Shown here one piece after another: positions 1 to 64,000 of a stretch of DNA of 64,000 bases. A program made the translations under genes and the position numbers. The notes under the pieces were generated by a model. The model was given only the letters and a program-made list of their open reading frames with translations. It made no database searches and was not told the DNA's origin. The DNA lies in NCBI GenBank assembly GCA_043797815.1, contig JAZDPG010000063.1, forward strand, positions 85,232 through 149,231. The letters are read 5' to 3'. The stretch is from Bacteroidota bacterium. Lineage in GTDB: Bacteria; Bacteroidota; Bacteroidia; Bacteroidales; GCA-2748055. Numbering within the stretch: position 1 is the first letter of the stretch; every line of letters begins with the position of its first letter.

Positions 1-44
1 TTCACAAACATGCCCGATTTGTAAAACTTCATTAATCAGAAAAC

Positions 45-464
45 GTGATTAAACATCATATCCATATAAAGATCCGGTATGCAGAAACCGATCAGATGGG
101 TTATGTACATCATTCTCAGTATGCGCTTTACCTGGAAGAAGCCAGGATGGAGTTGCTAAAGTCCATTGGTTTCGATTGTATTGCCATGGAAAAAAACGGA
201 GTAATCATGCCGGTTGTGGAAATGGAAACGCGTTTTTCATTCCCCCTGTTTTTTGGGGACACCATCGAAGTTGAGACCACGATTCATCCTCCTTGGGACA
301 CCAGGCTTGAGTTTCGTTACAGGATTCGGAATCAGCATAAAAAGCTGGTATCCAGGGCAAAAATATCGCTTGTCCTTGCGGAGAAAGAGACCGGAAAGAT
401 TCTGAAAAATCCTGATAAATACCTCGATTGCTTAAACAGATCCCATGTAGGGATCACACCATAA
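45..464 (+). CDS. acyl-CoA thioesterase, 4HBT/YbgC hotdog-fold family
   Basis: 139-aa ORF with GTG start just after in-frame TAA at 33-35; IRYAETDQMGYVHHSQY motif typical of YbgC/4HBT thioesterases. Confidence 0.8.
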   Translation: MIKHHIHIKIRYAETDQMGYVHHSQYALYLEEARMELLKSIGFDCIAMEKNGVIMPVVEMETRFSFPLFFGDTIEVETTIHPPWDTRLEFRYRIRNQHKKLVSRAKISLVLAEKETGKILKNPDKYLDCLNRSHVGITP

Positions 465-494
465 CCAACAATTATATTCTTAATTCAAATAGAA

Positions 495-1859
495 ATGAAA
501 AGTACTGATGTATTGGTAATCGGAGGCAGCGCTGCCGGATTGGGAGCTGCATTGGCATCAAAATCCCACTATCCTGCAAAGCGAGTAACTTTAATCCGGA
601 AGGAGGAAAAGGTGGCCATTCCATGCGGTATCCCCTATATTTTCGGGACCCTGGAGACATGCGATCAGGATATTCTGCCCGATGCCGGTCTGATCAAGGA
701 AGGGGTGGAAATTATCGTCAATGAGGTAAGCTCCCTGGATGGTGAGAAGAAGACCTGCCTTTTGAGCGATGGAACACAAATTGGCTATGAAAAACTGATC
801 CTGGCAACCGGTTCCACCCCTGTCGTTCCTGACTGGTTGAAGGGCGTGCAATTGGAAAATGTATTTACAGTCCCAAAAGACCTGGTATACCTTGATGCCA
901 TGAAGAAAAAGCTGGCAAATGTGGCAAATGTGGTTGTTGTGGGAGCCGGGTTTATTGGCATTGAAATGTCTGATGAGTTGAAGAAAGCAGGAAAGAAAGT
1001 AACCCTTGTGGAGTTACTTCCCCAGGTGCTTCCGCTGGCTTTTGACCCGGATCTTGCCGGGGAGGCAGAATTCATATTGAAGGAACGGGGGATCGAAATC
1101 CTGACCAGCCACAGTTTAAAAGAGATCATCGGTGAAAAGAAGGTCGAGGGAGTGAAGATCGAATATAATGATGTGGTACGTACCCTAAAGGCAGAGGCTG
1201 TGATTCTCTCCATGGGATATGTTCCCAACGTCGGATTGGCAAAAAACCTGGACGTGACATATAACAGGGATGGATTTATTAAGGTGGATGAATATATGCG
1301 TACCGATCACCCCGATGTATTTGCTGTGGGAGACTGTGCCGAAAAGAGGGATTTCTTTACCAGGAAGAGGTCCAAAGCCATGCTGGCATCCATTGCCTGT
1401 GCTGAAGCAAGGGTAGCGGGGATGAACCTGTACAAGCTCTCCACCCTGAAGACCATTGGAGGGACCATTGCTATCTTCTCAACTGCCCTGAACGGGACAG
1501 GGTTTGGTGCTGCCGGGCTCACTGAGACCGTGGCAAGGCAGGAAGGATTTGATATCATTGCAGGAACATTTGCAGGTGTTGACAGGCATCCCGGGATGCT
1601 TAACAATCCACACAGGCAGATTGTCAAGCTTATTGCAGGCCGTGAAAACGGAGTGATCCTTGGCGGTGAAGTGATGGGCGGATCCAGTACCGGGGAGCTG
1701 ATTAATATCATCGGTTTTATTATTCAGAACAAGATGAATATCAACCAGCTGTTGACCTCTCAGATCGGAACCCATCCCATGCTGACCGCCTCACCTGCAG
1801 CATACCCGCTTATCAAGGCAGCAGAAGTCATTGCAAAAGTATTCTGGAAAAAACAATAA
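495..1859 (+). CDS. FAD-dependent pyridine nucleotide-disulfide oxidoreductase, CoA-disulfide reductase / NADH oxidase (single-Cys) family
   Basis: 454-aa ORF; DVLVIGGSAAG FAD fold, VVVVGAGFIGIEMSDEL NAD(P)H fold, candidate redox Cys in VAIPCGIPY as in CoADR/Nox; no C-terminal rhodanese domain. Confidence 0.8.
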   Translation: MKSTDVLVIGGSAAGLGAALASKSHYPAKRVTLIRKEEKVAIPCGIPYIFGTLETCDQDILPDAGLIKEGVEIIVNEVSSLDGEKKTCLLSDGTQIGYEKLILATGSTPVVPDWLKGVQLENVFTVPKDLVYLDAMKKKLANVANVVVVGAGFIGIEMSDELKKAGKKVTLVELLPQVLPLAFDPDLAGEAEFILKERGIEILTSHSLKEIIGEKKVEGVKIEYNDVVRTLKAEAVILSMGYVPNVGLAKNLDVTYNRDGFIKVDEYMRTDHPDVFAVGDCAEKRDFFTRKRSKAMLASIACAEARVAGMNLYKLSTLKTIGGTIAIFSTALNGTGFGAAGLTETVARQEGFDIIAGTFAGVDRHPGMLNNPHRQIVKLIAGRENGVILGGEVMGGSSTGELINIIGFIIQNKMNINQLLTSQIGTHPMLTASPAAYPLIKAAEVIAKVFWKKQ

Positions 1860-1866
1860 AACTCCC

Positions 1867-2646
1867 ATGAAGTTAATTGTGTTATCAGATACAAAGGCCA
1901 TGCCCGGATTTAAATTCGAGCATGGCCTCTCATTCCTGATTGAGGTGGATGAGAAAAGAATCCTTCTCGATACGGGAGCCTCTGATGTATTTCTGCAGAA
2001 TGCAGAGAAGCTAGGTATCGACCTGACCAGCGTGGATGGATTGGTGCTCAGTCACGGTCACTGGGACCATGGCAATGGATTACAACATATGGAAGGCAAG
2101 CCTCTCCTTTGCCATCCGGGCTGCTTTCAGGGCAGGACCAGGAAACTGGGAGGCGGAAGTCTGGGACTGGCACTGAGCCGGGAGGAGGTTGAGCAGCGGT
2201 ACGAACTGACTGTCTCCCTGGAACCGGTACAGATTTCAGAGCACCTCTGGTTTCTGGGAGAGATCCCCAGGCTCAATGATTTTGAAGCAAAAACGACAAA
2301 GTACCTTCTGCGGGGAGGAGAAGAAGATTTTATCATGGATGATTCAGGCCTGGCCTGTGCAACAGATCAAGGTCTGGTGGTCATTTCGGGATGCGCCCAT
2401 TCGGGGATTTGCAACATGATCGGGCATGCCATGAAAGTTACCGGAATAAGCAGGCTGGCAGGAGTGACAGGAGGTTTTCATCTCAGTGAAGATAACCATC
2501 AAACCCAAAAAACCATAACATACCTGAGGAATGCGGAAGTTGGTTCGGTTTATCCATCCCATTGTACCCAGGATCCGGCACTGGGTCTTTTTTATAAGGC
2601 GTTTGGAAACAACCAGGTTCTCGCCGGGAGCACGATTGAATTTTAA
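1867..2646 (+). CDS. MBL-fold metallo-hydrolase
   Basis: ORF 1831-2646; start moved to ATG 1867 (MKLIVLSD) to remove overlap with upstream gene; HGHWDHGNG (HxHxDH) metal motif. Confidence 0.8.
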   Translation: MKLIVLSDTKAMPGFKFEHGLSFLIEVDEKRILLDTGASDVFLQNAEKLGIDLTSVDGLVLSHGHWDHGNGLQHMEGKPLLCHPGCFQGRTRKLGGGSLGLALSREEVEQRYELTVSLEPVQISEHLWFLGEIPRLNDFEAKTTKYLLRGGEEDFIMDDSGLACATDQGLVVISGCAHSGICNMIGHAMKVTGISRLAGVTGGFHLSEDNHQTQKTITYLRNAEVGSVYPSHCTQDPALGLFYKAFGNNQVLAGSTIEF

Positions 2647-2699
2647 TATCCTTTGATTCAGTTGTATTGTCGTATATTTACGTCATAAAAGATCATGGT

Positions 2700-3032
2700 A
2701 TGACATCCCCGAAACTTGAATTATTCGATATAGAACTGCAGACATCTGCCGCCCTGTTCAAAGCGCTGGCCCATCCGGCCCGGCTGGCCATTCTGAATTA
2801 TCTGGCAGAGACAAGGAGCTGCATGACCGGTGATATTACCAGGGAGTTGCCCCTGAGCCGGACCACAGTGAATCAGCACCTGACCGAGCTGAAGGATGCC
2901 GGCCTGATCAAGGGGGAGATCAGCGGAGCAAAAGTGAACTATTGCCTGAATACCTTGAAGATTTCCGAATTGGATGACCGGTTCAGGCGGATGATGGTTC
3001 AACTGGATTGTTGCGCAGAACCCGGGTGTTGA
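2700..3032 (+). CDS. ArsR/SmtB-family transcriptional regulator with Cys41 and C-terminal Cys cluster
   Basis: ORF 2667-3032 (TTG); ATG at 2700 preferred; LFKALAHPARLAILNYL...TVNQHLTELKDAGLI winged-helix signature; C-terminal DCCAEPGC. Confidence 0.85.
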   Translation: MTSPKLELFDIELQTSAALFKALAHPARLAILNYLAETRSCMTGDITRELPLSRTTVNQHLTELKDAGLIKGEISGAKVNYCLNTLKISELDDRFRRMMVQLDCCAEPGC

Positions 3033-3073
3033 TGATTGAAGGGTTTTTGTAACTTACCTGAAAATTTCCAAAC

Positions 3074-3988
3074 ATGAAGAAGATATTTTATTTACCGGGC
3101 ATATCCCTTCTGATCCTGTTGGCTTGCAACCAGCCAGTGAAGGTGGCAGACCAGAACAAGAAAGATGAATTTACATTTGCTTTTTTAACGGATATTCACC
3201 TGCAGCCTGAACGCTCAGCGGTGGAGGGCTTTCAAAAAGCCATTGACACCATCAACAGGATCAACCCCGATTTTGTGCTGACCGGTGGAGACCTGGTGAT
3301 GGATGCACTGAACCAGACCTATGGAAGAGCAGATTCATTGTACAAATTGTATGAAACAGTAACAAAGGGATTTAATATGCCGGTTTATAATACTGTGGGT
3401 AACCATGAGGTATACGGGTGGCACCGGGATGAAGCCGGACTGGAGGAACACCCCGAGTTTGGCAAAGGGATGTTTGAAAAGAGGTTTGGGAAACGCTATT
3501 ATTCCTTTAACCACAAAGGCTGGCACTTCATCATCCTTGATGCCATCTACCGGAGCGTGGAGGGTCAATATGAAGGAATGATCGATGATGAACAGATCAG
3601 CTGGATCAGGGAGGATCTTCAAAAAACCGGCAAGGAAACACCCATTGTCGTCAGCGTCCATATACCTTTTATTACCTCACAGACCCAGTTAACCCGCGGA
3701 TCGCTCGAGCCCAATTCCAGGGGACTGGTCATTGTTAATTCCCGGGAGGTTCTGCTACATTTCTGGGAATATAATCTGAAACTTGTCCTGCAGGGGCATC
3801 TCCATTTCCTGGAAGACATCAATGTAAACAACCAGGTTCATTTTATTACCGGTGGGGCAGTTTGCGGAAAATGGTGGAATAACAAGCCCGAAGATCCGAT
3901 GGAGGAGGGCTTTCTGTTGGTACACATGAATGGTGAGGAGTTTGATTGGGAGTATGTGGATTACGGATGGACTCCGCCAAATGAGTAA
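3074..3988 (+). CDS. calcineurin-like metallophosphoesterase, lipoprotein
   Basis: 304-aa ORF; lipobox LILLAC; DIHL, GGDLVMD, GNHE, VHIP, GHLH phosphoesterase motifs. Confidence 0.85.
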   Translation: MKKIFYLPGISLLILLACNQPVKVADQNKKDEFTFAFLTDIHLQPERSAVEGFQKAIDTINRINPDFVLTGGDLVMDALNQTYGRADSLYKLYETVTKGFNMPVYNTVGNHEVYGWHRDEAGLEEHPEFGKGMFEKRFGKRYYSFNHKGWHFIILDAIYRSVEGQYEGMIDDEQISWIREDLQKTGKETPIVVSVHIPFITSQTQLTRGSLEPNSRGLVIVNSREVLLHFWEYNLKLVLQGHLHFLEDINVNNQVHFITGGAVCGKWWNNKPEDPMEEGFLLVHMNGEEFDWEYVDYGWTPPNE

Positions 3989-4039
3989 TCCGGCCGTATA
4001 ATTTGGATTTTATTTTATACTTTTATCTTATTATTGGTT

Positions 4040-4240
4040 TCCATATCCCGGCCAAGCCGGGGGAATGAAAAGGGAATGCCGTTAGAATCGGCAACAGTTC
4101 CCGCTGCTGTGAATCCGGGCCCAATCAGGGCTGCATGGCTTTTGGAGAAAACCACTGTTTTGAATCCGCATTCGACGGGTTGAATGGGAAGGTTCCGGAA
4201 GCAAGGACGAGTCAGAAGACCTGCCAGTGATACCCTTGTT
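4040..4240 (+). promoter_or_regulatory. cobalamin (B12) riboswitch
   Basis: AAAGGGAAUGCCGUUAGAAUCGGCAACAGUUCCCGCUGCUGUGAA core at 4068-4113, CCACUG...GGGAAGG at 4152-4192, B12 box GUCAGAAGACCUGCC at 4211-4225; lies in 356-nt gap upstream of a BtuB-containing operon; boundaries approximate. Confidence 0.85.
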
Positions 4241-4344
4241 TTTGCAGCCCGCGGTGAACGGGAAGCTGATCAAAAATCTATCCTTGGTCTTGCCTCACTC
4301 CGCCCGCTGCGACTTTAATAATTGAATATTAAAATCGTAGCAAA

Positions 4345-5859
4345 ATGAAAAAATGGATTACCATCCCAACAGGCCTGTTTATCGGGCTTTCAGTCATGGG
4401 CCAGACCTACCTGACCCACCAGAACGGTTTCAAATCAGCCTTCCTTCCATTCGAGTCCCCGGTGGTTTCCGCTATTGATGTGCACGAAAACCACATCTTC
4501 ATCAGCGACGGGGATACCATCCGGATGATGGATATGAATTCGGGTACCCTGCTGAAGAAATTTGAAAAACCAGAGGACGATACGGTCTCGGCCTACGCCA
4601 GTTTTTTGACTATCTCCTCTGACGGATCATCCATATGGGCCGGATATACCAGTGACTTCAATGTGGAAGACCGTATTTACCAGATTGATACAGAGAGTGG
4701 CGTATGGAACTTAAAGACTGTATTTCCTCAGAACTTCGACCTGGTTTTTTGGAATGACACCATCCTGGTTTCGGGAATCAACACCTCCTCCTGGGAAGAT
4801 CCCAATGGCATTTTCCTGCTTGATACCTCCGGGCAGAACATGCACAGGATGCTTATGGAAACCGGTGGATATTCAGCAGGGCTTGCCATCGATAAAACAG
4901 GAGCAGTATATTATGGCACTTCCTATATGATGAATCCCAATGGACTCTACCGGTGGGACAGCGCCCGGGTGGCCGGGGTGTTAAATCGAGAAGGCCCGGA
5001 CACACTGCATATTGCGGATGCAGAGAAACTTTCTGACCTGCCGGCCGGCGCCTATGATTGTGATGTGGATGTGGCCGGGAACTTGGTGTTGAACATGAAC
5101 CAGTTTGGTGGGAGGAAGGTGGTGGTCCAATGGAACGGAACCACCGGTGAAGGGATCCATCTGGATACCCTGGCCTTCACAGGCGGTGAGTGGGACTGGA
5201 TGGCACTTATCAAAACCGTGGGTGATATTAGCGCGCCTGAGCCTGGAAACAGTATCCTGACTTTTTCGTTCGGACAACCGCTTGTTGATATTCATGCTGC
5301 CGACTACCCTCCTTATGTGGCCAGTCCCATAGAGGATATCTCCTGCCCCTACCACGAACTGCAAGAAATTGATATATCCAGTGTTTTTTCAGATCCGGAT
5401 GACCCGGATTCCCTGATCACCAAAAAACTGCTCTCTCTCAGCAATAATTACCTTTTCGGTGTATCCGTTAACGGGAATTTGATATCCTTCGCCATGCCAA
5501 CTGGCAAGGGTAGCGTGGAAAGCACAGAAACAGATGTTGTGATAGAAGGCGAATCAGCCGGGATTACTGCAACCGACACTTTTCGGGTAACCATCGAAGT
5601 CGTGGGTGGGGTTGAGGATCATGATCAAACCACAACGGAAGTATACCCCAACCCTACCAATGGAATATTTCGAATCAAAGGGGAAATCTTCGAACCTTTT
5701 GATATCAGGATATACACACTCACCGGTGTTTTGGTAAGGGAGTTTCCGGAACGTCTGCCCGAGCAAGTCGTCGACATCTCGGGATTACCAGATGGCATAT
5801 ATCTTCTAAGCGTGGTTTGGAACGGAATGAACAGGAGTATACTGATCCATAAACAATAA
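4345..5859 (+). CDS. exported protein of unknown function with T9SS type A C-terminal sorting domain
   Basis: 504-aa ORF; signal peptide; repetitive beta-rich N-terminal region; C-terminus VYPNPTNGIFRIKG...ISGLPDGIYLLSV matches the Por/T9SS CTD pattern. Confidence 0.7.
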   Translation: MKKWITIPTGLFIGLSVMGQTYLTHQNGFKSAFLPFESPVVSAIDVHENHIFISDGDTIRMMDMNSGTLLKKFEKPEDDTVSAYASFLTISSDGSSIWAGYTSDFNVEDRIYQIDTESGVWNLKTVFPQNFDLVFWNDTILVSGINTSSWEDPNGIFLLDTSGQNMHRMLMETGGYSAGLAIDKTGAVYYGTSYMMNPNGLYRWDSARVAGVLNREGPDTLHIADAEKLSDLPAGAYDCDVDVAGNLVLNMNQFGGRKVVVQWNGTTGEGIHLDTLAFTGGEWDWMALIKTVGDISAPEPGNSILTFSFGQPLVDIHAADYPPYVASPIEDISCPYHELQEIDISSVFSDPDDPDSLITKKLLSLSNNYLFGVSVNGNLISFAMPTGKGSVESTETDVVIEGESAGITATDTFRVTIEVVGGVEDHDQTTTEVYPNPTNGIFRIKGEIFEPFDIRIYTLTGVLVREFPERLPEQVVDISGLPDGIYLLSVVWNGMNRSILIHKQ

Positions 5860-5867
5860 CAGTTCTC

Positions 5868-7283
5868 TTGAAAAAGACACTCTTATACATGTTACTGGCC
5901 CTGGGAAGCACTTCCCTGGCGGCACAGTACATTTCAGAGGTGGTTTCGTATTCACCGGCGCCCGGCCAGTTCATCAATAAAGCTCCCTGGGGCCTTCCGG
6001 AATCTGCAGCTTCCATCATTGGAGGGGTGAACGGGAGCCTTTGCCTGGGGGCATTTGGCGGAGAAGTGGTTTTTCGGTTTGATGGGCCGGTCGAGAATCA
6101 TCCGGACAATCCCTTCGGGGTGGATTTCACCATTTTTGGGAATCCCTTGCCCGATTGGTCAGAACCGGGTGTGGTCTGGGTCCTGAAAGATGAGAACGGG
6201 AACGGAGCACCCGATGATAGCTGGTATGAGCTGGCAGGTAGTGACTATTATTTTTCTTCCACCAGGAAAAATTATCAGGTAATTTATACGAACCCTGGCG
6301 ATACGGTTGCACGGGATGTTCCCTGGGAGGACCAGATGGGGAACACCGGGTTTATCAGGGCAAACAGCGCTCATGTACAGACCTATTATCCCTGTCTGGA
6401 TTTTTTTCCCGGCATCCCGGAAGGGCAGTATGCAGTGACCGGCTCCATGATCAGGGGAGCTGTGGATGTGGATCACCCGCCGCTTCTGAAATCTGCCAGG
6501 AGGGCGTTTGGGTACGCAGATAACCAAGCCCGGGGAAATCCCCCCTATACCATGCCGGACAATCCTTATACACCGGAACTTGAAAACGCCGGCGGAGATG
6601 CTTTTGATATCAGCTGGGCCGTGGATCCGGATGGAAAGCTTGTGGAGCTGGACATGATCCATTTTGTAAAGGTTGTGAATGCCGTTCTTCATGAAGGCGG
6701 ATGGCTGGGAGAGGTTTCTACGGAGATCACGGGTGCCGTGGATATACCTCCTGAACCCGGGATAGAAGGAGATCTTGAACTGGTGGTAATCAGGGATCTT
6801 CCGCCCGAGATTGGTACCACTTCTTACCAGATGGAGGTGTTTGCCTTCCACCGGGGCAGGCTTGAGTACAACCAGGGTGTACAATGGAGCTGTAATGCGG
6901 AGTGGGCCCAGATCGATGCGCAAAATGTACTTACTGTTTCGGGAACGGGTCCGTTGACGCTGACTGCATCTCTGGATTCTGATCCGGCAGTGAAGGCTTC
7001 GGTTTCTACCACCGTCAATTCCGGGGTTTCTTCTGCACTTGACGGCGCGTACAGATCTGCAAGGATAAGTATGTATCCAAATCCGGCAAAAGAAGAGATC
7101 CGGATCACCGGAACCGGGGAGGCAATCATCTCCTTTTACAATGCATCCGGCATGTGCATGAAACAGGTTCAGCCCGGTTCAGGGAACAATGCCATCCGGA
7201 TCGGGGAACTTCCCGGGGGTGTTTACATGGTGAGGATTGACAGGGGTAGTTCGGTTGAATGGATGAAACTTCTGAAGCAATAA
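5868..7283 (+). CDS. exported protein of unknown function with T9SS type A C-terminal sorting domain
   Basis: 471-aa ORF, TTG start (alternative ATG 5889); signal peptide LALGSTSLAAQ; C-terminus MYPNPAKEEIRITG...GELPGGVYMVRI T9SS CTD pattern; 8 nt after upstream gene. Confidence 0.7.
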   Translation: MKKTLLYMLLALGSTSLAAQYISEVVSYSPAPGQFINKAPWGLPESAASIIGGVNGSLCLGAFGGEVVFRFDGPVENHPDNPFGVDFTIFGNPLPDWSEPGVVWVLKDENGNGAPDDSWYELAGSDYYFSSTRKNYQVIYTNPGDTVARDVPWEDQMGNTGFIRANSAHVQTYYPCLDFFPGIPEGQYAVTGSMIRGAVDVDHPPLLKSARRAFGYADNQARGNPPYTMPDNPYTPELENAGGDAFDISWAVDPDGKLVELDMIHFVKVVNAVLHEGGWLGEVSTEITGAVDIPPEPGIEGDLELVVIRDLPPEIGTTSYQMEVFAFHRGRLEYNQGVQWSCNAEWAQIDAQNVLTVSGTGPLTLTASLDSDPAVKASVSTTVNSGVSSALDGAYRSARISMYPNPAKEEIRITGTGEAIISFYNASGMCMKQVQPGSGNNAIRIGELPGGVYMVRIDRGSSVEWMKLLKQ

Positions 7284-7284
7284 C

Positions 7285-9282
7285 ATGTGGAGAAGGCTGC
7301 AAATCATGGCTTTGGGCGGCTTCTTCATTGTCCCGCTCCAATCCCAGGGAATCAGGGACTCCCTGTTCCTGATTGATGCCGTGGAGATCAGGGCCGACAG
7401 GATATTCCTGAAGGAGGAAGCCGGGATGAAGCAGACTGAAATCGACTCATCCATCCTTCAGGGGAAAGTCAATCTCTTGCTGTCGGATGTACTGTCAGAA
7501 AACAGTTCCGTTTTTATTAAGAATCATGGAAGGGGAGCGCTGTCCACAGCGTCCTTCCGGGGTACGGCCGCCTCCCATACCAGTATCAGCTGGAATGGGC
7601 TCAACATTCAAAGTCCCATGTCCGGAATGGTTGATTTTTCACTTATCCCGGTATATGTCATCGATGAACTGAAACTCAAGCATGGCGCGGCTTCCATAGC
7701 GGACCAGGCAGGAGGAATCGGGGGATCCATCAGCATTGGTAATCCGGCTGACTGGAAGAGGGGAACAGAAGTTCAGTATATGCAGGGGATTGGAAGCTAC
7801 AGAACCTTTGATGAGTACCTTCTGGCTGGCTTCGGGAATGGGAAAATCAGGGTGAAGACCAGGCTTTATCACAATTACTCCCGGAATGATTATACGTTCA
7901 TCAACAGGGGCATCGGGAACATTGACCCGGTCACGGGGGATGTGGTCAATCCGGTGGATACCAATGACAATGCAGCTTTTCTGCGTTACGGTTTGCTGCA
8001 GGAGTTCCATTACAGACCCCATGCCGGCCATGTTCTGTCTCTCCTGTATTGGGGACAGTATGCCGACCGGACCATCCCCAGGCCAACCAGCTTCGAGGGA
8101 CCCGATCATTCGAACCTGAACAACCAGGAGGATACCGATCATAAAGTGGTGGCCCGCTGGAAATACTACGCGCCCTTCGGTAAGATCATGGTCCGGTCGG
8201 GATATTCCGGTAAACAACTGGATTATGTGCAGAGGAACAGGGTCCCGGGTTTGGGACTTATCCCTTCGATCCATTCCATCAGTCAGCAAAACAGCTTCCT
8301 GAATACCCTCTCCTATACCTGGGATCCCGGTGAGGCTCTTTCGGTGGAAGGCAAAGTGGATTTGAACCATCACGATGTGAATTCCAGGGATACCATCAGC
8401 GGGACAGGATATGACGGAGGGCGCGATGAGGTCTCGCTCTCCGGTTCCCTCCGAAAAAATCTTGGAGAGCGCCTGAACCTGAACCTGATCTTCAGGCAGG
8501 ATTGGGTGGATGGGCACAGGATCCCTTTTATTCCTTACATGGGGGTGGATTTCAGGATTGTGGAAAACAGTGACCTGGTACTGAAGGCAAGTATGGCCAG
8601 GAACTACCACATGCCAGCCCTGAATGATTTATACTGGCAACCGGGCGGGAATCCGAATCTCCTGCCGGAACAGGGATACAGTCTGGAAGCCGGACTGGAG
8701 TACCAGAAGGTTTTCACCGCTCATAAAATCAAAGCCGAAGCGACCTTTTACCGCACGGTTATAAACAACTGGATCCTGTGGATCCCTTCATACAAAGGTT
8801 ATTGGGAACCAATGAATATCAGAGAGGTGCTTTCTACCGGGATGGAAAGCGAATTGCAGATGAACGGATCTCTGGGGAAAATACAATACAGATTGTCAGG
8901 TACCTATGCATATACCCGTTCGGTGAATCACAGCGACCCCCTGGTCCGTGGCGATGCATCCCGTGATAAACAACTGGTTTATATCCCGCTGCATTCGGGC
9001 AATCTGATGATCAGCATTTTATACAGGGATTTTTTTGTTAGCTATCAGTATAATGCCTACGGTGAAAGGTATACCACTTCCAGCAACGATCCTTCCCGCC
9101 GGGACTGGCTCTACCCTTATTTCATGAATGATGCGGCTTTAGGCGGGAAATTCAGGATCAGGGAAACTGCACTATCAGCAGAATTCAAGATCTATAACCT
9201 GTTCAATGAATCTTACCATTCTGTGCTTTACCGGCCCATGCCGGGAAGGAATTATCACCTGGTTATAAAAATAGAGATCTGA
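7285..9282 (+). CDS. btuB: TonB-dependent outer-membrane receptor, BtuB-like (B12/corrinoid)
   Basis: 665-aa ORF; plug-domain sequence (ASFRGTAASHTSISWNGLNIQSP), long beta-barrel with aromatic-rich strands; size and riboswitch context fit BtuB. Confidence 0.75.
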   Translation: MWRRLQIMALGGFFIVPLQSQGIRDSLFLIDAVEIRADRIFLKEEAGMKQTEIDSSILQGKVNLLLSDVLSENSSVFIKNHGRGALSTASFRGTAASHTSISWNGLNIQSPMSGMVDFSLIPVYVIDELKLKHGAASIADQAGGIGGSISIGNPADWKRGTEVQYMQGIGSYRTFDEYLLAGFGNGKIRVKTRLYHNYSRNDYTFINRGIGNIDPVTGDVVNPVDTNDNAAFLRYGLLQEFHYRPHAGHVLSLLYWGQYADRTIPRPTSFEGPDHSNLNNQEDTDHKVVARWKYYAPFGKIMVRSGYSGKQLDYVQRNRVPGLGLIPSIHSISQQNSFLNTLSYTWDPGEALSVEGKVDLNHHDVNSRDTISGTGYDGGRDEVSLSGSLRKNLGERLNLNLIFRQDWVDGHRIPFIPYMGVDFRIVENSDLVLKASMARNYHMPALNDLYWQPGGNPNLLPEQGYSLEAGLEYQKVFTAHKIKAEATFYRTVINNWILWIPSYKGYWEPMNIREVLSTGMESELQMNGSLGKIQYRLSGTYAYTRSVNHSDPLVRGDASRDKQLVYIPLHSGNLMISILYRDFFVSYQYNAYGERYTTSSNDPSRRDWLYPYFMNDAALGGKFRIRETALSAEFKIYNLFNESYHSVLYRPMPGRNYHLVIKIEI

Positions 9283-9286
9283 CAGG

Positions 9287-10384
9287 ATGTTGCCACGAAT
9301 CATCACCATGGGACTGTTCGTCATGCTTGCCTCCTCCGGGTGCATGAAGGATGATGAGCTCTGGGATTTTGAAAGGGCCCGGTTTCTAAAACCTTATCGT
9401 GGTGTATTTATTATCAATGAGGGTAACTTTACCTATGGAAATGCCTCACTTTCCTATTACGACATGGAAACGGGCGAGGTGTTTAATGACGTGTTTTTCA
9501 ATACCAACGCCCTTCCCATTGGAGATGTGGCCTTTTCCATGACCATTCATGACAGCCTTGGTTATGTGGTAGTCAACAACAGCGGCAGGATTTACATCAT
9601 CAATACCTCCACCTTCGAATATGTGGGAAAGATCAACGGATTCACATCTCCCCGGTACATGCACTTCATTTCAGACACCAAAGCCTATGTGACCGATCTT
9701 TATGCCAGGGCCATTGCTGTGGTGAACCCGGTTACCATGGAAATCAAGGGATCCATCGATGTAAACAACGGCTCATCCCGGTTCTGCCAGCACTCCACCG
9801 AGATGATGGTACAATTTGATAAGTATGTGTATGTCAATTGCTGGAGCTTCGACAACCTGATCCTAGTGATAGACTCCCAGCTTGACCGGGTTATCGATTC
9901 AATCCGGGTGCTCAAACAACCCAACTCCATGGTACTGGATGGTGAGGATAACCTGTGGATTCTCACCGATGGGGGTTTTCCGGAGAGCCCCTATGGCTAC
10001 GAGGCACCGGGCCTGTTGAAGATTGAACCGGGAGCCACCAATGCCGAGATCATGTACCGGTTTAAATGGGGGGAGACTCCATCAGAACTGCGAATAAATG
10101 GTTCAGGAGATACCCTCTACTTTCTGAACAGGCATGTTTACATCCTTCCCACTGGTTCCGGTCGGGACCCCGGTGTATTCATTCCAAGTCCTTACGATGA
10201 ATACTATCCGGGAGGATTCTATGGTCTGGGAGTGGATCAGGCTACCTCATCCGTCTATGTGGCGGATGCACTCGACTTCGTACAACGGGGGATGATCTAC
10301 CGTTTTGCACCTGATGGGATGCCAGTGGACACCTTCAGGGCAGGGATCGCTCCGGGCTCATTCTGTTTCAAGCCTTTCAATTAA
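9287..10384 (+). CDS. surface beta-propeller lipoprotein, BtuG-like (putative corrinoid-binding)
   Basis: 365-aa ORF 4 nt after btuB-like gene; lipobox LASSGC; repeated YVVNNSG / YVTDLYA / YVADALD blade-like motifs (YncE-like propeller); position matches Bacteroides btuB-btuG arrangement. Confidence 0.55.
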   Translation: MLPRIITMGLFVMLASSGCMKDDELWDFERARFLKPYRGVFIINEGNFTYGNASLSYYDMETGEVFNDVFFNTNALPIGDVAFSMTIHDSLGYVVVNNSGRIYIINTSTFEYVGKINGFTSPRYMHFISDTKAYVTDLYARAIAVVNPVTMEIKGSIDVNNGSSRFCQHSTEMMVQFDKYVYVNCWSFDNLILVIDSQLDRVIDSIRVLKQPNSMVLDGEDNLWILTDGGFPESPYGYEAPGLLKIEPGATNAEIMYRFKWGETPSELRINGSGDTLYFLNRHVYILPTGSGRDPGVFIPSPYDEYYPGGFYGLGVDQATSSVYVADALDFVQRGMIYRFAPDGMPVDTFRAGIAPGSFCFKPFN

Positions 10385-10453
10385 ACAGACGATGATGTAT
10401 AATCTCAAAGAAAAATCGTAATTTGTTGTTTGTTTATCATTGAATTTGCATCC

Positions 10454-11197
10454 ATGACAATTCATCAATATCAGAAAAAATGCTCCAAGGAGTACATTGA
10501 GAGCATTAAGTTTCCCAAGGAAAATTCCTATTTATATGGCAATCCGGTAGACGTGGTCATACCCATAGAAACGGCCATTGGTAAAGTTATGGTGATCGGG
10601 CCCCAGCCTGCTGCCAAAGTATACTTTGTGAATGATATCCCGGACGTTCCGCTCTATGATGCTACTGCCCCCTTTTCCATCGAGCCCTACTTTGATGGTT
10701 CCAGGGTAAGAAGTTCATTTACCGGACAGGAACTGTCCGAGGTTATTCTTGAAACGCTGGAAATTCCCAGGGAGCATTGCTGGCTCACCAGCCTGGTTAA
10801 GGTGTTCCTTTTCGATGATGACCATGTGAAAAAGTACCGCAGACTTGGCAAGGAGATCAGGGAAAACAGATCCAAATACATGGAGTATGCCAACAAAAGC
10901 CTGCCCTGGATCCGGCAGGAGATAGAAATTGCAAATCCTTATGCCATCATCCTTCTTGGAGAACAGGTTGTTTCAAGCCTGTTGCTTGTATCTGAAGAGA
11001 AAGCCCGGAGTTATATGACCGGGGAAGTCATCGAAAAGAAGATCATCTGGAAGAACAGCAATTTCATTTGCCTGCCACCTCCGGGTGTCATTCTGGATCG
11101 TTCTGCCAAAAATCCCTGGCCCCGGAAATTTGCCATTCAGATCGGGCCTGTGGCCATGAAAGAACTTGGAAGGCTCAGGTCACAACCCAGTATTTAA
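10454..11197 (+). CDS. hypothetical protein, possibly uracil-DNA-glycosylase-fold superfamily
   Basis: ORF 10430-11197 (TTG), ATG 10454 preferred; VMVIGPQPA and IILLGEQV...ICLPPPG vaguely resemble UDG motifs A/B but catalytic residues are not canonical. Confidence 0.35.
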   Translation: MTIHQYQKKCSKEYIESIKFPKENSYLYGNPVDVVIPIETAIGKVMVIGPQPAAKVYFVNDIPDVPLYDATAPFSIEPYFDGSRVRSSFTGQELSEVILETLEIPREHCWLTSLVKVFLFDDDHVKKYRRLGKEIRENRSKYMEYANKSLPWIRQEIEIANPYAIILLGEQVVSSLLLVSEEKARSYMTGEVIEKKIIWKNSNFICLPPPGVILDRSAKNPWPRKFAIQIGPVAMKELGRLRSQPSI

Positions 11198-11200
11198 TTT

Positions 11201-11698
11201 CTATTGATCTTTCAGGGGGATCCCGTGATCGAGCATGTACTGCCTGATCCTTTCCGCATGGTCCACATCCATCCTGTTCAGTTTTTTGAACAAGTCGCCC
11301 ACGTTTGAGTCCGTTTTGTTGACCATAAAAGCGTTGTAGTGTATTTCGCCTGCCGAGTTTTCAATCTTCAGCGCAAATTGAAAAGCACGGGTCCTGTCGG
11401 GATGGTTCTGAAAGCCATTGTATGCAGCGCTGATCTCCTGGTTGGATTTCACAAGCTCTTCCAACCTTTCCGGGAGCAGGTTACCCGGGATATCCACGTT
11501 GAGGCTTCCCATTTGTTTTACGGTCTTTAAAAGAGCAGCATGGTTCTCCTCTTCCAGGGTCAGCTTCCACCAGAATTGGGAATCACCTTTGAACTGCTCG
11601 TAGAACAGCAGATACAATTTACCGACATTGAGCTCCAACCGGATGGATTCATCAATCAGGGCTTTGAATTCCGGGTCGGTGTTTTTTGCTGAGGTCAT
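11201..11698 (-). CDS. ferritin-like / rubrerythrin-like diiron-fold protein
   Basis: ORF 11201-11752; ATG at 11698 (MTSAKN) preferred; E...EEENHA and E...DVDHAE pairs resemble the duplicated E/ExxH ferritin-like motif. Confidence 0.5.
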   Translation of the reverse strand: MTSAKNTDPEFKALIDESIRLELNVGKLYLLFYEQFKGDSQFWWKLTLEEENHAALLKTVKQMGSLNVDIPGNLLPERLEELVKSNQEISAAYNGFQNHPDRTRAFQFALKIENSAGEIHYNAFMVNKTDSNVGDLFKKLNRMDVDHAERIRQYMLDHGIPLKDQ

Positions 11699-11781
11699 GG
11701 GATCGAAATATATAAAAAGTATGGGATTCTTCAACACGGGTGTTTTTAACAAATCACTAACTTGCCTGCAAACAATGAAAG

Positions 11782-12465
11782 ATGAAAGAGATCTTCCTTC
11801 TCTTTTTATTGCTGGCCGCCATTTTTTTCTGTTCCTGTGAGGAGAATATCAACCCTCCGGAAGTAGGTGACCAGCAATTTACAACGAATGAAAACACCCC
11901 TGCCGGGACGATCATCGGTGTTGTGCAGGCTTATGATCTGGACCCGGGTCAGACGCTCTTTTTCAGGATCAAGGAAAGTGACAATACAGGGTCCTTCGAA
12001 GTTGATCCGGGGGGCGGACACATCACTGTGGCGGACCCAACCATGCTGGATTATGAGACCAACACGGAACTTGGTTTCACCATCCTTGTGACAGATGACG
12101 GTAAACCTCCCATGGAAACAGCTGCAAAAATCACCATTCTTTTGAAGGATGAAAATGAATTTGCCCCGGTTGTGGAGGATCAGGTATTTGAAATACAAGA
12201 GGGCGCGGTGATGGGAGCATTGATCGGGGTCATACTGGCCAGCGACCAGGAGCAACACCAGCCACTGAGGTTTACGATCCTGTCGGGAAATGAAGGCAAT
12301 GTATTTGCACTGGATGATGAGACAGGAGCACTCACGGTAAATGATCCGGCTGCGTTCGATACAGGTGTCAATACACAATTGATTCTCACCGTCCTGGTCA
12401 GGGACCTTCACATTGATTCCAAAACCGATACAGCCCTGATTACAGTCAACATCAATCCCGAATAA
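11782..12465 (+). CDS. cadherin-repeat lipoprotein (two cadherin domains)
   Basis: 227-aa ORF; lipobox IFFCSC; FTTNENTPAGTIIG...DYETN...ILVTDDG...LKDENEFAP repeated twice, classic cadherin repeat pattern. Confidence 0.8.
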   Translation: MKEIFLLFLLLAAIFFCSCEENINPPEVGDQQFTTNENTPAGTIIGVVQAYDLDPGQTLFFRIKESDNTGSFEVDPGGGHITVADPTMLDYETNTELGFTILVTDDGKPPMETAAKITILLKDENEFAPVVEDQVFEIQEGAVMGALIGVILASDQEQHQPLRFTILSGNEGNVFALDDETGALTVNDPAAFDTGVNTQLILTVLVRDLHIDSKTDTALITVNINPE

Positions 12466-12479
12466 TCTCGGAAACTCAA

Positions 12480-13856
12480 ATGTGGAAATTTTCAATGATC
12501 CTTCTTCTTGCCGTGATGCTGTCGGGATGCACCACAGGACCCATGCCCATCTTGCCTTCCCCCGAACAGGTTGCCTACCAGGAGATGGAGATGGTGGTTT
12601 TCATACACTTTACCATCAATACCTTTACCGACAAGGAGTGGGGATTCGGGGATGAAGACCCTGGGTGGTTTAATCCCACCGGGCTTAATGCAGAACAATG
12701 GGTGCTGGCTGCAAAAGCCGGGGGAATGAAGGAGTTGATCCTTACTGCAAAACACCATGATGGGTTTTGTTTGTGGCCCAGTGAATATACCCAGCACAGC
12801 ATAAAAGCCAGTCCCTATAAAGAGGGGAAAGGAGATATCGTCAGGGAGTTTGTGGATGCCTGCAGGAAGCATGGGCTGAAGGTGGGTCTCTATCTGTCTC
12901 CCTGGGACCGGAACCACAAGGATTATGGAAACCCGGAATACATTACCTACTACAGAAACCAGTTGAGGGAGTTGCTTACCAACTATGGGGAGATCAATGA
13001 GATATGGTTTGACGGGGCCAACGGCGGCGACGGATATTACGGAGGGGCCAACTGTGACCGGCGTGTAGACAAGCTTACCTATTACGATTGGCCAACCACT
13101 TTTTCACTGGTAAAAAAGCTGCAGCCCGGGATCAAGATCTTTTCCGATGCAGGTCCGGATATCCGCTGGGTGGGCAATGAGCATGGTTTTGCCGGGGAGA
13201 CCTTCTGGCCGACCATCTCCACCAAAGACCTGGTGATCGGGGACTCCGATCCGGCCTACCTGAACACGGGCGATCCCGGAGGGGATAAATGGATGATCGG
13301 TCAGTGCGATGTCTCCATCCGGCCCGGCTGGTTTTACCACGCCTCTGAGGATTCACTGGTCAAATCACCACAGGAACTGGTGGATATCTACTACAAATCT
13401 GTGGGCCGGAATGGTGTGTTGCTCCTGAATCTGCCCCCCGACAGGCGTGGATTGATCCATGAGACAGATGTGGCTCATCTCAGGGAGTTTAAAAAGATAC
13501 TCGATGAAACATTTGGCCAGAACCTGGGTAAGGGAGCCAAATGGACAACCGGGGATCAGGATACCTGTCCCATTGAGATGATCATTGACCTGGAGGGTCC
13601 TGTCACTTTCGACCGTATTCTGCTGGGTGAACCCATCCGGGAGGGCCAGCGGATCAGCAGCTTTCATGTGGATGCACAATTGGTTCACGGGAACTGGCAG
13701 GAAGTAGCCCGTGGGACAACCGTTGGTTACAAGCGCATCCTGAAAACCGGACTCATGACCACATCCAGACTTCGTGTGGTGGTGGACTCCTCTTTCTATA
13801 CGCCCTCCATCACCGAATTTGGATTGTACAGATCATCCCTGGGAGAGCTTCAGTAA
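12480..13856 (+). CDS. alpha-L-fucosidase (GH29), lipoprotein
   Basis: 458-aa ORF; lipobox MLSGC; HHDGFCLWPS...GLYLSPWD GH29 signature. Confidence 0.9.
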   Translation: MWKFSMILLLAVMLSGCTTGPMPILPSPEQVAYQEMEMVVFIHFTINTFTDKEWGFGDEDPGWFNPTGLNAEQWVLAAKAGGMKELILTAKHHDGFCLWPSEYTQHSIKASPYKEGKGDIVREFVDACRKHGLKVGLYLSPWDRNHKDYGNPEYITYYRNQLRELLTNYGEINEIWFDGANGGDGYYGGANCDRRVDKLTYYDWPTTFSLVKKLQPGIKIFSDAGPDIRWVGNEHGFAGETFWPTISTKDLVIGDSDPAYLNTGDPGGDKWMIGQCDVSIRPGWFYHASEDSLVKSPQELVDIYYKSVGRNGVLLLNLPPDRRGLIHETDVAHLREFKKILDETFGQNLGKGAKWTTGDQDTCPIEMIIDLEGPVTFDRILLGEPIREGQRISSFHVDAQLVHGNWQEVARGTTVGYKRILKTGLMTTSRLRVVVDSSFYTPSITEFGLYRSSLGELQ

Positions 13857-13938
13857 ACACATTGGGCTATTTACTAATTGCGTAACAGCGAATTATTTAA
13901 TAACTTATCCTGGTTATAGTTTACCTAAACCAAATATC

Positions 13939-14988
13939 ATGTCCCAAATAAACGAGAAGCTTATACGGCAGGTTTTTGAGGAGATGGTTAAAAGCAGGCC
14001 CGGTTTATCAAAGTACACAATGGTCGATGAGGATGAGGAGGAAGTAGATTACCGGATCCTGGCCGACCAGATCATAAAAAATTATCCCTGGCCCATCGGG
14101 ATTGAACTGAGAAGGCTATTCTCTGCAAGCATGAGGGAGCTGAATCGCCAGAGACTGGACCAGATCTTTAAAACCATTGAAAGGACCATGCAGTTTGTAT
14201 CCTTCGTGATGCTCTCCCAACTATGGCAAGATATACTTCAGAAGAAGATATCTATTCCTGAAAATGTGGCAAAAGAGTTAGAAAGCAGGTTGATGGTACT
14301 GAGTATGGGGAATTATGCATGGATGATCAGGGCCATTGGAAATCTCTACCAGGAGTCAGAGCATGATTGTTTTATGCCGGAGATGTCTGAACACCTGGAT
14401 AAGAAATTCTTTGCGGCACTGGATTTCTGGGTGCCGGAAAGAAATGAAATCGGTCATTACCAGATCAACCTGAACCAGGAGGAGATTGAGAAGCGCTGCG
14501 TGGAATATGAGGAGAAACTTACCTATATCCTGATCAAGATTGCATTCCTGGCAAAATACAGATTGGTTTCGGTCAGGGAGATCAGGGTGCAAAAACCTAA
14601 AAACAAAGAGGCCCGTTTCCATCATGTGGTGGACCTGCTGAACAGCTCCGATTCGGATTTTACAGCCAGGGAGATCGAAGAGGAGGCATTTTCTGAAAGC
14701 CATTCTGTCCTCCTGATGAAATCCATTAAATCCTTTGACGGATACCTGAATCTATCCCCTCTGATCATAGACACCCATTCGGAAGTATTGGATACCAAGG
14801 AAAAATTCGGAATCAAGAAAGATATTTTTATGTATACCAAATTCAGGGAGGATCACCTGATGTACCTGGGTACAGAAGTCACAGAGAAATGTGATCTGAG
14901 GAAAATGAGCAATTACATCCAGCTGGTTGATGAATTTAAACAGCTCCTTGCTTCCATATCCCCTGCCGAGGCAACTGTTGAGCCTTGA
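13939..14988 (+). CDS. hypothetical protein with HEPN-like RNxxxH motif (island gene A)
   Basis: ORF 13774-14988 trimmed to ATG 13939, because upstream codons only overlap the fucosidase 3-prime end; 349 aa, no signal or TM; helix-rich N-half; PERNEIGH at 14437-14457; 35 nt upstream of NTPase gene B. Confidence 0.6.
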   Translation: MSQINEKLIRQVFEEMVKSRPGLSKYTMVDEDEEEVDYRILADQIIKNYPWPIGIELRRLFSASMRELNRQRLDQIFKTIERTMQFVSFVMLSQLWQDILQKKISIPENVAKELESRLMVLSMGNYAWMIRAIGNLYQESEHDCFMPEMSEHLDKKFFAALDFWVPERNEIGHYQINLNQEEIEKRCVEYEEKLTYILIKIAFLAKYRLVSVREIRVQKPKNKEARFHHVVDLLNSSDSDFTAREIEEEAFSESHSVLLMKSIKSFDGYLNLSPLIIDTHSEVLDTKEKFGIKKDIFMYTKFREDHLMYLGTEVTEKCDLRKMSNYIQLVDEFKQLLASISPAEATVEP

Positions 14989-15023
14989 TTGAACAAGACT
15001 ACTCCCAAAACTCGTAGCCCAAT

Positions 15024-17813
15024 ATGAAATCCCCATTTAAATTCCTGGACGCTTACACCCATGAAGACCGGACCATCTTCTTTGGGCGGGACAGGGAGAT
15101 TGAGGAGTTGTACCAGAAGGTATTCGAAAGCAAGATTCTTCTGGTGTATGGAATTTCCGGAACGGGCAAGTCTTCCTTGATCAATTGTGGTTTGGCCAAC
15201 AAGTTCGAGGAGAGCGACTGGCTGCCCATCAGCATCCGTCGTGGGAAGGACATCAACCAAAGCCTGGAGTCCGAGATTCGCAAGGCATCCATCACTGAGC
15301 TGAAAGATGGCGTTTCCATCAGGAACGCCCTTCAGTCGGTATACCTGGATCATTTCAAACCTGTCTACCTGATCTTTGACCAGTTCGAGGAGTTGTTCAT
15401 CTTTGGAAAACGGCAGGAGAGGGATGATTTCATCCGGACCATTACAGAACTGATCCAATCTGATATCCATTGCAAATGCCTGTTTTCAATCCGGGAAGAG
15501 TACCTGGCGAACATGACCGAGTTTGAACAGGTGATCGATCATATTCTGGACAACCGGATCCGTGTGGAGAAAATGACCAGAGTCCATGCCGTTGATGTGA
15601 TTGAAGGTCCATGCAGGGTGCAGCAAATTGATCTCGAGGAGGGTTTTGCAGCGCGGTTGCTGGAAAAACTAAGCCCTGATTCCAATGAGATCGAGCTCAC
15701 ATTCCTGCAGGTATTCCTTGACCGGATTTTCAGAATGTCAGGCAAGGAAGGAGATGACCTGAAGTTCACCAATGAAATGATCGGAAAGGTTGGTGATGTA
15801 AGCAACCTGCTGGGTGATTTTCTCGAGGAACAGATCAGGGAATTGGAGGATCCGGATGCCGGAATGACCCTTTTGAAGGCTTTTGTATCGGTCAAAGGAA
15901 CAAAACGGCAGGTGGAAGATTCACAGATCCTGGATTCAGTCCGGGCCCTGGGGAAAAACATATCCCCTGAAGAGATCACTGTTCTGGTCCAGAAATTCAT
16001 TAAACTGCGGATTCTGAGAGACAAGGATGAGAATGGCAGGTATGAATTAAGGCACGATAGTCTGGCCGCCAAGATCTACGAGAATATAACGCTTGTTGAA
16101 AAGGAGCTGCTTGAGATCAGGCAATTCATTGAGAATGCCTTCGATGTATGGCAGAAACGCGGTATACTCCTCGATAAAGACGATCTTGATTACATCGCTC
16201 CCTATGAGAAGAAGCTGTTTTTAGAAGAAAAATCACAAGATTTTGTTGAAAAATGTAGAAGAAGCCTGGAGGTAAAAAAGAGATCATTTCGCAGGATCAT
16301 GGCCATCTCGGCAGCTGGATTTCTGCTGATACTTTCGGCCATAGCCATATACTCTTTCAGGTTTTCATTCAGTAGAAAGGCCGACCGGCTGGCCCAAATA
16401 TCTTCACTTCAACGTGAATTCTCCCTGCCTTTGAGTTACTATACGGCCAAAGCCGCTCTTGCGAAAGATCCCAAATCCTCATTTGCTGTAAAAGCGCTGT
16501 TTGATGCTTTTTATGGGTTGCTGGAGGGTGGTCCCTATTATGATTCAGCCGGCCATCTCCTGGATCCGCAAAAAACCATATTTGATTTTTCACCGGTGGG
16601 ATCAGAAATTGAAAATGCCGGTTTTTCGGAAGATGGGTCACTTATCTACGGAACCCTGGAGAACGGAACAGTCAAAATTTGGGACCGGCAGGGACATGAG
16701 TTGTTTTCAAAAGCCGATTCAACAGCTCAGGTTATCGATATGATCATCTCTCCTGACAACCAAACCATCGCCGTGGTATTCCGGGACAGTACTGCCACCT
16801 TCTGGGATCTATCGGGACGCTTTATTACCTCAGTAAGCCTGAGCTACGAACCGGTGAGCCCAAAAGATGCCGTCGCTTTCTCAAGGGATTCCAGAACCTT
16901 TGCCATCACCGGCAGGGAGAACCAGATCGCATTTTACAATGTAACTGGGGACTTTCTCTATGAGATGCATGGTCATTCGGAGGCAGTGACTGGATTGTCC
17001 TTTTCCCCTGATAGTCAGTACCTGGCATCTTCATCCAAAGACTCCTCAATCATGATCTGGAAATTGGATGATGATCTGGGAATGTTTACGGAGTTCAGAC
17101 GATTTGATAAGACATTCGGTGCCAGGGTATGGTCGGTTGATTTTGCACAGAACTCCAGATGGATCCTCTGTACATCAGAAACATTTTTCTATAAAAATGA
17201 AAAAGATACCTTTTGGGTTGTATTTTATGACGTCATAGATGTGGTGAACTTCAATGGATCGAGAAAATTTATTGTTATTGCCCGGACCTCCAGCACGGAG
17301 AAAGATCCCAGGTACCAGTCAAAACTGGTATATGGTGCTCGATTCACAGCCGATGATGCGGCAATTGTCTATCATACCATTGATTCCGTCGGGACGAACA
17401 ATGGTAACGAAATGATCTTATCATTGCCCCGGTACAGGCTGGAGTTTTCAAAAAACAGTCTTCGGTGGATGACCAATACAAACAGGAGCATTAGAAAGGA
17501 TAATATACTTGAAAATACAGATCCATATACTCTGAATGGAGCTGATTTTTCAGTTCAGGGTTTTGTGGCCTCCAGTATCACCAATTCAGCCACCACAAAC
17601 CTGTCACATTACGACGAAATACCGATCCGAAAATTCAAAGGGAACCACCCGGTATTTTCCAATGATGGCAATTATCTGCTCTGTATCAGTGAAAATAAAT
17701 TGTGCCTCTATCCGGCTTCAACAACACTAATTATGGATCTGGTGGATGGAAGAAAAATCTTTGGTGAGATAGAGGGAAACCTGAGTGACTGGCGCCACTA
17801 TGTAACTCAATAG
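15024..17813 (+). CDS. nSTAND-type P-loop NTPase - single TM - WD40 beta-propeller protein (island gene B)
   Basis: 929 aa; FFGRDREIEEL, Walker A GISGTGKS (15150-15173), Walker B YLIFDQFEELF; hydrophobic IMAISAAGFLLILSAIAIYSF (16297-16359) after KKRSFRR; WD40 repeats, e.g. HSEAVTGLSFSPDSQYLASSSKDSSIMIWKL. Confidence 0.85.
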   Translation: MKSPFKFLDAYTHEDRTIFFGRDREIEELYQKVFESKILLVYGISGTGKSSLINCGLANKFEESDWLPISIRRGKDINQSLESEIRKASITELKDGVSIRNALQSVYLDHFKPVYLIFDQFEELFIFGKRQERDDFIRTITELIQSDIHCKCLFSIREEYLANMTEFEQVIDHILDNRIRVEKMTRVHAVDVIEGPCRVQQIDLEEGFAARLLEKLSPDSNEIELTFLQVFLDRIFRMSGKEGDDLKFTNEMIGKVGDVSNLLGDFLEEQIRELEDPDAGMTLLKAFVSVKGTKRQVEDSQILDSVRALGKNISPEEITVLVQKFIKLRILRDKDENGRYELRHDSLAAKIYENITLVEKELLEIRQFIENAFDVWQKRGILLDKDDLDYIAPYEKKLFLEEKSQDFVEKCRRSLEVKKRSFRRIMAISAAGFLLILSAIAIYSFRFSFSRKADRLAQISSLQREFSLPLSYYTAKAALAKDPKSSFAVKALFDAFYGLLEGGPYYDSAGHLLDPQKTIFDFSPVGSEIENAGFSEDGSLIYGTLENGTVKIWDRQGHELFSKADSTAQVIDMIISPDNQTIAVVFRDSTATFWDLSGRFITSVSLSYEPVSPKDAVAFSRDSRTFAITGRENQIAFYNVTGDFLYEMHGHSEAVTGLSFSPDSQYLASSSKDSSIMIWKLDDDLGMFTEFRRFDKTFGARVWSVDFAQNSRWILCTSETFFYKNEKDTFWVVFYDVIDVVNFNGSRKFIVIARTSSTEKDPRYQSKLVYGARFTADDAAIVYHTIDSVGTNNGNEMILSLPRYRLEFSKNSLRWMTNTNRSIRKDNILENTDPYTLNGADFSVQGFVASSITNSATTNLSHYDEIPIRKFKGNHPVFSNDGNYLLCISENKLCLYPASTTLIMDLVDGRKIFGEIEGNLSDWRHYVTQ
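15033..16224 (+). repeat. diverged direct duplication, copy 1 (NTPase module of gene B)
   Basis: About 1.2 kb alignable to 18873-20055. By eye, roughly two thirds of the amino acids are identical and DNA identity is about three quarters in the first 250 nt. Confidence 0.75.
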
Positions 17814-17820
17814 TCTGTTT

Positions 17821-18729
17821 TTATTTTAGCTTTCTGATATTGTATTCCTCCATCTGAAAGTGTGTTTCTGCTCCTGAATGACCCTTAAAAAAGATCTTTT
17901 TATAGGTGTCAGGTGGAAGAACAAACCTCATGGACATCATTGTAAAGAGGAACAGGGTGGGCAGGATGATGATCCTTATAAAATGTTTTTTTTGCATGAC
18001 CGGCCATTCCAGGTAATTTGAAAAAGGCATGGCTATCAGCAGGGAAAGGGCAGCTATTAAAAAAGCAACAATGACGATCAGATCGAATACCCCCAAAGTT
18101 TTCACTGTAAAACTTAGGTTTTGAAAAAACAGCGTTGTGGTGCATACACAAAGCAATAGACATAAAAGAAAGAAAAGTCTCTTCAAAAACAGTTGTTTCC
18201 GGAAATGAAAAAGTGATATGATTGCCTCTTTCAGAATACAGGCAGATAATAAAAAATAACCCATAAAAATCATATACATTGCTTCCGAATCAGCACCCAT
18301 CCGGTTCAGGACAAGGCCTGTGATAATTGCCGGAATAAGCCAGGAAATGATATGGGAGGTTTTGTCATGGTAGATGAACAGAAGCAATAAAACGATTCCC
18401 ACCACAAAAATTTCCCCGATCTCTTCAATGGTCCTTTTCAAGTCATTTAAGAAATCGGTTCTTGGTAATCGTATATAGGTGATAAACCAAAATATGATTC
18501 CTATACCATACAGGATAAAAAGCAGCGCCTTAAATCTTGAGGGGATCGAGGACGGCTTGATGATCAGCAAAACACCTAGAGCCAAAGCGATGGCAAAGGA
18601 TGTGATCCCCAGTACTGTTGATACTATATATGTATTGGTAAACCATGAGTGGGCATCTGCAACTATGGTGCCCAGAACGGCAGATATCAGCAGGATCCAT
18701 CTCCAGCGGTTGAGTTTATCCACTTGCAT
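17821..18729 (-). CDS. polytopic membrane protein of unknown function (island gene C)
   Basis: 302-aa ORF, about 8 hydrophobic segments, very AT-rich (hand count 33-47 percent GC per 60-nt line); convergent with B (7-nt gap), divergent from D. Confidence 0.65.
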   Translation of the reverse strand: MQVDKLNRWRWILLISAVLGTIVADAHSWFTNTYIVSTVLGITSFAIALALGVLLIIKPSSIPSRFKALLFILYGIGIIFWFITYIRLPRTDFLNDLKRTIEEIGEIFVVGIVLLLLFIYHDKTSHIISWLIPAIITGLVLNRMGADSEAMYMIFMGYFLLSACILKEAIISLFHFRKQLFLKRLFFLLCLLLCVCTTTLFFQNLSFTVKTLGVFDLIVIVAFLIAALSLLIAMPFSNYLEWPVMQKKHFIRIIILPTLFLFTMMSMRFVLPPDTYKKIFFKGHSGAETHFQMEEYNIRKLK

Positions 18730-18854
18730 ATTCCGGTGATTGAATAGTCAAATTACGACTTTACCAAAGAATTCGCAAGTGATCACCTTGCGGTTCTTTA
18801 CAGATATCTGTTTTTTTAATAACTTATCAATTAATATAATGCTATACAGGTACC

Positions 18855-21800
18855 ATGGCAACTGCTTTCAGTCCGTTTAAATTCCTGGATGCTTACACTC
18901 GTGAAGACAGGGAGATCTTCTTTGGGCGGGACCGTGAGATTGAGGACATATACCAGAAAGTATTTGAGAGCAAGATTCTGCTGGTATATGGGATTTCGGG
19001 AACAGGGAAGACTTCATTGATCAATTGCGGACTGGCCAATAAATTTGCTGAGAGTGACTGGTTGCCCATCAATATACGAAGAGGAAAAGACATTAATGAG
19101 AGCCTGATTTCGGAGATTAAAAAAGCCTCCATTACCGATTTGAAAAAGGGCCTGACCATTCTCAACACGATCCAGTCTGTATACCTGGACCATTTCAAAC
19201 CCATCTACCTCATTTTTGACCAGTTTGAAGAGTTATTCATTTTCGGGGAGCGGCAGGAAAGGGATGTTTTCATGCATACCATTGGCGAAATCGTGAAATC
19301 TGATCTTCAATGCAAATGCTTGTTTTCGATCCGGGAGGAATACCTGGCAGGAGTCACAGAATTCGAAAGTTCCATACCTGATTTTCTGGCCAACCGGATA
19401 CGAATTGAAAAAATGACACATCAGAATGCCAGAGAGGTGATCGAAGGTCCATGTGAAGTGAATGGAATCAAAGTCGGAGATGGATTTACAGATTCCTTAC
19501 TGCATAAACTGAATCCCAATTCCAACGAAATTGAGCTGACCTACCTGCAAGTTTTCCTGGATAAGATCTTCAAACTGTCAGGAGATCACAAAGAGTTTTC
19601 CCGGGCGCAGATAGAACAGGTAGGTGATGTGAGTGATCTGCTTGGGAGTTTCCTGGAAGAACAGATTGGAGAACTTGAAGATCCCGACACAGGCCTGGTT
19701 GTACTGAAGGCTTTTGTATCCACGCAGGGAACTAAAAAACAGATCGGCGAAGAAGAGATTCGTGATTTTGCAAATACGCTGGGCAAACCCCTGGAAAGCA
19801 AAAAGGTTACAGACCTGTTGGTACGGTTTGTGAATCTCCGGGTGTTGAAGGATAAAGATGATCACAACCAGTATGAGTTGAGGCATGACAGCCTTGCGGT
19901 TAAGATATATGAAAAAATCACTCTGGTTGAAAAGGAATTGCTTGAAATAAAGGACTTTCTGGACAATTCATTCAACAATTTTGAGCGCAGGGGCATTTAT
20001 CTGAATGAAGCGGACCTGAAATATATCGCTCCTTATGAGGACAAACTTTTTCTAAGCAAGAAGCTTCAGAGCCTTATTTCTGTAAGCAAAGGTGCCCTTG
20101 TGAAGGCTCAAAGAAGAAAAAGGAGGTTGATCGCTGTTGTGGCCATATGCATGATCGCTGTTTTGTCCTTTTTTACTGGTTGGGCCATACTGGAAAGGGG
20201 AAACGCAATTGATCAATCAAAACTGGCAGAAGCGCAGAGACAGGAAGCCATCGAAGCCGGGTTAGATGCTGAAAAATCTCGTGAAATCGCTGAAGAGAAC
20301 GAAAAAATAGCATTGCTCTCTAAAAAAGAAGCTGAGGAATCCAAAGAAGAAGCAATCCATGCCAGGGATATTGCGACTAAGGAATTGTATGAGAATATAA
20401 GATCCTCATTCACGATCTCCACAATAGCAATGAATGTCCTGTACAGAGGCCTTAATAATCCTATAAGTATCTCGGCATCAGGAATCAAAAAAGAGAATCT
20501 ATTGGTTTCAATTGATAATGGTAGCATCGATTTCGATGAAACGAAAAATAATGGGTATGCAAGACCAGGCGGTTCCCGGAAGGCCACAATCTCCTTAAGT
20601 GGAATTACAAATTTTGGGGATACCCTATATTTGGGGGCAATGGATTTCAGGGTATTAGACCTTCCGAAACCCACAGCAAGTATTGCAGGCCTGAAAGGTG
20701 GGGCAATATCTATGTCAGACCTGATTAATGCCAAGGGAGTTGATGCTGCTGCTGATGATTTTCTGTTTGAGGTTGACTTTGTTGTAACAGAATTCTCATT
20801 GGTAATTGTCTATGGGGGTATTTATTCTTCCCGGTTTTCGGATAGTAACAGGTTTACCCAGGAACAGATACAAATGTTAAGGTTATTTCGTCCAGGCCAA
20901 AAGCTAACAATTGATGATATAAAAGCCATTGGACCAGATGGCAGACTGCGTACATTGAATTCCATCACCTTTGAAATACTTGATTTGTCTGAACCAGAGA
21001 TCCAGGCACTAATAGAAGATCCCGAAGCAATTACAAATATTGAACAATTGATAGCAGTATTACAAAAGTTGGAAAATGAGGAGCGTTGGAGAAGATACTC
21101 AGAAATTGTATCCGATCATTATAAAATCCTGGAGAATGATTTTGAATCGCTGAATAGTGCCCTATGGAATATGTACCTGCATGGAGACAGATATTTCTTA
21201 TTCAGAGCACAGGAGGCAGCAATTGACCTGGTTCAAAAAAGTAATCGTAAACCGGACTACATTCATACCCTGGCAGCCTTAACCTATAAACTCGGGGAGA
21301 TAGAAAAAGCACTGGAACTGGAGAAGGAAGCCATAGTATTGGCTGATGAGAAAGGAGGAGATACTGAGCATTTTCAGACGCTTGTTGTTGAGATGAGTGA
21401 TCCTGAAAACCCGCAGAACTATTTATTTAGAGGTCTGAGAATGGAACGGGAGCCGGGATTAGACGAACAGGCAATGGAAATGTACAGGAAGGCAGTTATT
21501 ATTGATCCAGAGTATGCACCCGGGTGGTATCAACTGGGTAGTATGCATGATCGATTCAGTAATGATGAGGGATTCAGCAGGGACTCGGCCATGTACTTTT
21601 ACGCAAAAGCAATTGAATCTGATCCGGGATTTGAAGATGCGGTTATTTCCATGGTATACAAATATGATAGAAGCCAAACTGATGAGAAGATTGATTTATT
21701 GAATGGTTTTCTTGAAGTGGAGCCGTCGAGTAAAAGTGGATGGCGTTTAATACATCCGCTATATATTGAGGCACAAGAGCTGGAAAAATCATTGGATGCT

Positions 21801-22139
21801 GCCCGCAATTATCTGGAACTGGATTCAGTAAATGTATTTGGCTATACAATGCTCAGTGAATCATACATTTATCTTCAGGACTATGAAGCGTCCATTCATT
21901 CTGCCCGAAAGGGTTTAAGCCTGGGTACTGAAAATGGCAATGCAGAAGCATTTCTTGTAATCGCCTATGCTTTGAATGGAGAATTTGCAAAAAGCGACGC
22001 GATCATTCGGCTCAAAAAGTTTGACATTCAATCCAAACAACGACTCAGCATGAATTTAATTGAAATACTGGATGAATTGGAAAACAATCAAATCACCCAC
22101 CCCGATTTTGAGAAAATCCGTACGTTAATAAATGAATAA
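18855..22139 (+). CDS. nSTAND-type P-loop NTPase - single TM - coiled coil - GldM/PorM-like domain - TPR protein (island gene D)
   Basis: 1094 aa; same NTPase module as B (GISGTGKT, YLIFDQFEELF); TM LIAVVAICMIAVLSFFTGWAIL (20127-20192) after KAQRRKRR; E/K-rich coiled coil; NVLYRGLNNPISISASG...FRVLDLPKPTASI...IKAIGPDGRLRTL (about 20400-20985); TPR-like C-terminus. Confidence 0.85.
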   Translation: MATAFSPFKFLDAYTREDREIFFGRDREIEDIYQKVFESKILLVYGISGTGKTSLINCGLANKFAESDWLPINIRRGKDINESLISEIKKASITDLKKGLTILNTIQSVYLDHFKPIYLIFDQFEELFIFGERQERDVFMHTIGEIVKSDLQCKCLFSIREEYLAGVTEFESSIPDFLANRIRIEKMTHQNAREVIEGPCEVNGIKVGDGFTDSLLHKLNPNSNEIELTYLQVFLDKIFKLSGDHKEFSRAQIEQVGDVSDLLGSFLEEQIGELEDPDTGLVVLKAFVSTQGTKKQIGEEEIRDFANTLGKPLESKKVTDLLVRFVNLRVLKDKDDHNQYELRHDSLAVKIYEKITLVEKELLEIKDFLDNSFNNFERRGIYLNEADLKYIAPYEDKLFLSKKLQSLISVSKGALVKAQRRKRRLIAVVAICMIAVLSFFTGWAILERGNAIDQSKLAEAQRQEAIEAGLDAEKSREIAEENEKIALLSKKEAEESKEEAIHARDIATKELYENIRSSFTISTIAMNVLYRGLNNPISISASGIKKENLLVSIDNGSIDFDETKNNGYARPGGSRKATISLSGITNFGDTLYLGAMDFRVLDLPKPTASIAGLKGGAISMSDLINAKGVDAAADDFLFEVDFVVTEFSLVIVYGGIYSSRFSDSNRFTQEQIQMLRLFRPGQKLTIDDIKAIGPDGRLRTLNSITFEILDLSEPEIQALIEDPEAITNIEQLIAVLQKLENEERWRRYSEIVSDHYKILENDFESLNSALWNMYLHGDRYFLFRAQEAAIDLVQKSNRKPDYIHTLAALTYKLGEIEKALELEKEAIVLADEKGGDTEHFQTLVVEMSDPENPQNYLFRGLRMEREPGLDEQAMEMYRKAVIIDPEYAPGWYQLGSMHDRFSNDEGFSRDSAMYFYAKAIESDPGFEDAVISMVYKYDRSQTDEKIDLLNGFLEVEPSSKSGWRLIHPLYIEAQELEKSLDAARNYLELDSVNVFGYTMLSESYIYLQDYEASIHSARKGLSLGTENGNAEAFLVIAYALNGEFAKSDAIIRLKKFDIQSKQRLSMNLIEILDELENNQITHPDFEKIRTLINE
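18873..20055 (+). repeat. diverged direct duplication, copy 2 (NTPase module of gene D)
   Basis: Alignable to 15033-16224; similarity stops shortly before the TM segments, and the C-terminal regions are unrelated. Confidence 0.75.
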
Positions 22140-22148
22140 ATACCGGAT

Positions 22149-22211
22149 ATGAAATCTCCATTCAAAATGTTTGATTCATGCCCCAGGGTTGCCAGGAAGA
22201 TAATACTATGA
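22149..22211 (+). other. 20-codon mini-ORF, relic of an nSTAND NTPase 5-prime end; possible coupling uORF for the phosphatase gene
   Basis: atgaaatctccattcaaaatgtttgat (MKSPFKMFD) versus gene B start atgaaatccccatttaaattcctggac (MKSPFKFLD); stop TGA overlaps ATG 22208 as ATGA. Confidence 0.5.
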
Positions 22212-24103
22212 ATTCAGAGAATAATAGAACAGTCGCTCCAGGAAAATCAGGAGAGGATCCATTGATTGACATTGATTCACTGAATGAGGAATCGTGGAGT
22301 TTGAGGTATAAGGACCAGGTGGCATCGGAGACCAAAGCCATGACAGCTTTGAGCATGGCCCGGGAAATCAATTATTTCAGAGGGCAGGCTTATGCTTGCC
22401 TGAATCTGGCGGCTGGCCATTTCCTGAAATCTTCTAATAAGGATGCCCTTGAGTTGCTGGCTGATGCTCTCGGTTATTTCAATTCCCATACTGATGAACC
22501 GGGTTACGCTGCGGTCCTCAATTACACAGGCAACATTTATGAAAGTTTTGGAGATTATGAGACAGCCCTGGATTACTGTCTAAGAGCCTACAATACTGCT
22601 GTTCAAATCGGGAACAATGAGATGGTGGGGGAGGTGCAGAGCGTGCTTGGACTGATCTACAGCCGCATGTCGGATTATGACCGGGCGCTGAAGGCACATA
22701 AGGAGAGTCTGCGGATCAGGGAGGAGAAGGGGGACCAGATGGCTGCGGCTTCTTCCCTGAACCGGATCGCCAGGATCCATACCCTGACCAGGGAGTACGA
22801 TAAAGCACTGGAGTATTATAACAGGAGCCTGTCCATCAGGGAGAAGTTGGGGCAGAAAGGATTGCTGGCCTGGACTTACCTTGGATTGGCAAGTACGTAC
22901 GAAGCGATGGAAATGTATGAAGAAGCTAGAGATTATTATAGGAAAATGTTGAAAGGAGAACACCAATGCCTGGACGACCGTTGCAGGATGCAGGCCACTC
23001 TTGGACTGGGAAGAACCCTGCATAAGCTGAACCTTGAAGAAGAGGCTTTAAGTTGCTTTGAAAACTCCCTGGCACTTGCCATACAGCTGGAAGCAAAACC
23101 GCTGCAGGTGGAATCTCATTCTGCCCTGGCTGATTTTTATGAATCTTCAGGTCAGTTCGAAAAAGCCCTTTACCATTATAAGGCATACAGGAGTACCCGG
23201 GAAGCTGTCATGGATGATGAGACCCGCAACCGGTTGAAAAACCAACAGATCGCTTTTGCAGTTGAGAAGAGTGAAAAGGAAAAGGAGATTTTCCAGCTTC
23301 GAAATGTGGAGTTGAAATCGGCGTATGATGAGATCCACCACAAGAACAAAGAGATCACCGACAGCATCAATTACGCCAGCCGGATCCAGGGGGCCCTGTT
23401 GCCGCAGAATGCAAACCTGAAAGGGATGTTCCCGGATCACTTCATTATCTTCCTTCCAAAGGATATGGTGAGCGGAGATTTCTATTGGGCTACAGAGGTT
23501 GGAAAGCAAATGGTTTTTGCTGCGGCAGATTGCACAGGGCATGGCGTACCTGGCGCGCTCATGAGTATGCTGGGAATATCGTTTCTAAATGAGGTGGTGA
23601 TAGAACGCGGACAAACCAATCCAGGTGAGATTCTGGATAACCTCAGGGATGAGGTAATCAAAGCTCTGAAGCAAAGCGGTAAGGCAGATGAGCAGAAAGA
23701 TGGGATGGACATAGCTCTTTGCACCTACGATTCGGAATCAGGGGTTATCAAATTTGCTGGAGCATATAATCCCTTGTACCTTGTCAGGGAAGGATCTCTG
23801 GAAGAGTATAAAGCCGATAGAATGCCCATCAGTTATTACCATGGGGTTCAGGATTCATTTAAGACTACCTCAATCAAGGTACAAAAAGGGGACGCGCTTT
23901 ATCTGTTCTCGGACGGATTCGCTGACCAATTCGGAGGTCCACACCGGAAGAAATTCAAATACAAACCCCTGAAAGAGTTGCTGGAACTTATCCATGAAAA
24001 ATCCATGCAGAAACAGAAACTTGTCCTCTACGAGAAGTTTCTCGACTGGAAAGGGGTATACGACCAGATCGACGATGTGGTGATGATCGGGATCAGAATC
24101 TGA
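22208..24103 (+). CDS. TPR-repeat protein with C-terminal PP2C/SpoIIE-family serine phosphatase domain (island gene E)
   Basis: ORF 22178-24103; ATG 22208 preferred (ATGA overlap with mini-ORF); TPR repeats, coiled coil, then SGDFYW...AADCTGHGVPGALMSM...DGMDIAL...SDGFADQ phosphatase motifs. Confidence 0.85.
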   Translation: MNSENNRTVAPGKSGEDPLIDIDSLNEESWSLRYKDQVASETKAMTALSMAREINYFRGQAYACLNLAAGHFLKSSNKDALELLADALGYFNSHTDEPGYAAVLNYTGNIYESFGDYETALDYCLRAYNTAVQIGNNEMVGEVQSVLGLIYSRMSDYDRALKAHKESLRIREEKGDQMAAASSLNRIARIHTLTREYDKALEYYNRSLSIREKLGQKGLLAWTYLGLASTYEAMEMYEEARDYYRKMLKGEHQCLDDRCRMQATLGLGRTLHKLNLEEEALSCFENSLALAIQLEAKPLQVESHSALADFYESSGQFEKALYHYKAYRSTREAVMDDETRNRLKNQQIAFAVEKSEKEKEIFQLRNVELKSAYDEIHHKNKEITDSINYASRIQGALLPQNANLKGMFPDHFIIFLPKDMVSGDFYWATEVGKQMVFAAADCTGHGVPGALMSMLGISFLNEVVIERGQTNPGEILDNLRDEVIKALKQSGKADEQKDGMDIALCTYDSESGVIKFAGAYNPLYLVREGSLEEYKADRMPISYYHGVQDSFKTTSIKVQKGDALYLFSDGFADQFGGPHRKKFKYKPLKELLELIHEKSMQKQKLVLYEKFLDWKGVYDQIDDVVMIGIRI

Positions 24104-24115
24104 TCCTGGCGCCCA

Positions 24116-25435
24116 CTAAATCCCGCTGAAGTCCACCTTGTCAAACACCAGAGAAGGCAGGATCCAGGATGAGCGGGTATAGACATCGCTTCCCACAGCG
24201 GCCAGGTTTGTCCAGAGCTGCAGGAAATTGCCGGTAATGTTCATTTCCGATACCGGCCGGGTCAGCTTCCCGTTTTCAATCAGGAATCCTTCAATTCCAT
24301 AGGAGAAATCACCGGTGGTCCCGTTGCTGTTGCCCCCGTTGAATCCGGTGACCAGGATGCCCCGGTCAATATCTGCCAGCAGCCCCTCCAGGTCTTTCTC
24401 TCCCGGAGAGAATACCAGGTTGGTGGTGTCGCCTGAAGTGGGCTTCATCTCAAGCTTTTTACCGTAATAGGTGTCGATGTAGTAGTCTTTCAGAACTCCC
24501 TTTTCGAAAATGGAACGCTTTTTTAATGCCAGTCCCTCCCCGTCAAAATGGCGGGATCCGCGTCCGGATACAACAAATGGATCATCCACCAGGGAGAACA
24601 GGTCAGACCCAATCTTTTCCCCTTCCATGCCAATGAGGAATGAGTCCTTTTGCTGTATGGATCTTCCCTGAAGTGCAGAAACCAAGGGTTGCAGTAGCTG
24701 TGCTGCCTGCATGTTCTCAACGATCATGGGCATTTTCGCTGTAAGGATCTTCTCCTGCCCAAGTTTGTCCAGGGCCCGTTTTAATGCCTTTTGCCCGATA
24801 CCCTCTTTGATCAGATCCGAATGGAAGATGGAGGAATCATACCAGTACGCGCTTGGCCTGGCATCACCGCTTTTTACCGAAACCGAAGCCACCAGGGAGT
24901 AAGAGCTGTTCTCCGCGTCTCCTTCGAACCCATTGCTGGTGACCATCACATTCCCGGTCATGCCGTCACTGTAGGATGCGGTTACCGAGATGATGCGGTC
25001 GTCCCTGCCCAGTACCTCTTTTTCTGTGGAGAAGGCAAGGTTGATCTTATCCTGGGGATCGATGTCTTTGAAACCCTTATCCATGGTCTTCAGGTCGTCT
25101 CCGCCTCCCTTGTAATAGAGTCCGGGTTCGGGAAGTGTACGGAATTCATCTTCCGACAGGTATCTGGCACCTGCAATGGCTTCTTTGATGAAACGGCCCA
25201 GTTCTGCTTTGTTGGTGATCCGGTTGGTGGAGATGCTGGAGTATTTTTTGTCTACATAAAGGGAAATCCGCATGTTGTTGCGGTTGGCTTCTTCCAGTTT
25301 ATCGATCTTTTCATCCCGCACCTCAATCCGGCTGCTGTTGTTTTCATAGATGGATACCTGGGCCTGCTGGGCGCCACTTTTCAGGGCGTATTCCATGGCC
25401 CATTTTGCGATACTGTATTTTTCGTCTTTGGTCAT
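24116..25435 (-). CDS. pmbA: TldD/PmbA-family protein, PmbA (TldE)-like, no signal peptide
   Basis: 439-aa ORF; family-typical C-terminal GDFSYGIEGFLIENGK; lacks HExxxH; N-terminus MTKDEKYSIAKW has no signal. Confidence 0.8.
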   Translation of the reverse strand: MTKDEKYSIAKWAMEYALKSGAQQAQVSIYENNSSRIEVRDEKIDKLEEANRNNMRISLYVDKKYSSISTNRITNKAELGRFIKEAIAGARYLSEDEFRTLPEPGLYYKGGGDDLKTMDKGFKDIDPQDKINLAFSTEKEVLGRDDRIISVTASYSDGMTGNVMVTSNGFEGDAENSSYSLVASVSVKSGDARPSAYWYDSSIFHSDLIKEGIGQKALKRALDKLGQEKILTAKMPMIVENMQAAQLLQPLVSALQGRSIQQKDSFLIGMEGEKIGSDLFSLVDDPFVVSGRGSRHFDGEGLALKKRSIFEKGVLKDYYIDTYYGKKLEMKPTSGDTTNLVFSPGEKDLEGLLADIDRGILVTGFNGGNSNGTTGDFSYGIEGFLIENGKLTRPVSEMNITGNFLQLWTNLAAVGSDVYTRSSWILPSLVFDKVDFSGI

Positions 25436-25454
25436 GATTCAGTGTTTTTCCAGG

Positions 25455-26981
25455 TTATGCGCTTGTTCCACCCACAGTCAATTTTTTCACAAGTACTGTG
25501 GGAAGGCCCATGGTTACAGGGACCGATTGACCCCCTTTGCCGCACATCCAGGTTCCGTTATCGGTTTTGTAGTCTCCGGCAGCCATGGTGATATCGGCCA
25601 GTGCCTGGGGTCCGTTCCCGATAATGTTGATGTCCTTGATGGGCTGGGTAAGTTTTCCATTTTCGATCAGATAACCCGATTTCACAAAAAACGTGAAATC
25701 CCCGGCACCAATATTCACCTGTCCATTGGTGAAATTATCTACATATACGCCGTAGTCCACACTGGATATGATGTCCTCTTTTGAATGAGGCCCCGGATCC
25801 ATATAGGTAATACGCATCCTGGGAAGCGGAACATTCCTGAAGGATTGCCTGCGGCCGTTGCCCGTGGGTCCGACCCCGTAAAAGTTGGCACTGATGCGGT
25901 CATGGATATAGCTTTCAAGTACCCCGTCTTTTACCAGGTAAACCTTTTTTACATCATTTCCCTCGTCATCAATATTCATGGATCCACGGTTGTTCTCCAT
26001 GGTTCCGTCTTCAATAATGTTGATGAACTCTCTTGCAATGTTTTTACCCATTTTATCGCTGAAGATGGAGGTCCCTTTGCGATTAAAGTCGGCTTCAAAT
26101 GCATGACCCATGGCTTCGTGTAAAAGTATTCCTGATCCTCCCGCACCCAAAACCACAGGCATCTCCCCGGCTTTGGGTTTGGTGGCTCCGAACAGGATGT
26201 TGGTGTTCTTCACTGCCTCCTGGGCGATTTCCTCAATCAGATCATCTCCCAGCCATTCAAACCCTTTGCGGAAGGACCTGGAGCTACCTCCATTTTCAAT
26301 CTGCCCGTCTTTTTCCATCACACAACCAAGCCTGAAGCTCGCCAGCGGACGGTAATCATAGGTGAAAAGTCCTTCCGAATTGTAGAACATGATATAAGCT
26401 GTCTCATCGGCCAGTGATGCATTCACTTTGGTTATTTTCTCATCCAGTTCAATCAGGCGGTCGTTGATCTTCTGTACATAGGGAATTTTGTCCTCCACCG
26501 ATGCATCTTCCCATTTCCTGGAAATCATGTAGTGATTGGCAGGCACTTTCTCAAGAAGTTTGTTCTGGTTGAATGTGACCGGGTCACCGGCAATATTTGC
26601 AGCGGTTTTGGCCACCTTCAACATATCCTGCAGGCCGACGGTTTCCGTATAGGCAAAACCTGTCTGGTCCCCTTTGAGCACCCTCACGCCCATTCCGTAA
26701 TCCACATTGGAGTAGGCCCGGTTCACCTTGCCATCTTCGAGGGATAGTGTGTTGGATATTTTGTGTTCAAAGAACAGGTCGGCGTAGTCTCCCCCCTTGG
26801 ACATGGCTTCTGTAATCACTTTTTGCAGCATCCCGGGAGTAACTTCAAAATGGTTTAAAAAACTTTTCACATCAGCGGAGTATTGGAGGTTCTGGCACGA
26901 TTTTAATAGTGGCGGTAACACCATGGTCCCCGCCACAGCAGCACCTCCGGATTTAATAAAACTTCTTCTGGAAAGTGTCAT
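25455..26981 (-). CDS. tldD: TldD-family metalloprotease with twin-arginine (Tat) signal
   Basis: ORF 25455-27020; ATG 26981 gives MTLSRRSFIKSGGAAVAGT Tat signal; HEAMGH (HExxxH) zinc motif; GDFTFFVKSGYLIENGK. Confidence 0.8.
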   Translation of the reverse strand: MTLSRRSFIKSGGAAVAGTMVLPPLLKSCQNLQYSADVKSFLNHFEVTPGMLQKVITEAMSKGGDYADLFFEHKISNTLSLEDGKVNRAYSNVDYGMGVRVLKGDQTGFAYTETVGLQDMLKVAKTAANIAGDPVTFNQNKLLEKVPANHYMISRKWEDASVEDKIPYVQKINDRLIELDEKITKVNASLADETAYIMFYNSEGLFTYDYRPLASFRLGCVMEKDGQIENGGSSRSFRKGFEWLGDDLIEEIAQEAVKNTNILFGATKPKAGEMPVVLGAGGSGILLHEAMGHAFEADFNRKGTSIFSDKMGKNIAREFINIIEDGTMENNRGSMNIDDEGNDVKKVYLVKDGVLESYIHDRISANFYGVGPTGNGRRQSFRNVPLPRMRITYMDPGPHSKEDIISSVDYGVYVDNFTNGQVNIGAGDFTFFVKSGYLIENGKLTQPIKDINIIGNGPQALADITMAAGDYKTDNGTWMCGKGGQSVPVTMGLPTVLVKKLTVGGTSA

Positions 26982-27159
26982 TGGTAGCTTGCTTTTGTTG
27001 GTTAGGGTCGAAAATAACATTTTTCAATGGAATTGTAAAAACTATCAGGGGATTATAGAGCCCGATTCACATTTATTAAGATTCAGCATTTCTGGTCATT
27101 TCATTCGATTTATTACTTTTATCACTTATTCATGATGAATCCAAACCAAAAAAATCCCA

Positions 27160-28596
27160 ATGAAACAAACCTTTTCTATTGTTTATGTACTCTGTATGCT
27201 GGCATTGGCCGGCTGCAGTTCAGAAGAATGGATTTCTCTTTTTGACGGGGAGACCCTGGAAGGCTGGAAAGCCTCCGAGGATGCAGGATCCTGGAAAATT
27301 GAGGATGGAGCCATTGTCACCTGCGGCACCCGGTCCCACCTGTTCTATGATGGAAATTTAATGGACCATGATTTCCGGAACTTCGAATTTTCGGCGGATG
27401 TGAAAACGAGTCCGGGTGCAAATTCGGGAATCTATATCCATACCGGATTCCAGGAGGAAGGCTGGCCCGCCAAAGGGTATGAATGCCAGGTGATCAATTC
27501 CAATCCCCCTGCCGAAGAGGGAGGCTATGTAGAGCACAAGATGACAGGGAGCATCTATGCCATCAGGAATGTATGGAAGGCGCCTGTTCCCGATGATGTA
27601 TGGTTTAACTACCGCATCCGGGTCCAGGGCAAAACCATCCAGACCTTTATCAATGATATGCCGGCAGCAGCGTATACCGAACCAGGGGAGATCTACCGCC
27701 CTGAGGGTATGAGCGGCCGTTTGCTGGGTTCCGGGACCTTTGCTCTCCAGTGCCACGATCCGGGAAGCGTGGTCAGTTATAAAAACATCAAAGTAAAACC
27801 ATTGTCTGATGACCTGCCCACCCCCGGGACGCCTCCGGATGACCTGGAGTTCGAAAAGAGGCTCATCGACCTGGCCTCACAGAATTTTCCGCTCATCGAC
27901 CTGCACACCCACCTGAAGGGCGGAATGACTGAGGAGCAGGCGCTGGAGCAGGCCCGCAGGTATGGTTATACCTATGGGCTGGCTGTGAATTGCGGAATCA
28001 AAATGGGATTTGAGACCGATGATTCCCTGAAAGCCTACCTGGACAACCATACACATTCACCTTTTACCTGGCATGCCATGCAGGCTGAAGGCCGGGAATG
28101 GCTGGAGTTGTTCAGTAAGGAGAGCCGCGACAGGTTCGACTATGTCTTCACCGATGCCATGACATGGACCAATAAAAACGGAAAACGGATGCGCCTCTGG
28201 ATCAAGGAGGAGACCGAGGTGGGCGACCCCCAGGATTTCATGGACCAGCTCACAGACCAGATCGTAAAAATCGTAACGGAAGAACCCATTGACATCCATG
28301 TGAATCCCACTTACCTTCCCCCGGAGATCGCCGATCGCTATGACGAGCTCTGGACAGAAGAACGGATGGATAGAGTGGTTGCTGCACTGGCGGTAAGCGG
28401 GGTGGCCCTGGAGATCAACAACCGCAACCGGATCCCAAGCCCGGCATTCCTTAAAAAGGCCAAACTGGCCGGGGTAAAGTTCACATTCGGGACCAACAAT
28501 GCCGGGGCCAATGACCTGGGGAGAATGGACTACTGCATTGAGATGATCGGTGAACTGGGACTCACCTCCCAGGATATGTGGATCCCCGGGAAATAG
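27160..28596 (+). CDS. lipoprotein: DUF1080 (3-keto-disaccharide hydrolase-like) domain fused to PHP-like metal-dependent phosphoesterase domain
   Basis: 478 aa; lipobox LALAGC; LFDGETLEGWK...NFEFSADVK...NSGIYIH...YECQVIN DUF1080 pattern; C-half LIDLHTHLKGG PHP-like. Confidence 0.65.
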   Translation: MKQTFSIVYVLCMLALAGCSSEEWISLFDGETLEGWKASEDAGSWKIEDGAIVTCGTRSHLFYDGNLMDHDFRNFEFSADVKTSPGANSGIYIHTGFQEEGWPAKGYECQVINSNPPAEEGGYVEHKMTGSIYAIRNVWKAPVPDDVWFNYRIRVQGKTIQTFINDMPAAAYTEPGEIYRPEGMSGRLLGSGTFALQCHDPGSVVSYKNIKVKPLSDDLPTPGTPPDDLEFEKRLIDLASQNFPLIDLHTHLKGGMTEEQALEQARRYGYTYGLAVNCGIKMGFETDDSLKAYLDNHTHSPFTWHAMQAEGREWLELFSKESRDRFDYVFTDAMTWTNKNGKRMRLWIKEETEVGDPQDFMDQLTDQIVKIVTEEPIDIHVNPTYLPPEIADRYDELWTEERMDRVVAALAVSGVALEINNRNRIPSPAFLKKAKLAGVKFTFGTNNAGANDLGRMDYCIEMIGELGLTSQDMWIPGK

Positions 28597-28662
28597 CTTT
28601 TAACATTTCATTCACTTTTCATGTAGGGGGTTTGCTTTAACTTACCTGCAAATTTTATAGCG

Positions 28663-29574
28663 ATGGGAAAATTTGATCTGAACCGACGGCAGTTTATGGG
28701 AGCACTTGCCCTGGGAACGGCCCACCTCATGTTTATAAATCCACTCTATGGTGCCACAGGAAGGTTTACCTCATCCGATCCCTTGCAGTTTGTTCCCTTG
28801 GGGAAATCGGGGTTGAATACAACCCTGATTGGCTTCGGGACTGGTGTCTGGGCCGGAAACAGGACCTCTTTTCTCACCAGGCAGGAGAAGGATAAAAGCA
28901 TTGGTTTGCTTCGATATGCCTATGACCGGGGCTTCAGGATGTTTGACTGTGCCGACACCTATGGAACACACGGGATTATGGCTGAAGCCCTGAAATCAAT
29001 GGATCGTGATAAAATGGTGATTACTTCCAAAATGTGGACCCGCCAGGGTGGGATTCCTGATACAGACCGTCCTGATGCAGATGTGGTTGTGGAGAGGTTT
29101 CGCAGGGAGCTGGATACAGATTATATCGACCTGGTCCAGATCCACTGCATGGTGGATGAAGAGTGGACAGACAGTGAACGAAAACAGATGGATATCCTGG
29201 ATAACCTGAAGGCAAAAGGAATCATCCGGGCCCACGGGGTGTCGGTTCATTCACTGGAAGCCATGAAGACGGCCGTGGCTGATCCCTGGGTGGATGTATT
29301 GCATGCAAGGATCAATCCCTACGGCATTGCCATGGATAAGCCAAACCCGGAAGAGGTGGTGGCGGTGATCCATACACTGCATGCAGCAGGCAAGGGCGTG
29401 ATCGGGATGAAGCTGGTTGGCAATGGTGAATACACCGACAGCAGTGAGAAGATTGATCACAGCATCCGCTTTGTGCTGGGACTGGGCAGTGTGGACATGA
29501 TGATCGTCGGATTCGAAAACGAAGGACAGATCAACAACTACATGGACCGTGTGAAAACAGTACTCAGTACTTAG
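28663..29574 (+). CDS. aldo/keto reductase with twin-arginine signal
   Basis: 303 aa; NRRQFMGALALG Tat motif; FDCADTYG, LDTDYIDLVQIHC AKR motifs. Confidence 0.8.
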   Translation: MGKFDLNRRQFMGALALGTAHLMFINPLYGATGRFTSSDPLQFVPLGKSGLNTTLIGFGTGVWAGNRTSFLTRQEKDKSIGLLRYAYDRGFRMFDCADTYGTHGIMAEALKSMDRDKMVITSKMWTRQGGIPDTDRPDADVVVERFRRELDTDYIDLVQIHCMVDEEWTDSERKQMDILDNLKAKGIIRAHGVSVHSLEAMKTAVADPWVDVLHARINPYGIAMDKPNPEEVVAVIHTLHAAGKGVIGMKLVGNGEYTDSSEKIDHSIRFVLGLGSVDMMIVGFENEGQINNYMDRVKTVLST

Positions 29575-29639
29575 TACACAGTGCTCAGTAGTGCAAAGTG
29601 CGCCCTGCTTTCTGGACACACAGTACTATGCACTGAGCA

Positions 29640-31082
29640 CTAAGACCTTCGGAGAAGGTCGCTTGCGGTGTTGTAGCCGTTGATGAAAGCCCCGGAGAAA
29701 CCGCCTCCCAGTTTTCCCCAGGCTGAAGCAATGTGAATGTTTTCAGGCAGGGCAGAAAGGTATTCCATGGATTTTCCCGGGTTCTGGGCAAAGCCATATA
29801 CTGCTCCTGCCGGGTTTAAGGTAAAGCGTCTCACGCTCAATGAAGTTGCCACTTCCACATATTCCACAGCATCCCTGAAACCCGGGATGAACTGCTCACA
29901 ACGGCCGGTGATCGTATCGGCCACATCAGACTTCATCCGGTTATACTCTTCCCGGCTCAGACCTTCCCAATCGGAAGGATAATCCACAGCACAAACGGCA
30001 CCCACACTCTTCCCTTCCGGGGCCAGCCTGGAATCCACCTGGCTGTAGTCTACAAAAGTGAAGCTGCGGGTACTGAAATCGCTTTTGTTGTTGGTCAGGA
30101 TATGGGCCTGGGTGCGGATGGATGGATCAAATACAAACGTGGCGTAATTTCTGTTTCCGATCTCTTTCAGGGACCTCCTGAAACCGTAATAGACAGTGAG
30201 CAGGGAAGCACCAATTTTTTTCCCCCTGATGGTGGCACCCAGTTTTTTTCCGTCTGCGGCTGAAAGCAGATATTCAGCCAGGTTGGGAATGGCAGCATTG
30301 ACAATGATGTCAGCTGCCAGATCGGAATGGGAACCCTGCTCCCTGCCTTTTGTGTCGGAGTAGGTCACACCCACGGGTTTGCTTCCCCGGTAATCGATTC
30401 CGGTGACCAGGCTGTTCAGCCTCACCTCACCTCCGTTTTCCCGGATCACATCCATCAGTGCGTTGGAAAGTTGCTGGGATCCCCCCTGTATGTAGTTGGA
30501 GCGCCCGCCGTAATTGCTGTTCTGGGCTGACAGGTAGTAGAACCAGGAAAGGGTGTAGGGATCGTCGTGGTAATACCCCAGGTTACCAAGGAGCACCAGT
30601 TTCAGCTCATCATCGGTGATGATCTCATCCAGAAATTGCCCGATGCTTTTTTCCGGCTGGTTGCGGTTCATGACCATCACACGCTTGGCATTGGCCATGT
30701 GCCAGAAATAGGCATCAATCCCCACTGCTTCCGCCGGGAATGCACGCTTGAGGACCCCCTTTGCCTCTTCCACATCGTGGGGGATCACCAGGTCCTGCCG
30801 GCCATTGATGAACCTGTAGAAATCAGGCAGCGGGAGGAACATGACACTTTCCAGGATTCCCAGGTCCTCGAACATTTTTGTTTTTTGGTCTCTTGGATAG
30901 AGTCCCTCCATCTCATGAAGCCCCACCTCCATGGTAAACTCCTTTCTTTTGAAGGTGGTGGCACATCCACCGGGCCTGTCATGCTGTTCCAGCAGCAGCA
31001 CACTTTTCCCTTCTTTGGCCAGCTTGGCTCCGGCAGTGAGTCCCCCCAGTCCGCCGCCAATGATGATGAAATCATATGTCAT
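29640..31082 (-). CDS. NAD(P)/FAD-dependent oxidoreductase, phytoene desaturase (CrtI-like) family
   Basis: 480 aa; MTYDFIIIGGGLGGL...LLLEQHDRPGG dinucleotide fold; 5 nt downstream of preceding gene in the operon. Confidence 0.8.
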   Translation of the reverse strand: MTYDFIIIGGGLGGLTAGAKLAKEGKSVLLLEQHDRPGGCATTFKRKEFTMEVGLHEMEGLYPRDQKTKMFEDLGILESVMFLPLPDFYRFINGRQDLVIPHDVEEAKGVLKRAFPAEAVGIDAYFWHMANAKRVMVMNRNQPEKSIGQFLDEIITDDELKLVLLGNLGYYHDDPYTLSWFYYLSAQNSNYGGRSNYIQGGSQQLSNALMDVIRENGGEVRLNSLVTGIDYRGSKPVGVTYSDTKGREQGSHSDLAADIIVNAAIPNLAEYLLSAADGKKLGATIRGKKIGASLLTVYYGFRRSLKEIGNRNYATFVFDPSIRTQAHILTNNKSDFSTRSFTFVDYSQVDSRLAPEGKSVGAVCAVDYPSDWEGLSREEYNRMKSDVADTITGRCEQFIPGFRDAVEYVEVATSLSVRRFTLNPAGAVYGFAQNPGKSMEYLSALPENIHIASAWGKLGGGFSGAFINGYNTASDLLRRS

Positions 31083-31087
31083 GGTGA

Positions 31088-32272
31088 TCAGTTGGTTTGT
31101 TTCTCCTTTTCAACCGGGATGGGATATCTTTTAAACTCCTTATTCCGGTCAAACAGATACCGGTAGGTAATGTAATGCTTCACCGATTTACATCCCACCC
31201 CGATGAAAATTTTCCTCATTTTCGGGTTAAAATCACCCACCCATGAGAATTCTATTTCGGTGTAATGGGATTTTCTTTCAAAGACCTTTTCCAGCTGGAG
31301 GATGATGGCCGCCTCTACACCCATTCCCTGGAAGGCAGGGACCACACCCATCAATACCCCCCGGGCACGGGTCATGGTCTTTCGCTTTTTCAGGTAGAGG
31401 AACTTCAGCATGGCTGGCAGCGTAAGCCTGCCGTTGAGGTGTTTCAGGATCTGGTTCACATCGGGGTACATCAGGTAAATGGCAATGGGCTTGCCCTTGT
31501 TGTAGGCAATCCAGACAAACTCCTCATCCATAATGGCCCGGGCCTTCTGGATGGTCTTTTTAATGTAGGAGACCTCCAGGGGTTCGAAGTTCTCCTTGAA
31601 GGAGGCCCAGGCTTCATTGAAAACCGTCACAAAATCCTGGATGTATTGATCCTGTTTTTTCCATTCCAGGTGTCTGAATTCATAATCCGGTTTACGGGAA
31701 ATCCATTCAGCGATTTTTTGAAAGCGGGGCGGCAGGGGTTCGGTAATATCCAGGTGAAAACCCTCCTGCCGGAAATAGGTTCTGAATCCGTATGATTCGA
31801 ATAACTGCTGGTAGTAGGGAGGATTGTAGGCAATCTCATAAGAGGGATGGGTGAAGCCCTCCACCAGGAGCCCCCAATACTTATCAGTCTCCCCGAAATT
31901 CACCGGGCCGTCCATGGCCTCCATTCCCCGGGACTTGAGCCAGTCACGGGCAGTATCAAACAGAAGATTGGCTGCCTCCTGGTTGTGGATGCACTCAAAA
32001 AAGCCCATCCCTCCCGTGGCTTGGTCATGTTTCCCGGCTGTTTTGGTATCAATAAAGGCTGCTACCCTGCCAATCAGGCTCCCGTTTTCGTTCTGCAGAA
32101 TCCAGCGGGCGGCCTCACCGTGTTTGAAATAGATGTTCCTTTGAGGATCAAAAATGGATTCGATCTCTTTGTCCAGGGGGCATACCCATGTGACATCATC
32201 CCGGTAAAGTATTTTTGGAACACGCAGAAAGGCCTGTTTCAACCTTTTGCCTGATACCTCTGTAATCTTCAT
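31088..32272 (-). CDS. conserved protein, probably GNAT-fold acyltransferase-like
   Basis: 394-aa ORF; long, no obvious motif beyond GVVPAFQGMGVEAAI resembling a GNAT acyl-CoA pocket; assignment from memory of similar Bacteroidota annotations. Confidence 0.45.
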   Translation of the reverse strand: MKITEVSGKRLKQAFLRVPKILYRDDVTWVCPLDKEIESIFDPQRNIYFKHGEAARWILQNENGSLIGRVAAFIDTKTAGKHDQATGGMGFFECIHNQEAANLLFDTARDWLKSRGMEAMDGPVNFGETDKYWGLLVEGFTHPSYEIAYNPPYYQQLFESYGFRTYFRQEGFHLDITEPLPPRFQKIAEWISRKPDYEFRHLEWKKQDQYIQDFVTVFNEAWASFKENFEPLEVSYIKKTIQKARAIMDEEFVWIAYNKGKPIAIYLMYPDVNQILKHLNGRLTLPAMLKFLYLKKRKTMTRARGVLMGVVPAFQGMGVEAAIILQLEKVFERKSHYTEIEFSWVGDFNPKMRKIFIGVGCKSVKHYITYRYLFDRNKEFKRYPIPVEKEKQTN

Positions 32273-32289
32273 AACATCAGGATGAGAGA

Positions 32290-34071
32290 TTATGCTTGCT
32301 TCTTATAGATGGAATCAAGCAGGTGGGGATATTTGGATGCGATCACCTTTCGCTTCAGCTTCAGACTTGCGGAAAGTTCTCCCGTTGCGGGGGACCATTC
32401 ATCTGCTACCAGTCGGATGCGATTGATCCGTTCCCACTCCTGCAGGTCCCGGTTGATTTTTGCAACCTCCTCATTGAAAAGGGCCGTCACCTCGGCGAGC
32501 TGGATCAATTCATCATTTTTCTTTCCGTTCACCTGGTTGTTGGCAGCACGCCACTCCTTAAGAAATTTGAAATCAGGCACCAGCAGGGCACTGGCAAATT
32601 TCTGATGCTCTCCTACCACCATGACCTGGTCGATGAAAGCCGACTCCTTGAGGCGGTTTTCGATGAGCTGCGGTGCCACAAATTTCCCGCTGGAGAGTTT
32701 AAAGATCTCTTTTTTCCTGTCAGTGATCATCAGGAATTTCCCGTCCACCAGGTGGCCCACATCTCCGGTATGGAACCAACCCTCTTCGTCAAAAACACTT
32801 CTGGTCTGGGCTTCGTCCTTGTAATACCCCAGCATTACACAGTGTCCTTTGCAGAGCACCTCTCCGTCATCGGCTATCTTAAGTTCCACGCCATCAATGA
32901 CTGTGCCCACAGAACCCAGTTTGCACCGGCCCTTCTCCATCCGGTTAATGGTAATAATGGGAGAAGTTTCGGTAAGCCCGTACATGTTGATGATTTTCAG
33001 GCCACTGGCCCAGAAGATGCTTTCCAGCCTCGACTGCAGGCTGGCTCCGCCACATCCCACCAATCTGGCATGTCCGCCCAGCGCTTCCCTCCATTTGCTG
33101 AAGATCAGTTTGTCGGCAATTTTCATCTTCTGGTCATAGAACCAGCCGTTTTCTCCATGGGGTTTGTAACGCAGGCCCAGGTCCACGGCCCAGAAGAATA
33201 ACTTCTTTTTCATTCCGGTCAGACTGCGGCCTTTGGCAATCACATTGTCATAGATCTTTTCCAGTATCCGGGGAACGGCGTCAAACCCGGTGGCTGAAAT
33301 CTCCTTCAGGTTGATGGCAATGGTGCCCATGTTCTCGGCATAATAGATACAGGCTCCCGCATACTGGGTCTGGTAATTGCCCAAACGGCCTCCCACATGA
33401 CAAACGGGGATGATGGCCAGGTAGCGGTCCTGGGGGGTAAGTTGGAATACATCGGAAGCGGCCAGGAAATTCTTTACGAGGTTTTCATGGGACAGCATCA
33501 CACCTTTCGACTGGCCTGTGGTCCCCGATGTATAGATAATGGAGACCAGGTCCGAGGGAAGGATCTCCTTCTTGATGGCTTCCAGTTTTTTCCTGGTATC
33601 CTCTCCTGCCGTTTCACCTTTTTTAAGAACCTCTGTCCAGTGCCTGGCATCCTCGATCTCATCGAAAGTGAAGAAATCTTTGATGGCTTTTACCTTTTTA
33701 GAAACAGGGAAAATAAGATCGTACAGCTTTTTATCCGAAACGATAGCCATGATTGCATCGGAGTGTTCCAGGATGTAACCGTACTCCTCGGCGTTCATGG
33801 ATGTATAGACTGGGACATGCACCACACCGGCAAGGGCCATTCCCATATCCACGAAGTTCCACTGGGGGCGGTTGTTGGTGACGGTAACAATTTTATCCCC
33901 TTTCTTAAAACCAAGCTCCAGGAGACCAAGGGCAAAATGGTGGGCAATTTCATTGTACTGTTCCGAAGTGTAGAAAGTCCACATTCCATCTATCTTCTCA
34001 GATAACACATTTTTATTGGGGAACATTGTAACAAAGCGTTCCAGCAGGTCGAAATTACGTGTCGGGATCAT
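32290..34071 (-). CDS. long-chain fatty acid-CoA ligase (AMP-forming)
   Basis: 593 aa; IIYTSGTTGQSKGVMLSHENL AMP-binding motif; GWFHTGD, KLKR C-terminal motifs. Confidence 0.9.
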   Translation of the reverse strand: MIPTRNFDLLERFVTMFPNKNVLSEKIDGMWTFYTSEQYNEIAHHFALGLLELGFKKGDKIVTVTNNRPQWNFVDMGMALAGVVHVPVYTSMNAEEYGYILEHSDAIMAIVSDKKLYDLIFPVSKKVKAIKDFFTFDEIEDARHWTEVLKKGETAGEDTRKKLEAIKKEILPSDLVSIIYTSGTTGQSKGVMLSHENLVKNFLAASDVFQLTPQDRYLAIIPVCHVGGRLGNYQTQYAGACIYYAENMGTIAINLKEISATGFDAVPRILEKIYDNVIAKGRSLTGMKKKLFFWAVDLGLRYKPHGENGWFYDQKMKIADKLIFSKWREALGGHARLVGCGGASLQSRLESIFWASGLKIINMYGLTETSPIITINRMEKGRCKLGSVGTVIDGVELKIADDGEVLCKGHCVMLGYYKDEAQTRSVFDEEGWFHTGDVGHLVDGKFLMITDRKKEIFKLSSGKFVAPQLIENRLKESAFIDQVMVVGEHQKFASALLVPDFKFLKEWRAANNQVNGKKNDELIQLAEVTALFNEEVAKINRDLQEWERINRIRLVADEWSPATGELSASLKLKRKVIASKYPHLLDSIYKKQA

Positions 34072-34122
34072 GGTTCAGGATTTGAGTTTCCTGCAAGATA
34101 ATGAATCTATTTGATATGAAGT

Positions 34123-34962
34123 TTAATGGTTGTGCAGGGATGCTTCCCATCCCAGGATGGCATATTTGCGTGTACTTCCCCATCGGTACTCACTGATCTG
34201 TCCGCTCTTTTTAATGACCCTGTGACAGGGGATGAGCCAGGCAATGGGATTTTTGCCAATGGCACTACCCACAGCCTGCAATCCCCGCGGATTATTGATG
34301 TGTTTTGCAATTACCTGGTAGGATACCATTTCACCTGAGGGAATCCTTAAGAGGGCTTCCCATATTTTAATCTGGAAGGGTGTCCCCCGGGCCAGAAGTG
34401 AGAGAGAAATGCAGTTGCCAGGCTGAAACAGGGTTTCAGCCACAGCAGCAGTCCTTGCCTGATCTTGTACCAGTCCGGATCCGGCCCACTGTTGCTTCAG
34501 TTCTTTTATGGCTGGGGGTGTATCTTCGATGAATTGAAGGGAGCAAATCCGGTTTTCCTGTGTGACCGCCAAAAGATATTTTCCAAAAGGGCCCTGGTGA
34601 ATTCCATAATGGATCACCAATCCGGCCCCTTGTCTCCGGTACTGGTCTGGGGTCATTCCCTCAACTGAAATAAACAGGTCGTGAAGCCGTCCGGTGCCCG
34701 ATAGTCCTGCTCGCTGTGCCACTTCTTCCAGGTTCGGACTCTTATCCAGTTGATCCTTAGCATACTCCAAAGTCAGGTACTGCAGGAATTTCTTGGGCGA
34801 TATTCCTGCCCAACGGGTAAAGAGCCTCTGGAAATGGTATGAGCTCAGGTGTATGTGGGATGCGATCTCATCCAGGCCTGGCTGATGCTCCCGGTGCTCC
34901 CGGATAAATTCAATGGCTTTTTCCACCCTCTGGTAATCAAGAACAGCCTGTTCGGTATACAT
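34123..34962 (-). CDS. AraC-type HTH fused to methylated-DNA-protein-cysteine methyltransferase (Ada/Ogt-like)
   Basis: ORF 34123-35094 trimmed to ATG 34962 (MYTEQAV); SSYHFQRLF AraC HTH; IPCHRVI active-site motif. Confidence 0.85.
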   Translation of the reverse strand: MYTEQAVLDYQRVEKAIEFIREHREHQPGLDEIASHIHLSSYHFQRLFTRWAGISPKKFLQYLTLEYAKDQLDKSPNLEEVAQRAGLSGTGRLHDLFISVEGMTPDQYRRQGAGLVIHYGIHQGPFGKYLLAVTQENRICSLQFIEDTPPAIKELKQQWAGSGLVQDQARTAAVAETLFQPGNCISLSLLARGTPFQIKIWEALLRIPSGEMVSYQVIAKHINNPRGLQAVGSAIGKNPIAWLIPCHRVIKKSGQISEYRWGSTRKYAILGWEASLHNH

Positions 34963-35057
34963 GTGTTCCTCTCTTTTTCTTTCAAATATAGCCTGTGTTC
35001 CCGGGTTGAACAACCCGTTTCTTGCGGTAATGATCAGATCCCTTTTAATGATGCAGG

Positions 35058-36461
35058 TCAGAAATAGCTGGAACCGTCCCAGCAATGGGTACACAGTTTT
35101 TCCTTTGGCAGGCCAATGGCCTCAACCAGGTCAGCCAGGTTCTGGTACATCAATGAGTCAATTCCCAGGTTTTTTGCAATCTGTTCCACCATGGCCCTGT
35201 ATTTTTCTGAGGAGGGATCGGCATACTCTTCCAGGTACTTCTCTTCGCCTTCCAACTGCTTGATGGCTTTTCGGGTGGCAAGTTCCATGGTTGACCTGGA
35301 TTGTGAAAAATTGAGATAATGACAGGGGAAGGTCAGCGGCGGACAGGCAATCCTCATATGGACCTCCTTTGCTCCGGCCATTCTCAGATCGATGGTATTG
35401 TCCTTAAGCTGTGTCCCCCTTACAATGGAATCATCACAGAAAACCATCCGCTTGCCCTCAATAACCCCACGGTTCGGAATCAGCTTCATTTTGGCCACCA
35501 GGTCTCTCATATCCTGGCTTTGGGGCATAAAGCTTCTGGGCCATGTGGGTGTGTATTTGGAATAGGCCCTTTTATAGGGAAGGCCATTGGCATTTCCATA
35601 GCCAATGGCATGTCCGACACCCGAATCGGGAATCCCGCATACAAAATCAGCATCCACCGAATCCCGTTTTGCCAGTGCTGCTCCGCAACGGTATCTTACC
35701 TCCTCCACGTTGATCCCTTCATAATAAGAGGGTGGGTAACCATAATAAACCCACAGAAAAGCACAGACCTGCATCTTCTTCCTTTCCGGTCTGAGGATGT
35801 TGTAGCCATCGGCAGTGATCTCAACAATCTCACCCGGACCCAGGTAATATTCGATTTCGTAACCTGTGTTGGGGAATGCACAGGTTTCAGAAGCAACGGC
35901 ATAGGAACCCTCTTTCCGGCCAATAATTATGGTGGTTCGGCCCAGTTTATCCCGTGCGGCAATCATCCTGCCGGAAGTAAGAATCAGCATGCTGCAGGAA
36001 CCTTTCACCCGGTCATGAACGCTTTCAATTCCCGAAACAAAATCGTCTGCTTCGCAGATCAGGTTTGCAACCACCTCTGTGGGATTGACGTTCCCCTCAA
36101 AGTTCTCGGTGAAGTGGTTTTTCTTTTTCAGGAAGGATTTCTCCAGCTCATCCAGGTTTACAATGCGGCTTACCGTAGTTACCGCAAAGCGGCCCATATG
36201 TGAGTTGAAAAGGATGGGCTGCGGATCAGTGTCACTGATGACCCCCATGCCGATGTTTCCGCTGAAATGATCCAGGTCCGGTTCAAACTTGCTTCGAAAA
36301 TAACCGTTTTCAAGGCTGTGTATGGATCTCATGAAACCTTCGGAAGGATTATAAAAAACCATTCCCGCCCTTTTGGTTCCCAGGTGAGAATGGTAATCGG
36401 TTCCATAGAACACATCATAAACACAATCCCGGCTGGAGATTGCTCCGAAAAAACCACTCAT
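35058..36461 (-). CDS. amidophosphoribosyltransferase-like protein (PurF paralogue with Ser in place of the N-terminal Cys)
   Basis: 467 aa; starts MSGFFGA rather than MCG; PRPP motif VFCDDSIVRGT; C-terminal Cys residues (CPPLTFPCH, CTHCWDG). Confidence 0.7.
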   Translation of the reverse strand: MSGFFGAISSRDCVYDVFYGTDYHSHLGTKRAGMVFYNPSEGFMRSIHSLENGYFRSKFEPDLDHFSGNIGMGVISDTDPQPILFNSHMGRFAVTTVSRIVNLDELEKSFLKKKNHFTENFEGNVNPTEVVANLICEADDFVSGIESVHDRVKGSCSMLILTSGRMIAARDKLGRTTIIIGRKEGSYAVASETCAFPNTGYEIEYYLGPGEIVEITADGYNILRPERKKMQVCAFLWVYYGYPPSYYEGINVEEVRYRCGAALAKRDSVDADFVCGIPDSGVGHAIGYGNANGLPYKRAYSKYTPTWPRSFMPQSQDMRDLVAKMKLIPNRGVIEGKRMVFCDDSIVRGTQLKDNTIDLRMAGAKEVHMRIACPPLTFPCHYLNFSQSRSTMELATRKAIKQLEGEEKYLEEYADPSSEKYRAMVEQIAKNLGIDSLMYQNLADLVEAIGLPKEKLCTHCWDGSSYF

Positions 36462-36529
36462 ATGACGTTGAAGTTATGGTGTATGGTCTGACTAAAACTA
36501 AACATTATTGTGTTTGGAATGAATGCGAA

Positions 36530-37861
36530 TTAGGGACGTGGAAATTGATCCTTAATCTCGATACAGACAATCCTGTTATCACTGCGAATATAAACCCGGT
36601 TCCCCGAAAGAGCAGGATGCGCCCAGGTCACCCCGTTTCTTGGATTGGGTGATATTTTCACGGGATCGATGATTCTGACCCTGCCCAGGTCCCGGTAACC
36701 TTCAGGACGAAATGTACCCAGCAAAAGTTCTCCGGTCTCATTAAAGCCCCAGACCTGGTCCCGCTGGCTTACCAGGTGTACATTGGCCCATCGCCCCCGG
36801 GGTACCAGGGTAAGGTTCTCCCATATCCGTTCACCGGTCAGGAGATTGAGGCAACGGGTCTCTCCATAGGACCCGATTCCGTACACATAGCCATTTCTCA
36901 CCAGCGGGGTGGAGATGGTGCTGTGAAGTGCCTCGGTTTCTGTTTCACTTTTTCCATGCCGGTGATAAAGCAAACGGGCAGTTGGTTTTTCCTCACCCAG
37001 TTCGAGAAGGTAGGAGCCGTCAAAAAAAGCGCTGAGAAAGAGGTATGGAGGATCATATACCGGATCAGCCACATTCATGATCATTTGCAGCGGATGAAAT
37101 GGGACTGACCAGTAAACCTCTCCGGTGCCCGGGTTCAGCCCGGTAATACTTTCACCGGTCCAGCAGACCAGTACCTGTCTGCCTGCCTGCCTGATCAGCA
37201 CAGGCGCAGCATAGGATGCCTCATCATCCAGGGCCCTCCACGCCTCTTTTCCAGTCTCAGAATGAAAAGCCACCATGCATGCCCCGTTCAGTCCTCCAAC
37301 CTGGACCACCAGGAGACCATTCACAAGGATTGGATTGGATGCCATTCCCCAGGTTGGGATCCGGCTTTGAAACTGCTCCATGGTATTGACGCTCCATACC
37401 ACATTTCCGGTAGCGGCATCCAGGCAATGCAGCTGCCCCATGGTCCCCCAGGCGTATGCCCTGTCCCCGCTTATCAGCACCGAGGCCCTGGGACCGGTAG
37501 GGTAGCCCACGTTATAGTCCAACGGGTAAGCATGGGACCACAACGGTTTCCCGTCGTTGGCATCCAGGCAGAGGATTCTCTCGTTTCCGTTCCAGTAATC
37601 CATGACATACACCCGGCCGTCTGCCACGGTTGGACCACTGTACCCGCTGCCGATGGGAACTTCCCAGATCTTATGTATGATTCCTGGGGTCAGCGAGTCC
37701 ACCTGCGGTCCATTGTACCAGGTTCCGGACCGGTCGGGGCCCCGCCACTGGGGCCAGTCAGTTGTAATAAGGTTATCCTGACAAAATGCATCCAGGGGAA
37801 GTGATCCTGTTATTAGGTTGACGGTTAAACAAAGGATTACGATTCGGACCATGGACTGCAT
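36530..37861 (-). CDS. PQQ-like / BamB-family beta-propeller repeat protein, exported
   Basis: 443 aa; signal peptide; repeated G.VY..D..G.L.CLDA.TG...W motifs. Confidence 0.8.
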   Translation of the reverse strand: MQSMVRIVILCLTVNLITGSLPLDAFCQDNLITTDWPQWRGPDRSGTWYNGPQVDSLTPGIIHKIWEVPIGSGYSGPTVADGRVYVMDYWNGNERILCLDANDGKPLWSHAYPLDYNVGYPTGPRASVLISGDRAYAWGTMGQLHCLDAATGNVVWSVNTMEQFQSRIPTWGMASNPILVNGLLVVQVGGLNGACMVAFHSETGKEAWRALDDEASYAAPVLIRQAGRQVLVCWTGESITGLNPGTGEVYWSVPFHPLQMIMNVADPVYDPPYLFLSAFFDGSYLLELGEEKPTARLLYHRHGKSETETEALHSTISTPLVRNGYVYGIGSYGETRCLNLLTGERIWENLTLVPRGRWANVHLVSQRDQVWGFNETGELLLGTFRPEGYRDLGRVRIIDPVKISPNPRNGVTWAHPALSGNRVYIRSDNRIVCIEIKDQFPRP

Positions 37862-38070
37862 TAAAGAAGAAGATGTTGTTTTTCCTGGTTTTTCCAGCCT
37901 GCCTGAGATTCATGCTTCACAAAACAGATCTTCAGGTCGGCCTGTGATTCGTACTTCACAAAATACACTTTTTTGTCGGCCTGAGATTCGTACTTCACTT
38001 TATATACCTTCTGTCCATGCAGGTGCAAAGGGATAAGAAGAAACATGGCGATGGTAAGGAATGGATTCAT
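37861..38070 (-). CDS. small exported repeat protein (three Y/H-ESQA-D/G repeats)
   Basis: 69 aa; signal peptide; KVKYESQADKKVYFVKYESQADLKICFVKHESQAGW; stop overlaps downstream start as TAATG. Confidence 0.6.
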   Translation of the reverse strand: MNPFLTIAMFLLIPLHLHGQKVYKVKYESQADKKVYFVKYESQADLKICFVKHESQAGWKNQEKQHLLL

Positions 38071-38107
38071 GTGTCAGGTCTGTTGGTTTATAGTTCCTGG
38101 TCAAAAA

Positions 38108-38584
38108 TCAATCCAAAGTGGGAGGTTTCTCACCTGGTTTGACAGGAAGGTTTGATTCTTTCTTCTTCCTGAAGGAGGAAGGAACCAGGTTAAATCCTTT
38201 GATCCCGAATTTTCGTGCCAGCAGCTCCAGTCCCACAAGTGAGACTACACCCCCCGGAAGAATCACCAGGGTGGCAAATACGGAGAACCTTCCCACATCC
38301 TTCAATTGTTCTAGGGCTTCCCTGACCTCATCTTCCGAGGGAGGGTCGGTTCTGCCGCTCAGGTCCAGTTTTGCTTCAAGCATTTTGAAAAAAGAGCGGG
38401 CCATCCGTTCTGTCTCGCCCGCCTCCTGTCCCACGGCCCTGACCCCTTCGTTAATGAGTTGGCTGGTTTTTGCAGCATATTTTCTGGCAAAGCGGTGGCT
38501 GCGAGAATCCTTCACCGGAAGATTCCATGCAGCTTCCTTCAGTTCCCTGAGTTTAGCGAATATGACAGATTGCTTTGGCATCAT
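38108..38584 (-). CDS. hypothetical protein with C-terminal membrane segment
   Basis: ORF 38108-38647 trimmed to ATG 38584 (MMPKQS); hydrophobic [23 protein letters not shown]; about 30-nt overlap with upstream gene. Confidence 0.5.
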
Positions 38585-40577
38585 CAGGATTTTCAAGGGG
38601 CAACTGGCATACGTTGTCCCGGCATACAAAGATATGGGTTTTATCATTCAGGAACCGGTCCCTGAACAGGGGAAGGTCGCTCTCGGTGACCGAACCTGCC
38701 AGGATGGCATTGGGAATATAATCCTTTGAAAGTTTCTCCACAACTCCCTTGGCATCCGGTCCTGTTACAGCAATTTCGTAAAAGGGGTTATTCAGCATCA
38801 GCCACATACGGCCCCAGCCTGCATATCCGTTGGGGTACTGCCCGATCCTGTCAGATATTCCATTCACCATGGATTCTGATCGTTCCAGGTATTCCCTGTT
38901 TGTAAGGAGATGCCCCATCCGAAACAGGTTATGGGCCATCACCGAGTTGGATGAAGGGATCACATTGTCCTGTGTTTCGGCGTGGTGGGTAATCAGTACT
39001 TCCGAACCCGATGCACTGTAATGAAACATACCGGAACCCTGGTCATAAAACAAATCAAGGGTCCTGGCAGTCAAAATTGAGGCCAGCTCCAGCCAGGATG
39101 CATCCAGGCTTGTTTCAAACAGGTCCAGGCAGGCCCTGGTGTAGAGGGCATAATCAATGTGGAATCCGGGGATGGATCGCCTCCCGTTCTTGTAGTTCCT
39201 GTACAGAACCTTCTCACCATCCCAGATCTTCTCCCGGATGGTTATGGCGCACCTTGATGCCAACTGAAGGTACTTGGGATGCCCTGTAGCGCGGTACACC
39301 GTTACCAGTCCGGATATCATCATGGAATTCCAGGAAGTAAGGGATTTGTCATCCAGACCCGGCCGGACCCTTTTGCTTCTGGCTTCGAGCAGGATCTTGT
39401 TCCAGGACCTGATTTTTTCAATGAATATGTCTTTCCCCAGGGATCTTTCGGACGCAAAAGAACCGGGGTCGGATGTCCGGTATAAGATATATGAACCATG
39501 TTCCCAGAGTCCGGTGGTGTTGATGTTATAATATGCTGCAAAAAGGTCGAAGTCCCCCTTCAGCAATGATTCCAGCTCTTCCCGTGTCCACGTATAGAAT
39601 TTTCCCTCTTCCCCGTCACTGTCCGCATCCAGTGCACTGAAAAACATTCCGTCAGGGCCCATCATCTCCCTTTCCAGGAATTCAACACTTTGCTCCAAAA
39701 CCATCAGGAAATTCTCATTTCCATATACCTGGAAGCCTTCTGCATAGAGACCCACGAGCTGTGCATTGTCATACAGCATTTTTTCGAAGTGGGGGACTTT
39801 CCAGATGCGGTCTACCGAATACCTTGAAAATCCACCCCCTGCCTGGTCATAAATACCTCCCCTGGCCATTTTGATAAGCGTTTTCTCTACAAATCCGAGA
39901 ACGGCTTTATCACCGTATTGATATCCATAATGAAGCAGAAACGCCAGGTTCACCGGCATGGGAAATTTGGGAGCGCCCTCCATGCCTCCGTACACACCAT
40001 CAAACTGTCCGGACCAGTTCTCAACAGCAGTTCTTAAACCGGAACCATCGAGAGGATGGATGCCCTGTTCACCATGGAAAAGGGAGTTACGGCGGAGGCC
40101 TTCGGCCAGCTGGGATGCATATTGTTCTGTTTCCTCAGGATGTTCGTGGTGGTAGGCGTTAACCTGGCTGAGAATATTCAACCATTGTTCCCGGGGTAGA
40201 TAGGTCCCGCCCCAGATGGGACGACCGTCGGGGAGTGCAATGCAATTCAGCGGCCAGCCACCCTGCTGGTTCATCATATGTACGACCGTCATGTAAATGT
40301 GGTCAATATCGGGCCGCTCTTCCCTGTCCACTTTGATACTTACAAAATGATCGTTCATCAATTTTGCTACGTTGGTGTCTTCGAAGCTCTCATATTCCAT
40401 CACATGACACCAGTGGCATGAGGAATACCCAATGCTTACAACAAGGAGCTTTTTCTCTTCCCGGGCCTTTTGAAGCGCCTCTTCCCCCCACGGAAACCAG
40501 TCCACCGGATTGTGGGCATGCTGAAGGAGATAGGGGCTGGATTCATTGGCCAGGGCATTGGTGTGTGGATGATCCAT
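38553..40577 (-). CDS. thioredoxin-domain protein (DUF255/YyaL-like, N-terminal thioredoxin fold + alpha/alpha-toroid)
   Basis: 674 aa; [18 protein letters not shown]...[12 protein letters not shown] signature. Confidence 0.9.
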
Positions 40578-40686
40578 CTGGGTTCATTTTTAAGAAGTTC
40601 AGGACATAGGTGCAAACAAGACAGGGGCGATGAAGATTGGCATCAGAAAAACAATTGTCCATTCAGATTGTTCCTTTTAATTGAAT

Positions 40687-40694
40687 TATCTTTG
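40687..40694 (+). promoter_or_regulatory. Bacteroidota -7 promoter box (TATCTTTG)
   Basis: Exact TAnnTTTG match 29 nt upstream of the gpmI ATG. Confidence 0.4.
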
Positions 40695-40722
40695 TGCGCT
40701 TAGAAATTTTAGTAAAAAGACC

Positions 40723-42246
40723 ATGAGTCAGAAGAAAACAATGTTGATGATCCTCGATGGATGGGGCATCGGGAAAGGAGATAAAAGCGACGTGATCAGC
40801 CAGGTACCCACACCCAACATGGACCGGCTGAAAAAGGAGTACCCCTCTTCCCGCCTGTTTGCATCGGGGGAGGATGTGGGTCTGCCCCACGGACAGATGG
40901 GCAATTCAGAGGTAGGGCATCTTAACATTGGTGCTGGCCGCATTGTTTACCAGGACCTGGTGAAAATCAACATTGCCATTCGTGACAATACCATTGTGAA
41001 GAACCCGGCACTGAGAGATGCATTCTCCTATGCCCGGGACAAAGGGAAACAAGTGCACTTCATGGGATTGCTTTCCGACGGAGGGGTGCATTCACTGGAC
41101 GAGCACCTCTATAAGCTTTGCGACATGACCGGAACCTATGGAATCAGGGATGTATTTATTCACGGTTTTGGAGACGGAAGGGATACCGATCCCCAGAGTG
41201 GGAAAGGTTATCTGACAGAACTGAACAAACACCTGGCCGGTTCCAACGGAAAAATAGCTTCCTTCGTTGGCCGGTATTACGCCATGGACCGTGATAAGCG
41301 GTGGGAACGTGTAAAAGTGGCTTATGACCTGCTCGTACACGGAAAAGGACAAGCAACCACTGATGTAATTGCCGCCATCCAGGAATCCTATGACAAAGGT
41401 ATAACCGATGAATTTGTGATGCCTGTTGTGGTGGTGGATGATGCCGGCAAGCCGGTTGGAAACCTTCGGGAGGGTGATGTGGTGATCTTCTTTAATTTCA
41501 GGAATGACCGGGCCAAGGAGCTGACCATTGCACTGACCCAGAAAGATATGCCTGAAGCCGGAATGTTTACCATTCCGTTGTATTACTGTACCATGACGCC
41601 TTATGATGCTACCTTCAAAGGATTGCATATTATTTACGATAAGGACAACGTAACCAATACCATGGGAGAAGTTGTTTCCCGGGCCGGACTCAGCCAACTG
41701 AGGATTGCAGAGACCGAAAAATATGCCCATGTAACCTTCTTCTTCTCGGGTGGGAGGGAACAGGTATTTGAAAAAGAAAACAGGATACTGATCCCCTCAC
41801 CCAAGGTGGCCACCTATGACCTTCTGCCGGAAATGAGCGCTTATGGAGTAAAAGATGCAGTCATCAAATCCATCAATGAAGAACAGCCCGCATTCATCTG
41901 CCTCAATTTTGCAAATGGAGATATGGTCGGGCATACAGGTGTTTATGAATCCATTAAAAAGGCGGTTGCTACCGTGGATGATTGCGTTGGGCTGGTGGTG
42001 GACGCTGCACGGAAGCAAAACTATGATGTGATGATCATCGCTGATCATGGGAACGCAGACAATGCGGTGAATCCCGATGGTTCGCCCAATACAGCACACT
42101 CCCTGAACCCGGTTCCATGTATCCTGGTAAGCCCGGATTACAAAAGGATTAAAGAAGGTATCCTTGCCGATGTGGCGCCTACGCTACTCTATATAATGGG
42201 TTTGGAAAGGCCTGAAGAGATGAACGGCAAGGTATTGGTATTATAG
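40723..42246 (+). CDS. gpmI: 2,3-bisphosphoglycerate-independent phosphoglycerate mutase
   Basis: ORF 40681-42246 trimmed to ATG 40723 ([15 protein letters not shown]); [21 protein letters not shown] motifs. Confidence 0.95.
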
Positions 42247-42936
42247 CATCGAACGGGATTTTAGTGCACCCACAATGATATTGGTCATATCTTCCTGCTC
42301 CAGGGTCATGCAGTTCAGTTTGATATCGAACCGGGTGTAATCATTTCCCTTGCCCTGGTAATAGTCTCTGAAAAGCGACCGCTTTTTATCGATGTTCTGG
42401 GCAAAAGTGCGGGCCTGATCAATGGTGTAATTGTGTTTTTCTGCCACCCTGATGGCCCTCCATTCAAGGGGAGCTTCAAGGAATATATGGAGTGATTTTG
42501 GAATATCCCTTGTGATGGCCACACCTCCCCTTCCCACAATGATGGCATTGCCTTCATTGGCAAACCGGCGGATCACCCTGGCGATGGTGGTTCTGATCTT
42601 CAGGTCCGATTTATAGTAATCCTTGGATTGCGCCAGCAACAGGTCTTCCAGCACCCCCCTGCTTTTATATTCGAATACATGCTGGATCTGGCTGGAATCC
42701 ACTTCCAGTTCCCTGGCAGACTCCTGAAGGATTTCTTTGCTGATCCAGCGCCAGGGATGATCCTTTGCTTTCATTCTCTTCAGTGAGTTGAGCCGTTCGG
42801 TGAGGCTGATTGCAAGTGTTTTGGCAGGACAGCCAAGTTCCCTGGAAATGGTGACGACCGGTCCCGGGTAGATGTTTTTTGCCGGTTCTTCTTTATACCA
42901 GTCGGCCAGGTATTTTGTAAGATCAATGTTCGTCAT
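42241..42936 (-). CDS. cytidylate kinase-like family protein
   Basis: ORF 42241-43065 trimmed to ATG 42936; VTISRELGC...AIIVGRGG pattern. Confidence 0.65.
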
Positions 42937-43117
42937 AGAGACAAAACTGGAGTTCCCTGTCAAATTACCATTTTTACAGCTAAAAGTCAAGTGTTCTGCC
43001 CCCAAGCTGTAAAACAACGCAGCATACAAACGAGAAAATATTACATTTATACGCAGGTGGTCCAACTGCCCATTGAACCATTTTCTTAATAGAATGTTAA
43101 CCTAAAAACCCTGAACT

Positions 43118-44056
43118 ATGAACAAAATTACTGTAATCGGTGCAGGAAACGTAGGTGCAACCTGTGCCAACGTGATTGCCCACAAAGACCTGGCTAATGA
43201 AATTGTCCTGATTGATGTGAAGGAAGGACTCGCGGAAGGGAAAGCCCTGGATATATGGCAAACCTCATCCATCAATCACTTTAACACCCGTGTGACCGGT
43301 TCCACCAATGACTACCTGAAGACCAAAGGATCGGGCATCATTGTGATCACCTCCGGCATCCCACGGAAACCGGGCATGTCACGAGATGACCTGATCAAGA
43401 CCAATGCCAGCATAGTTAAGGATGTGACCGAGAAAGCCATCAAGTATTCTCCTGATGCCATTATCATTGTGGTTTCCAATCCGCTGGACGTGATGACTTA
43501 TGCGGCATTCCTTGCAGCCAACAAGGATCCCCATAAAGTATTCGGGATGGCCGGTATTCTTGACACGGGTCGATACAAAGCATTCCTGGCCGATGCCCTG
43601 AGTGTATCTCCCAGTGACATTCATGCCATGCTCCTTGGAGGACATGGGGATACCATGGTTCCCCTTCCCAGGTATACCTCTGTAAGTGGTATTCCGGTAA
43701 CAGAACTGCTGGGCCCGGATGTGATCGACAAGATTGTGGACCGAACCCGCAAAGGCGGTGGCGAATTGGTAAGCCTGATGGGGACCTCCGCCTGGTATGC
43801 ACCCGGAGCAGCGGTATCACAAATGGTTGAGGCTATCGTGGATAACCAAAAGCGGATCTTCCCCGTATGTGCCTACCTGAACGGTGAATACGGCCAAAAG
43901 AACATCTACCTGGGCGTACCGGTGAAACTTGGTAAGAACGGAGTGGAAGAGATCATAGAAATCAGCCTGAATGCAGAAGAAAAGAGTTTGCTGAAGTCTT
44001 CTGCCGAAAGTGTGAAACAGGTGATGAAAGTGCTGGATGACCTGAAGTTGTTCTGA
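43118..44056 (+). CDS. mdh: malate dehydrogenase
   Basis: 312 aa; KITVIGAGNVGAT...ITSGIPRKPGMSRDDL...GGHGD LDH/MDH motifs. Confidence 0.95.
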   Translation: MNKITVIGAGNVGATCANVIAHKDLANEIVLIDVKEGLAEGKALDIWQTSSINHFNTRVTGSTNDYLKTKGSGIIVITSGIPRKPGMSRDDLIKTNASIVKDVTEKAIKYSPDAIIIVVSNPLDVMTYAAFLAANKDPHKVFGMAGILDTGRYKAFLADALSVSPSDIHAMLLGGHGDTMVPLPRYTSVSGIPVTELLGPDVIDKIVDRTRKGGGELVSLMGTSAWYAPGAAVSQMVEAIVDNQKRIFPVCAYLNGEYGQKNIYLGVPVKLGKNGVEEIIEISLNAEEKSLLKSSAESVKQVMKVLDDLKLF

Positions 44057-44100
44057 AAGTAATCTGTAACCATCCGGTTTACAACCGGTTAGAATATGGG

Positions 44101-44143
44101 AATTACGCAGCCGGGGCATGATCCGGTTGCGTAATTTTTTTTA
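44101..44143 (+). terminator. rho-independent terminator after mdh
   Basis: aattacgcagccgg / ccggttgcgtaatt 14-bp stem (one G-U), 8-nt loop, followed by a run of T. Confidence 0.8.
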
Positions 44144-44173
44144 TCTTCCTTCAGAAGTGCGGAAAATAAGTGC

Positions 44174-44181
44174 TATATTTG
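44174..44181 (+). promoter_or_regulatory. Bacteroidota -7 promoter box (TATATTTG)
   Basis: Exact TAnnTTTG match 50 nt upstream of the secDF ATG. Confidence 0.45.
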
Positions 44182-44230
44182 CGGCCTATTCAAAAAAATA
44201 ACCAAGTAACTATTAATAAACTAGTTAAAA

Positions 44231-47200
44231 ATGCAGAATAAAGGTGCTATCAGGTTGTTTACCATCATTCTGGCCATTGTCAGTGTATACCAGCTCTTGT
44301 TTACTGTTTTCTCGCAGAAAGTAGAAAAGGATGCAAGGACCCTTTCAAATGGAGATGTCAGGATGGAGCGTTCATACCTGGATTCCATGAAGGGCGAGGT
44401 CGTTTATAATGTCCTCTTTAAAAAATATACATATCAGGATTGTAAGGAGAGGGAAATCAACCTCGGACTTGACCTGAAAGGTGGAATGAATGTGATCCTT
44501 GAGATCGCGGTCGAAGATATTGTCAGGTCCATTGCTGCTCCGCAATACCTGACCGATCCGGTTTTCACCGAAACTATGGCCCTGGCCCATCAGAAGAAGA
44601 CAAACAGTCAGAGCGATTTTGTTGATCTCTTTGCAGAAGCCTTCGAAGAGTTGAATCCGGGGGCCCAGCTGGCTCAGTTTTTTATGACACCGGAGACCAG
44701 GGGTGAAATTGATTTTAATACATCCAACCAGGAGGTGGTGGATTTCCTGAAGATTGAAGCTGAGTCGGCCATTGACAATTCTTACAATGTTTTGCGGAAC
44801 AGGATCGACCGCTTTGGCGTGGTTCAGCTGAATATCCAGAAACTGGAACGCCAGGGACGTATCCTTGTGGAACTTCCCGGTGTGAAAGAACCTGAAAGGG
44901 TGGCCAAACTGCTCACCGGAACGGCAAACCTGGAATTCTGGACCACCTATTCTGCACCTGAAGTCTGGACTTACCTTGAACGGGCAAATAATACACTGGC
45001 CACGATTTTAAGTGTTGATGCGCCGGAAACAGTGGGTGAAACGGGCTCATCAGTGTCTGCTGAAAGCGGAGAGCCGGAGTCAATCCTGGAAATTCCCCAG
45101 GACGAACTGCTTCTGGATACTGCCGGGCTTGATCTGCTTTCCGGCCTGGATTCAACTTCGGTTCTGGATGACCAGGAAGCACAGTTTTACAAGGAGAATC
45201 CGCTGATAGCAGTTTTGACTCCTTACCTTGATAACGAGCGGAATTTTATTCCCGGATCCACCGTGGGGGTGGTCCTGCTGAAGGATACGGCCAAAGTAAA
45301 TGCATATCTTTCCATTCCCCAGATCAAGCAGCTTTTCCCTTCAGACATGAAATTTTCATGGCACTTCCAGGCTGATGGAACAGAGCAGCAATTTATAAGG
45401 CTTCATGCACTGAAGGCCACCAGGAATGGCCAGCCTGCCCTGGATGGCAAGTATGTAACCGATGCAAGGGTTGGAACCGATCCTTATACCGGCGAATTCA
45501 ATGTAAGCATGAACATGAATTCGGAAGGTGCAAAAAGGTGGGCAAACCTTACCCGTGAAAATGTTGGTGAAGCCCTGGCAATCGTCCTTGATGGATTGGT
45601 TTATTCTGCTCCGACAGTCAATGAAGAGATAAAAGGAGGCAGTTCGTCCATCTCAGGGAATTTTACACAGACTGATGCGGATGACCTGGCCAATATACTG
45701 AAATCAGGGAAGATGCCGGCTCGGGCAAGGATCGAATCCAGTGAAGTGATTGGTCCCTCGCTTGGAGCCAAATCCGTCAAAGATGGCATGCATTCATTCC
45801 TGATCGCTTTTGTGGTGGTCCTTGCATACATGATCTTCTACTACAGCCGCAGAGCCGGGTTGGTAGCTGATATAGCGCTGATGGCCAACATGTTTTTTCT
45901 CGTTGGTGTACTTGCATCGCTTCAGGCTGTCCTGACCCTTCCGGGTATAGCGGGTATTGTGCTTACCATCGGTATGTCGGTGGATGCCAATGTGCTGATT
46001 TATGAAAGGATCCGTGAGGAACTAAGTGCAGGGAAGAATCTGAAGACAGCCGTCAAGGATGGTTACAAGAATGCATATTCTGCCATTTTTGATGCCCAGA
46101 TTACAACCTTCCTTACAGGTCTGATCCTGTTTTTCTTCGGAACCGGACCCATCAAAGGTTTTGCTACCACCCTGGTTATTGGTATCCTGACCTCCTTGTT
46201 CAGTGGCATTATACTGACCAGGCTCATATACGAAGGAATGCTGGCCAAGGGAAGAAACATCACTTTTGACACCAGGATCACCAGGAACTTTTTTAAAAAT
46301 ACCAAGATCGATTTCATCGGAAAAAGAAAAATCTTTTATCTGATCTCCGGAACGATCATGTTGGCCGGTGTGGTATCCCTGGCTACACGCGGATTGAACC
46401 TGGGCGTGGACTTCTCCGGTGGACGGAATTATGTCATTGCTTTCCACCATGACGTGGAAACGGTAGAAGTGCAGAGCAGTCTTGCCGGTGCGTTTGGTGA
46501 AACCCCGTTGGTCATTACCTATGGCAACAAGAGCACGGTAAGGGTGACCACCAAGTATCTGATTGACGATGAAAGTCCCACGGTTGACTCTGTTATTGTA
46601 GCACAGATGTATAAGGGATTGAAGCCTTACCTGGACGATGGCGCAACCCTGGATGAATTTTTGAACGGACAGGAATATATCATCTCAGCCATCAAGGTTG
46701 GCCCAACCATTGCGAATGATATCAAACGGGTGGCAGTCATTGTGATCTTTGCCTCCCTGTTGATCATTTTCCTCTATATCCTGATCCGGTTCCGAAACTG
46801 GCAATTTGGACTGGGAGCCGTTGTTGCCCTGATGCACGATGTGCTTATTGTGATCGGGCTTTTCTCCCTCCTGCATGGGTTCATGCCCTTTTCTCTCGAG
46901 CTTGACCAATCCTTCATTGCGGCCATCCTTACCGTAGTGGGTTACTCCATCAACGATACCGTGGTTATTTTTGACCGGATCAGGGAGTATGTGGGGCTTC
47001 AGAAGAAACGTGAGCGCAGGGAAATTTTCAACGCTGCCCTGAACAGTACACTGAGTCGTACTTTCAGTACCTCTTTGAGTACCTTTTTTGTTTTGCTGGC
47101 CATTTTTATTTTCGGCGGTGATGTGATCAGGGGCTTTATCTTCGCCTTGCTGATCGGTGTTGTGGTAGGTACCTATTCATCCCTGTTCATTGCCACACCG

Positions 47201-47266
47201 GTGGTTTATGATACCATCAGGGGTGATGAAACCGCCCGGATGCTGAAAGGGACTGTCAGGAAGTAG
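44231..47266 (+). CDS. secDF: protein translocase subunit SecDF (fused)
   Basis: 1011 aa; two 6-TM SecD/SecF modules with a large periplasmic domain; fusion typical of Bacteroidota. Confidence 0.95.
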   Translation: MQNKGAIRLFTIILAIVSVYQLLFTVFSQKVEKDARTLSNGDVRMERSYLDSMKGEVVYNVLFKKYTYQDCKEREINLGLDLKGGMNVILEIAVEDIVRSIAAPQYLTDPVFTETMALAHQKKTNSQSDFVDLFAEAFEELNPGAQLAQFFMTPETRGEIDFNTSNQEVVDFLKIEAESAIDNSYNVLRNRIDRFGVVQLNIQKLERQGRILVELPGVKEPERVAKLLTGTANLEFWTTYSAPEVWTYLERANNTLATILSVDAPETVGETGSSVSAESGEPESILEIPQDELLLDTAGLDLLSGLDSTSVLDDQEAQFYKENPLIAVLTPYLDNERNFIPGSTVGVVLLKDTAKVNAYLSIPQIKQLFPSDMKFSWHFQADGTEQQFIRLHALKATRNGQPALDGKYVTDARVGTDPYTGEFNVSMNMNSEGAKRWANLTRENVGEALAIVLDGLVYSAPTVNEEIKGGSSSISGNFTQTDADDLANILKSGKMPARARIESSEVIGPSLGAKSVKDGMHSFLIAFVVVLAYMIFYYSRRAGLVADIALMANMFFLVGVLASLQAVLTLPGIAGIVLTIGMSVDANVLIYERIREELSAGKNLKTAVKDGYKNAYSAIFDAQITTFLTGLILFFFGTGPIKGFATTLVIGILTSLFSGIILTRLIYEGMLAKGRNITFDTRITRNFFKNTKIDFIGKRKIFYLISGTIMLAGVVSLATRGLNLGVDFSGGRNYVIAFHHDVETVEVQSSLAGAFGETPLVITYGNKSTVRVTTKYLIDDESPTVDSVIVAQMYKGLKPYLDDGATLDEFLNGQEYIISAIKVGPTIANDIKRVAVIVIFASLLIIFLYILIRFRNWQFGLGAVVALMHDVLIVIGLFSLLHGFMPFSLELDQSFIAAILTVVGYSINDTVVIFDRIREYVGLQKKRERREIFNAALNSTLSRTFSTSLSTFFVLLAIFIFGGDVIRGFIFALLIGVVVGTYSSLFIATPVVYDTIRGDETARMLKGTVRK

Positions 47267-47285
47267 TCTTCACCGGAATAACAAT

Positions 47286-47984
47286 TTACCGGGGGGTGAG
47301 GGAGGAGATCTTAAAGATGAATCCCACACCCCTTTTTGTTTCCAGTGAAACAGAGTGTTCCGATTGCAGGTATTTTCTCAGCCGCGAAACAAATACGTCC
47401 ATGGAACGTCCGAGGAAGTAATCGTTCTTGCCCCAAAGTTCCTCCAGGATCTGTTCTCTTGTGAGCAGCATATTGGGATGATCCATCAGGTACCTTAGCA
47501 GTTGTGATTCACGGGGAGTCAGGTTGTAATTGTTTCCCTCATCCTGAATCATCAGTTCGTTGAATCTGATCAGGAGTTTTCCAAGCTGTACAGGTTCCGT
47601 TTTAACCTCGGTCACCTTTCCTGCACGTCTGAGGATGTTGTGAAGCCTTAAAACCAGTTCCTCTGCCTCAAAGGGTTTGGTTATATAATCATCGGCCCCG
47701 ATCTTCAAACCTTTCAGCCGGTCCTCTTTCTGATTCTTTGCGGTGAGGAACACAATAGGCATCTGGGGATCCAGGGCGCGGATTTCACCTGCCAGGGTGA
47801 AACCATCCATCACCGGCATCATCACGTCCAGGATGCACAGATCGGTATGGTGTTTTTGGAAAACCTCGAGGGCATGCTTGCCGTGGTTTGCCGTGTTTAC
47901 TGTAAATCCTGACAATTCAAGGTATTGAGCCAGGACTTTCTGTAAATCGATATCGTCTTCAACCAGTAAGATTTCCATTTGCAT
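47286..47984 (-). CDS. response regulator transcription factor (OmpR/PhoB family)
   Basis: 232 aa; receiver DLCILDVMMP, C-terminal winged-helix LTPRESQLLRYL...VFVSRLRKYL. Confidence 0.9.
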   Translation of the reverse strand: MQMEILLVEDDIDLQKVLAQYLELSGFTVNTANHGKHALEVFQKHHTDLCILDVMMPVMDGFTLAGEIRALDPQMPIVFLTAKNQKEDRLKGLKIGADDYITKPFEAEELVLRLHNILRRAGKVTEVKTEPVQLGKLLIRFNELMIQDEGNNYNLTPRESQLLRYLMDHPNMLLTREQILEELWGKNDYFLGRSMDVFVSRLRKYLQSEHSVSLETKRGVGFIFKISSLTPR

Positions 47985-49347
47985 AAGGTATTTTTATGAT
48001 AAACGCTGTTCCTTTTCCAGGTTCACTGCTGACCAGGATCGTTCCCGCGTGGGCTTCCACAATCTGTTTTACATAATAGAGACCCAGGCCAAGGCCTTTG
48101 ATAACCCTCTGTTTGGATTCCAGGCCCCGGAAAAATTTCTCGAATATGTGTTTCAGTTCATCCTTCCTGATCCCGGGTCCGTTGTCAGTCACTGAGAGCC
48201 AAAGGAATCCATCACGTCCGGTGACTGATAAAGTGATTACACAAGGGGAATTCCCGTATTTTACGGCATTGGACAACAGGTTGTTAACAGCAGTAGACAT
48301 GTGTACTTCATCCAGGTTCATTGATCCGGGGGGGAAATCCACCTCCAGGGTGAGTTCCATGGAGACCTGGTCACTTTTGAGCCGGAATGCTTCTGTAAGA
48401 CCCCTGATCCAGTCCCCAACATTGATTTCCTTCTTTTTCAACCTGACCTGGTCTTTCTCCCAGATATTGATATCCAGGATGCGGTCGATCAGTTCGGTAA
48501 GATGCCTGTTCTGTTTCTTGATCAGGCCCGAAAGTTCTTCCACCTTATCCTGCTGCCGGATCACAGAACTGTTTCCAAGTGTGCTGGAGGCCACAGATAT
48601 GGTGGATAGGGGGGTTTTCAATTCATGGGTCATGTTGTTGATGAAGTCGGTTTTCATTTCCGACAACCTCTTTTGAAGAAACATGTTTCTCAGGGTCATG
48701 TAGAAAACAGAGAATACCAGAAGAAGGGTAAATACGGAGAGGATCAGGATCAGCCACATTTCGTTAAGGACCAGTTGCGTCCGGTTCCTGAAATTGATGT
48801 AAATGTCATAGGAGATGCGAAAAAAATTCCGCTCATGGGTATAGGAGCCAACCAGTAATGCACCACCTGGAGGCGCTTCAGGTAGGAGTGTGTCGGGATA
48901 GACCTGCTGCTCAAAACCCGCATCCAGAAGGAATAGTTCTTTCATAGACAGGAGATAAGTGAATTCAGGATTTTCACCGGCCTTCCGGATGGTTTCCTTC
49001 ATGAATAACTGCGGCTCCATGTAGCTGGCCATGATTTCATAGAATGCTCCTGCAACGGGTTTCATGATTGAATCAGGATTGGGAAACTGGTATTCTAAAG
49101 CCAGGTTATCAAGTAGATATAAAACAGAATCGAAGGCAAAGTTGAAATCCAGGTTGTTGAATTCGCGAAGGGCTTCCCTGGCCAGGGTTCCGTACCTGGC
49201 ATCAAATTGTTTTTGCTTGGTCAGGTACGTGTCGGTAATAAACATGATCTGCACTGCGATAAGAACCACAAGGGCCAGGGCAGATAAACAAATAAGGAAA
49301 CGGCTCTTCATCCGTATCATTTTGACAACGAAGATAATATCTTTCAT
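47959..49347 (-). CDS. sensor histidine kinase
   Basis: 462 aa (alternative starts 49320/49311); two TM segments; H-box FINNMTHELKTPL; N, G1, G2 boxes; 26-nt overlap with the regulator gene. Confidence 0.9.
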   Translation of the reverse strand: MKDIIFVVKMIRMKSRFLICLSALALVVLIAVQIMFITDTYLTKQKQFDARYGTLAREALREFNNLDFNFAFDSVLYLLDNLALEYQFPNPDSIMKPVAGAFYEIMASYMEPQLFMKETIRKAGENPEFTYLLSMKELFLLDAGFEQQVYPDTLLPEAPPGGALLVGSYTHERNFFRISYDIYINFRNRTQLVLNEMWLILILSVFTLLLVFSVFYMTLRNMFLQKRLSEMKTDFINNMTHELKTPLSTISVASSTLGNSSVIRQQDKVEELSGLIKKQNRHLTELIDRILDINIWEKDQVRLKKKEINVGDWIRGLTEAFRLKSDQVSMELTLEVDFPPGSMNLDEVHMSTAVNNLLSNAVKYGNSPCVITLSVTGRDGFLWLSVTDNGPGIRKDELKHIFEKFFRGLESKQRVIKGLGLGLYYVKQIVEAHAGTILVSSEPGKGTAFIIKIPYANGNLTG

Positions 49348-49402
49348 CTGTCGTTAACCAACCGTTAACGCAGCATTAACCAAGTTGTACGGCTAGACCG
49401 GC

Positions 49403-49410
49403 TATTTTTG
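49403..49410 (+). promoter_or_regulatory. Bacteroidota -7 promoter box (TATTTTTG)
   Basis: Exact TAnnTTTG match 35 nt upstream of ATG 49445. Confidence 0.4.
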
Positions 49411-49444
49411 CAGTATAAACCATTTGTTATAAAAACACATTGCC

Positions 49445-50092
49445 ATGAAAGCAAGACCTACAATCTTATTTTTTCTGACCCTGTTCTTCGTAATGGGCAC
49501 AGGCCCCAAAATCCTGGCACAGCAATCCAAAGATGAACCGGCCAAGGAAGTAGAGAAAGAGCGGAAGATGGAGGCAAAGGCCGCCCAGGATGCTGAACTA
49601 AGAGCCAGGAAAGAGATGCTTGAACAGCAGCAGGATGAAATGCGCAGCCAGGAAATGGAGTATGCCGAACAAGTCAGGGAGGCTTCCCGTGCGAGGGCAG
49701 TATACCGTTCCGGCGGGGTGGCGGAAGTGGAGCCTGTTGCCCGTGTAGCTCCTTTTTATTTCCAGGAGACCCAAACCCAATTGACCCTGCGCAATAGTTT
49801 CAGGGGAGGTACGGATTCTTCGAAGGGTGTATTTGATCTGGAATCAGGTACCAGGTATTTCAGGTGTATGATCAACGGGAAGGTCAACTCCGGAGAGATT
49901 TACATCAAAGTGTTGTACCCGGGTGGAAAGGTATTTAAAGAACTGACCATCAATTCTTCGGCTGAGATCAGCTTCAGCCAGTCATTGAACATCAAGGAAG
50001 GGGAGGAGAATAAATACGTCGGTTCATGGCAGTATGAGGTGAAAGCCGATAAAGCCGAAGGAAATTATATGCTTCAGATTTCCTACAATTAG
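49445..50092 (+). CDS. exported hypothetical protein (E/Q/K-rich helical region + beta-rich C-terminus)
   Basis: 215-aa ORF with signal peptide; divergent from the two-component operon. Confidence 0.6.
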   Translation: MKARPTILFFLTLFFVMGTGPKILAQQSKDEPAKEVEKERKMEAKAAQDAELRARKEMLEQQQDEMRSQEMEYAEQVREASRARAVYRSGGVAEVEPVARVAPFYFQETQTQLTLRNSFRGGTDSSKGVFDLESGTRYFRCMINGKVNSGEIYIKVLYPGGKVFKELTINSSAEISFSQSLNIKEGEENKYVGSWQYEVKADKAEGNYMLQISYN

Positions 50093-50175
50093 CCAGGAAC
50101 AGCGACGAGGTAAATATCCCTTCGCCGCAATGTCACAGTGAAGCGATATATTCAATAGAAATACTCCGGAATTAC

Positions 50176-50183
50176 TATATTTG
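50176..50183 (+). promoter_or_regulatory. Bacteroidota -7 promoter box (TATATTTG)
   Basis: Exact TAnnTTTG match 18 nt upstream of the tatA ATG. Confidence 0.4.
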
Positions 50184-50200
50184 CGTAAATCTAAGCAAGG

Positions 50201-50506
50201 ATGTTTGGGACATTTCTATTTATCAGCGGGCAGGAGGTTATTGTTGTTTTATTGATTGCTTTGTTGTTGTTTGGATCCAAGGAGATCCCAAAGCTGGCCA
50301 GGACTTTCGGGAAGGGGATGAAAGAGTTCAAGCGGGCCACCGAAGATATCAAACGGGAATTTGAGGAGAGTACGCCTGACGTGATGGAAGATTTCAAAGA
50401 CATCAAGAAAACCCTCACCAAGGGCGCAGATGAAATTAAGAAGAATCTTACCAAAGATGCTGACCAGATTGCGAAAGGTGTGAAGAAAACCATGGACCTT
50501 GATTAG
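50201..50506 (+). CDS. tatA: twin-arginine translocase TatA/E family subunit
   Basis: 101 aa; VIVVLLIALLLFGSKEIPKLARTFGKGMKEFKRA is the TatA TM + amphipathic helix signature. Confidence 0.9.
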   Translation: MFGTFLFISGQEVIVVLLIALLLFGSKEIPKLARTFGKGMKEFKRATEDIKREFEESTPDVMEDFKDIKKTLTKGADEIKKNLTKDADQIAKGVKKTMDLD

Positions 50507-50522
50507 CCCCTTGCCCTGATCC

Positions 50523-51461
50523 ATGGTACAAGTCTATCTCTTTTTGCTGCTTGGCCTGTTACTGCTTTTTGTAAGCGGAAAGTTCCTGGTTGACAGCAGT
50601 GTGGCCATCGCCCGCCGGTTAAGAATCCCCACCATGATTATTGGCCTGACAGTGGTTGCCTTCGGCACCTCTGCTCCTGAATTACTTGTCAGTCTCCAGG
50701 CGGCATTCAGGGGATACCCGGAAATTGCAATGGGCAATGTAGTTGGAAGCAATATTTCCAACATTCTTCTGGTCCTTGCCATCACTGCCATCATATATCC
50801 CATTCCTGTTCCATCCTCATCGGTGAAGCAGGACTGGCCGGTTTTAATGTTAGTCTCCCTGGTATTGTTTGGGTTTTCACTGGATGGAACCCTGCAAAGG
50901 TATGAAGGCCTTATTCTGATTATTTTACTGCTCATCTACCTGGGGATGGCGATGCATCAGTCACGTAAAAATCCCATGGTGCGGGATCCGTTGAAAGACC
51001 GCCGGCCCGGATTAAAAATCTGGGTTGCAGTTCTCCTTTTCATGGCTTCCTGCGTGGGTCTTGCCCTTGGTGCAAATCTGCTGGTGGAAAATGCAGCTAC
51101 CATAGCCGGGAAAATGGGCGTTTCTCAGCGGGTCATTTCCATTACCATGGTGGCGGTGGGAACCAGTATTCCTGAATTGGCCACCAGCGTCATAGCTGCG
51201 CTTAAAAAAGAGACTGATATTTCGGTGGGGAACATCATTGGTTCCAACATCATAAACATCCTTGCGGTACTGGGTTTAACAGGTATGGTTGGGAACATCA
51301 GTGTGGACCGGGCCATCGCCCGTTTCGACATACCATGGATGCTGGGTGTTACACTGGTATTGCTGTTCCTGATGGTGCCCGCAGCACGTTCGCGCATCAC
51401 CCGGTGGGAAGGCGTCCTGATGATTTTGATCTATCTTCTGTATATTTACCTGATATTTTAG
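50523..51461 (+). CDS. calcium/sodium antiporter (CaCA, YrbG-like)
   Basis: 312 aa; duplicated alpha-repeats GLTVVAFGTSAPEL and ITMVAVGTSIPEL. Confidence 0.9.
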   Translation: MVQVYLFLLLGLLLLFVSGKFLVDSSVAIARRLRIPTMIIGLTVVAFGTSAPELLVSLQAAFRGYPEIAMGNVVGSNISNILLVLAITAIIYPIPVPSSSVKQDWPVLMLVSLVLFGFSLDGTLQRYEGLILIILLLIYLGMAMHQSRKNPMVRDPLKDRRPGLKIWVAVLLFMASCVGLALGANLLVENAATIAGKMGVSQRVISITMVAVGTSIPELATSVIAALKKETDISVGNIIGSNIINILAVLGLTGMVGNISVDRAIARFDIPWMLGVTLVLLFLMVPAARSRITRWEGVLMILIYLLYIYLIF

Positions 51462-51467
51462 CCAGGG

Positions 51468-52121
51468 ATGATTAAAACAGAACACATCACCAAATCGTTT
51501 GGAAGCCTGCAGGTACTGAAAGGGATTAGCATGGAGATCGCTGAGGGTGAAGTGGTCTCTATTGTGGGTCCTTCCGGGGCGGGTAAGACCACTCTTTTGC
51601 AGATTCTGGGAACGCTGAGCCAGCAGGATGGCGGCGAGGTGTTCATCAACGGGATCCGGACCGACACCCTGGCGGGAAACCAGCTGGCCAGGTTTCGCAA
51701 CAGAAACATAGGTTTCGTGTTCCAGTTTCACCAGTTGCTGCCCGAATTTAATGCGCTGGAAAATGTAAGTATTCCCGGATACATTGCGCGGACGCCAAGA
51801 AAGAAGGTAGAGGAACGGGCCAGGGAGTTGCTCAATTTCCTGGGTCTCTCCGACAGACTGGACCATAAACCCGGTGAATTGTCAGGCGGGGAGCAGCAAA
51901 GGGTAGCAGTTGCCCGTGCGCTGATCAACGACCCACAGGTCATCCTTGCCGATGAGCCTTCGGGAAACCTGGATACAGAGAACAAACAGGAGCTTCATAA
52001 GTTGTTTATCCGCCTCAGGGAAAAATTTAATAAAACCCTGGTGATTGTTACCCATGACAGGGATCTGGCAGGAATGTCAGACCGGATTATTACCATGAAA
52101 GATGGCCGGGTGGAACAGTGA
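51468..52121 (+). CDS. ABC transporter ATP-binding protein (LolD/FtsE-like)
   Basis: 217 aa; Walker [10 protein letters not shown], signature LSGGEQQR, Walker B ILADEP. Confidence 0.9.
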
Positions 52122-52715
52122 GATCGATCCGGCCGGACTGAAGGCGTTCCTGGACGAAAAAGTCACACTGTACAATACCCCCCGGTTCATCCAAACAGAC
52201 CCCATCCAGGTTCCCCATACATACACCGAACCTGCAGATATTGAGATATCAGCTTTTCTCACTGCAGTATTTTCCTGGGGTCGAAAGGCTACCATTATTG
52301 CGAGTGCACGGAAAATGATGGCCATGATGTCCATGGGGATCTGGCGGAAGCCATCATCGGATTCAGGGAGCTTTTCTTTCAGGTCGCCGAGCCGGGACGA
52401 ACGTCCAAACATTTGCCGGACCTTCAAAAGAAACCTGCAAGGAAACGACTCAACATGTTCCTCAGGTGGATGGTACGCAGAGACCGGCAGGGAGTAGATT
52501 TCGGGATCTGGGATCAGATACCCATGCATGCCCTCTATATCCCCCTGGACGTACATTCGGGATCGGTGGCAAGGAAACTGGGATTGTTGAACCGGAGACA
52601 AAATGACTGGCCAGCCGTGGAAGAACTTACTTCAAAGTTGCAGGAACTTGATCCGGCCGATCCTGTCAGGTATGATTATGCCCTGTTTGGCCTGGGCTCA
52701 TTTGAGGAATTCTGA
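52102..52715 (+). pseudogene. TIGR02757 (DUF2400)-family gene, frameshifted and apparently internally deleted
   Basis: Family-like N-part (LYNTPRFIQTDPIQVPH...FSWGRKATII) in frame of ORF 52102-52497. Family-like C-part (FRELFF...KRLNMFLRWMVRRD..GVDFGIW...PLDVH...DPVRYDYALFGLG) in frame of ORF 52413-52715. Frame switch near 52325-52350. Confidence 0.6.
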
Positions 52716-54036
52716 TCTCCTCTTCCACAAAACCGATACCGTATTTTTTTAGTTCGTCCAAAACCGGATTATAGATTCCCGGATGAATGGGTACCTGTAC
52801 ACCGGGCTCGCGGAATTTGCCCTCCAGGATAAGCCGGGCGGTCATGGCCAGTGGCAATCCCACAGTCACAGCCATGGCTGTGGTTTTTGTATCCAGACCC
52901 ACATACACCATGGTGGAATACCTCTTCTTGTGGATTCCGTCCAGAGAGAAGTCAAACTGGTGCTGCATCACAATCATATCCTTGTCCTCCGGGTCAAGCT
53001 TCCATTTCTCCTCGAGGATCATTTGCAGGACACCGGCAGGGGTGAGCCCCGCTACCCCGATCCTTTTGTTTTCGAAGATACCCAGCCACCTGAGGCGCTC
53101 CATCATTTCCGAATCTTCACTGAAACCCAGGTAACGGGCAAGTTTTGTTTCCACCGGGATACTGGTTTCATAGGCCATGAAGCTGTTGATGAATTCACGG
53201 CAGGTCATATTTTCCGTATTCTCCATCACATAAGAATCATCGGTGGCACCAAGCTGAACGAAAATGTCCCAGGCTTCACAGAATCCGGGCCTCCGGATGG
53301 TACCGCGGAACATGGTTTCCAGGTTATTCAGGCCATAGGTTTCGCGGTATGTGAGTGAGTCCCGGTTTCCGTAAACTTCAAATGTACCCAGTTTGGGTAC
53401 CTGGATGGTCTCAATCCGGCGGAATACTTTGTGATAAGGGATGTATTTGAATTTGCCGTTGTGCAGGAAACGGGCGCCTTCATTCCCTGCCAGCACCACA
53501 TTCCTGGGGTTCCATGTGAATTTATACTGCCAGGGATTGTTTTCATACCCAGGGGCCACCAGTCCCCCTGTGCTTGATTCAAAGGCCAGCAGTTCCCCCC
53601 CCTCATCTCTGATCTTTTCGATCATCTGCACAGCCGACATATGGTCGATTCCAGGATCCACCCCGCATTCATTCATCAGGACGATTCCCTTTTTCCGGGC
53701 GGCTTTGTCAAGTGCTTTGATGGAGGGAGAAAGATAGGAGGCCGTAACCATATCCCTGCCGATCTCAACACACGCCTCGGCAACCAGAGGGTGCATTCTG
53801 GCCGGGAGCAGGCTGATGACGATACTTGCCTTGCGGATCTCCTGGTAGCACTGCTCAGCCTGGTAAACGTCGAACAGGAATGCCTCCCCCGATGGATGAC
53901 CCTCAATCCGGGAAAGGGCATGTTCCAGGTTGATATCGCCCACACGTACCTTCCAGCCCTGATCTGCATGATCCAGGAAGTATTTAATCAAGGAGGTTGA
54001 GGAGAGACCAGCACCAAGAACAAGAATCGTCTGCAT
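52666..54036 (-). CDS. saccharopine dehydrogenase family protein
   Basis: ORF 52666-54096 trimmed to ATG 54036 (MQTILVLGAGLSS Rossmann start); 50-nt convergent overlap with the pseudogene end. Confidence 0.85.
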   Translation of the reverse strand: MQTILVLGAGLSSTSLIKYFLDHADQGWKVRVGDINLEHALSRIEGHPSGEAFLFDVYQAEQCYQEIRKASIVISLLPARMHPLVAEACVEIGRDMVTASYLSPSIKALDKAARKKGIVLMNECGVDPGIDHMSAVQMIEKIRDEGGELLAFESSTGGLVAPGYENNPWQYKFTWNPRNVVLAGNEGARFLHNGKFKYIPYHKVFRRIETIQVPKLGTFEVYGNRDSLTYRETYGLNNLETMFRGTIRRPGFCEAWDIFVQLGATDDSYVMENTENMTCREFINSFMAYETSIPVETKLARYLGFSEDSEMMERLRWLGIFENKRIGVAGLTPAGVLQMILEEKWKLDPEDKDMIVMQHQFDFSLDGIHKKRYSTMVYVGLDTKTTAMAVTVGLPLAMTARLILEGKFREPGVQVPIHPGIYNPVLDELKKYGIGFVEEEIRIPQMSPGQTGHNHT

Positions 54037-54117
54037 GGAGATAAATTGAAGACCAAATATACGAAACAGGGTTCTGCCTGCAGATATCCGGGTCACTACT
54101 TTAAAACATACGGAATT

Positions 54118-54717
54118 CTATTTACCCAGCTGGGATTTCAGGATCCTGGCAATGTATTTTCCTATGATATCAAATTCAATATTCACCACTGTACCCACCT
54201 GGATCTGGTGAAAGTTTGTAAGTTCGTAAGTGAAGGGTATGATGGCCACCTGGAAGGAGCGATCCTTTGAATTAACCACTGTCAGACTCACCCCGTTCAC
54301 AGATACGGAACCCTTTTCTACGGTAATATGTTCTTCGCTCACAGGATCATATTCGAAGGTATAGTACCAGCTTCCATCCGCTTCCGCCACTTCGGTACAG
54401 GTGCCGGTAAGGTCCACATGACCCTGCACCATATGACCGTCAAGCCTGGAATCCAGCCTTGTACTTCGTTCCAGGTTGACTTTGTCCCCGGTCTTCAGAA
54501 GTCCCAGGTTCGATTTGAGGAGGGTCTCCCTGATGGCAGTCACCGTGTATGTTTCATCCTCGATCTTCACAACCGTAAGACATACCCCGTTGTGTGAGAT
54601 GCTTTGGTCGATTTTTAACTCATGGGTAAAGGAACATTGCATGGTGATATGCAGGTTGTCCTGCTCCTTTTCCAATCGAACCACCCTGGCGGCTTCCTCC
54701 ACAATCCCTGAAAACAT
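54118..54717 (-). CDS. ribE: riboflavin synthase
   Basis: 199 aa; MFSGIVEE start, duplicated lumazine-binding repeats (NGVCLTV / NGVSLTV). Confidence 0.95.
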   Translation of the reverse strand: MFSGIVEEAARVVRLEKEQDNLHITMQCSFTHELKIDQSISHNGVCLTVVKIEDETYTVTAIRETLLKSNLGLLKTGDKVNLERSTRLDSRLDGHMVQGHVDLTGTCTEVAEADGSWYYTFEYDPVSEEHITVEKGSVSVNGVSLTVVNSKDRSFQVAIIPFTYELTNFHQIQVGTVVNIEFDIIGKYIARILKSQLGK

Positions 54718-54731
54718 AATAAGTAGCAGGG

Positions 54732-55988
54732 TTAAAGGCCGAAAGCCTTTTTAAAAGTTTCAACGTAATCCAGTTTTTCCCAGGTAAAGAGTTCCACCTC
54801 AATGGTTTTCTCTTCCCAGTACTGGGAGGTGAATACTTTGGTAACGGTCACCGGTGTTCGTCCCATGTGTCCGTAGGAGGCTGTTTCAGTATAGATGGGA
54901 TTGCGAAGCTTCAGGTTCTTTTCAATGGCAGCCGGCCGCAGATCATATAGTGAAGCAATTTTTTCAGCAATTTTACCATCGGTCAGTTTCACCTTTGATT
55001 TCCCGTAGGTATTCACAAATACACCGATGGGTTTCACCACGCCGATGGCGTAGGAGATCTGTACCAGTATTTCGTCTGTAATCCCGGCAGCCACAATGTT
55101 TTTTGCAATGTGTCTGGCAGCGTAGGCTGCTGAACGGTCCACTTTTGAAGGATCCTTACCCGAGAAGGCACCACCTCCATGGGCACCCTTTCCGCCATAG
55201 GTATCCACGATAATCTTTCTTCCTGTCAGGCCGGTGTCACCGTGGGGCCCGCCGATTACAAATTTCCCGGTGGGGTTTACATGAAGGATGAAGTGATTAT
55301 CAAAAAGGGATTGAAGCCTTGCCGGAAGCTGACCTGCCACACGGGGGATCAGTATATTCTTCACGTCCGAACGGATCTTATTCAGCATTCGCTCATCGTC
55401 ACTGTCAAATTCGTCATGCTGGGTTGAAACAACGATGGTATGAACCCTGATGGGAGTATCATTGTCATCATACTCAATGGTAACCTGCGATTTGGAATCC
55501 GGCCGGAGGTAGGTCATCACTTTTCCTTCCCTGCGTATGGCAGCAAGTTCAATCAGGAGCCTGTGACTCAGCTCAAGGGAGAGGGGCATGAAATCATCTG
55601 TTTCGTTGGTTGCATAACCAAACATCATTCCCTGGTCGCCGGCTCCCTGTTCCATGGGATCTCCCCGGTCAACGCCACGGTTGATGTCCTGTGACTGTTC
55701 ATGGATCATGGTCACCACCCCACACGAATTGTATTCAAACTGGTAGTCGCTGTTTGTATACCCAATCCTTTTGATCGTATCCCGTGCCACTTTTTGCACG
55801 TCGATGTATGTGTCGGTATGTACTTCTCCGGCGAGGACCACCTGACCGGTGGTTACAAGGGTTTCACAGGCTACTTTTGAAGTGGGGTCAAAAGCAAGGA
55901 ATTCATCCAGAAGAGCATCTGAAATCTGGTCTGAAATTTTGTCCGGGTGACCTTCAGAAACGGATTCTGAGGTAAATAAATATGCCAT
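54732..55988 (-). CDS. metK: methionine adenosyltransferase
   Basis: ORF 54732-56018 trimmed to ATG 55988; [35 protein letters not shown] motifs. Confidence 0.97.
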
Positions 55989-56132
55989 ATCAATAAAAAT
56001 TTGTTGTTTAACAATCATCCGGGAGAAAAAGCTGATAATCAGGAATAGCCAGTTTTAGCATTTTTTAATGTGGTTGCAATCAGTCAAATCTCTCCACTGA
56101 GATGGAGCAAAGAAACTAAAATAAAAGCACGC

Positions 56133-56166
56133 AACAAAAAAAAGCAGTGTATTTATCACTGCTTTT
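56133..56166 (-). terminator. rho-independent terminator after the TPR lipoprotein gene
   Basis: aaaagcagtg / cactgctttt perfect 10-bp stem (56140-56166), 7-nt loop; on the minus strand it is followed by a run of T (A-run 56135-56143 on plus). Confidence 0.8.
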
Positions 56167-56189
56167 GATATTCTGCTTAAAATTGTAGA

Positions 56190-57170
56190 CTAATTGCAGC
56201 CGGGGACTGATCCCATTTTCTTCTCAGCCCTGGACAGGAAGGGTTCCTCAACCACTTTTCCGTAAGTTTCACAGGCCTTTTCATATTCAACGGTGTTCTC
56301 GTAGGCACTTCCCAGTTCAAAATTGATAGCTGACATCCAGACAGGTTCTGTTTCGGAAAGCAGTGCTTTCAGAGCATATTCTATGGCAGCATCGTACTCC
56401 ACCTTCTTATTGCTGATCAGCGCCAGGTGGTAGAGGGCCCTTGGATTGGCGGGATTGGCAACGAGTGCTTTATCACAGGCTTCAATGACATATTCATAAT
56501 CAGGATCTTCCGGATCGATCATCTCCATCTCATCGACGATGAATTTGTTGTAATAAGAATCAATTTTTCCATCGATCTGTTGTACAGTATTTGTGTCATT
56601 GTCCGCCAGGGCACCTTTTTTGGCCAGGGCAAACTCTTCCAGCATCATTTCGTTCTCACCCTTTTCAAGGAAGATCATTCCTTTTCCAAGATGCGCCTGG
56701 TAAAGGTTTTCATTCATGGCAAGGGCCTTGTCGAAGTAGACCAATGCTTCTGCATAGGATTCATTTTTATAATTGCGCTGGCCTTCCATCATATAAGACT
56801 GCATCAGATATTTCCCTGCTTTCTCACTGGATTCCTGGTTGTTGTTGAATTCATTGGCTGTCTGTACTGTATTCTCCAGGTAAGGAATGGCATTGTCAAA
56901 CTGCTTCCTTTTCATGAACAATGTGGCCTGCCTGTAGTAGGCGAGCGGGATCTGTTCTTCGGCTTTTGCTTTCATTTCATCAGCCTCGGCACCAACGGAT
57001 TCGGCAAGGGTGCGCACCTGATTAAAATGCTCCAGGGATGCATCATACTCCTGGTTGTTGACTTTTTCAACACCTGCATTGAATTCGTTGATCACGTCTG
57101 TAAGGGTTTGGGCAGACAATGAAGCTGCAATCAGTATTCCTCCTAAAATCGCTATTACTCTTAATTTCAT
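56190..57170 (-). CDS. TPR-repeat exported protein
   Basis: 326 aa; signal peptide; multiple A..YF.KAL..N TPR-like repeats. Confidence 0.8.
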   Translation of the reverse strand: MKLRVIAILGGILIAASLSAQTLTDVINEFNAGVEKVNNQEYDASLEHFNQVRTLAESVGAEADEMKAKAEEQIPLAYYRQATLFMKRKQFDNAIPYLENTVQTANEFNNNQESSEKAGKYLMQSYMMEGQRNYKNESYAEALVYFDKALAMNENLYQAHLGKGMIFLEKGENEMMLEEFALAKKGALADNDTNTVQQIDGKIDSYYNKFIVDEMEMIDPEDPDYEYVIEACDKALVANPANPRALYHLALISNKKVEYDAAIEYALKALLSETEPVWMSAINFELGSAYENTVEYEKACETYGKVVEEPFLSRAEKKMGSVPGCN

Positions 57171-57273
57171 AGGGCAAACATTTGGTTAACAAATTGAATC
57201 GGTAAATATATAAATAATGTAAACAAATACAATGCCAATTTGTTTTCGATGCATCTAACAATTAATCAATTGA

Positions 57274-58191
57274 TTAACCCCGGGTAATTTCCCGGAATAC
57301 CTCTTCAAGGCTCATCTCTTTCAGCGAAAGAGACAGTATTATAAGGCCTTGATTTACAGCAAAATTAAAGATTTCACCTCTGATATCCCTGGCTTCACTG
57401 GTTTCCAGAAGGAATTGGTTCCCTTCCAGGGATCTGACATGGGTGATAAAACCGAGATTATTCCATAGTGCGGGATCAACAGAGGTGCTCAGTTCCACAT
57501 GAATGGTTTGGATCAGGCCGGCGCCTTTCTCTTTCAGGGAGGCCGATTGAGCGTCCGCCACTATCTTTCCCTGGTTGATAATAAGCACCCTGTCACAGAT
57601 GGCATCAACTTCCTGCATAATGTGGGTGGAAAGAAGAACAGTTTTCTCTTTTCCAATGGAGGAAATCAGGGACCGGATCTCCACCAGCTGGTTTGGATCA
57701 AGGCCAGTGGTAGGCTCGTCCAGGATAAGAATCCCGGGATCATGAATGAGGGCCTGGGCAAGACCAACCCGCTGCCTGAATCCTTTGGAGAGTTTCACAA
57801 TCTTCTTGTGGACTTCCGGGGTCAGGCCCGTCATGCGGATTACCTCTTCAATACGTTCTTTTCTTTCCCTGCCTTTTATTCCATAAAGACCGGCTGCATA
57901 GGCCAGGTACTCCCGGATATACATTTCCAGATAGAGCGGATTGTGCTCGGGCAGGTAGCCGATGATCTTCCGGATGTCTTTCTGGTTTTCAGATACACAT
58001 CGTCCATTAATCTCCACGCTTCCTGTATCGGGCCGCACTGTCCCGGTGATAATCTTCATGGTGGTGGATTTGCCTGCACCATTTGGTCCAATGAAACCAA
58101 CCACCTCTCCGGTGTGAACACTGAAAGAAACATGGTCAACCGCCAGTTGCGAACCGTATGCCTTTGTAATACCTTCTACAATGATTGACAT
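57274..58191 (-). CDS. gldA: gliding-motility-associated ABC transporter ATP-binding subunit GldA
   Basis: 305 aa; MSIIVEGITKAYG...GFIGPNGAGKSTTMKIITG...IGYLPEHNPLYLEMYIREYL closely resembles GldA as I remember it. Confidence 0.7.
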   Translation of the reverse strand: MSIIVEGITKAYGSQLAVDHVSFSVHTGEVVGFIGPNGAGKSTTMKIITGTVRPDTGSVEINGRCVSENQKDIRKIIGYLPEHNPLYLEMYIREYLAYAAGLYGIKGRERKERIEEVIRMTGLTPEVHKKIVKLSKGFRQRVGLAQALIHDPGILILDEPTTGLDPNQLVEIRSLISSIGKEKTVLLSTHIMQEVDAICDRVLIINQGKIVADAQSASLKEKGAGLIQTIHVELSTSVDPALWNNLGFITHVRSLEGNQFLLETSEARDIRGEIFNFAVNQGLIILSLSLKEMSLEEVFREITRG

Positions 58192-58266
58192 GATGGCCAG
58201 GCAGTTAGGTGTTTGCTACGCAAACGTTAGGAGATAGGAAGCAGACAAAACCTGCGATATGGATCA

Positions 58267-59109
58267 TTAGCCATACATGAACTGGCTTACCTTGGCGAAG
58301 TTGGATTTAGGATTGACACACATGACCGGGATCTTTTCATTGTTGGAGAGAAGGTATTGTTCCTTGGCTCCGAAAATGTAATCTACTTTCGTGATGTGTT
58401 TGGTTGTGGTGATCATGATCATGTCTGCCTGGATCTTCTTTGAAAATGAAAGGATCTCCTTTTGAAAATTCCCCGACTTCTTGGATTCGTTTATTTCGTA
58501 GTCAATGTTGTTCTGGATCAGAAACCGTATGGCAAAGTTCAGGTTAACATTGACCTTTTTCTGAAGGTTTTTATCAGATACCGGTGCTTTGTAAAGGTGT
58601 ATTTTGGAGTTCAGGTATTTCCCCAGAAAGATGGCCCATTGTAGTTTCTCCTTGTTTTCCGATTTGAAATCAATAGGGAAAACAATATCTGTATACCTGT
58701 CTTTTTTTGGCGGCTCATCCTGAACTACAATGAATGGGACCGATGATCCTGCGATGACCCTGAGTGCCCAGCTGCCGAATAATTTTTGGCCGCCTTTCAT
58801 CCCGTGGGTACCCATTACCACAAAATCAACCTTGTTATCTTCCTTCGATGCAAAGTCGGAAATCTCTTTGAATATCTTGCCATGGTGCACATAGCTGCCA
58901 ACCTCCACGCCCAGGTCATTCTTAATTTCAGCAACTGTTTTACGGAGCTTTTCACCGGCTGTTTCTACTTCAGAAGGATTCTTCACAATATGAAACAACA
59001 AGATGTTGTATTTCACAATTTGTGACATCCTGATGGCATGCTTGAGCGCATAATAAGAAACAGGGGAAAAATCCCAGGTAACCATGATGGTCTTCTTCAC
59101 TTGCTCCAT
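58267..59109 (-). CDS. universal stress protein (tandem UspA domains)
   Basis: 280 aa; two Usp-like halves (VMGTHGMKG..., MIMITTTKH...). Confidence 0.75.
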   Translation of the reverse strand: MEQVKKTIMVTWDFSPVSYYALKHAIRMSQIVKYNILLFHIVKNPSEVETAGEKLRKTVAEIKNDLGVEVGSYVHHGKIFKEISDFASKEDNKVDFVVMGTHGMKGGQKLFGSWALRVIAGSSVPFIVVQDEPPKKDRYTDIVFPIDFKSENKEKLQWAIFLGKYLNSKIHLYKAPVSDKNLQKKVNVNLNFAIRFLIQNNIDYEINESKKSGNFQKEILSFSKKIQADMIMITTTKHITKVDYIFGAKEQYLLSNNEKIPVMCVNPKSNFAKVSQFMYG

Positions 59110-59189
59110 GGTATAAATTTTTGAAACAGTGTAAAATTAGTTGAATCTTTTTAGATTATGAAGTTAACGATTGGAATTTGATAAAATTG

Positions 59190-59197
59190 TACTTTTG
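59190..59197 (+). promoter_or_regulatory. Bacteroidota -7 promoter box (TACTTTTG)
   Basis: Exact TAnnTTTG match 23 nt upstream of the asnS ATG. Confidence 0.4.
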
Positions 59198-59219
59198 TAG
59201 CTTGCAAAAAGAAAAGTAG

Positions 59220-60608
59220 ATGAAAAGATCAACTGTGAAAGAACTGCTGGCATCCGGGGAAACAGACAGGGATGTATTGCTGAAAGGATGGGTGAGGACC
59301 AGACGTGGGAACAACCAGGTGGCTTTTATTGCCGTCAACGACGGGACCACCATTCACAATATCCAGGTGGTTGCTAACCTGGAAGCATTTTCCGATGAGA
59401 CCATGAAAAGGATTACAACCGGTTCAAGTATCAGTGTAACGGGATTGCTGGTAGAATCCCTGGGAAAGGGACAACGTGTTGAAATTCAGGCCAGGGAGCT
59501 GGTCATCCTTGGAGATTCAGATCCTGAAAAGTACCCTCTGCAGAAAAAGGGACACTCTTTTGAATTTCTCAGGGAGATCGCTCACCTGCGTTTCAGGACC
59601 AATACTTTTGGTGCTGTATTCCGGATCAGGCATGCCCTGGCATATGCCATACATAAATACTATAATGACAGGGGGTTTTATTACCTGCATACCCCCATTA
59701 TTACCGCTTCCGACGCAGAAGGAGCCGGTGCCATGTTCAAAGTAACCACCCTGGATCTGGACGGTGCTCCTAAAAACGATGACGGGGGAATCGATTTCAC
59801 ACAGGACTTTTTCGGAAGACCCACCAACCTGACCGTTTCGGGCCAGCTGGAAGGTGAACTGGGAGCACTGGCTCTCTCTTCCATCTATACATTCGGGCCC
59901 ACCTTCAGGGCAGAGAATTCCAATACACCAAGGCATGTGGCCGAATTCTGGATGATTGAGCCAGAGATGGCATTTTATGACATTACCGACAACATGGACC
60001 TGGCCGAGGATTTTCTGAAGTACCTGATCAGGTATACCCTGGAAAATTGCCTTGATGATCTTGAATTCCTCAATCATATGGTGGATAAAGGACTCCTTGA
60101 ACGGCTCCGTTTTGTACTTAACCATCCATTTGTGAGAAAGACATATACCGAGGCTGTCGATATATTGATGAAATCAAATAAAAAATTTGAATTTCCTGTG
60201 AAATGGGGACTCGACCTGCAGGCAGAACATGAGAGATACCTGGTGGAGACACATTTCAAATGCCCGGTGATCCTGACCGATTACCCTAGAGATATCAAGG
60301 CATTCTATATGAAGCAGAATGATGACGGGAAAACGGTAAGGGCCATGGATGTACTGTTCCCCCAAATCGGTGAAATTATTGGCGGTTCGCAGCGTGAAGA
60401 GGTACTGGAAAAACTGCAAAACAGGATGCGTGAAATGAATATTCCTGAAGATGAATTGTGGTGGTATCTGGAAACTCGTAAATTTGGAACTGCGGAACAC
60501 AGTGGTTTTGGGCTTGGTTTCGAACGGTTGATTATGTTTGTGACAGGGATGAGCAACATCAGGGATGTGATCCCGTTTCCAAGGACACCCAAAAGTGCCG
60601 AGTTTTAA
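59220..60608 (+). CDS. asnS: asparagine-tRNA ligase
   Basis: 462 aa; class II aaRS motifs ([30 protein letters not shown]), C-terminal PFPRTP. Confidence 0.95.
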
Positions 60609-60618
60609 TTAAACAGAG

Positions 60619-62067
60619 ATGCTTAAACAGAGGCTCCAGCAAAAGTTACTACAAAAGCTTTCCCCGCAACAAATCCAAATGATTAAGTTGCTGGAAATCC
60701 CTGCAATACAGCTGGAGCAGCGAATAAAGAAAGAACTTGAAGAGAACCCTGTGCTTGAGGAGGGAGCTGAAGATCCCTATGCGGAGCAGGAGAATGGGAA
60801 AGAAGAGACTCCCGCCGAACAACAGGATGAGTTTTCACTGGAAGATTATATGCAGGATGATGAAATACCAAGCTACAGGCTGAATTCACAAAATTATTCC
60901 ACCGATCAAAAGAGGGAAGAGATTCCTTTTACCATGGGAAGTTCCTTCAGGGAGCAGTTGAAGGCACAGCTGGGATTAAGGAAGCTTACAGAAGAACAGG
61001 AGGTGCTTGCAGAGTATGTGCTGGGTAACATTGATGACGATGGATACCTGCGAAGGGAGCTTGAAGCCATTGCCGATGACCTGGTATTCTCTGCTGGAGT
61101 GGAAACTTCCTATGAAGCATTGCATGAAGTTCTGATGATTATTCAGGAATTTGATCCTGCCGGAGTGGGGGCCAGGAGCCTGCAAGAGTGTTTGCTGCTC
61201 CAGATAAACCGGAAAGACCTTGATGACCCTGCCACAAAACTGGCCCTTAAGATCCTGAGAAATCAATTTGAGGAGTTCACCAACAAACACTACGACAAAA
61301 TCATTCAGAGGCTCGGCATCACTGAAACAGAACTGAAGAGCGCTCTTGAAGAGATTCTCAGGCTTAATCCAAAACCGGGTGGAGCTGTGGGCGATTCCTC
61401 GGGAAAATCTTTTCATCACATAGTCCCTGATTTCGTTCTGGAAGAGGACGACGGAGAGCTTAAACTCTACCTTAATTCCAATAATGTGCCCGAACTGAGA
61501 CTCAGCAGAACATATTCCGACATGTTTGAGAGTTACAGTGCCAACAAGGCATCGGCCAGCCGGGATGAAAAGGATGCCATTACATTCGTGAAGCAGAAAC
61601 TGGACTCGGCCAGGTGGTTTATCGATGCCATCAAGCAGCGGCAAAACACAATGCTGCTTACAATGAATGCCATCCTGGAATATCAGATGGACTATTTTTA
61701 TGAAGGGGATGAAACGCGGATGCGTCCCATGATCCTGAAAGATATTGCAGATGTTACCAACCTGGACATATCTACCATATCAAGGGTTGTGAACAGCAAA
61801 TATATTCAGACCCATTTCGGGATTTTCCCGTTGAAGTTTTTTTTCTCCGAAGGGATGCAGACAGATAGCGGGGAGGAAGTCTCTACCCGTGAGATCAAGA
61901 AAATCCTTCAGAATTGTATTGGAAATGAAGATAAAAGAAAGCCTCTTACGGATGACAGGCTTTCAGCCATTCTGAATGAAAAGGGTTACCAGATCGCCAG
62001 AAGAACGGTAGCTAAATACAGAGAACAGCTGGGGCTGCCGGTTGCCAGACTCCGAAAGGAGTTATAA
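60619..62067 (+). CDS. rpoN: RNA polymerase sigma-54 factor
   Basis: 482 aa; N-terminal Q/L-rich region I, C-terminal RpoN box ARRTVAKYREQLG. Confidence 0.95.
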   Translation: MLKQRLQQKLLQKLSPQQIQMIKLLEIPAIQLEQRIKKELEENPVLEEGAEDPYAEQENGKEETPAEQQDEFSLEDYMQDDEIPSYRLNSQNYSTDQKREEIPFTMGSSFREQLKAQLGLRKLTEEQEVLAEYVLGNIDDDGYLRRELEAIADDLVFSAGVETSYEALHEVLMIIQEFDPAGVGARSLQECLLLQINRKDLDDPATKLALKILRNQFEEFTNKHYDKIIQRLGITETELKSALEEILRLNPKPGGAVGDSSGKSFHHIVPDFVLEEDDGELKLYLNSNNVPELRLSRTYSDMFESYSANKASASRDEKDAITFVKQKLDSARWFIDAIKQRQNTMLLTMNAILEYQMDYFYEGDETRMRPMILKDIADVTNLDISTISRVVNSKYIQTHFGIFPLKFFFSEGMQTDSGEEVSTREIKKILQNCIGNEDKRKPLTDDRLSAILNEKGYQIARRTVAKYREQLGLPVARLRKEL

Positions 62068-62076
62068 GCACAAGAA

Positions 62077-62682
62077 ATGAAATCAGCAGCACGGTTCCTC
62101 TCATTCCTTTTTCATCCCCTGCTCATGCCCACGCTGGGTTTGTTGCTGATCCTGAATTCAGGAACCTACCTTTCATTGCTTGATCCTGCTGCCAAAAAGG
62201 CGATCATCTTTGTGATGGCACTGGGCACCATTTTTTTCCCGATCATGATGCTGCCCATTCTCTATTACAGAAACCTCATTACCTCATTGAAGGACGCCTC
62301 CCGGGAGGAGAAACTGATTTCGTATCTGGTCATCCTGGTCCTCTACGTGATTACCTTTGCATATTTGGGAAGGTTGCCATTGAGCAGGTTCGTACACGCT
62401 TATGTCCTGTCCATGCCGGTCCTGTTGTTTATTATACTTCTTATAGGTCTGAAATTTAACATATGTGCACACATGGCTGCACTGGGGGGTATGGCAGGAT
62501 TGATAGTAACCCTTATTCTGTATTATGAGACTCCGCTTCAGTGGGTCCTTATTTTCTCCCTGACTGCCTCGGGATTGACAGGAACGGCAAGACTGATTTC
62601 CGGTGTACAGCGTCCGCTGGAGATCTATTCTGGTTTTCTGCTTGGATTTGTAGTGGTACTGGCTACTCTTCTGCTTTACTGA
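62077..62682 (+). CDS. integral membrane protein (degenerate PAP2-like?)
   Basis: 201 aa, about 6 TM segments; CAHMAALGG...RLISGVQRP loosely PAP2-like. Confidence 0.55.
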   Translation: MKSAARFLSFLFHPLLMPTLGLLLILNSGTYLSLLDPAAKKAIIFVMALGTIFFPIMMLPILYYRNLITSLKDASREEKLISYLVILVLYVITFAYLGRLPLSRFVHAYVLSMPVLLFIILLIGLKFNICAHMAALGGMAGLIVTLILYYETPLQWVLIFSLTASGLTGTARLISGVQRPLEIYSGFLLGFVVVLATLLLY

Positions 62683-63043
62683 CCTCCTCCTCCCGGTCAA
62701 TTTCATCCATCATGATATTCAGCTTTCTGAGGACTTCGCTGTAGACCTGGTCAAGCAGTTCGGGATGCCTGCTGTAGGCATACATGGTGGTATCAAACTT
62801 TTGCAGGGTTATATGGTGTTTTTCCAGAATGGGGCCCAATACATCAACGGAATCTACCAGGCTATACCTCCGGTAGAACTTGCGGTCGTTGGTGATTCCG
62901 TCCACAAGGTGAATATCAACCAATACATCCACCAGCACCTCCTGGGGCACAAACGCTTTTCCGGAAAGCTCCTTCTTATTTAAACATCCTGGCAGGATAA
63001 CAAGAACGAAGAGAAGAAAGATACTCAGCTTACGGATCGGCAT
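62663..63043 (-). CDS. DUF4296-like lipoprotein
   Basis: 126 aa; lipobox ILPGC; LVDVLVDIHLVDG motif as remembered for DUF4296. Confidence 0.6.
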   Translation of the reverse strand: MPIRKLSIFLLFVLVILPGCLNKKELSGKAFVPQEVLVDVLVDIHLVDGITNDRKFYRRYSLVDSVDVLGPILEKHHITLQKFDTTMYAYSRHPELLDQVYSEVLRKLNIMMDEIDREEEVSKAEE

Positions 63044-63048
63044 CGCAG

Positions 63049-63945
63049 TTATTTGATATCGTTAAAACGGTACCCGATCATGATTTCGTGTGTGCCTGTA
63101 TTGTATTTCCGAAGGGCGGTGATCCCGATATCGTAGGCATATCCAAACAGGAATGTTTCTTCATAGCTGTATCCGATCAGGATGGATACGGCGTCCTGGA
63201 GCCGGTATGAAACACCACCCCACACCATTTTTTTCCAGTCCACCCTGGCTGTTATATCGAAACTCAGCTCTCTGGGTGCAGTTCCCTTGATCATCACCGA
63301 GGGCTCCAGGGTCCAGTCCCCATCAATTTCATAGCGGTACCCTCCCGTTAAATTGATGTGTGTTTTAAGCCTGTTCAGCCCGTCTTTGTTTTCATAGATT
63401 TTCACATTGTTATTCAGGAGCTGTGCCAGTGAGAGTCCCACATAGAAATCTTCGGCATAGAGGTAGGCGCCCAGCCCGGCATCAGGCATATAGGAGGTAC
63501 TCACCATGTTCAGGATGCTTGGATCAGAGACATCTTTCGGATTCAGCTGGGTCCCGTCGATCCGGTACTGCATCATACTGAGGTAAATTCCCATGGAGAG
63601 CCGCATCTCCGTGTTGATGGCAATGTTGTACGCATAGGCGCCCGTGAATCCTGTCCTGCTGGTAGGACCCGTTACATCGTTATAAATGTATCCGCCGTAA
63701 CCCATGTCAAGCTTTTCGTGCGGACCGTAGAAAGAGATGGAGTTGGTCAGGGGCGGATCGGTCAGCCCTACCCACTGAAAACGGTGGTTGGTCCGTATCT
63801 GGTAGTAATTATAAACGCCGGCAATGGCCGGATTGATCACAAAGTCATTGAACATATACTGTGTGTATTGGGGCATCTGTTGTCCCCACAGGCTTCCTGA
63901 ACCCGCAATCATTGCTAAAAATAGTATGGTGGCGATCTTTCTCAT
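63049..63945 (-). CDS. PorP/SprF-family type IX secretion system membrane protein
   Basis: 298 aa; signal peptide then QQMPQYTQYMFNDFVINPAIAG, the PorP/SprF hallmark. Confidence 0.9.
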   Translation of the reverse strand: MRKIATILFLAMIAGSGSLWGQQMPQYTQYMFNDFVINPAIAGVYNYYQIRTNHRFQWVGLTDPPLTNSISFYGPHEKLDMGYGGYIYNDVTGPTSRTGFTGAYAYNIAINTEMRLSMGIYLSMMQYRIDGTQLNPKDVSDPSILNMVSTSYMPDAGLGAYLYAEDFYVGLSLAQLLNNNVKIYENKDGLNRLKTHINLTGGYRYEIDGDWTLEPSVMIKGTAPRELSFDITARVDWKKMVWGGVSYRLQDAVSILIGYSYEETFLFGYAYDIGITALRKYNTGTHEIMIGYRFNDIK

Positions 63946-63946
63946 A

Positions 63947-64000
63947 CTATCTGATTATCGTTACATTACCTGTTATGGGACTTGCTCCGCTATAGGGAAT
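63947..64000 (-). CDS. 3-prime end of a gene for a probable T9SS type B C-terminal-domain protein (partial)
   Basis: Reverse-strand frame reads ...IPYSGASPITGNVTIIR then stop (cta at 63947-63949), 1 nt upstream of porP/sprF start. The ...G.VT.IR ending and the position fit type B CTD cargo. Confidence 0.45.
   Translation of the reverse strand: MPYSGASPITGNVTIIR

Follow-up and report, generated by a model that had tools for sequence, protein, structure and literature searches.

The five genes A to E, carried in the stretch of Bacteroidales DNA that we analyzed (64,000 nucleotides in full, hereafter the window), look like a module in which STAND ATPase switches of the inner membrane hold variable sensors out into the periplasm and work with a partner that is probably an RNA-cutting protein. 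On balance, we favor the explanation that the locus is a trans-envelope STAND switch, conserved in Bacteroidales, which activates a HEPN-like RNase. Because periplasmic sensors on membrane ATPases are combined with a probable RNA-cutting partner, the module can be read as turning events at the envelope into an intracellular response. An earlier note, made from the letters of this DNA, had delimited the five genes, and all of their open reading frames were found where it had placed them:

13896..13909, + strand: first copy of the 14-mer TTTAATAACTTATC, 29 nt before the start codon of A
13939..14988, + strand: A, cytoplasmic, 349 aa, family unnamed, by gene neighborhood the constant nSTAND1 partner
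14440..14457, + strand: RNEIGH, residues 168-173 of A, an Rx4H motif of the HEPN type and candidate RNase active site
15024..17813, + strand: B, nSTAND1 NTPase with TM helix, WD40 propeller and C-terminal tail
17821..18729, - strand: C, 302-aa protein with 8-9 TM segments by hydropathy
18815..18828, + strand: second copy of the 14-mer TTTAATAACTTATC, 26 nt before the start codon of D
18855..22139, + strand: D, nSTAND1 NTPase with TM helix, GldM/PorM domains 3-4 and TPR
22149..22211, + strand: relic left by the 5' end of another nSTAND1 gene, overlapping the start of E
22178..24103, + strand: E, soluble TPR and PP2C/SpoIIE phosphatase

The genes around the locus are housekeeping or metabolic, with glycoside hydrolases, TonB-dependent receptors and peptidases rather than defense genes, and the scanned flanking genes include no integrase or transposase, as the earlier note had said. 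Elsewhere in the window, at 4345-7283, type IX cargo proteins with a Por_Secre_tail are encoded. A search of A to E against PADLOC-DB v2 returned no named system, only matches at the level of the P-loop or of TPR and WD40 repeats.

B and D are predicted to be membrane-anchored NTPases with periplasmic sensors

The assignment of B and D to the nSTAND1-like NTPases was upheld by Pfam (PF20703, cut-off 27.1 bits), with 148.9 bits for B over residues 4-379 and 134.4 bits for D beginning at residue 7; both proteins thus start directly with the NTPase and carry no fused effector, in line with the earlier description. Walker A (GxxGxGK[ST]) and a Walker B-like hhhDQFEE are intact in both and are retained in 70/70 and 69/70 relatives, respectively; judged by these motifs, B and D are catalytically intact. 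The NTPase module occupies residues 1-420 in each protein, and the two share 64% identity across residues 3-438, a likeness that ends at the membrane helix (residues 425-443; nt 16296-16352 in B and nt 20127-20183 in D).

Topology was assessed by hydropathy and the positive-inside rule. Each protein has a single strongly hydrophobic 19-mer (Kyte-Doolittle 2.3-2.4) with a K/R cluster in front of it, and 61/62 full-length relatives conserve a lone hydrophobic peak (1.8 or higher) near residue 434. The mean number of K+R is 6.7 on the N-side of the helix versus 3.2 on the C-side, with the N-side higher in 60/61. Given the single helix and this excess of K+R, B and D should be oriented N-in and C-out, with their variable C-terminal domains in the periplasm, as previously proposed; for D, this placement is further supported by its GldM domains 3-4, which are natively periplasmic.

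The sensor regions that had been read as WD40 in B and as GldM-like plus TPR in D were both matched in Pfam. B carries a WD40/beta-propeller at residues 517-750 and ends in a conserved tail (residues 836-929, nt 17529-17810). In D, a charged helical stretch separates the TM helix from GldM/PorM domains 3-4 (residues 519-708, nt 20409-20978), comprising GldM_3rd (48.8 bits, cut-off 25.2, residues 519-600) and GldM_4th (67.5 bits, cut-off 24.6, residues 604-708), followed by TPR at about 715-1094 that are weak in Pfam. Residues 512-709 of D align with positions 317-524 of the 524 in NCBIfam TIGR03517 (E 2.8e-26), and the score of 92.4 bits lies below the equivalog cut-off of 180. The same architecture is repeated in five related loci (L012, L018, L025, L041 and L054).

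A is a probable HEPN-like RNase that accompanies nSTAND1 proteins

By hydropathy, A is soluble and has no TM segments. It comprises an extra N-terminal helical part, a helical HEPN-like region (residues 36-206, approximately) and a C-terminal beta domain (208-311). The A of the window matched nothing in Pfam, NCBIfam, PADLOC or PHROGs, and the family to which it belongs numbers 1078 homologues (counted as clusters at 90% identity; E <= 0.001), with 67-90% identity in metagenome-assembled genomes of Bacteroidales, an order abundant in sediments, soils and guts. There were 202 hits among species-representative genomes, one genome holding at least 4 A loci, and no relative was found on viral contigs. 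In its rate of evolution, A is no faster than the housekeeping genes on its flanks (TldD, UDG).

Gene neighborhoods were surveyed for the best 80 of the 202 genome hits, nearly all of them Bacteroidota, and are given as raw counts in which kinship is not weighed. An nSTAND1 gene directly follows A in 58/70 loci and lies within 10 kb in 64/70. In this survey, A is the constant partner of nSTAND1 almost everywhere, and the pairing of A with B suggested by the earlier note gains broad support. Linkage of B and D homologues to A-, C- and E-type genes, which had been set beforehand as a test, likewise recurs in the surveyed loci.

The RNEIGH motif that had been picked out in A was confirmed. Its R and N hardly vary, and its H is invariant among 28 aligned standalone (closer) members. 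The pattern RNxxxH is kept in 28/40 standalone A proteins versus 0/68 of those in which A is fused to another domain (Fisher 9e-17; raw counts), the fused forms being with CHAT, with AraC-HTH, or with AraC-HTH plus a nucleotide cyclase. Downstream of the CHAT-A and HTH-cyclase-A fusions, the next open reading frame is a Pfam nSTAND1; directly downstream of the HTH-A fusion is a 763-aa open reading frame, a candidate nSTAND1. Because the catalytic motif is lost exactly where another output domain is fused, the A scaffold, by this comparison of sequences, behaves as a modular coupling domain.

Profiles and structure models point in the same direction with low scores. The Pfam HEPN models RiboL-PSP, Swt1, Apea and Csm6 gave sub-threshold matches from 7/34 A-family members (best 5.5e-4), with all relatives below threshold and no match to curated HEPN profiles from the A of the window. 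AlphaFold2 modeled A with a pLDDT of 89.9, and the helical domain modeled alone with a pLDDT of 92. A Foldseek search of this helical domain against the PDB placed HEPN toxins on top (5yep, 7bxo, 6m6u, 1ylm and 1wwp) at values that are not significant (E 0.8-5, TM 0.38-0.47), and the full-length model had no match in the PDB at E <= 0.001. The beta domain weakly resembles ribosomal protein S12, which has an OB fold. Collectively, these findings suggest that A is a putative HEPN-like RNase, an assignment that we regard as probable.

B-type proteins pair with C, and another subtype has an outer-membrane partner instead

C is convergent with B across a 7-nt gap, and its 8-9 strongly hydrophobic peaks agree with the multi-TM protein described before. 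Alignment of the C family showed a pair of GldL_N-like hairpins, with LPxS[GN]YIxW conserved in a C-terminal segment; the C of the window is a diverged member in which the HWPG loops are degenerate, with no Pfam match to GldL_N or to any other family. Relatives score at or below the GldL_N cut-off (PF22827, 24 bits): 24.0 in L002, 22.8 in L019 and 22.6 in L061 (4.4e-5 to 1.2e-4), and a profile search with the family returned a member, P0276, annotated as PF22827. Among the neighborhoods of the best 80 of 202 hits, a C-like gene is present in 12 related loci. The B-type tail is found in every nSTAND1 protein that converges on such a gene, and no C-like gene stands beside any nSTAND1 lacking this tail in the surveyed loci, from which we infer that C-like membrane proteins pair specifically with tail-bearing B-type proteins. 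The pairing of the B tail with a GldL-like membrane protein offers a testable interaction. In the other subtype, an OMP_b-brl_2 outer-membrane beta-barrel protein takes the place of C, directly downstream in 16 loci.

E is a facultative component not tied to D

The reading of E as a TPR-PP2C phosphatase was substantiated by Pfam, which matched TPR and a SpoIIE/PP2C domain (PF07228, 73.2 bits, cut-off 25; residues 443-640, nt 23504-24097). With 182.7 bits against the cut-off of 700 for the NCBIfam SiaA-like PP2C, E is not a SiaA equivalog. Translation of E may really begin at the next ATG, the second, at 22208. The earlier note had paired E with D; this pairing is unsupported because each is found without the other and the usual gene order is A-B-C-E, from which the window differs by the inserted D and the relic. 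As judged from these neighborhoods, E is a facultative fourth component.

There is a real possibility, though not one we favor, that E and possibly D are chance neighbors, the unit being A, B and C and the phosphatase coming from an unrelated partner-switching pathway. TPR-PP2C proteins are abundant paralogues in Bacteroidota, just 13 of some 82 loci (best 80 of 202 hits) have an E-like gene, no STAS or kinase partner for E is present within the A-E locus, and D is preceded by an element of its own and elsewhere stands without E. However, E-like genes span both subtypes and two arrangements, either directly after C (L014, L019, L020 and L082) or divergent and upstream of A (L030, L051, L063 and L087); in L001, a histidine kinase whose TPR region is homologous to that of E (39% identity) lies directly upstream of A; and E is kept at 75-79% identity in syntenic relatives even though the adjoining cassette is replaced.

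The locus is a chromosomal site with an exchangeable middle

The island of the earlier note was compared with syntenic relatives. A is 81-83% and the NTPase modules are 66-81% identical in these relatives, in which the ectodomains and C of the window had no match; what lies between A and E has been exchanged as a cassette, and the site is chromosomal. G+C is lower in the variable part, and tandem arrays elsewhere hold up to 3-4 NTPase paralogues. By synteny, the locus is a chromosomal site rather than a mobile island.

The supposed relic NTPase start between D and E does exist. From the ATG at 22149 the translation reads MKSPFKMFDS, where B has MKSPFKFLDA, and about 24/31 nucleotides match the start of B; the frame then falls out of register and stops after 20 codons. 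Its position is where the next paralogue starts in tandem arrays, for example in L002 and L014.

The 14-mer TTTAATAACTTATC that precedes A and D has 2 copies in the 64 kb window versus 0 expected by chance. L003 and L008 carry the identical 14-mer upstream of A with spacing equal to that of the window, and related ATAACTT[TA]AC strings precede A in many loci. In light of the known Bacteroidetes -7 promoter consensus, TAnnTTTG, the 14-mer probably serves as a promoter element resembling the -7 box.

Proposed mechanism and alternative explanations

In the model that we favor, a periplasmic or envelope cue would be bound by the sensor directly, or via C or the outer-membrane partner, and the signal would pass through the TM helix to cause NTP-dependent oligomerization of the cytoplasmic NTPase modules. 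These would recruit A through its scaffold and bring the HEPN-like domains together, leading to RNA cleavage, after which growth would stop or the cell enter a reprogrammed state. Where the A of a relative lacks RNxxxH, the output would instead come from the fused CHAT protease, AraC HTH or nucleotide cyclase, and E may serve as a facultative modulator. The most likely trigger, and the least secure step, would be an attack on the envelope, such as phage entry or a rival's toxin. The housekeeping flanks, the slow evolution of A, the lack of viral copies and the AraC HTH relatives fit ordinary signaling as well as defense.

Ordinary trans-envelope sensing is a rival for the function of the module, although we hold it to be rather unlikely: a nutrient, glycan or envelope state would be reported inward, much as in FecA-FecR-FecI signaling or the hybrid two-component systems of Bacteroides, and A would be a regulated RNase or regulator and not a suicide effector. 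MalT-type STAND proteins are classical regulators, and this explanation accommodates the fusion of A relatives to AraC-type HTH with or without a cyclase, the adjacency of HTH-cyclase-A to nSTAND1, the conservation of A at the level of its housekeeping flanks in a syntenic, vertically inherited site, the neighboring glycoside hydrolases, TonB-dependent receptors and peptidases, the beta-barrel partner in 16 loci, and the absence of copies among the viral contigs. It sits less well with the CHAT protease fusions and the HEPN-type motif, both typical of conflict effectors, with an nSTAND1 clade described only from predicted counter-invader systems, with sensors swapped wholesale, arrays of up to 3-4 paralogues and at least 4 loci in one genome, and with the lower G+C of the variable part.

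A device of type IX secretion or gliding, in which D would dock on the GldK/GldN ring and the hairpins of C embrace the helix of B, thereby monitoring or regulating assembly or use of the machine, is improbable: the GldM/PorM alignment of D, the GldL_N matches of the C family, the cargo proteins at 4345-7283 and the near confinement of the best 80 of 202 hits to Bacteroidota speak for it, but a GldM-type protein is present in only 5/45 loci, C pairs with WD40-type and not GldM-type proteins, the C of the window has degenerate HWPG loops and lacks a GldL_N match, the family scores at or below the cut-off, and gldK/L/M/N are not linked in the loci examined.

Returning to the STAND switch with a HEPN-like output, we tentatively raise a bolder version of it, doubtful as it stands, in which these proteins would be bacterial NLR-like proteins of the receptor type. 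Their sensor would lie outside the cytoplasm, built with gliding/type IX parts or an outer-membrane barrel, a HEPN RNase would answer envelope attack before entry, and A would be a universal adaptor linking nSTAND1 to RNase, caspase-like, cyclase or transcriptional outputs. To our knowledge, the STAND/NLR-type immune switches so far studied in bacteria, plants and animals read intracellular signals. If true, a switch of this class could also serve as a surface receptor, and the module would give a handle on how Bacteroidales sense attack by phages or rivals or the state of their envelope.

Comparison with known systems

Among the closest precedents are the counter-invader systems centered on nSTAND1 that Kaur, Burroughs, Iyer and Aravind have predicted (eLife 2021, PMC8195603; 2020, PMC7159879). 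These share with B and D the NTPase clade PF20703 and the plan of a constant NTP switch with variable C-terminal sensors and interchangeable effectors (caspase-like proteases, nucleotide cyclases). Whereas theirs have N-terminal effectors or adaptors (EAD, Death-like) and lectin/FGE or repeat sensors, B and D begin with the NTPase and have a one-helix anchor and a sensor predicted to be extracytoplasmic; the effector or adaptor is a separate protein, the HEPN-like A, and a GldL_N-like protein or an outer-membrane barrel joins as envelope partner. The identification of A as EACC1 was rejected, since EACC1, of the two-gene EACC1 system among these predictions, is a small single-TM protein beside a caspase-fused component and A has 349 aa and no TM.

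Avs/AVAST and bacterial NACHT proteins are also STAND NTPases in which C-terminal sensors trigger an effector upon oligomerization, but their characterized members are soluble single chains with a fused N-terminal effector and recognize phage proteins in the cytoplasm. B was rejected as an Avs protein (NCBIfam Avs4, 15.5 bits versus a cut-off of 1500; no PADLOC Avs or NACHT model matched). The earlier note had proposed an undescribed trans-envelope system. The locus indeed corresponds to no system named in PADLOC, but the trans-envelope STAND concept is not wholly new, since TM-bearing bacterial NACHT proteins have been suggested computationally to sense membrane or periplasmic signals.

Some HEPN RNases, as reportedly set out by Anantharaman et al. 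in 2013, are activated by induced dimerization; they include HepT/MNT toxins, Csm6 and RNase L. The hallmark of the superfamily is an Rx4-6H motif whose R is usually followed by a polar residue. In A, the Rx4H, with an N behind its R, lies where one helix of a helical bundle begins, and the protein weakly resembles HEPN toxins by profile and fold; it differs in passing no curated HEPN model and in its extra N-terminal helical part and C-terminal beta domain. We know of no HEPN protein that has a membrane STAND NTPase as its activator.

With the GldL/GldM (PorL/PorM) motor, the locus shares the lone N-in helix of D followed by GldM domains 3-4, a topology as in GldM, and the GldL_N-like hairpins of the C family. 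Unlike GldM, D lacks domains 1-2 and stays below the equivalog cut-off, and C joins two hairpins in one chain with extra helices, presumably with no clear equivalent of the acidic residue that is conserved in GldL.

Finally, FecA-FecR-FecI and the hybrid two-component systems of Bacteroides likewise run from an outer-membrane protein through a single-pass transducer of the inner membrane to an output in the cytoplasm, and the hybrid systems share propeller sensors and the AraC HTH outputs found in some A relatives. In the locus described here, by contrast, the transducer is a STAND NTPase and not an anti-sigma factor or kinase, the orientation is reversed, with the cytoplasmic module N-terminal, and the output is HEPN-like.

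The genes of the locus

The analysis, which was computational throughout, recovered five adjacent ORFs in exact agreement with the positions in the earlier note:

A: 13939-14988, + strand, no Pfam family
B: 15024-17813, + strand, Pfam nSTAND1, then WD40/beta-propeller repeats
C: 17821-18729, - strand, no Pfam family; 8-9 hydrophobic stretches
D: 18855-22139, + strand, Pfam nSTAND1, GldM_3rd, GldM_4th, weak TPR
E: 22178-24103, + strand, Pfam TPR and SpoIIE/PP2C phosphatase domain

The nSTAND1 assignment of the two NTPases was borne out by Pfam for both B (148.9 bits against a cut-off of 27.1, residues 4-379) and D (134.4 bits). B continues with WD40/beta-propeller repeats (residues 517-750), and D with GldM_3rd (519-600), GldM_4th (604-708) and a weak TPR match; positions 317-524 (of 524) of the NCBIfam GldM/PorM model align with D residues 512-709 (E 2.8e-26, below the equivalog cut-off). 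The two proteins share 64% identity over residues 3-438 and are unrelated beyond. An NCBI protein from a Bacteroidota MAG matches C at 100% identity. No system was named for the locus by PHROGs, NCBIfam or PADLOC, the last run answering the earlier note's question of an already named system.

D lies between C and E together with a relic nSTAND1 start, seen at the first reading and confirmed here: the reading MKSPFKMFDS begins at an ATG at 22149, with about 24 of 31 nucleotides identical to the start of B before the similarity stops. The first ten codons of E (22178-22210) overlap this relic, E is about 20 residues longer than its relatives, and a second ATG at 22208 (MNSENN...) is a possible start in place of 22178. 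Identical copies of the 14-mer TTTAATAACTTATC occur at 13896-13909 and 18815-18828, 26-29 nt upstream of the A and D start codons, and nowhere else in the window (0 copies expected by chance). The 14-mer is also present upstream of A in the closest relative, and could be a promoter or operator common to both genes, or the footprint of a recombination that placed D.

In both B and D, residues 425-443 are the one strongly hydrophobic stretch, with a K/R cluster ahead of it. This single TM segment, described in the earlier note, is kept in the related loci around A homologues in other genomes: of 62 different full-length nSTAND1 proteins, 61 show a single hydrophobic peak scoring 1.8 or more, about 434 residues into the chain, and a second strong peak is seen in none. 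On average there are 6.7 K+R in the 15 residues ahead of the helix versus 3.2 after it, the N-side being the richer in 60 of 61 proteins. As the NTPase requires cytoplasmic NTP, the C-terminal domains of B and D should be periplasmic, which agrees with the natively periplasmic location of GldM domains such as those of D. Walker A is intact in 70/70 NTPase modules and hhhDQFEE in 69/70, and an N-terminal SPFKFLD motif is found in 64/70.

A is a constant partner of nSTAND1 NTPases

Searches with A returned 1078 homologues at E <= 0.001. The top 120 are 67-90% identical and derive from Bacteroidales or Bacteroidota MAGs. An nSTAND1 gene directly followed A in the four genomes first examined. A genome scan with the closer-set alignment of the family (A2), one genome per species, yielded 202 relatives, of which the best 80 loci were fetched, their ORFs called and then searched with segments of the window proteins. 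Where the sequence after A ran to 600 nt or more (70 loci), nSTAND1 was the next gene in 58 and lay within 10 kb in a further 6, counts that are phylogenetically non-independent and come from naive ORF calling on MAG assemblies with frameshifts. Six loci had no nSTAND1, three of them with less than 2 kb of sequence after A. The pairing of A with B proposed in the earlier note is thus upheld, and A is a constant partner of nSTAND1 NTPases.

In L034, one of the six loci with nSTAND1 within 10 kb, two ORFs with an AAA_14-like P-loop start (10966-14352) separate the two genes. Three such ORFs directly follow A in L085 (8695-12899), a locus in which nSTAND1 was not found; Pfam, run on one L085 copy, identified AAA_14 and DUF4143. 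The junction 3' of A may be an insertion hotspot. The complete 3.5 Mb Bacteroidales MAG chromosome OY970346.1 carries at least four separate A-nSTAND1 loci (L028, L029, L039, L057); among L028, L039 and L057, A copies are 62-79% and NTPase modules 53-61% identical. Identities of A and of the NTPase correlate in a mirror-tree comparison (Spearman 0.79), but genes that are neighbours have a common phylogeny, and the result was set aside as uninformative for this reason.

A HEPN-type motif in protein A

The AlphaFold2 model of A (pLDDT 89.9) shows a helical domain and a beta domain, with a helix at the C-terminus. No structural relative was found for the whole protein: searches of the PDB by sequence and by profile and of viral predicted structures gave no match, and the best PDB fold match (E 0.08) was a weak resemblance of the beta domain alone to ribosomal protein S12, an OB fold. 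EACC1 was considered as an identity, since nSTAND1 is mentioned with EACC1 systems, and was ruled out, EACC1 being a small single-TM pore former.

Residues 168-173 of A, RNEIGH, match the HEPN signature, an Rx4H motif in which N follows R. Across the family alignment R168 and N169 hardly vary, and R, N and H are invariant in an alignment of 28 standalone members. Scanned singly, 7 of 34 family members gave matches, all sub-threshold, to four HEPN families in Pfam, namely RiboL-PSP (best 5.5e-4), Swt1, Apea and Csm6_HEPN. When the helical domain was modelled separately (pLDDT 92), its top PDB fold matches were HEPN toxins (SO_3166, 5yep; HepT, 7bxo and 6m6u; YutE, 1ylm; 1wwp), at a weak E of 0.8-5 and TM of 0.38-0.47. 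Motif, profile and fold, each weak alone, together point the same way, suggesting that A is HEPN-like.

An exhaustive search found 630 A relatives among cluster representatives, many with an N-terminal extension: a CHAT protease, an AraC-type HTH, or an AraC HTH with a nucleotide cyclase. CHAT-A and HTH-cyclase-A genes lie directly upstream of a Pfam-confirmed nSTAND1 gene; after an HTH-A gene, the next ORF encodes 763 aa. In representatives 300 aa or longer, RNxxxH was present in 28/40 standalone versus 0/68 fused A proteins (Fisher 9e-17, a value that ignores phylogeny). The simplest reading is that the A scaffold would couple to the NTPase and that the motif would be the output only where another output domain is absent. 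One CHAT-A gene stands in a different operon (L092, 6244-13953): a 586-aa uncharacterised protein overlaps its start, and next come a short, soluble nSTAND1 of 354 aa, a CarboxypepD_reg-like protein, an unnamed protein and Peptidase_S41. This operon looks like a soluble sister system.

Loci with C and loci with an outer-membrane partner

C-like genes were found in 12 related loci, convergent with the nSTAND1-WD40 gene and a few nucleotides from it. The family is fast-evolving, and word-based searches, dominated by membrane-helix words, returned 4-5 proteins. Its members share a C-terminal LPxS[GN]YIxW segment, and most have two F[KR]xxHWPG loops. Relatives from L002, L019 and L061 scored 24.0, 22.8 and 22.6 bits against Pfam GldL_N (cut-off 24), and the C-family profile match P0276 is annotated with GldL_N; the window C has no Pfam match and degenerate loops.

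The last ~85 residues of B (residues 836-929, window 17529-17810) form a conserved tail domain, present in 9/9 nSTAND1 proteins first scored as C-adjacent versus 4/52 others (Fisher 4e-8). Two of the four exceptions (L020 second copy, L082) were later found to have an overlooked C-like neighbour, L022 lies at a contig end, and no C-like ORF was called downstream in L018. The tail is a candidate contact site for C.

All-versus-all clustering of the loci uncovered an outer-membrane partner of 355-380 aa that combines a signal peptide and a TPR-like region with an OMP_b-brl_2 barrel (the copy at L030:13908-14978 scores 33.7 bits, cut-off 27). Its gene directly follows a single nSTAND1 in 16 loci (L008, L010, L027, L030, L042, L045, L050, L051, L057, L060, L063, L064, L065, L070, L078, L084). 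None of these has a C-like gene, and the two locus types do not overlap. Judged by its predicted domains, this is a second subtype, which would reach the outer membrane.

E-related TPR-PP2C genes occur in 13 loci of both subtypes, directly after C (L014, L019, L020, L082) or divergent and upstream of A (L030, L051, L063, L087); a histidine kinase whose TPR region is homologous is encoded upstream of A in L001. The earlier note had paired E with D. No E-like gene was found in the five loci with D-type proteins (nSTAND1-TM-GldM; L012, L018, L025, L041, L054), so this pairing is unsupported, and E seems to be an optional component of the whole locus.

A stable site with an exchangeable sensor cassette

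Ordinary chromosomal genes flank the locus. Those on the upstream side encode type IX cargo proteins, a TonB-dependent receptor, UDG, a protein with a cadherin domain and a fucosidase; on the downstream side are PmbA/TldD and a 3-keto-disaccharide hydrolase. At 4345-10384, two Por_Secre_tail type IX cargo proteins precede the TonB-dependent receptor (a weak, sub-threshold BtuB-like match) and a DUF5074 protein, in the same order as in syntenic relatives. At 11782-12495, a 227-aa cadherin-domain ORF (+) is overlapped nearly entirely by a 229-aa ORF (-); the + strand ORF alone has Pfam support and a counterpart in a relative.

Synteny with the two closest relatives extends on both sides of the locus, and these relatives have the outer-membrane type in place of C and D.

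Compared with these syntenic relatives, the flanking genes show 57-89% identity, A 81-83%, the NTPase modules 66-81% (higher for D than for B) and E 75-79%; for the ectodomains of B and D, and for C, there is no equivalent.

The lowest G+C values are those of C (39.7%) and the D ectodomain (40.8%; window 47.8%), and a scan of viral contigs found no A relatives. The window has no tRNA gene and thus lacks this sign of a site at which mobile islands integrate. From the synteny, the conserved core, the replaced ectodomains and C, the G+C pattern and the lack of viral copies, we conclude that the locus is a stable site in the chromosome, constant in its signalling core and exchangeable in its sensor cassette, and is not a mobile island.

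Discussion

We interpret the locus as a trans-envelope STAND switch, with a well supported architecture and a moderately supported RNase output of A. A periplasmic cue, perhaps read with C or an outer-membrane partner, would lead to NTP-dependent assembly of the cytoplasmic NTPase modules, which would engage A and switch on its HEPN-like RNase. As to what such a switch serves, a role in conflict is favoured by membership of the nSTAND1 clade, the putative HEPN and CHAT outputs, the turnover of sensors and the paralogue arrays, whereas the AraC fusions of A relatives, the slow evolution of A, vertical inheritance and neighbours that are not defence genes favour ordinary envelope or nutrient signalling. 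D and C may be tied specifically to the type IX or gliding machine, a link that would cover a minority of loci.

Our literature search found no description of the A family combined with single-pass nSTAND1 proteins bearing periplasmic propeller or GldM domains, a B tail paired with a GldL-like protein, and an outer-membrane partner. For bacterial NACHT proteins with TM segments, sensing of periplasmic signals was suggested earlier as a general remark. The trans-envelope switch proposed here differs from the predicted counter-invader systems within which nSTAND1 was first named (Kaur, Burroughs, Iyer, Aravind; PMC8195603, PMC7159879), where nSTAND1 comes with fused effectors and adaptor domains.

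What the first reader, a model, noticed from the sequence alone, without database searches (positions are those of the whole stretch)
15024..17813. Gene B: STAND NTPase wired through a single TM helix to a WD40 propeller
Seen: residues 1 to about 410 form the NTPase plus helical module. KKRSFRR is then followed by the 21-aa hydrophobic IMAISAAGFLLILSAIAIYSF. At least four clear WD40 blades follow (16600-17200), and then more degenerate, very AT-rich blade-like sequence runs to the stop. WD40-STAND proteins are normally soluble. With one TM and a cytoplasmic NTPase, the propeller must be extracytoplasmic. That implies ligand sensing outside the cytoplasm. Basic residues also follow the TM (RFSFSRK), so topology rests mainly on the NTPase needing cytoplasmic NTP.
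Basis: partly seen in the sequence, partly recalled or inferred. Interest (0 to 1): 0.6.

Follow-up and report, generated by a model that had tools for sequence, protein, structure and literature searches.

The report
Membrane-spanning STAND ATPase with periplasmic propeller
Gene B encodes an Apaf-1-like ATP switch that almost certainly crosses the inner membrane once, with its ATPase in the cytoplasm and its WD40 propeller in the periplasm. This layout is normal for its protein family and is already listed in a published supplement, but the conserved partner genes around it are not described.

Summary
ORF 15024-17813 (929 aa) has these parts:
- nSTAND1 NTPase, residues 4-379
- basic cluster KKRSFRR
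- one 21-residue hydrophobic helix, residues 425-445
- two stalk helices
- a roughly 7-bladed WD40 propeller, residues 529-897

The N-in/C-out reading is supported by comparison, not by experiment:
- 142 of 146 family representatives carry the helix at the same place, and the exceptions are mostly truncated.
- The TM count is always odd (1, or 3 in two cases).
- K/R residues are more numerous on the NTPase side in 140 of 142 proteins, and never fewer.
- After the helix, relatives carry GldM D1, GldM D3-D4, or GldM_4th plus WD40 in one chain. GldM domains are known to be periplasmic.

The layout is not new. The supplement of Kaur et al. 2021 lists 'nSTAND1+TM+BetaPropeller' 278 times. Periplasmic WD40 arrays have been predicted for planctomycete kinases, and periplasmic sensing for TM-bearing NACHT proteins. 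This scan has also noted kin proteins in at least 59 other genomes.

What appears undescribed is the gene set around it:
- a very conserved upstream partner A with an invariant RNxxGH motif
- a convergent orphan 9-helix membrane protein C
- often a TPR-PP2C phosphatase

The most likely function is a trans-envelope, ligand-gated oligomerising switch. Its input and output are unknown.

The parts
15024..17813 (+). Gene B, 929 aa: nSTAND1 NTPase - TM - stalk - WD40 propeller
   Evidence: ORF and translation; Pfam; AF2 model with pLDDT 81; top Foldseek hits are Apaf-1 and the apoptosome
15033..16160 (+). nSTAND1 NTPase module (res 4-379), predicted cytoplasmic. Walker A is GISGTGKSS at res 42-50. 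Walker B region is LIFDQFEE at res 116-123.
   Evidence: PF20703 E 4e-43; motif residues invariant or >=90% conserved in 56 homologues; the best-conserved part of the protein, mean 61.5% identity
16275..16295 (+). Basic cluster KKRSFRR (res 418-424) on the cytoplasmic side of the helix
   Evidence: Sequence; 5-10 K/R in the 15 residues before the helix in all relatives
16296..16358 (+). Predicted transmembrane helix IMAISAAGFLLILSAIAIYSF (res 425-445)
   Evidence: KD 2.33; lies inside a continuous AF2 helix 402-463; position conserved in 142 of 146 representatives
16425..16526 (+). Two-helix juxtamembrane stalk (res 468-501), predicted periplasmic
   Evidence: AF2 secondary structure, pLDDT 87-95
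16608..17714 (+). WD40 beta-propeller of about 7 blades (res 529-897), predicted periplasmic
   Evidence: Pfam WD40 and propeller families; about 30 AF2 strands; 7-bladed WD40 structures match at TM-score 0.6-0.7 normalised to the target
17184..17621 (+). Hypervariable part of the propeller (res 721-866, blades 5-6 with inserts)
   Evidence: Mean identity 17% here, against 36% for blades 1-4 and 61.5% for the NTPase; low pLDDT at 757-766, 789-799 and 827-832
17721..17807 (+). Conserved C-terminal helices (res 900-928)
   Evidence: AF2; E902, L906, F913 and G914 are >=90% conserved
13939..14988 (+). Gene A, 349 aa: conserved soluble partner ending 35 nt upstream of B, with invariant W-x-P-E-R-N-x-x-G-H
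   Evidence: 1078 homologues, >=67% identity over the best 120; invariant motif; directly upstream of an nSTAND1 gene in 4 of 4 loci fetched through A and in L001 and L006; no Pfam, PHROG, PADLOC or PDB match
17821..18729 (-). Gene C, 302 aa: orphan polytopic membrane protein, tail-to-tail with B across a 7-nt gap
   Evidence: Homologue convergent with an nSTAND1-TM-WD40 gene in L001, L003, three pairs on one JGI contig, and 4 of 4 loci found through C; AF2 gives 9 long helices at pLDDT 71, with no PDB fold match at E<=0.001
18855..22139 (+). Gene D, 1094 aa: paralogue with the same NTPase-TM cassette (64% identity over the first 440 residues), then coiled coil, GldM_3rd + GldM_4th, and TPR
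   Evidence: Pfam; own-genome search
22178..24103 (+). Gene E: TPR + SpoIIE/PP2C phosphatase, a frequent neighbour of the cluster
   Evidence: Pfam; also present next to A-B(-C) in L001, L006, L012 and two JGI contigs with different flanks

Best explanation
Gene B is a single-pass inner-membrane protein with its N-terminus in the cytoplasm and its C-terminus outside.

**Shown or strongly indicated**
- An intact nSTAND1 NTPase (res 1-400) sits in the cytoplasm.
- One long helix (402-463) crosses the membrane at res 425-445.
- A short helical stalk and a 7-bladed WD40 propeller sit in the periplasm.

**Inferred mechanism**
- The propeller, whose blades 5-6 are the fastest-evolving part of the protein, binds a periplasmic or envelope ligand.
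- Binding clusters or releases the protomers, so that the cytoplasmic STAND modules exchange nucleotide and oligomerise at the membrane, as Apaf-1 and NLR proteins do in solution.
- B has no effector domain of its own, so the signal must be passed in trans.
- The best output candidates are the very conserved upstream protein A (invariant RNxxGH, HEPN-like), the convergent orphan membrane protein C, and possibly the neighbouring TPR-PP2C phosphatase.
- B is one of three such receptors in this genome. They share the NTPase-TM cassette and carry different outer domains.
For: **Architecture**
- establish the domain layout.
- Top fold matches are full-length Apaf-1 and the apoptosome.

**Topology**
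- The helix is conserved in place in 120 of 120 homologues and 142 of 146 representatives.
- 24 of 28 wider Bacteroidota nSTAND1 proteins also have it.
- TM counts after the NTPase are 1, or 3 in P0148 and P0149, and never 2.
- K/R before the helix exceeds K/R after it in 140 of 142 proteins, with no case reversed.
- Domains after the helix include GldM_1st, GldM_3rd/4th, and GldM_4th + WD40 in one chain.
- GldM is periplasmic (PMC7463736).
- The third paralogue in this genome is followed by genes for an outer-membrane beta-barrel protein and a lipoprotein.

**Sensor-like evolution**
- Mean identity is 61.5% in the NTPase, 36% in blades 1-4 and 17% in blades 5-6.
- The outer domains are swapped as cassettes.

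**Partners**
- A is adjacent in 4 of 4 loci fetched through A, and in L001 and L006.
- C is convergent in every locus checked.

**Precedent**
- Single-pass kinases with predicted periplasmic WD40 arrays are reported (PMC11032199).
- TM-bearing NACHT proteins are predicted to sense periplasmic signals.
Against: - No topology program or reporter fusion was run. The topology rests on hydropathy, charge bias and domain logic.
- Four basic residues also follow the helix.
- My unweighted sum of recalled Hessa insertion energies is only about -0.9 kcal/mol, which is favourable but not strongly so.
- The published table also lists 'nSTAND1+TM+GUN4'. That outer domain would normally be expected inside the cell, so 'TM' does not always imply an outside sensor.
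- The ligand, the output and any contact of B with A, C or E are unknown.
- A's RNxxGH is only a motif: no HEPN profile matched.
- How a single helix would gate a STAND module is not established for any protein.
Confidence: 0.6

Rival explanations
1. Same topology, opposite direction of work. The NTPase would be an inside-out switch or assembly factor that positions or remodels a periplasmic scaffold. That scaffold might be tied to the T9SS/gliding machinery or to outer-membrane partners. On this view B is not a receptor that reports inward.
For: - Paralogue D and about 24 relatives carry GldM D3-D4, the tip of the T9SS/gliding stalk, and P0148 carries GldM D1.
- The third paralogue lies in an operon with an outer-membrane barrel and a lipoprotein.
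- Neighbours are housekeeping genes, not defence genes.
- A is under strong purifying selection.
Against: - STAND NTPases are known as signal-gated oligomerisation switches, not as mechanical motors.
- The family is patchy: 3 of 400 sampled Bacteroidota genomes match this subfamily at E<=1e-30.
- It is often multi-copy in tandem.
- Its propeller is hypervariable, which is not what a fixed structural part would show.
Confidence: 0.17
2. An anti-phage or conflict system of the Avs/NLR type. The periplasmic propeller would detect an invader component at the envelope. The STAND oligomer would then activate A as a HEPN RNase, or C as a membrane-damaging effector, to abort infection.
For: - nSTAND1 was defined in predicted counter-invader systems (PMC8195603).
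- A has an invariant Rx4H-type motif.
- The genes occur in tandem arrays with swapped, fast-evolving sensor ends.
- Distribution is patchy.
Against: - No PADLOC model matches A, B or C beyond P-loop or repeat noise.
- The NCBIfam Avs4 model scores 15.5 bits against a cut-off of 1500.
- No known defence genes were seen in about 10 neighbourhoods.
- The locus is syntenic with UDG, TldD/PmbA or purL, not with mobile islands.
- A is >=67% identical across hundreds of clusters, unusually conserved for an immune effector.
Confidence: 0.15
3. The hydrophobic stretch does not span the membrane. It could be a peripheral anchor, a re-entrant segment, or a helix buried in an oligomer. The whole protein, propeller included, would then be cytoplasmic, like classical STAND-WD40 proteins.
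For: - Classical Apaf-1-type STAND-WD40 proteins are soluble.
- Basic residues lie on both sides of the helix.
- 427 'nSTAND1+BetaPropeller' strings without TM, and a 'TM+GUN4' form, exist in the published table.
Against: - 19-21 uncharged residues with KD 2.0-3.0 are conserved in hydrophobicity but not in sequence.
- Only odd TM counts occur.
- One-sided charge bias holds in 140 of 142 proteins.
- Fusions to GldM domains, which are only known in the periplasm, follow the helix.
- AF2 draws a straight 62-residue helix, not a hairpin.
Confidence: 0.07

Closest known systems
nSTAND1 clade of STAND NTPases (Pfam PF20703; Kaur, Iyer, Burroughs, Aravind 2021, PMC8195603), architecture 'nSTAND1+TM+BetaPropeller' in its Figure 2 source data
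   Same: The HMM match is far above the cut-off. The order NTPase - TM - beta-propeller is the same. Relatives have the same swaps to TPR or FGS after the TM.
   Different: - The published cases are mostly cyanobacterial, chloroflexal or actinobacterial proteins with an N-terminal effector or adaptor (caspase, TIR, kinase, EAD).
- B has none and starts at the NTPase.
- I found no discussion of nSTAND1 topology in that paper's main text.
- GldM fusions (0 occurrences) and the A/C partners are not listed there.
Apaf-1 / apoptosome (PDB 3SFZ, 5JUY)
   Same: These are the best whole-chain fold matches (E about 5e-22). They share a STAND NTPase followed by a WD40 propeller that acts as the ligand sensor and gates NTP-dependent oligomerisation.
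   Different: Apaf-1 is soluble, has an N-terminal CARD and two propellers, and shares about 12% identity. B has a membrane helix between the switch and the sensor, and no effector domain.
Single-pass Ser/Thr kinases with predicted periplasmic WD40 or TPR arrays in Planctomycetota (PMC11032199)
   Same: Both have a cytoplasmic ATP-using domain, one TM helix, and C-terminal WD40, TPR or FGE-sulfatase domains predicted to be periplasmic. The same argument from the lack of periplasmic ATP applies.
   Different: The cytoplasmic module is a kinase, not a STAND NTPase, and the lineage is unrelated. Their topology is also only predicted.
TM-bearing bacterial NACHT proteins (Kibby et al. 2022 preprint) and DGR-diversified NACHT-TM-CLec targets (Dore et al. 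2024, PMC10907252)
   Same: These are STAND NTPases with TM segments, proposed to sense intramembrane or periplasmic signals.
   Different: They belong to a different STAND clade (NACHT), often have several TM segments, and carry different sensor domains. None has a WD40 propeller behind a single helix together with the A/C partners.
GldM/PorM of the T9SS/gliding motor
   Same: The topology is the same type: one TM helix followed by periplasmic domains. Paralogue D and relatives borrow GldM D1 or D3-D4.
   Different: B itself has no GldM domain. GldM has only a short cytoplasmic N-terminus and works with GldL.

Membership tests
nSTAND1 (PF20703) STAND NTPase | Profile match above Pfam's gathering score over the full NTPase-helical module | tested here: met
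   148.9 bits against a cut-off of 27.1, res 4-379 on profile positions 1-374 of 379
nSTAND1 (PF20703) STAND NTPase | Intact P-loop (Walker A GxxxxGK[ST]) and Walker B acidic residues | tested here: met
   GISGTGKSS and LIFDQFEE; G43, G46, G48, K49, D119, E122 and E123 are invariant or >=90% conserved in 56 homologues
nSTAND1 (PF20703) STAND NTPase | NTP-dependent oligomerisation | not testable with these tools
   Needs purified protein. Only the fold likeness to Apaf-1 is available.
nSTAND1+TM+BetaPropeller architecture (Kaur et al. 2021 supplement) | One TM segment between the NTPase and a C-terminal beta-propeller | tested here: met
   TM at res 425-445 and propeller at 529-897; the string occurs 278 times in the supplement
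WD40 beta-propeller (PF00400) | WD40 repeat match above cut-off and a closed propeller fold | tested here: met
   74.5 bits against a cut-off of 27; about 7 blades in the AF2 model; 7-bladed WD40 structures match at TM-score 0.6-0.7 normalised to the target
Bitopic N-in/C-out inner-membrane protein | One hydrophobic span of about 20 residues with positive-inside charge bias | tested here: met
   KD 2.33; 8 K/R before and 4 after; across the family 7.2 before and 3.2 after, with the upstream count greater in 140 of 142
Bitopic N-in/C-out inner-membrane protein | Experimentally shown location of the C-terminal domain | not testable with these tools
   No reporter fusion and no DeepTMHMM or TOPCONS were available. 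The only indirect support is the GldM fusions in relatives.
Avs / AVAST anti-phage STAND systems | Match to an Avs family model, or a defence effector domain, or a defence-island context | tested here: not met
   NCBIfam Avs4 scores 15.5 bits against a cut-off of 1500; PADLOC gives only repeat or P-loop noise; there is no N-terminal effector; neighbours are housekeeping genes
HEPN RNase (for partner gene A) | Rx4-6H motif within an all-helical HEPN fold | tested here: inconclusive

The most novel reading that the evidence does not exclude
A-B-C, often with the TPR-PP2C phosphatase, would be an undescribed trans-envelope signalling system of uncultured Bacteroidales. An NLR/Apaf-1-type switch would work as a true transmembrane receptor. 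A ligand caught by the periplasmic propeller would drive STAND oligomerisation on the cytoplasmic face. That would switch on the conserved RNxxGH partner A, with membrane protein C as co-receptor or effector. Interchangeable outer domains (WD40, GldM tip, TPR, FGE-sulfatase) would give each paralogue a different input.
Probability: 0.3. Interest if true: 0.75.

Novelty: new member of a known kind. Interest (0 to 1): 0.4.

Why it matters
All experimentally studied STAND/NLR switches (Apaf-1, plant and animal NLRs, bacterial Avs and bNACHT) sense ligands in the same compartment as their NTPase. A large bacterial family that puts the sensor across a membrane would show that this switch can also work as a transmembrane receptor. 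It would also offer a simple system for asking how a single helix couples ligand binding to oligomerisation.

The family is large: 1103 clusters at 50% identity match at E<=1e-30. It has conserved, unannotated partners. One topology experiment and one knockout in a tractable relative would therefore annotate thousands of 'WD40 repeat protein' entries.

For this gene alone the gain is modest, because the layout is already catalogued and its topology has been guessed for related STAND clades.

Tried and rejected
1. A sequence search of the NTPase module against PDB gave only one weak hit (2fna, E 0.015), so no solved close relative exists.
2. PADLOC, PHROGs and NCBIfam gave nothing specific for A, B or C. 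I therefore did not file the locus as a defence system.
3. Gene C was folded with 9 homologues (pLDDT 71) and had no PDB fold match at E<=0.001. It remains an orphan.
4. The profile search for C in the 5.8-billion protein set found only 5 proteins, because hydrophobic words saturated the candidate list. The genome-contig scan found 4 loci. Linkage of C is thus based on about 10 loci, not hundreds.
5. Single-linkage BLAST clustering of the post-TM regions chained everything into one cluster and was replaced by region-specific queries. 40 of 140 regions stayed unassigned by BLAST. A sample of them were divergent WD40, TPR or FGE-sulfatase by Pfam.
6. The promoter and terminator scans were no better than shuffles and were not used.
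7. I considered N-out/C-in topology and rejected it. There is no signal peptide, the NTPase needs cytoplasmic NTP, and the charge bias points the other way.
8. The sum of Hessa insertion energies uses values recalled from memory, without position weighting. It is only a rough check.
Full report
**1. The observation**

The ORF at 15024-17813 (+) is real and intact at 929 aa.
- Pfam places an nSTAND1 NTPase at res 4-379 (148.9 bits, cut-off 27.1).
- WD40 and propeller families match res 517-750.
- The Kyte-Doolittle 19-mer maximum is 2.33, with 8 K/R in the 15 residues before the stretch and 4 after.

An AlphaFold2 model built on 56 homologues has mean pLDDT 81. It shows these elements:
- the NTPase and helical module
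- one unbroken helix 402-463 that contains the hydrophobic stretch
- two stalk helices (468-501)
- about 30 strands from 529 to 897, or about 7 blades
- two C-terminal helices

The 'degenerate' tail is therefore the rest of a single propeller, with long variable inserts. GC falls to 0.39-0.42 in the last 600 nt, from 0.43-0.50 earlier. The tail is AT-richer, though only moderately. The best whole-chain fold matches are Apaf-1 and the apoptosome.

**2. Is the helix a conserved feature?**

Yes.
- All 120 best homologues (40-69% identity, mostly Bacteroidota MAGs) have one hydrophobic 19-mer at the equivalent place.
- An exhaustive HMMER search with res 1-459 finds 1103 clusters (50% identity) at E<=1e-30.
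- Of the best 146 representatives, 142 have the helix.
- Of the other four, two are truncated before it, one scores 1.59 (just under my threshold), and one seems to lack it.
- The helix is conserved in hydrophobicity, not in sequence: the TM and juxtamembrane region averages 35% identity against 61.5% for the NTPase.
- Wider nSTAND1 proteins drawn from 400 Bacteroidota genomes include many only about 27% identical to B. 24 of the 28 parsed have one such helix after the NTPase.
- This genome has three nSTAND1 proteins and all three have it.

**3. Topology**

No topology predictor or reporter assay was available, so I used four independent comparative arguments.
- (a) **Charge bias.** The mean is 7.2 K/R in the 15 residues before the helix and 3.2 after. 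The upstream count is greater in 140 of 142 proteins, equal in 2, and never smaller.
- (b) **Parity.** The number of hydrophobic helices after the NTPase is 1, or 3 in P0148 and P0149, and never 2. The NTPase and the C-terminal domain are therefore always on opposite sides.
- (c) **Domain logic.** The same NTPase-TM cassette is followed in relatives by domains of GldM.
  - GldM has one TM helix and a periplasmic region D1-D4 (PMC7463736).
  - Window gene D has GldM_3rd + GldM_4th.
  - About 24 representatives match that region.
  - P0148 has three TM helices followed by GldM_1st.
  - P0226 has GldM_3rd + 4th.
  - P0221 has GldM_4th followed by WD40 repeats in the same chain.
- (d) **Context.** The third paralogue has the order nSTAND1 - TM - S/T/P/Q-rich linker - WD40. 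It is followed on the same strand by genes for an outer-membrane beta-barrel protein and a lipoprotein.

The NTPase also needs cytoplasmic NTP. Together these make N-in/C-out the reading to beat, and I put it at about 0.8.

Three caveats remain:
- Four basic residues follow the helix.
- A rough sum of recalled insertion energies is only about -0.9 kcal/mol.
- The published table also contains 'nSTAND1+TM+GUN4', where an outside location is less obvious.

**4. Surroundings**

B has no effector or adaptor domain, because the nSTAND1 profile starts at residue 4. Two neighbours are conserved with it.

*Gene A (13939-14988, 35 nt upstream, same strand)*
- It belongs to a family of 1078 detected proteins of uniform length. 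The best 120 are >=67% identical.
- W-x-P-E-R-N-x-x-G-H is invariant.
- In 4 of 4 loci fetched through A homologues, an nSTAND1 gene follows directly, with gaps of -4 to 114 nt and unrelated flanks. The same holds in L001 and L006.
- A is 80% identical between the window and L001, where B is 57%, C 47% and E 66%. A is thus a constant partner of a variable receptor.
- No profile or PDB sequence matches A, so 'HEPN-like' remains a motif-level lead.

*Gene C (17821-18729, minus strand, tail-to-tail with B across 7 nt)*
- It is an orphan membrane protein.
- Homologues lie convergent with an nSTAND1-TM-WD40 gene in L001 and L003.
- Three such pairs lie in a row on one JGI contig.
- All 4 loci found through C show the same arrangement.
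- Its model has 9 long helices and no PDB fold match.

A TPR-SpoIIE (PP2C) phosphatase gene lies just downstream in the window, L001, L006, L012 and two JGI contigs.

No known defence gene was seen in these neighbourhoods. PADLOC and the Avs models do not match. This subfamily is patchy: 3 of 400 other sampled Bacteroidota genomes match at E<=1e-30. nSTAND1 as a whole is present in 36 of 401 genomes, counting this genome.

**5. Mechanism**

*Shown:*
- an intact P-loop module
- a conserved membrane helix
- a propeller whose blades 5-6 are hypervariable (17% mean identity)
- cassette-like exchange of the outer domain

*Inferred:*
- The propeller binds something in the periplasm.
- Binding promotes oligomerisation of the cytoplasmic STAND modules at the membrane.
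- The output goes through trans partners: A, C, and perhaps the PP2C phosphatase.

The rivals are an inside-out scaffold role linked to envelope machinery, an Avs-like abortive-infection role, and a non-spanning helix. The report sections give evidence and odds for each.

**6. Comparison with what is known**

- nSTAND1 was named by Kaur et al. 2021.
- I found no discussion of nSTAND1 topology in its main text.
- Its Figure 2 source data lists 'nSTAND1+TM+BetaPropeller' 278 times, '+TM+TPR' 22 times and '+TM+FGS' 4 times. Most rows I read (one part of the table) carry N-terminal caspase, kinase or EAD domains and come from cyanobacteria or chloroflexi. GldM is not listed.
- Periplasmic WD40 arrays behind one TM helix are predicted for planctomycete kinases.
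- Periplasmic sensing is proposed for TM-bearing NACHT proteins.

B is a new member of a catalogued architecture. I did not find three things described:
- any test of the topology
- the GldM-domain variants
- the A-B-C(-E) gene set

Earlier notes of this scan report kin proteins in at least 59 other genomes. One of them pointed me to the supplement, which I then checked myself.

**7. Verdict**

| Question | Result |
|---|---|
| Observation | confirmed |
| Topological reading | supported by comparative evidence, untested experimentally |
| 'Unusual' claim | not supported |
| Novelty | new member of a known kind |
| Interest | 0.4 |

The interest score rests on the untested idea of an NLR-like switch working across a membrane, and on the undescribed conserved partners.

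Noticed in passing
window 17821-18729 (-): Gene C's most conserved stretches are LVLNRxG, MPFSN[YF]xEW, RF[VL]LPxxTY and a C-terminal HFxM[ED][ED]YE tail. With 9 predicted helices and a basic N-terminus, the tail would lie in the periplasm. There it could be a peptide ligand for the propeller of B. This is pure speculation.
   Followed up: partly
L005:5299-8397 (own genome, contig C124), with L005:8413-9585 and 9599-10822: The third nSTAND1 paralogue has the order NTPase - TM - about 150 aa of S/T/P/Q-rich linker - WD40. It is followed by genes for a signal-peptide protein with an OMP beta-barrel domain and for a lipoprotein. Upstream (2129-5251) lies a gene for a 1040-aa multi-TM + HEAT protein.
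   Followed up: partly
window 13939-14988 (+): Gene A is far more conserved than its neighbours: 80% identity to L001, against 57% for B and 47% for C. It has an invariant PERNxxGH and a second invariant block, PWPIGxELRRLFS, near the N-terminus. No family model matches it.
   Followed up: partly
P0148, P0149 (representatives): These variants have three TM helices after the NTPase. P0148 is then followed by GldM_1st, the domain that in GldM itself sits directly on the membrane.
   Followed up: partly
P0221 (1119 aa): One chain has the order nSTAND1 - TM - coiled coil - GldM_4th - WD40. It joins the two kinds of outer domain seen separately in window genes B and D.
   Followed up: yes
window 17200-22400: GC is 0.38-0.45 across the 3' end of B and across C and D, against 0.47-0.54 in the flanking fucosidase and phosphatase genes.
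   Followed up: no
JGI contig of P0020 and L010: Arrays of three tandem nSTAND1-TM-WD40 genes occur. In the JGI contig each is followed by its own convergent 240-300-aa gene, and an IS200-type Y1 transposase gene sits between the A-like gene and the array.
   Followed up: no
L011 (CP070687.1): Here the A - nSTAND1 pair is preceded by a TPR + HATPase_c protein in place of the TPR-SpoIIE phosphatase. The nSTAND1 gene call is only 674 aa, while its homologue P0047 is annotated 'partial' at 919 aa, so the gene may be broken or miscalled.
   Followed up: no
Supplement of PMC8195603, file 1 part 101: The architecture 'CASPASE+nSTAND1+TM+GUN4' is listed for cyanobacteria. A porphyrin-sensing domain behind the TM segment is a caution against reading every nSTAND1 'TM' as proof of an outside sensor.
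   Followed up: no

What the first reader, a model, noticed from the sequence alone, without database searches (positions are those of the whole stretch)
18855..22139. Gene D: STAND NTPase fused, across the membrane, to a GldM/PorM-like T9SS motor domain and TPRs
Seen: after the NTPase module come KAQRRKRR, the TM LIAVVAICMIAVLSFFTGWAIL, an E/K/A-rich coiled coil, and then NVLYRGLNNPISISASG...FRVLDLPKPTASIAGL...FEVDFVVTEFSL...IKAIGPDGRLRTLNSITFEI. TPR-like repeats follow to the C-terminus. As I remember them, the periplasmic domains of the gliding/T9SS protein GldM (PorM) contain just this NVLY.G..NP.sis / frV...P.P.a.i / dG..r pattern. GldM is itself an N-terminally anchored periplasmic protein, which fits the predicted N-in topology. 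I do not know of a T9SS-motor-type domain attached to a STAND NTPase. It could let the switch dock on, or monitor, the T9SS or gliding machinery. That machinery is present in this organism (gldA, porP/sprF and T9SS cargo all lie in this window).
Basis: partly seen in the sequence, partly recalled or inferred. Interest (0 to 1): 0.65.

Follow-up and report, generated by a model that had tools for sequence, protein, structure and literature searches.

The report
Membrane-spanning STAND switch with GldM arm
Gene D encodes an NLR-like ATPase switch anchored in the inner membrane, whose periplasmic arm is copied from the ring-binding tip of the Bacteroidota secretion/gliding motor protein GldM; it belongs to a sizeable, undescribed family that may link the state of that machinery to a cytoplasmic response.

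Summary
ORF 18855..22139 (+) encodes a 1094-aa protein with these parts:
- nSTAND1 NTPase (aa 7-347)
- one N-in TM helix (425-446)
- a 69-aa charged helical linker
- GldM D3 (519-600) and D4 (604-708)
- a helical cap (713-850)
- TPRs running to the C-terminus

Three independent tests identify the GldM domains: Pfam hits above gathering cutoffs, direct sequence hits to PorM/GldM crystal structures, and an AlphaFold model (pLDDT 92) whose top seven PDB matches are all PorM/GldM D3-D4.

Gene D is not a GldM orthologue. It lacks GldM's TM motif, D1 and D2, and the gldKLMN context.

It belongs to a family of at least 61 protein clusters in uncultured Bacteroidales. The periplasmic arm of members ranges from a complete GldM D1-D4 to D3-D4, with or without a cap/TPR or a beta-propeller. 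Sister paralogs carry WD40 instead.

A highly conserved, unannotated 349-aa protein is encoded directly upstream of these NTPase genes (42 of 54 loci).

A BlaR1-type transducer has independently recruited the same D3-D4 module.

The function is inferred, not shown. Most likely this is a trans-envelope switch that docks at or senses the GldK/GldN ring. No publication describing the family was found. I classify it as a new variant of a known kind.

The parts
18855..22139 (+). Gene D, 1094 aa: nSTAND1 NTPase - TM - helical linker - GldM D3-D4 - cap - TPR
   Evidence: ORF. Domains. A 1024-aa ortholog with the same architecture lies in L016 (51% identity over 910 aa).
18873..20114 (+). Cytoplasmic STAND NTPase module (aa 7 to about 420). 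The Pfam nSTAND1 match covers aa 7-347. Walker A is at aa 46-53 and Walker B at aa 117-125. There is no N-terminal effector domain.
   Evidence: 134 bits; cutoff 27.1. (motifs). 64% identical to paralog C over aa 1-436.
20127..20192 (+). Single transmembrane helix (aa 425-446), predicted N-in
   Evidence: the only strong hydrophobic window; 7 K/R before it and 2 after.
20193..20399 (+). Periplasmic E/K/A-rich helical linker (aa 447-515, 69 aa). It may be a coiled coil or a single stable helix.
   Evidence: no Pro, 43% charged, weak heptad signal. (helical at its end in the model). The family has linker length classes of 22, 44-65, 72 and 93-103 aa.
20409..20654 (+). GldM/PorM domain D3 (aa 519-600)
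   Evidence: Pfam PF21602, 48.8 bits. PDB sequence and fold matches. 60% identical to the L016 ortholog.
20664..20978 (+). GldM/PorM domain D4 (aa 604-708). In PorM this is the domain that binds PorN.
   Evidence: Pfam PF12080, 67.5 bits.. Only 32% identical to the ortholog. PorN binding by D4: PMC5790014 and PMC12421860.
20991..21404 (+). Helical 'cap' module (aa 713-850), shared with 20 other fusion clusters
   Evidence: phmmer and BLAST clustering..
21405..22136 (+). TPR repeats (aa about 851-1094)
   Evidence: consensus TPR at E 5e-39; OGT TPR at 2e-11. (PEP_TPR_lipo at 7e-7). Individual Pfam TPR hits are below cutoff.
13939..14988 (+). Conserved 349-aa cytoplasmic partner protein with no known family. 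It is the most conserved component of these loci and a candidate effector or adaptor.
   Evidence: 65-83% identity across loci. Directly upstream of an nSTAND1 gene in 42 of 54 loci. No hit in Pfam, NCBIfam, PADLOC, PHROGs or PDB.
15024..17813 (+). Paralog C, 929 aa: nSTAND1 - TM - WD40 beta-propeller
   Evidence: GldM-type fusions sit next to such a paralog in 8 of 11 loci examined.
17821..18729 (-). 302-aa polytopic membrane protein with no known family. It is present together with gene D and absent from the closest relative's locus.
   Evidence: Weak homologs in L005 (26%) and L008. Absent in L012.
22178..24103 (+). TPR + SpoIIE/PP2C phosphatase, 39 nt downstream of gene D. This is a possible output partner.
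   Evidence: Homologs in L005 (49%), L007 (37%) and L012. Present in 14 of 54 partner-gene loci.

Best explanation
Gene D is a trans-envelope STAND (NLR-like) switch.

Shown:
- A cytoplasmic nSTAND1 NTPase with intact Walker motifs and no effector domain of its own.
- A single N-in TM helix tethering it to a periplasmic arm. The arm is a 69-aa helical linker, the two distal Ig-like domains (D3-D4) of the T9SS/gliding motor protein GldM/PorM, a helical cap and TPRs.
- Membership of a family in which this arm ranges from a complete GldM D1-D4 to D3-D4 alone.
- A conserved 349-aa cytoplasmic protein encoded directly upstream of these NTPase genes.

Inferred:
- The GldM-derived arm reaches the GldK/GldN ring or track under the outer membrane, as GldM's own tip does. 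In PorM, D4 is the PorN-binding domain.
- The fast-evolving D4-cap-TPR end binds the ring or a ligand located there.
- Occupancy or clustering of the arm is passed through the membrane helix and drives NTP-dependent oligomerisation of the NTPase.
- The NTPase then acts through the conserved 349-aa partner, and possibly through the adjacent TPR-PP2C phosphatase.

In short, it reports the state of the secretion/gliding apparatus, or something bound to it, to the cytoplasm.
For: Architecture and homology.

Family recurrence:
- 28 further 50%-identity cluster representatives in the top 150 hits.
- Pfam on the 29 aligned members: nSTAND1 in 29, GldM_3rd in 27, GldM_4th in 19.
- 61 fusion clusters in hand.

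Graded GldM content:
- P0011 has GldM_1st, 2nd, 3rd and 4th after the NTPase and TM helix.
- P0011 and P0255 pass the curated GldM equivalog cutoff on model positions 35-522 of 524. That is all of GldM except its own TM helix.
- In 24 of 61 fusions D4 is C-terminal, as in GldM.

Published function of the module: D4 is sufficient to bind PorN, the D3-D4 junction is rigid, and D3 takes part in the dimer (PMC5790014). A PorM S460-PorN A241 crosslink is reported in PMC12421860.

Independent recruitment of the same module as the extracytoplasmic sensor of a BlaI/BlaR1-type pair.

Sensor-slot logic: paralogs share the NTPase and TM helix (64% identity) and differ only beyond the membrane, with WD40 in one and the GldM arm in the other.

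Distal domains diverge fastest between orthologs: D3 60%, D4 32%, cap 32%, TPR 18%, against 67% for the NTPase.

Conserved operon partner.

The organism has T9SS/gliding genes.
Against: - No interaction, localisation or phenotype data exist, and all source organisms are uncultured MAGs.
- In gene D, D4 is not terminal. The cap and TPRs follow it and could mask the PorN-binding face.
- In 37 of 61 family members something (cap/TPR or a beta-propeller) lies beyond D4, which also fits a mere stalk role.
- Linker lengths vary from 22 to 103 aa, so the arm does not sit at one fixed height.
- The one mapped PorN-contact position (PorM S460) aligns to Gly in gene D, though this loop is expected to co-vary with the partner.
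- The output is unknown. The 349-aa partner has no recognisable fold or family, and TPR-SpoIIE accompanies only 14 of 54 loci.
- The closest relative genome lacks gene D at the same locus, so it is dispensable there.
Confidence: 0.4

Rival explanations
1. Stalk only. D3-D4 was co-opted simply as a rigid, dimerising periplasmic spacer, like GldM's own shaft. It holds the true sensor (TPR here, a beta-propeller in other members) at a distance from the inner membrane. There is no contact with the T9SS or gliding machinery.
For: 37 of 61 fusions carry a cap/TPR or propeller beyond D4. D3 is well conserved between orthologs (60%) while the distal parts diverge. The D3-D4 junction is rigid and D3 contributes to the dimer in GldM/PorM. 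WD40 paralogs work without any GldM part.
Against: 24 of 61 members end at D4, so the module itself is the tip there. About ten clusters keep a complete GldM D1-D4 arm that still passes the GldM equivalog cutoff. A BlaR1-type transducer uses D3-D4 alone as its sensor. The module has so far been seen only in GldM proteins and these fusions in T9SS-bearing Bacteroidota. The next-best structural matches are generic Ig/FN3 tandems at TM below 0.45.
Confidence: 0.28
2. Integrated decoy or guard in an immune (conflict) system. The GldM-like arm is bait that mimics the exposed tip of the host's motor stalk. A phage or competitor protein that targets the T9SS/gliding apparatus binds the bait. That triggers STAND oligomerisation and a toxic or abortive response through the 349-aa partner. 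The adjacent WD40 paralog acts as a helper, as in plant paired NLR-ID receptors.
For: nSTAND1 was defined in conflict systems (PMC8195603). There are arrays of paralogs with swapped sensors: WD40, GldM arm, FGE, ABC2. Fusion D3-D4 modules are more divergent from each other (median 26%) than true GldMs are (32%). Gene D is accessory relative to the closest genome. Some loci lie beside integrases, Y1 transposases, AAA_14-DUF4143, RhuM and an NS endonuclease. The GldM fusion is adjacent to an nSTAND1 paralog in 8 of 11 loci. The partner has an invariant R-x4-H block.
Against: No PADLOC defence model matches any component above noise. There is no N-terminal effector or EAD. The partner's HEPN-like motif is untested, and no profile, PDB or structural support was obtained. 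The window locus lies among housekeeping genes: fucosidase and TldD/PmbA. The partner is 65-83% identical across species, which is unusually conserved for a conflict effector. It has no relatives in the phage or plasmid collections.
Confidence: 0.14
3. Inside-out brake. The nucleotide state of the cytoplasmic NTPase controls oligomerisation of the GldM-like arms. These compete with genuine GldM for GldN sites and so throttle secretion or gliding in response to a cytoplasmic cue.
For: The arm carries the PorN-binding domain. Full-arm members lack only GldM's motor-coupling TM helix, which is what a non-driving competitor would look like.
Against: STAND NTPases characterised so far signal from sensor to NOD, not the reverse. 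This model does not explain WD40, TPR or propeller sensor paralogs sharing the same NTPase and TM helix. No cytoplasmic input domain is present.
Confidence: 0.08
4. Gene D is a genuine second GldM/PorM that works as a motor subunit with GldL.
For: D3-D4 homology. Some databases name family members 'GldM'.
Against: The GldM equivalog score is 92 against a cutoff of 180, and only model positions 317-524 match. Gene D has no D1 or D2. Its TM helix belongs to the nSTAND1-TM family and lacks the conserved GldM N-terminal PRQKMI..MYLVLTAMLALNV consensus seen in true GldMs. It is not in a gldKLMN operon, and the window holds no other GldM-like ORF.
Confidence: 0.02

Closest known systems
GldM/PorM, the periplasmic stalk of the T9SS/gliding motor (PDB 6EY4, 6EY5, 6EY6, 7CMG; TIGR03517)
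   Same: Both are N-in single-pass inner-membrane proteins with a long periplasmic arm. D3 and D4 are homologous at about 30% identity to PorM and 43-45% to one clade of true GldMs, with TM-scores of 0.67-0.79. Some family members retain the whole D1-D4 arm.
   Different: Gene D has no D1 or D2 and lacks GldM's conserved TM motif that couples to GldL. It carries a 420-aa cytoplasmic STAND NTPase in place of GldM's short N-terminus. It has an extra cap and TPRs after D4, lies outside the gldKLMN operon, and scores below the equivalog cutoff.
nSTAND1 STAND NTPases of prokaryotic conflict systems (Pfam PF20703; Kaur, Iyer, Burroughs and Aravind 2021, PMC8195603)
   Same: The same NTPase clade. 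A variable C-terminal 'sensor' slot is filled by WD40, TPR or FGE domains in paralogs. Several paralogs occur per locus or genome.
   Different: A TM helix places the sensor in the periplasm. There is no N-terminal effector or effector-associated domain. A separate, highly conserved 349-aa partner gene is present. The sensor is borrowed from a host secretion machine. None of these features was mentioned in the papers searched.
Antiviral STAND/NLR-like proteins (Avs, bNACHT; PMC13581612)
   Same: The tripartite logic of sensor plus NOD plus output. TPR, WD40 and FGE sensors occur in that superfamily.
   Different: Those sensors are cytosolic and recognise phage proteins inside the cell, and the effectors are fused N-terminally. 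No PADLOC or NCBIfam defence model matches gene D.
Plant paired NLRs with integrated domains (NLR-ID, e.g. RGA5/RGA4, RRS1/RPS4); an analogy drawn from general knowledge
   Same: A domain copied from a host target protein is inserted in the receptor. The gene is adjacent to a paralogous NLR lacking it.
   Different: The kingdom and NOD clade differ. There is no evidence here that the GldM module is a decoy or that the paralogs co-operate.
BlaR1/MecR1-type M56 signal transducers with a BlaI repressor
   Same: Membrane transducers with an interchangeable extracytoplasmic sensor. One member (P0156, L009) carries GldM D3-D4 in that slot.
   Different: The output is a zinc protease cleaving a repressor, not an NTPase switch. 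The cytoplasmic parts are not homologous.

Membership tests
nSTAND1 STAND NTPase (PF20703) | Profile match above the curated threshold | tested here: met
   134.4 bits against 27.1, aa 7-347
nSTAND1 STAND NTPase (PF20703) | Intact P-loop (Walker A) and Walker B | tested here: met
   GISGTGKT at aa 46; IYLIFDQFE at aa 117
nSTAND1 STAND NTPase (PF20703) | Variable C-terminal ligand-sensing region (repeats or other domains) | tested here: met
   GldM D3-D4 plus cap and TPR in gene D. WD40 in paralog C after an NTPase and TM helix 64% identical.
nSTAND1 STAND NTPase (PF20703) | N-terminal effector or effector-associated domain, as in the described conflict systems | tested here: not met
   The NTPase model starts at aa 7, with nothing upstream of it.
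nSTAND1 STAND NTPase (PF20703) | Ligand-triggered, NTP-dependent oligomerisation | not testable with these tools
   Needs biochemistry.
GldM/PorM T9SS motor protein (TIGR03517 equivalog) | Equivalog model score at or above the cutoff | tested here: not met
   92.4 bits against 180; only model positions 317-524 match. Family members P0011 and P0255 do pass (187 and 182 bits) on positions 35-522.
GldM/PorM T9SS motor protein (TIGR03517 equivalog) | N-terminal TM helix with the conserved GldM motif that sits inside the GldL ring | tested here: not met
   True GldMs share the consensus PRQKMI..MYLVLTAMLALNV. Gene D's helix is LIAVVAICMIAVLSFFTGWAIL, shared with the nSTAND1-TM family.
GldM/PorM T9SS motor protein (TIGR03517 equivalog) | Helical D1 and Ig-like D2 | tested here: not met
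   No GldM_1st or GldM_2nd hit in gene D. A 69-aa helix takes their place.
GldM/PorM T9SS motor protein (TIGR03517 equivalog) | D3 and D4 domains | tested here: met
   Pfam, PDB sequences, structure
GldM/PorM T9SS motor protein (TIGR03517 equivalog) | Encoded in a gldK-gldL-gldM-gldN operon | tested here: not met
   The neighbours are paralog C, a TM protein and TPR-SpoIIE. Compare L001, where a true GldM lies in porP-gldKLMN.
GldM/PorM T9SS motor protein (TIGR03517 equivalog) | D4 binds GldN/PorN | not testable with these tools
   The genome's gldN is outside the window, and no multimer prediction was available.
Known anti-phage STAND systems (Avs, bNACHT and others in PADLOC) | Match to a defence-system model | tested here: not met
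   Only P-loop-level noise for gene D. Avs4 at E 0.0018 for paralog C, far below cutoff.
Known anti-phage STAND systems (Avs, bNACHT and others in PADLOC) | Defence-island or mobile context | tested here: inconclusive
   Present in L003/L004 and L008 (integrase, Y1_Tnp, RhuM, endonuclease). The context is housekeeping in the window and in L012.
HEPN RNase (candidate identity of the 349-aa partner) | Rx4-6H motif within an all-alpha HEPN fold | tested here: inconclusive
   An invariant R168-x4-H173 is present. There was no profile hit and the model was unusable (pLDDT 34.5).

The most novel reading that the evidence does not exclude
The family is a trans-envelope, NLR-like surveillance system. 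Its periplasmic receptor arm is an integrated copy of the host's own T9SS/gliding motor tip. It guards or mimics the GldM-GldN interface so that an invader or a perturbation acting on that machine in the periplasm triggers a cytoplasmic STAND oligomer. That oligomer then activates the conserved 349-aa partner as effector, with the adjacent WD40 paralog acting as co-receptor or helper. This would be a bacterial counterpart of plant integrated-decoy NLR pairs, and the first STAND receptor shown to sense across a membrane.
Probability: 0.15. Interest if true: 0.88.

Novelty: new variant of a known kind. Interest (0 to 1): 0.66.

Why it matters
STAND/NLR switches are understood as cytosolic receptors. 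A family that places the sensor across the inner membrane, and builds it from the ring-binding tip of the T9SS/gliding motor, would extend that paradigm.

It would also give the T9SS field a new class of proteins predicted to touch the GldK/GldN ring. This comes at a time when the role of that ring as a moving track is being worked out (PMC12635249, PMC12421860).

The graded series of arms, from the full D1-D4 down to D3-D4, is a natural experiment on which parts of GldM are needed to reach or bind the ring.

The very conserved, fold-unknown 349-aa partner is a concrete new target for structure and function work. The independent BlaR1-GldM fusion suggests that sensing T9SS status is a recurrent need in Bacteroidota.

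Tried and rejected
Searches and tools that led nowhere:
- A genome-contig scan with gene D alone found nothing.
- The exact protein is not on record in the contig index.
- The word-indexed search with the TM-to-D4 profile returned true GldMs rather than fusions. The full-length profile was needed.
- The sigma-70 promoter and terminator scan was uninformative. Counts equalled those of the shuffles, and Bacteroidota promoters are not covered.
- The literature searches found no description of GldM-STAND fusions.

The 349-aa partner:
- It has no hit in Pfam (even at E up to 10 across six members), NCBIfam, PADLOC, PHROGs, PDB sequences or a PDB profile search.
- The single-sequence model failed at pLDDT 34.5, so the HEPN idea stays untested.

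Ideas rejected:
- Recent gene conversion between gene D and paralog C. DNA identity is 65%, third codon positions 44%, and the longest identical run is 18 nt.
- A phage-encoded GldM-like module. The only 'phage' hit, MT839621.1, is an unverified bacterial porP-K-L-M-N fragment.
- The 370-aa ORF that occupies gene D's position in the closest relative being a remnant of gene D. It shows no similarity.

Left inconclusive:
- Gene D's D3-D4 groups with one clade of true GldMs rather than with other fusions, but only in 115 of 200 bootstraps. This is suggestive only.
- The FGE paralog P0035 as a GldK mimic. GldK is its best hit, but at 113 bits against 93 for PvdO and a cutoff of 350.

Full report
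**1. Checking the observation**

The ORF 18855..22139 (+) exists as stated and encodes 1094 aa. Every quoted motif is present.

There is one strong hydrophobic segment, aa 425-446. It has seven K/R in the 15 residues before it and two after, so the N-terminus is predicted to be cytoplasmic.

Pfam places nSTAND1 at aa 7-347 with 134 bits against a cutoff of 27. Walker A (GISGTGKT, aa 46) and Walker B (IYLIFDQFE, aa 117) are intact.

I tested this three ways, and each test found a significant match.
- Pfam: GldM_3rd (aa 519-600, 48.8 bits, cutoff 25.2) and GldM_4th (aa 604-708, 67.5 bits, cutoff 24.6).
- Sequence against solved structures: phmmer hits PorM 6EY5, 6EY6 and 7CMG at E about 1e-18 and GldM 6EY4 at 1e-11, aligned to their D3-D4.
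- Structure: an AlphaFold model of aa 502-720 with a 68-sequence alignment has pLDDT 92.3. Its seven best PDB matches are all PorM/GldM D3-D4 (E 2e-18 to 5e-14, TM 0.67-0.79, about 30% identity). The next match is a generic Ig-FN3 tandem at E 3e-6 and TM 0.39.

The C-terminal 382 aa match consensus TPR proteins (E 5e-39) and the OGT TPR region (2e-11).

The statement that the organism has the machinery also holds. gldA is at 57274..58191 (-) and a PorP/SprF gene at 63049..63945 (-), both above NCBIfam cutoffs. Two cargo genes with the T9SS C-terminal sorting domain lie at 4345..7283.

One part is not established. The 69-aa E/K/A-rich segment is called a coiled coil. It is Pro-free and 43% charged, but only 11 of 20 a/d positions are hydrophobic in the best heptad register. 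It could be a single stable helix.

**2. What gene D is not**

Gene D is not a GldM orthologue.
- The NCBIfam GldM equivalog model scores 92 bits against a cutoff of 180 and matches only model positions 317-524.
- There is no D1 or D2.
- True GldMs share an N-terminal consensus, PRQKMI..MYLVLTAMLALNV. Gene D's membrane helix lacks it and instead belongs to the NTPase family.
- The gene is not in a gldKLMN operon, and no other GldM-like ORF lies in the window.

The closest word-indexed relatives of the D3-D4 segment are genuine GldMs at 43% identity. One of them sits in a porP-gldK-gldL-gldM-gldN operon.

**3. The paralog and the family**

The upstream gene at 15024..17813 is 64% identical to gene D over aa 1-436, that is, through the NTPase and into the TM helix. 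Beyond the membrane the two are unrelated: it has a WD40 propeller where gene D has the GldM arm. So the GldM arm occupies the sensor slot of a membrane-spanning STAND.

The two genes are old duplicates rather than recent gene-conversion products. DNA identity is 65% and third codon positions are 44% identical.

An exhaustive HMMER search of 1.8 billion cluster representatives found 28,037 relatives of the whole protein. Among the best 150, 28 others carry D3-D4 after the NTPase and TM helix. Pfam confirmed this on the 29 aligned members: nSTAND1 in 29, GldM_3rd in 27 and GldM_4th in 19.

A profile search added more members, and 61 fusion clusters are now in hand. Named sources are all uncultured Bacteroidales, Bacteroidia or Rikenellaceae MAGs. 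A few are already auto-annotated as 'GldM family protein'.

The arm forms a graded series.
- About ten clusters carry a full GldM D1-D2-D3-D4 (for P0011).
- Two of these, P0011 and P0255, pass the curated GldM equivalog cutoff on model positions 35-522 of 524. That is all of GldM except its own TM helix.
- P0014 has D1-D3-D4.
- The rest have a helical linker and then D3-D4. Linker lengths fall into classes of 22, 44-65, 72 and 93-103 aa.

After D4, 24 clusters stop, as GldM does. Another 21 have a helical cap of about 136 aa homologous to gene D aa 713-850, and six of these, including gene D, add TPRs. A further 13 have a 400-480-aa propeller-like domain.

A 1024-aa ortholog with gene D's exact layout lies in the MAG 'Bacteroides sp. 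SM23_62_1', at 51% identity over 910 aa. Identity between the two orthologs falls from the inside outwards: NTPase 67%, linker 58%, D3 60%, D4 32%, cap 32%, TPR 18%.

**4. Genomic context**

Five further fusion loci were read.

The most conserved neighbour is a 349-aa protein with no known family, at window 13939..14988. It is 65-71% identical in those loci, which is more than the NTPases (52-62%) or the D3-D4 modules (31-36%).

Used as a probe, it was found at 161 places in species-representative genomes. Of the 54 loci with enough downstream sequence:
- 47 have an nSTAND1-type NTPase.
- In 42 the NTPase gene starts within 800 nt downstream on the same strand.
- Five carry a GldM-type arm.
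- Fourteen carry a TPR-SpoIIE phosphatase like the one 39 nt downstream of gene D.

GldM-type fusions sit beside another nSTAND1 paralog in 8 of 11 loci.

The closest relative genome has the partner at 83% identity, on the same contig as the most similar true GldM. It has the same backbone: fucosidase, partner, nSTAND1-WD40, then TPR-SpoIIE. It lacks gene D and the adjacent 302-aa membrane protein. Gene D is therefore an accessory addition to a conserved locus.

Some loci lie among integrase, transposase, RhuM, endonuclease and AAA_14-DUF4143 genes. The window locus does not.

**5. An independent recruitment**

A BlaI repressor gene is followed by a BlaR1-type M56 transducer whose extracytoplasmic part is GldM D3-D4. 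Stand-alone D3-D4 proteins of 218 aa also exist next to PorP/SprF genes. The module therefore behaves as a portable periplasmic unit that has been attached to two unrelated membrane signalling chassis.

**6. Mechanism**

Published work shows the following.
- The GldM/PorM dimer is a rod of about 180 A.
- D3 contributes a swapped strand.
- The D3-D4 junction is rigid.
- D4 alone binds PorN (PMC5790014).
- PorM S460 crosslinks to PorN A241 (PMC12421860).
- The PorK/N (GldK/N) assembly is now viewed as a moving track (PMC12635249).

My best explanation (confidence 0.40) is a trans-envelope STAND switch. Its GldM-derived arm reaches that ring or track. Its fast-evolving D4-cap-TPR end binds the ring or something located there. 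Occupancy or clustering of the arm then drives oligomerisation of the cytoplasmic NTPase, which signals through the conserved partner and perhaps the PP2C phosphatase.

Only the architecture, the predicted topology, the homology, the family recurrence and the operon conservation are shown. Binding, the direction of signalling and the output are inferred.

The main rival (0.28) is that D3-D4 is merely a rigid dimeric stalk for the distal sensor. That fits the 37 of 61 members with something beyond D4. It fits poorly with the 24 D4-terminal members, the full-arm members and the BlaR1 fusion.

An integrated-decoy immune reading (0.14) fits the paralog arrays, the divergent sensors, the accessory status of gene D and the origin of nSTAND1 in conflict systems (PMC8195603). 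It lacks any defence-model match and any identified effector.

An inside-out brake (0.08) and a true second GldM (0.02) are less likely.

**7. The partner protein**

An invariant block, DFWVPERNExGH, has an R-x4-H spacing that recalls the HEPN RNase motif (the resemblance is from my own knowledge). No profile or PDB match supports this. It remains a lead only.

**8. Novelty and scoring**

The NTPase clade and the idea of swappable sensors are known. I did not find the following in any paper searched:
- a sensor placed across the membrane
- a sensor derived from the T9SS motor protein
- the graded GldM arms
- the conserved partner gene

The proteins themselves are in public databases. I classify this as a new variant of a known kind, with interest 0.66.

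Noticed in passing
window 13939..14988 (+): A 349-aa protein with no family in any library searched. It is 65-83% identical across 161 places in Bacteroidales MAG genomes and lies directly upstream of an nSTAND1-TM gene in 42 of 54 loci. It has an invariant DFWVPERNExGH block with R-x4-H spacing. The ORF list starts it at a GTG at 13774, but homologs align from the ATG at 13939.
   Followed up: partly
window 15024..17813 (+): Paralog of gene D: nSTAND1 - TM - WD40 propeller, with the propeller predicted to be periplasmic. It is the commonest architecture in this NTPase family.
   Followed up: partly
window 17821..18729 (-): A 302-aa polytopic membrane protein with no family. It lies between the two NTPase genes. 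Weak homologs lie beside fusions in L005 and L008. It is absent, together with gene D, from the closest relative's locus (L012).
   Followed up: partly
window 22178..24103 (+): A TPR + SpoIIE/PP2C phosphatase 39 nt downstream of gene D. Homologs follow the NTPase genes in L005, L007 and L012, and occur in 14 of 54 partner-gene loci.
   Followed up: partly
L009 1730-3672: A BlaI-type repressor gene followed by an M56/BlaR1 transducer whose extracytoplasmic domain is GldM D3-D4. This is a second signalling chassis that has recruited the same module.
   Followed up: partly
L010 3148-3804; L011 2806-3462: A stand-alone 218-aa protein made only of GldM D3-D4 (NCBI name 'GldM family protein'), next to a PorP/SprF gene.
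   Followed up: no
L004 1-1968 (protein P0035): nSTAND1 fused to an FGE-sulfatase domain, in the same array as a GldM fusion. Its best NCBIfam hit is GldK/PorK (113 bits; cutoff 350), only slightly ahead of generic FGE-family enzymes. It may be a second T9SS-derived sensor, but this is unresolved.
   Followed up: partly
L008 6211-8808 and 20544-21002 (-): An nSTAND1 fused to an ABC2_membrane domain. A 152-aa protein with a faint GldL_N hit lies at the end of the same array.
   Followed up: no
L092 (MT839621.1) 5007-9675: A GenBank record labelled 'UNVERIFIED: Bacteriophage sp.' is a bacterial porP-porK-porL-porM-porN fragment.
   Followed up: yes
L001 5411-5932 and 6001-6945: The genuine gldM of the closest relative MAG is called as two ORFs (D1; D2-D4). 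This may be a frameshift or an assembly error.
   Followed up: no
L003/L004 9371-9823; L005 9157-9609: A Y1 (REP-associated-type) transposase gene is inserted just upstream of the GldM fusion gene in three loci, between the preceding Pfam-less ORF and the fusion. In L005 that preceding ORF is the conserved 349-aa partner. In L003/L004 it is a 327/420-aa ORF that showed no similarity to the partner.
   Followed up: no
L004 6687-7895; L006 13099-14310; L008 12644-13870; L016 14725-15951: An AAA_14 + DUF4143 ATPase gene of about 405 aa recurs inside or beside the nSTAND1 arrays in four loci.
   Followed up: no
window 20175..20210 (gene D aa 441-452) and alignment A2: A juxtamembrane motif F-T-x-W-A-L-x-E-R at the periplasmic end of the TM helix is nearly invariant in GldM-type fusions. 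It is absent from WD40 paralog C.
   Followed up: no
L032, L033, L042, L059 (OY970346.1): One complete 3.5-Mb Bacteroidales MAG chromosome carries at least four dispersed copies of the partner gene, so the system is multi-copy within a genome.
   Followed up: no
L065 (JBLNAO010000168.1): A contig binned as Chloroflexota carries the partner gene at 67% identity to the Bacteroidales versions. This is probably a mis-binned contig.
   Followed up: no
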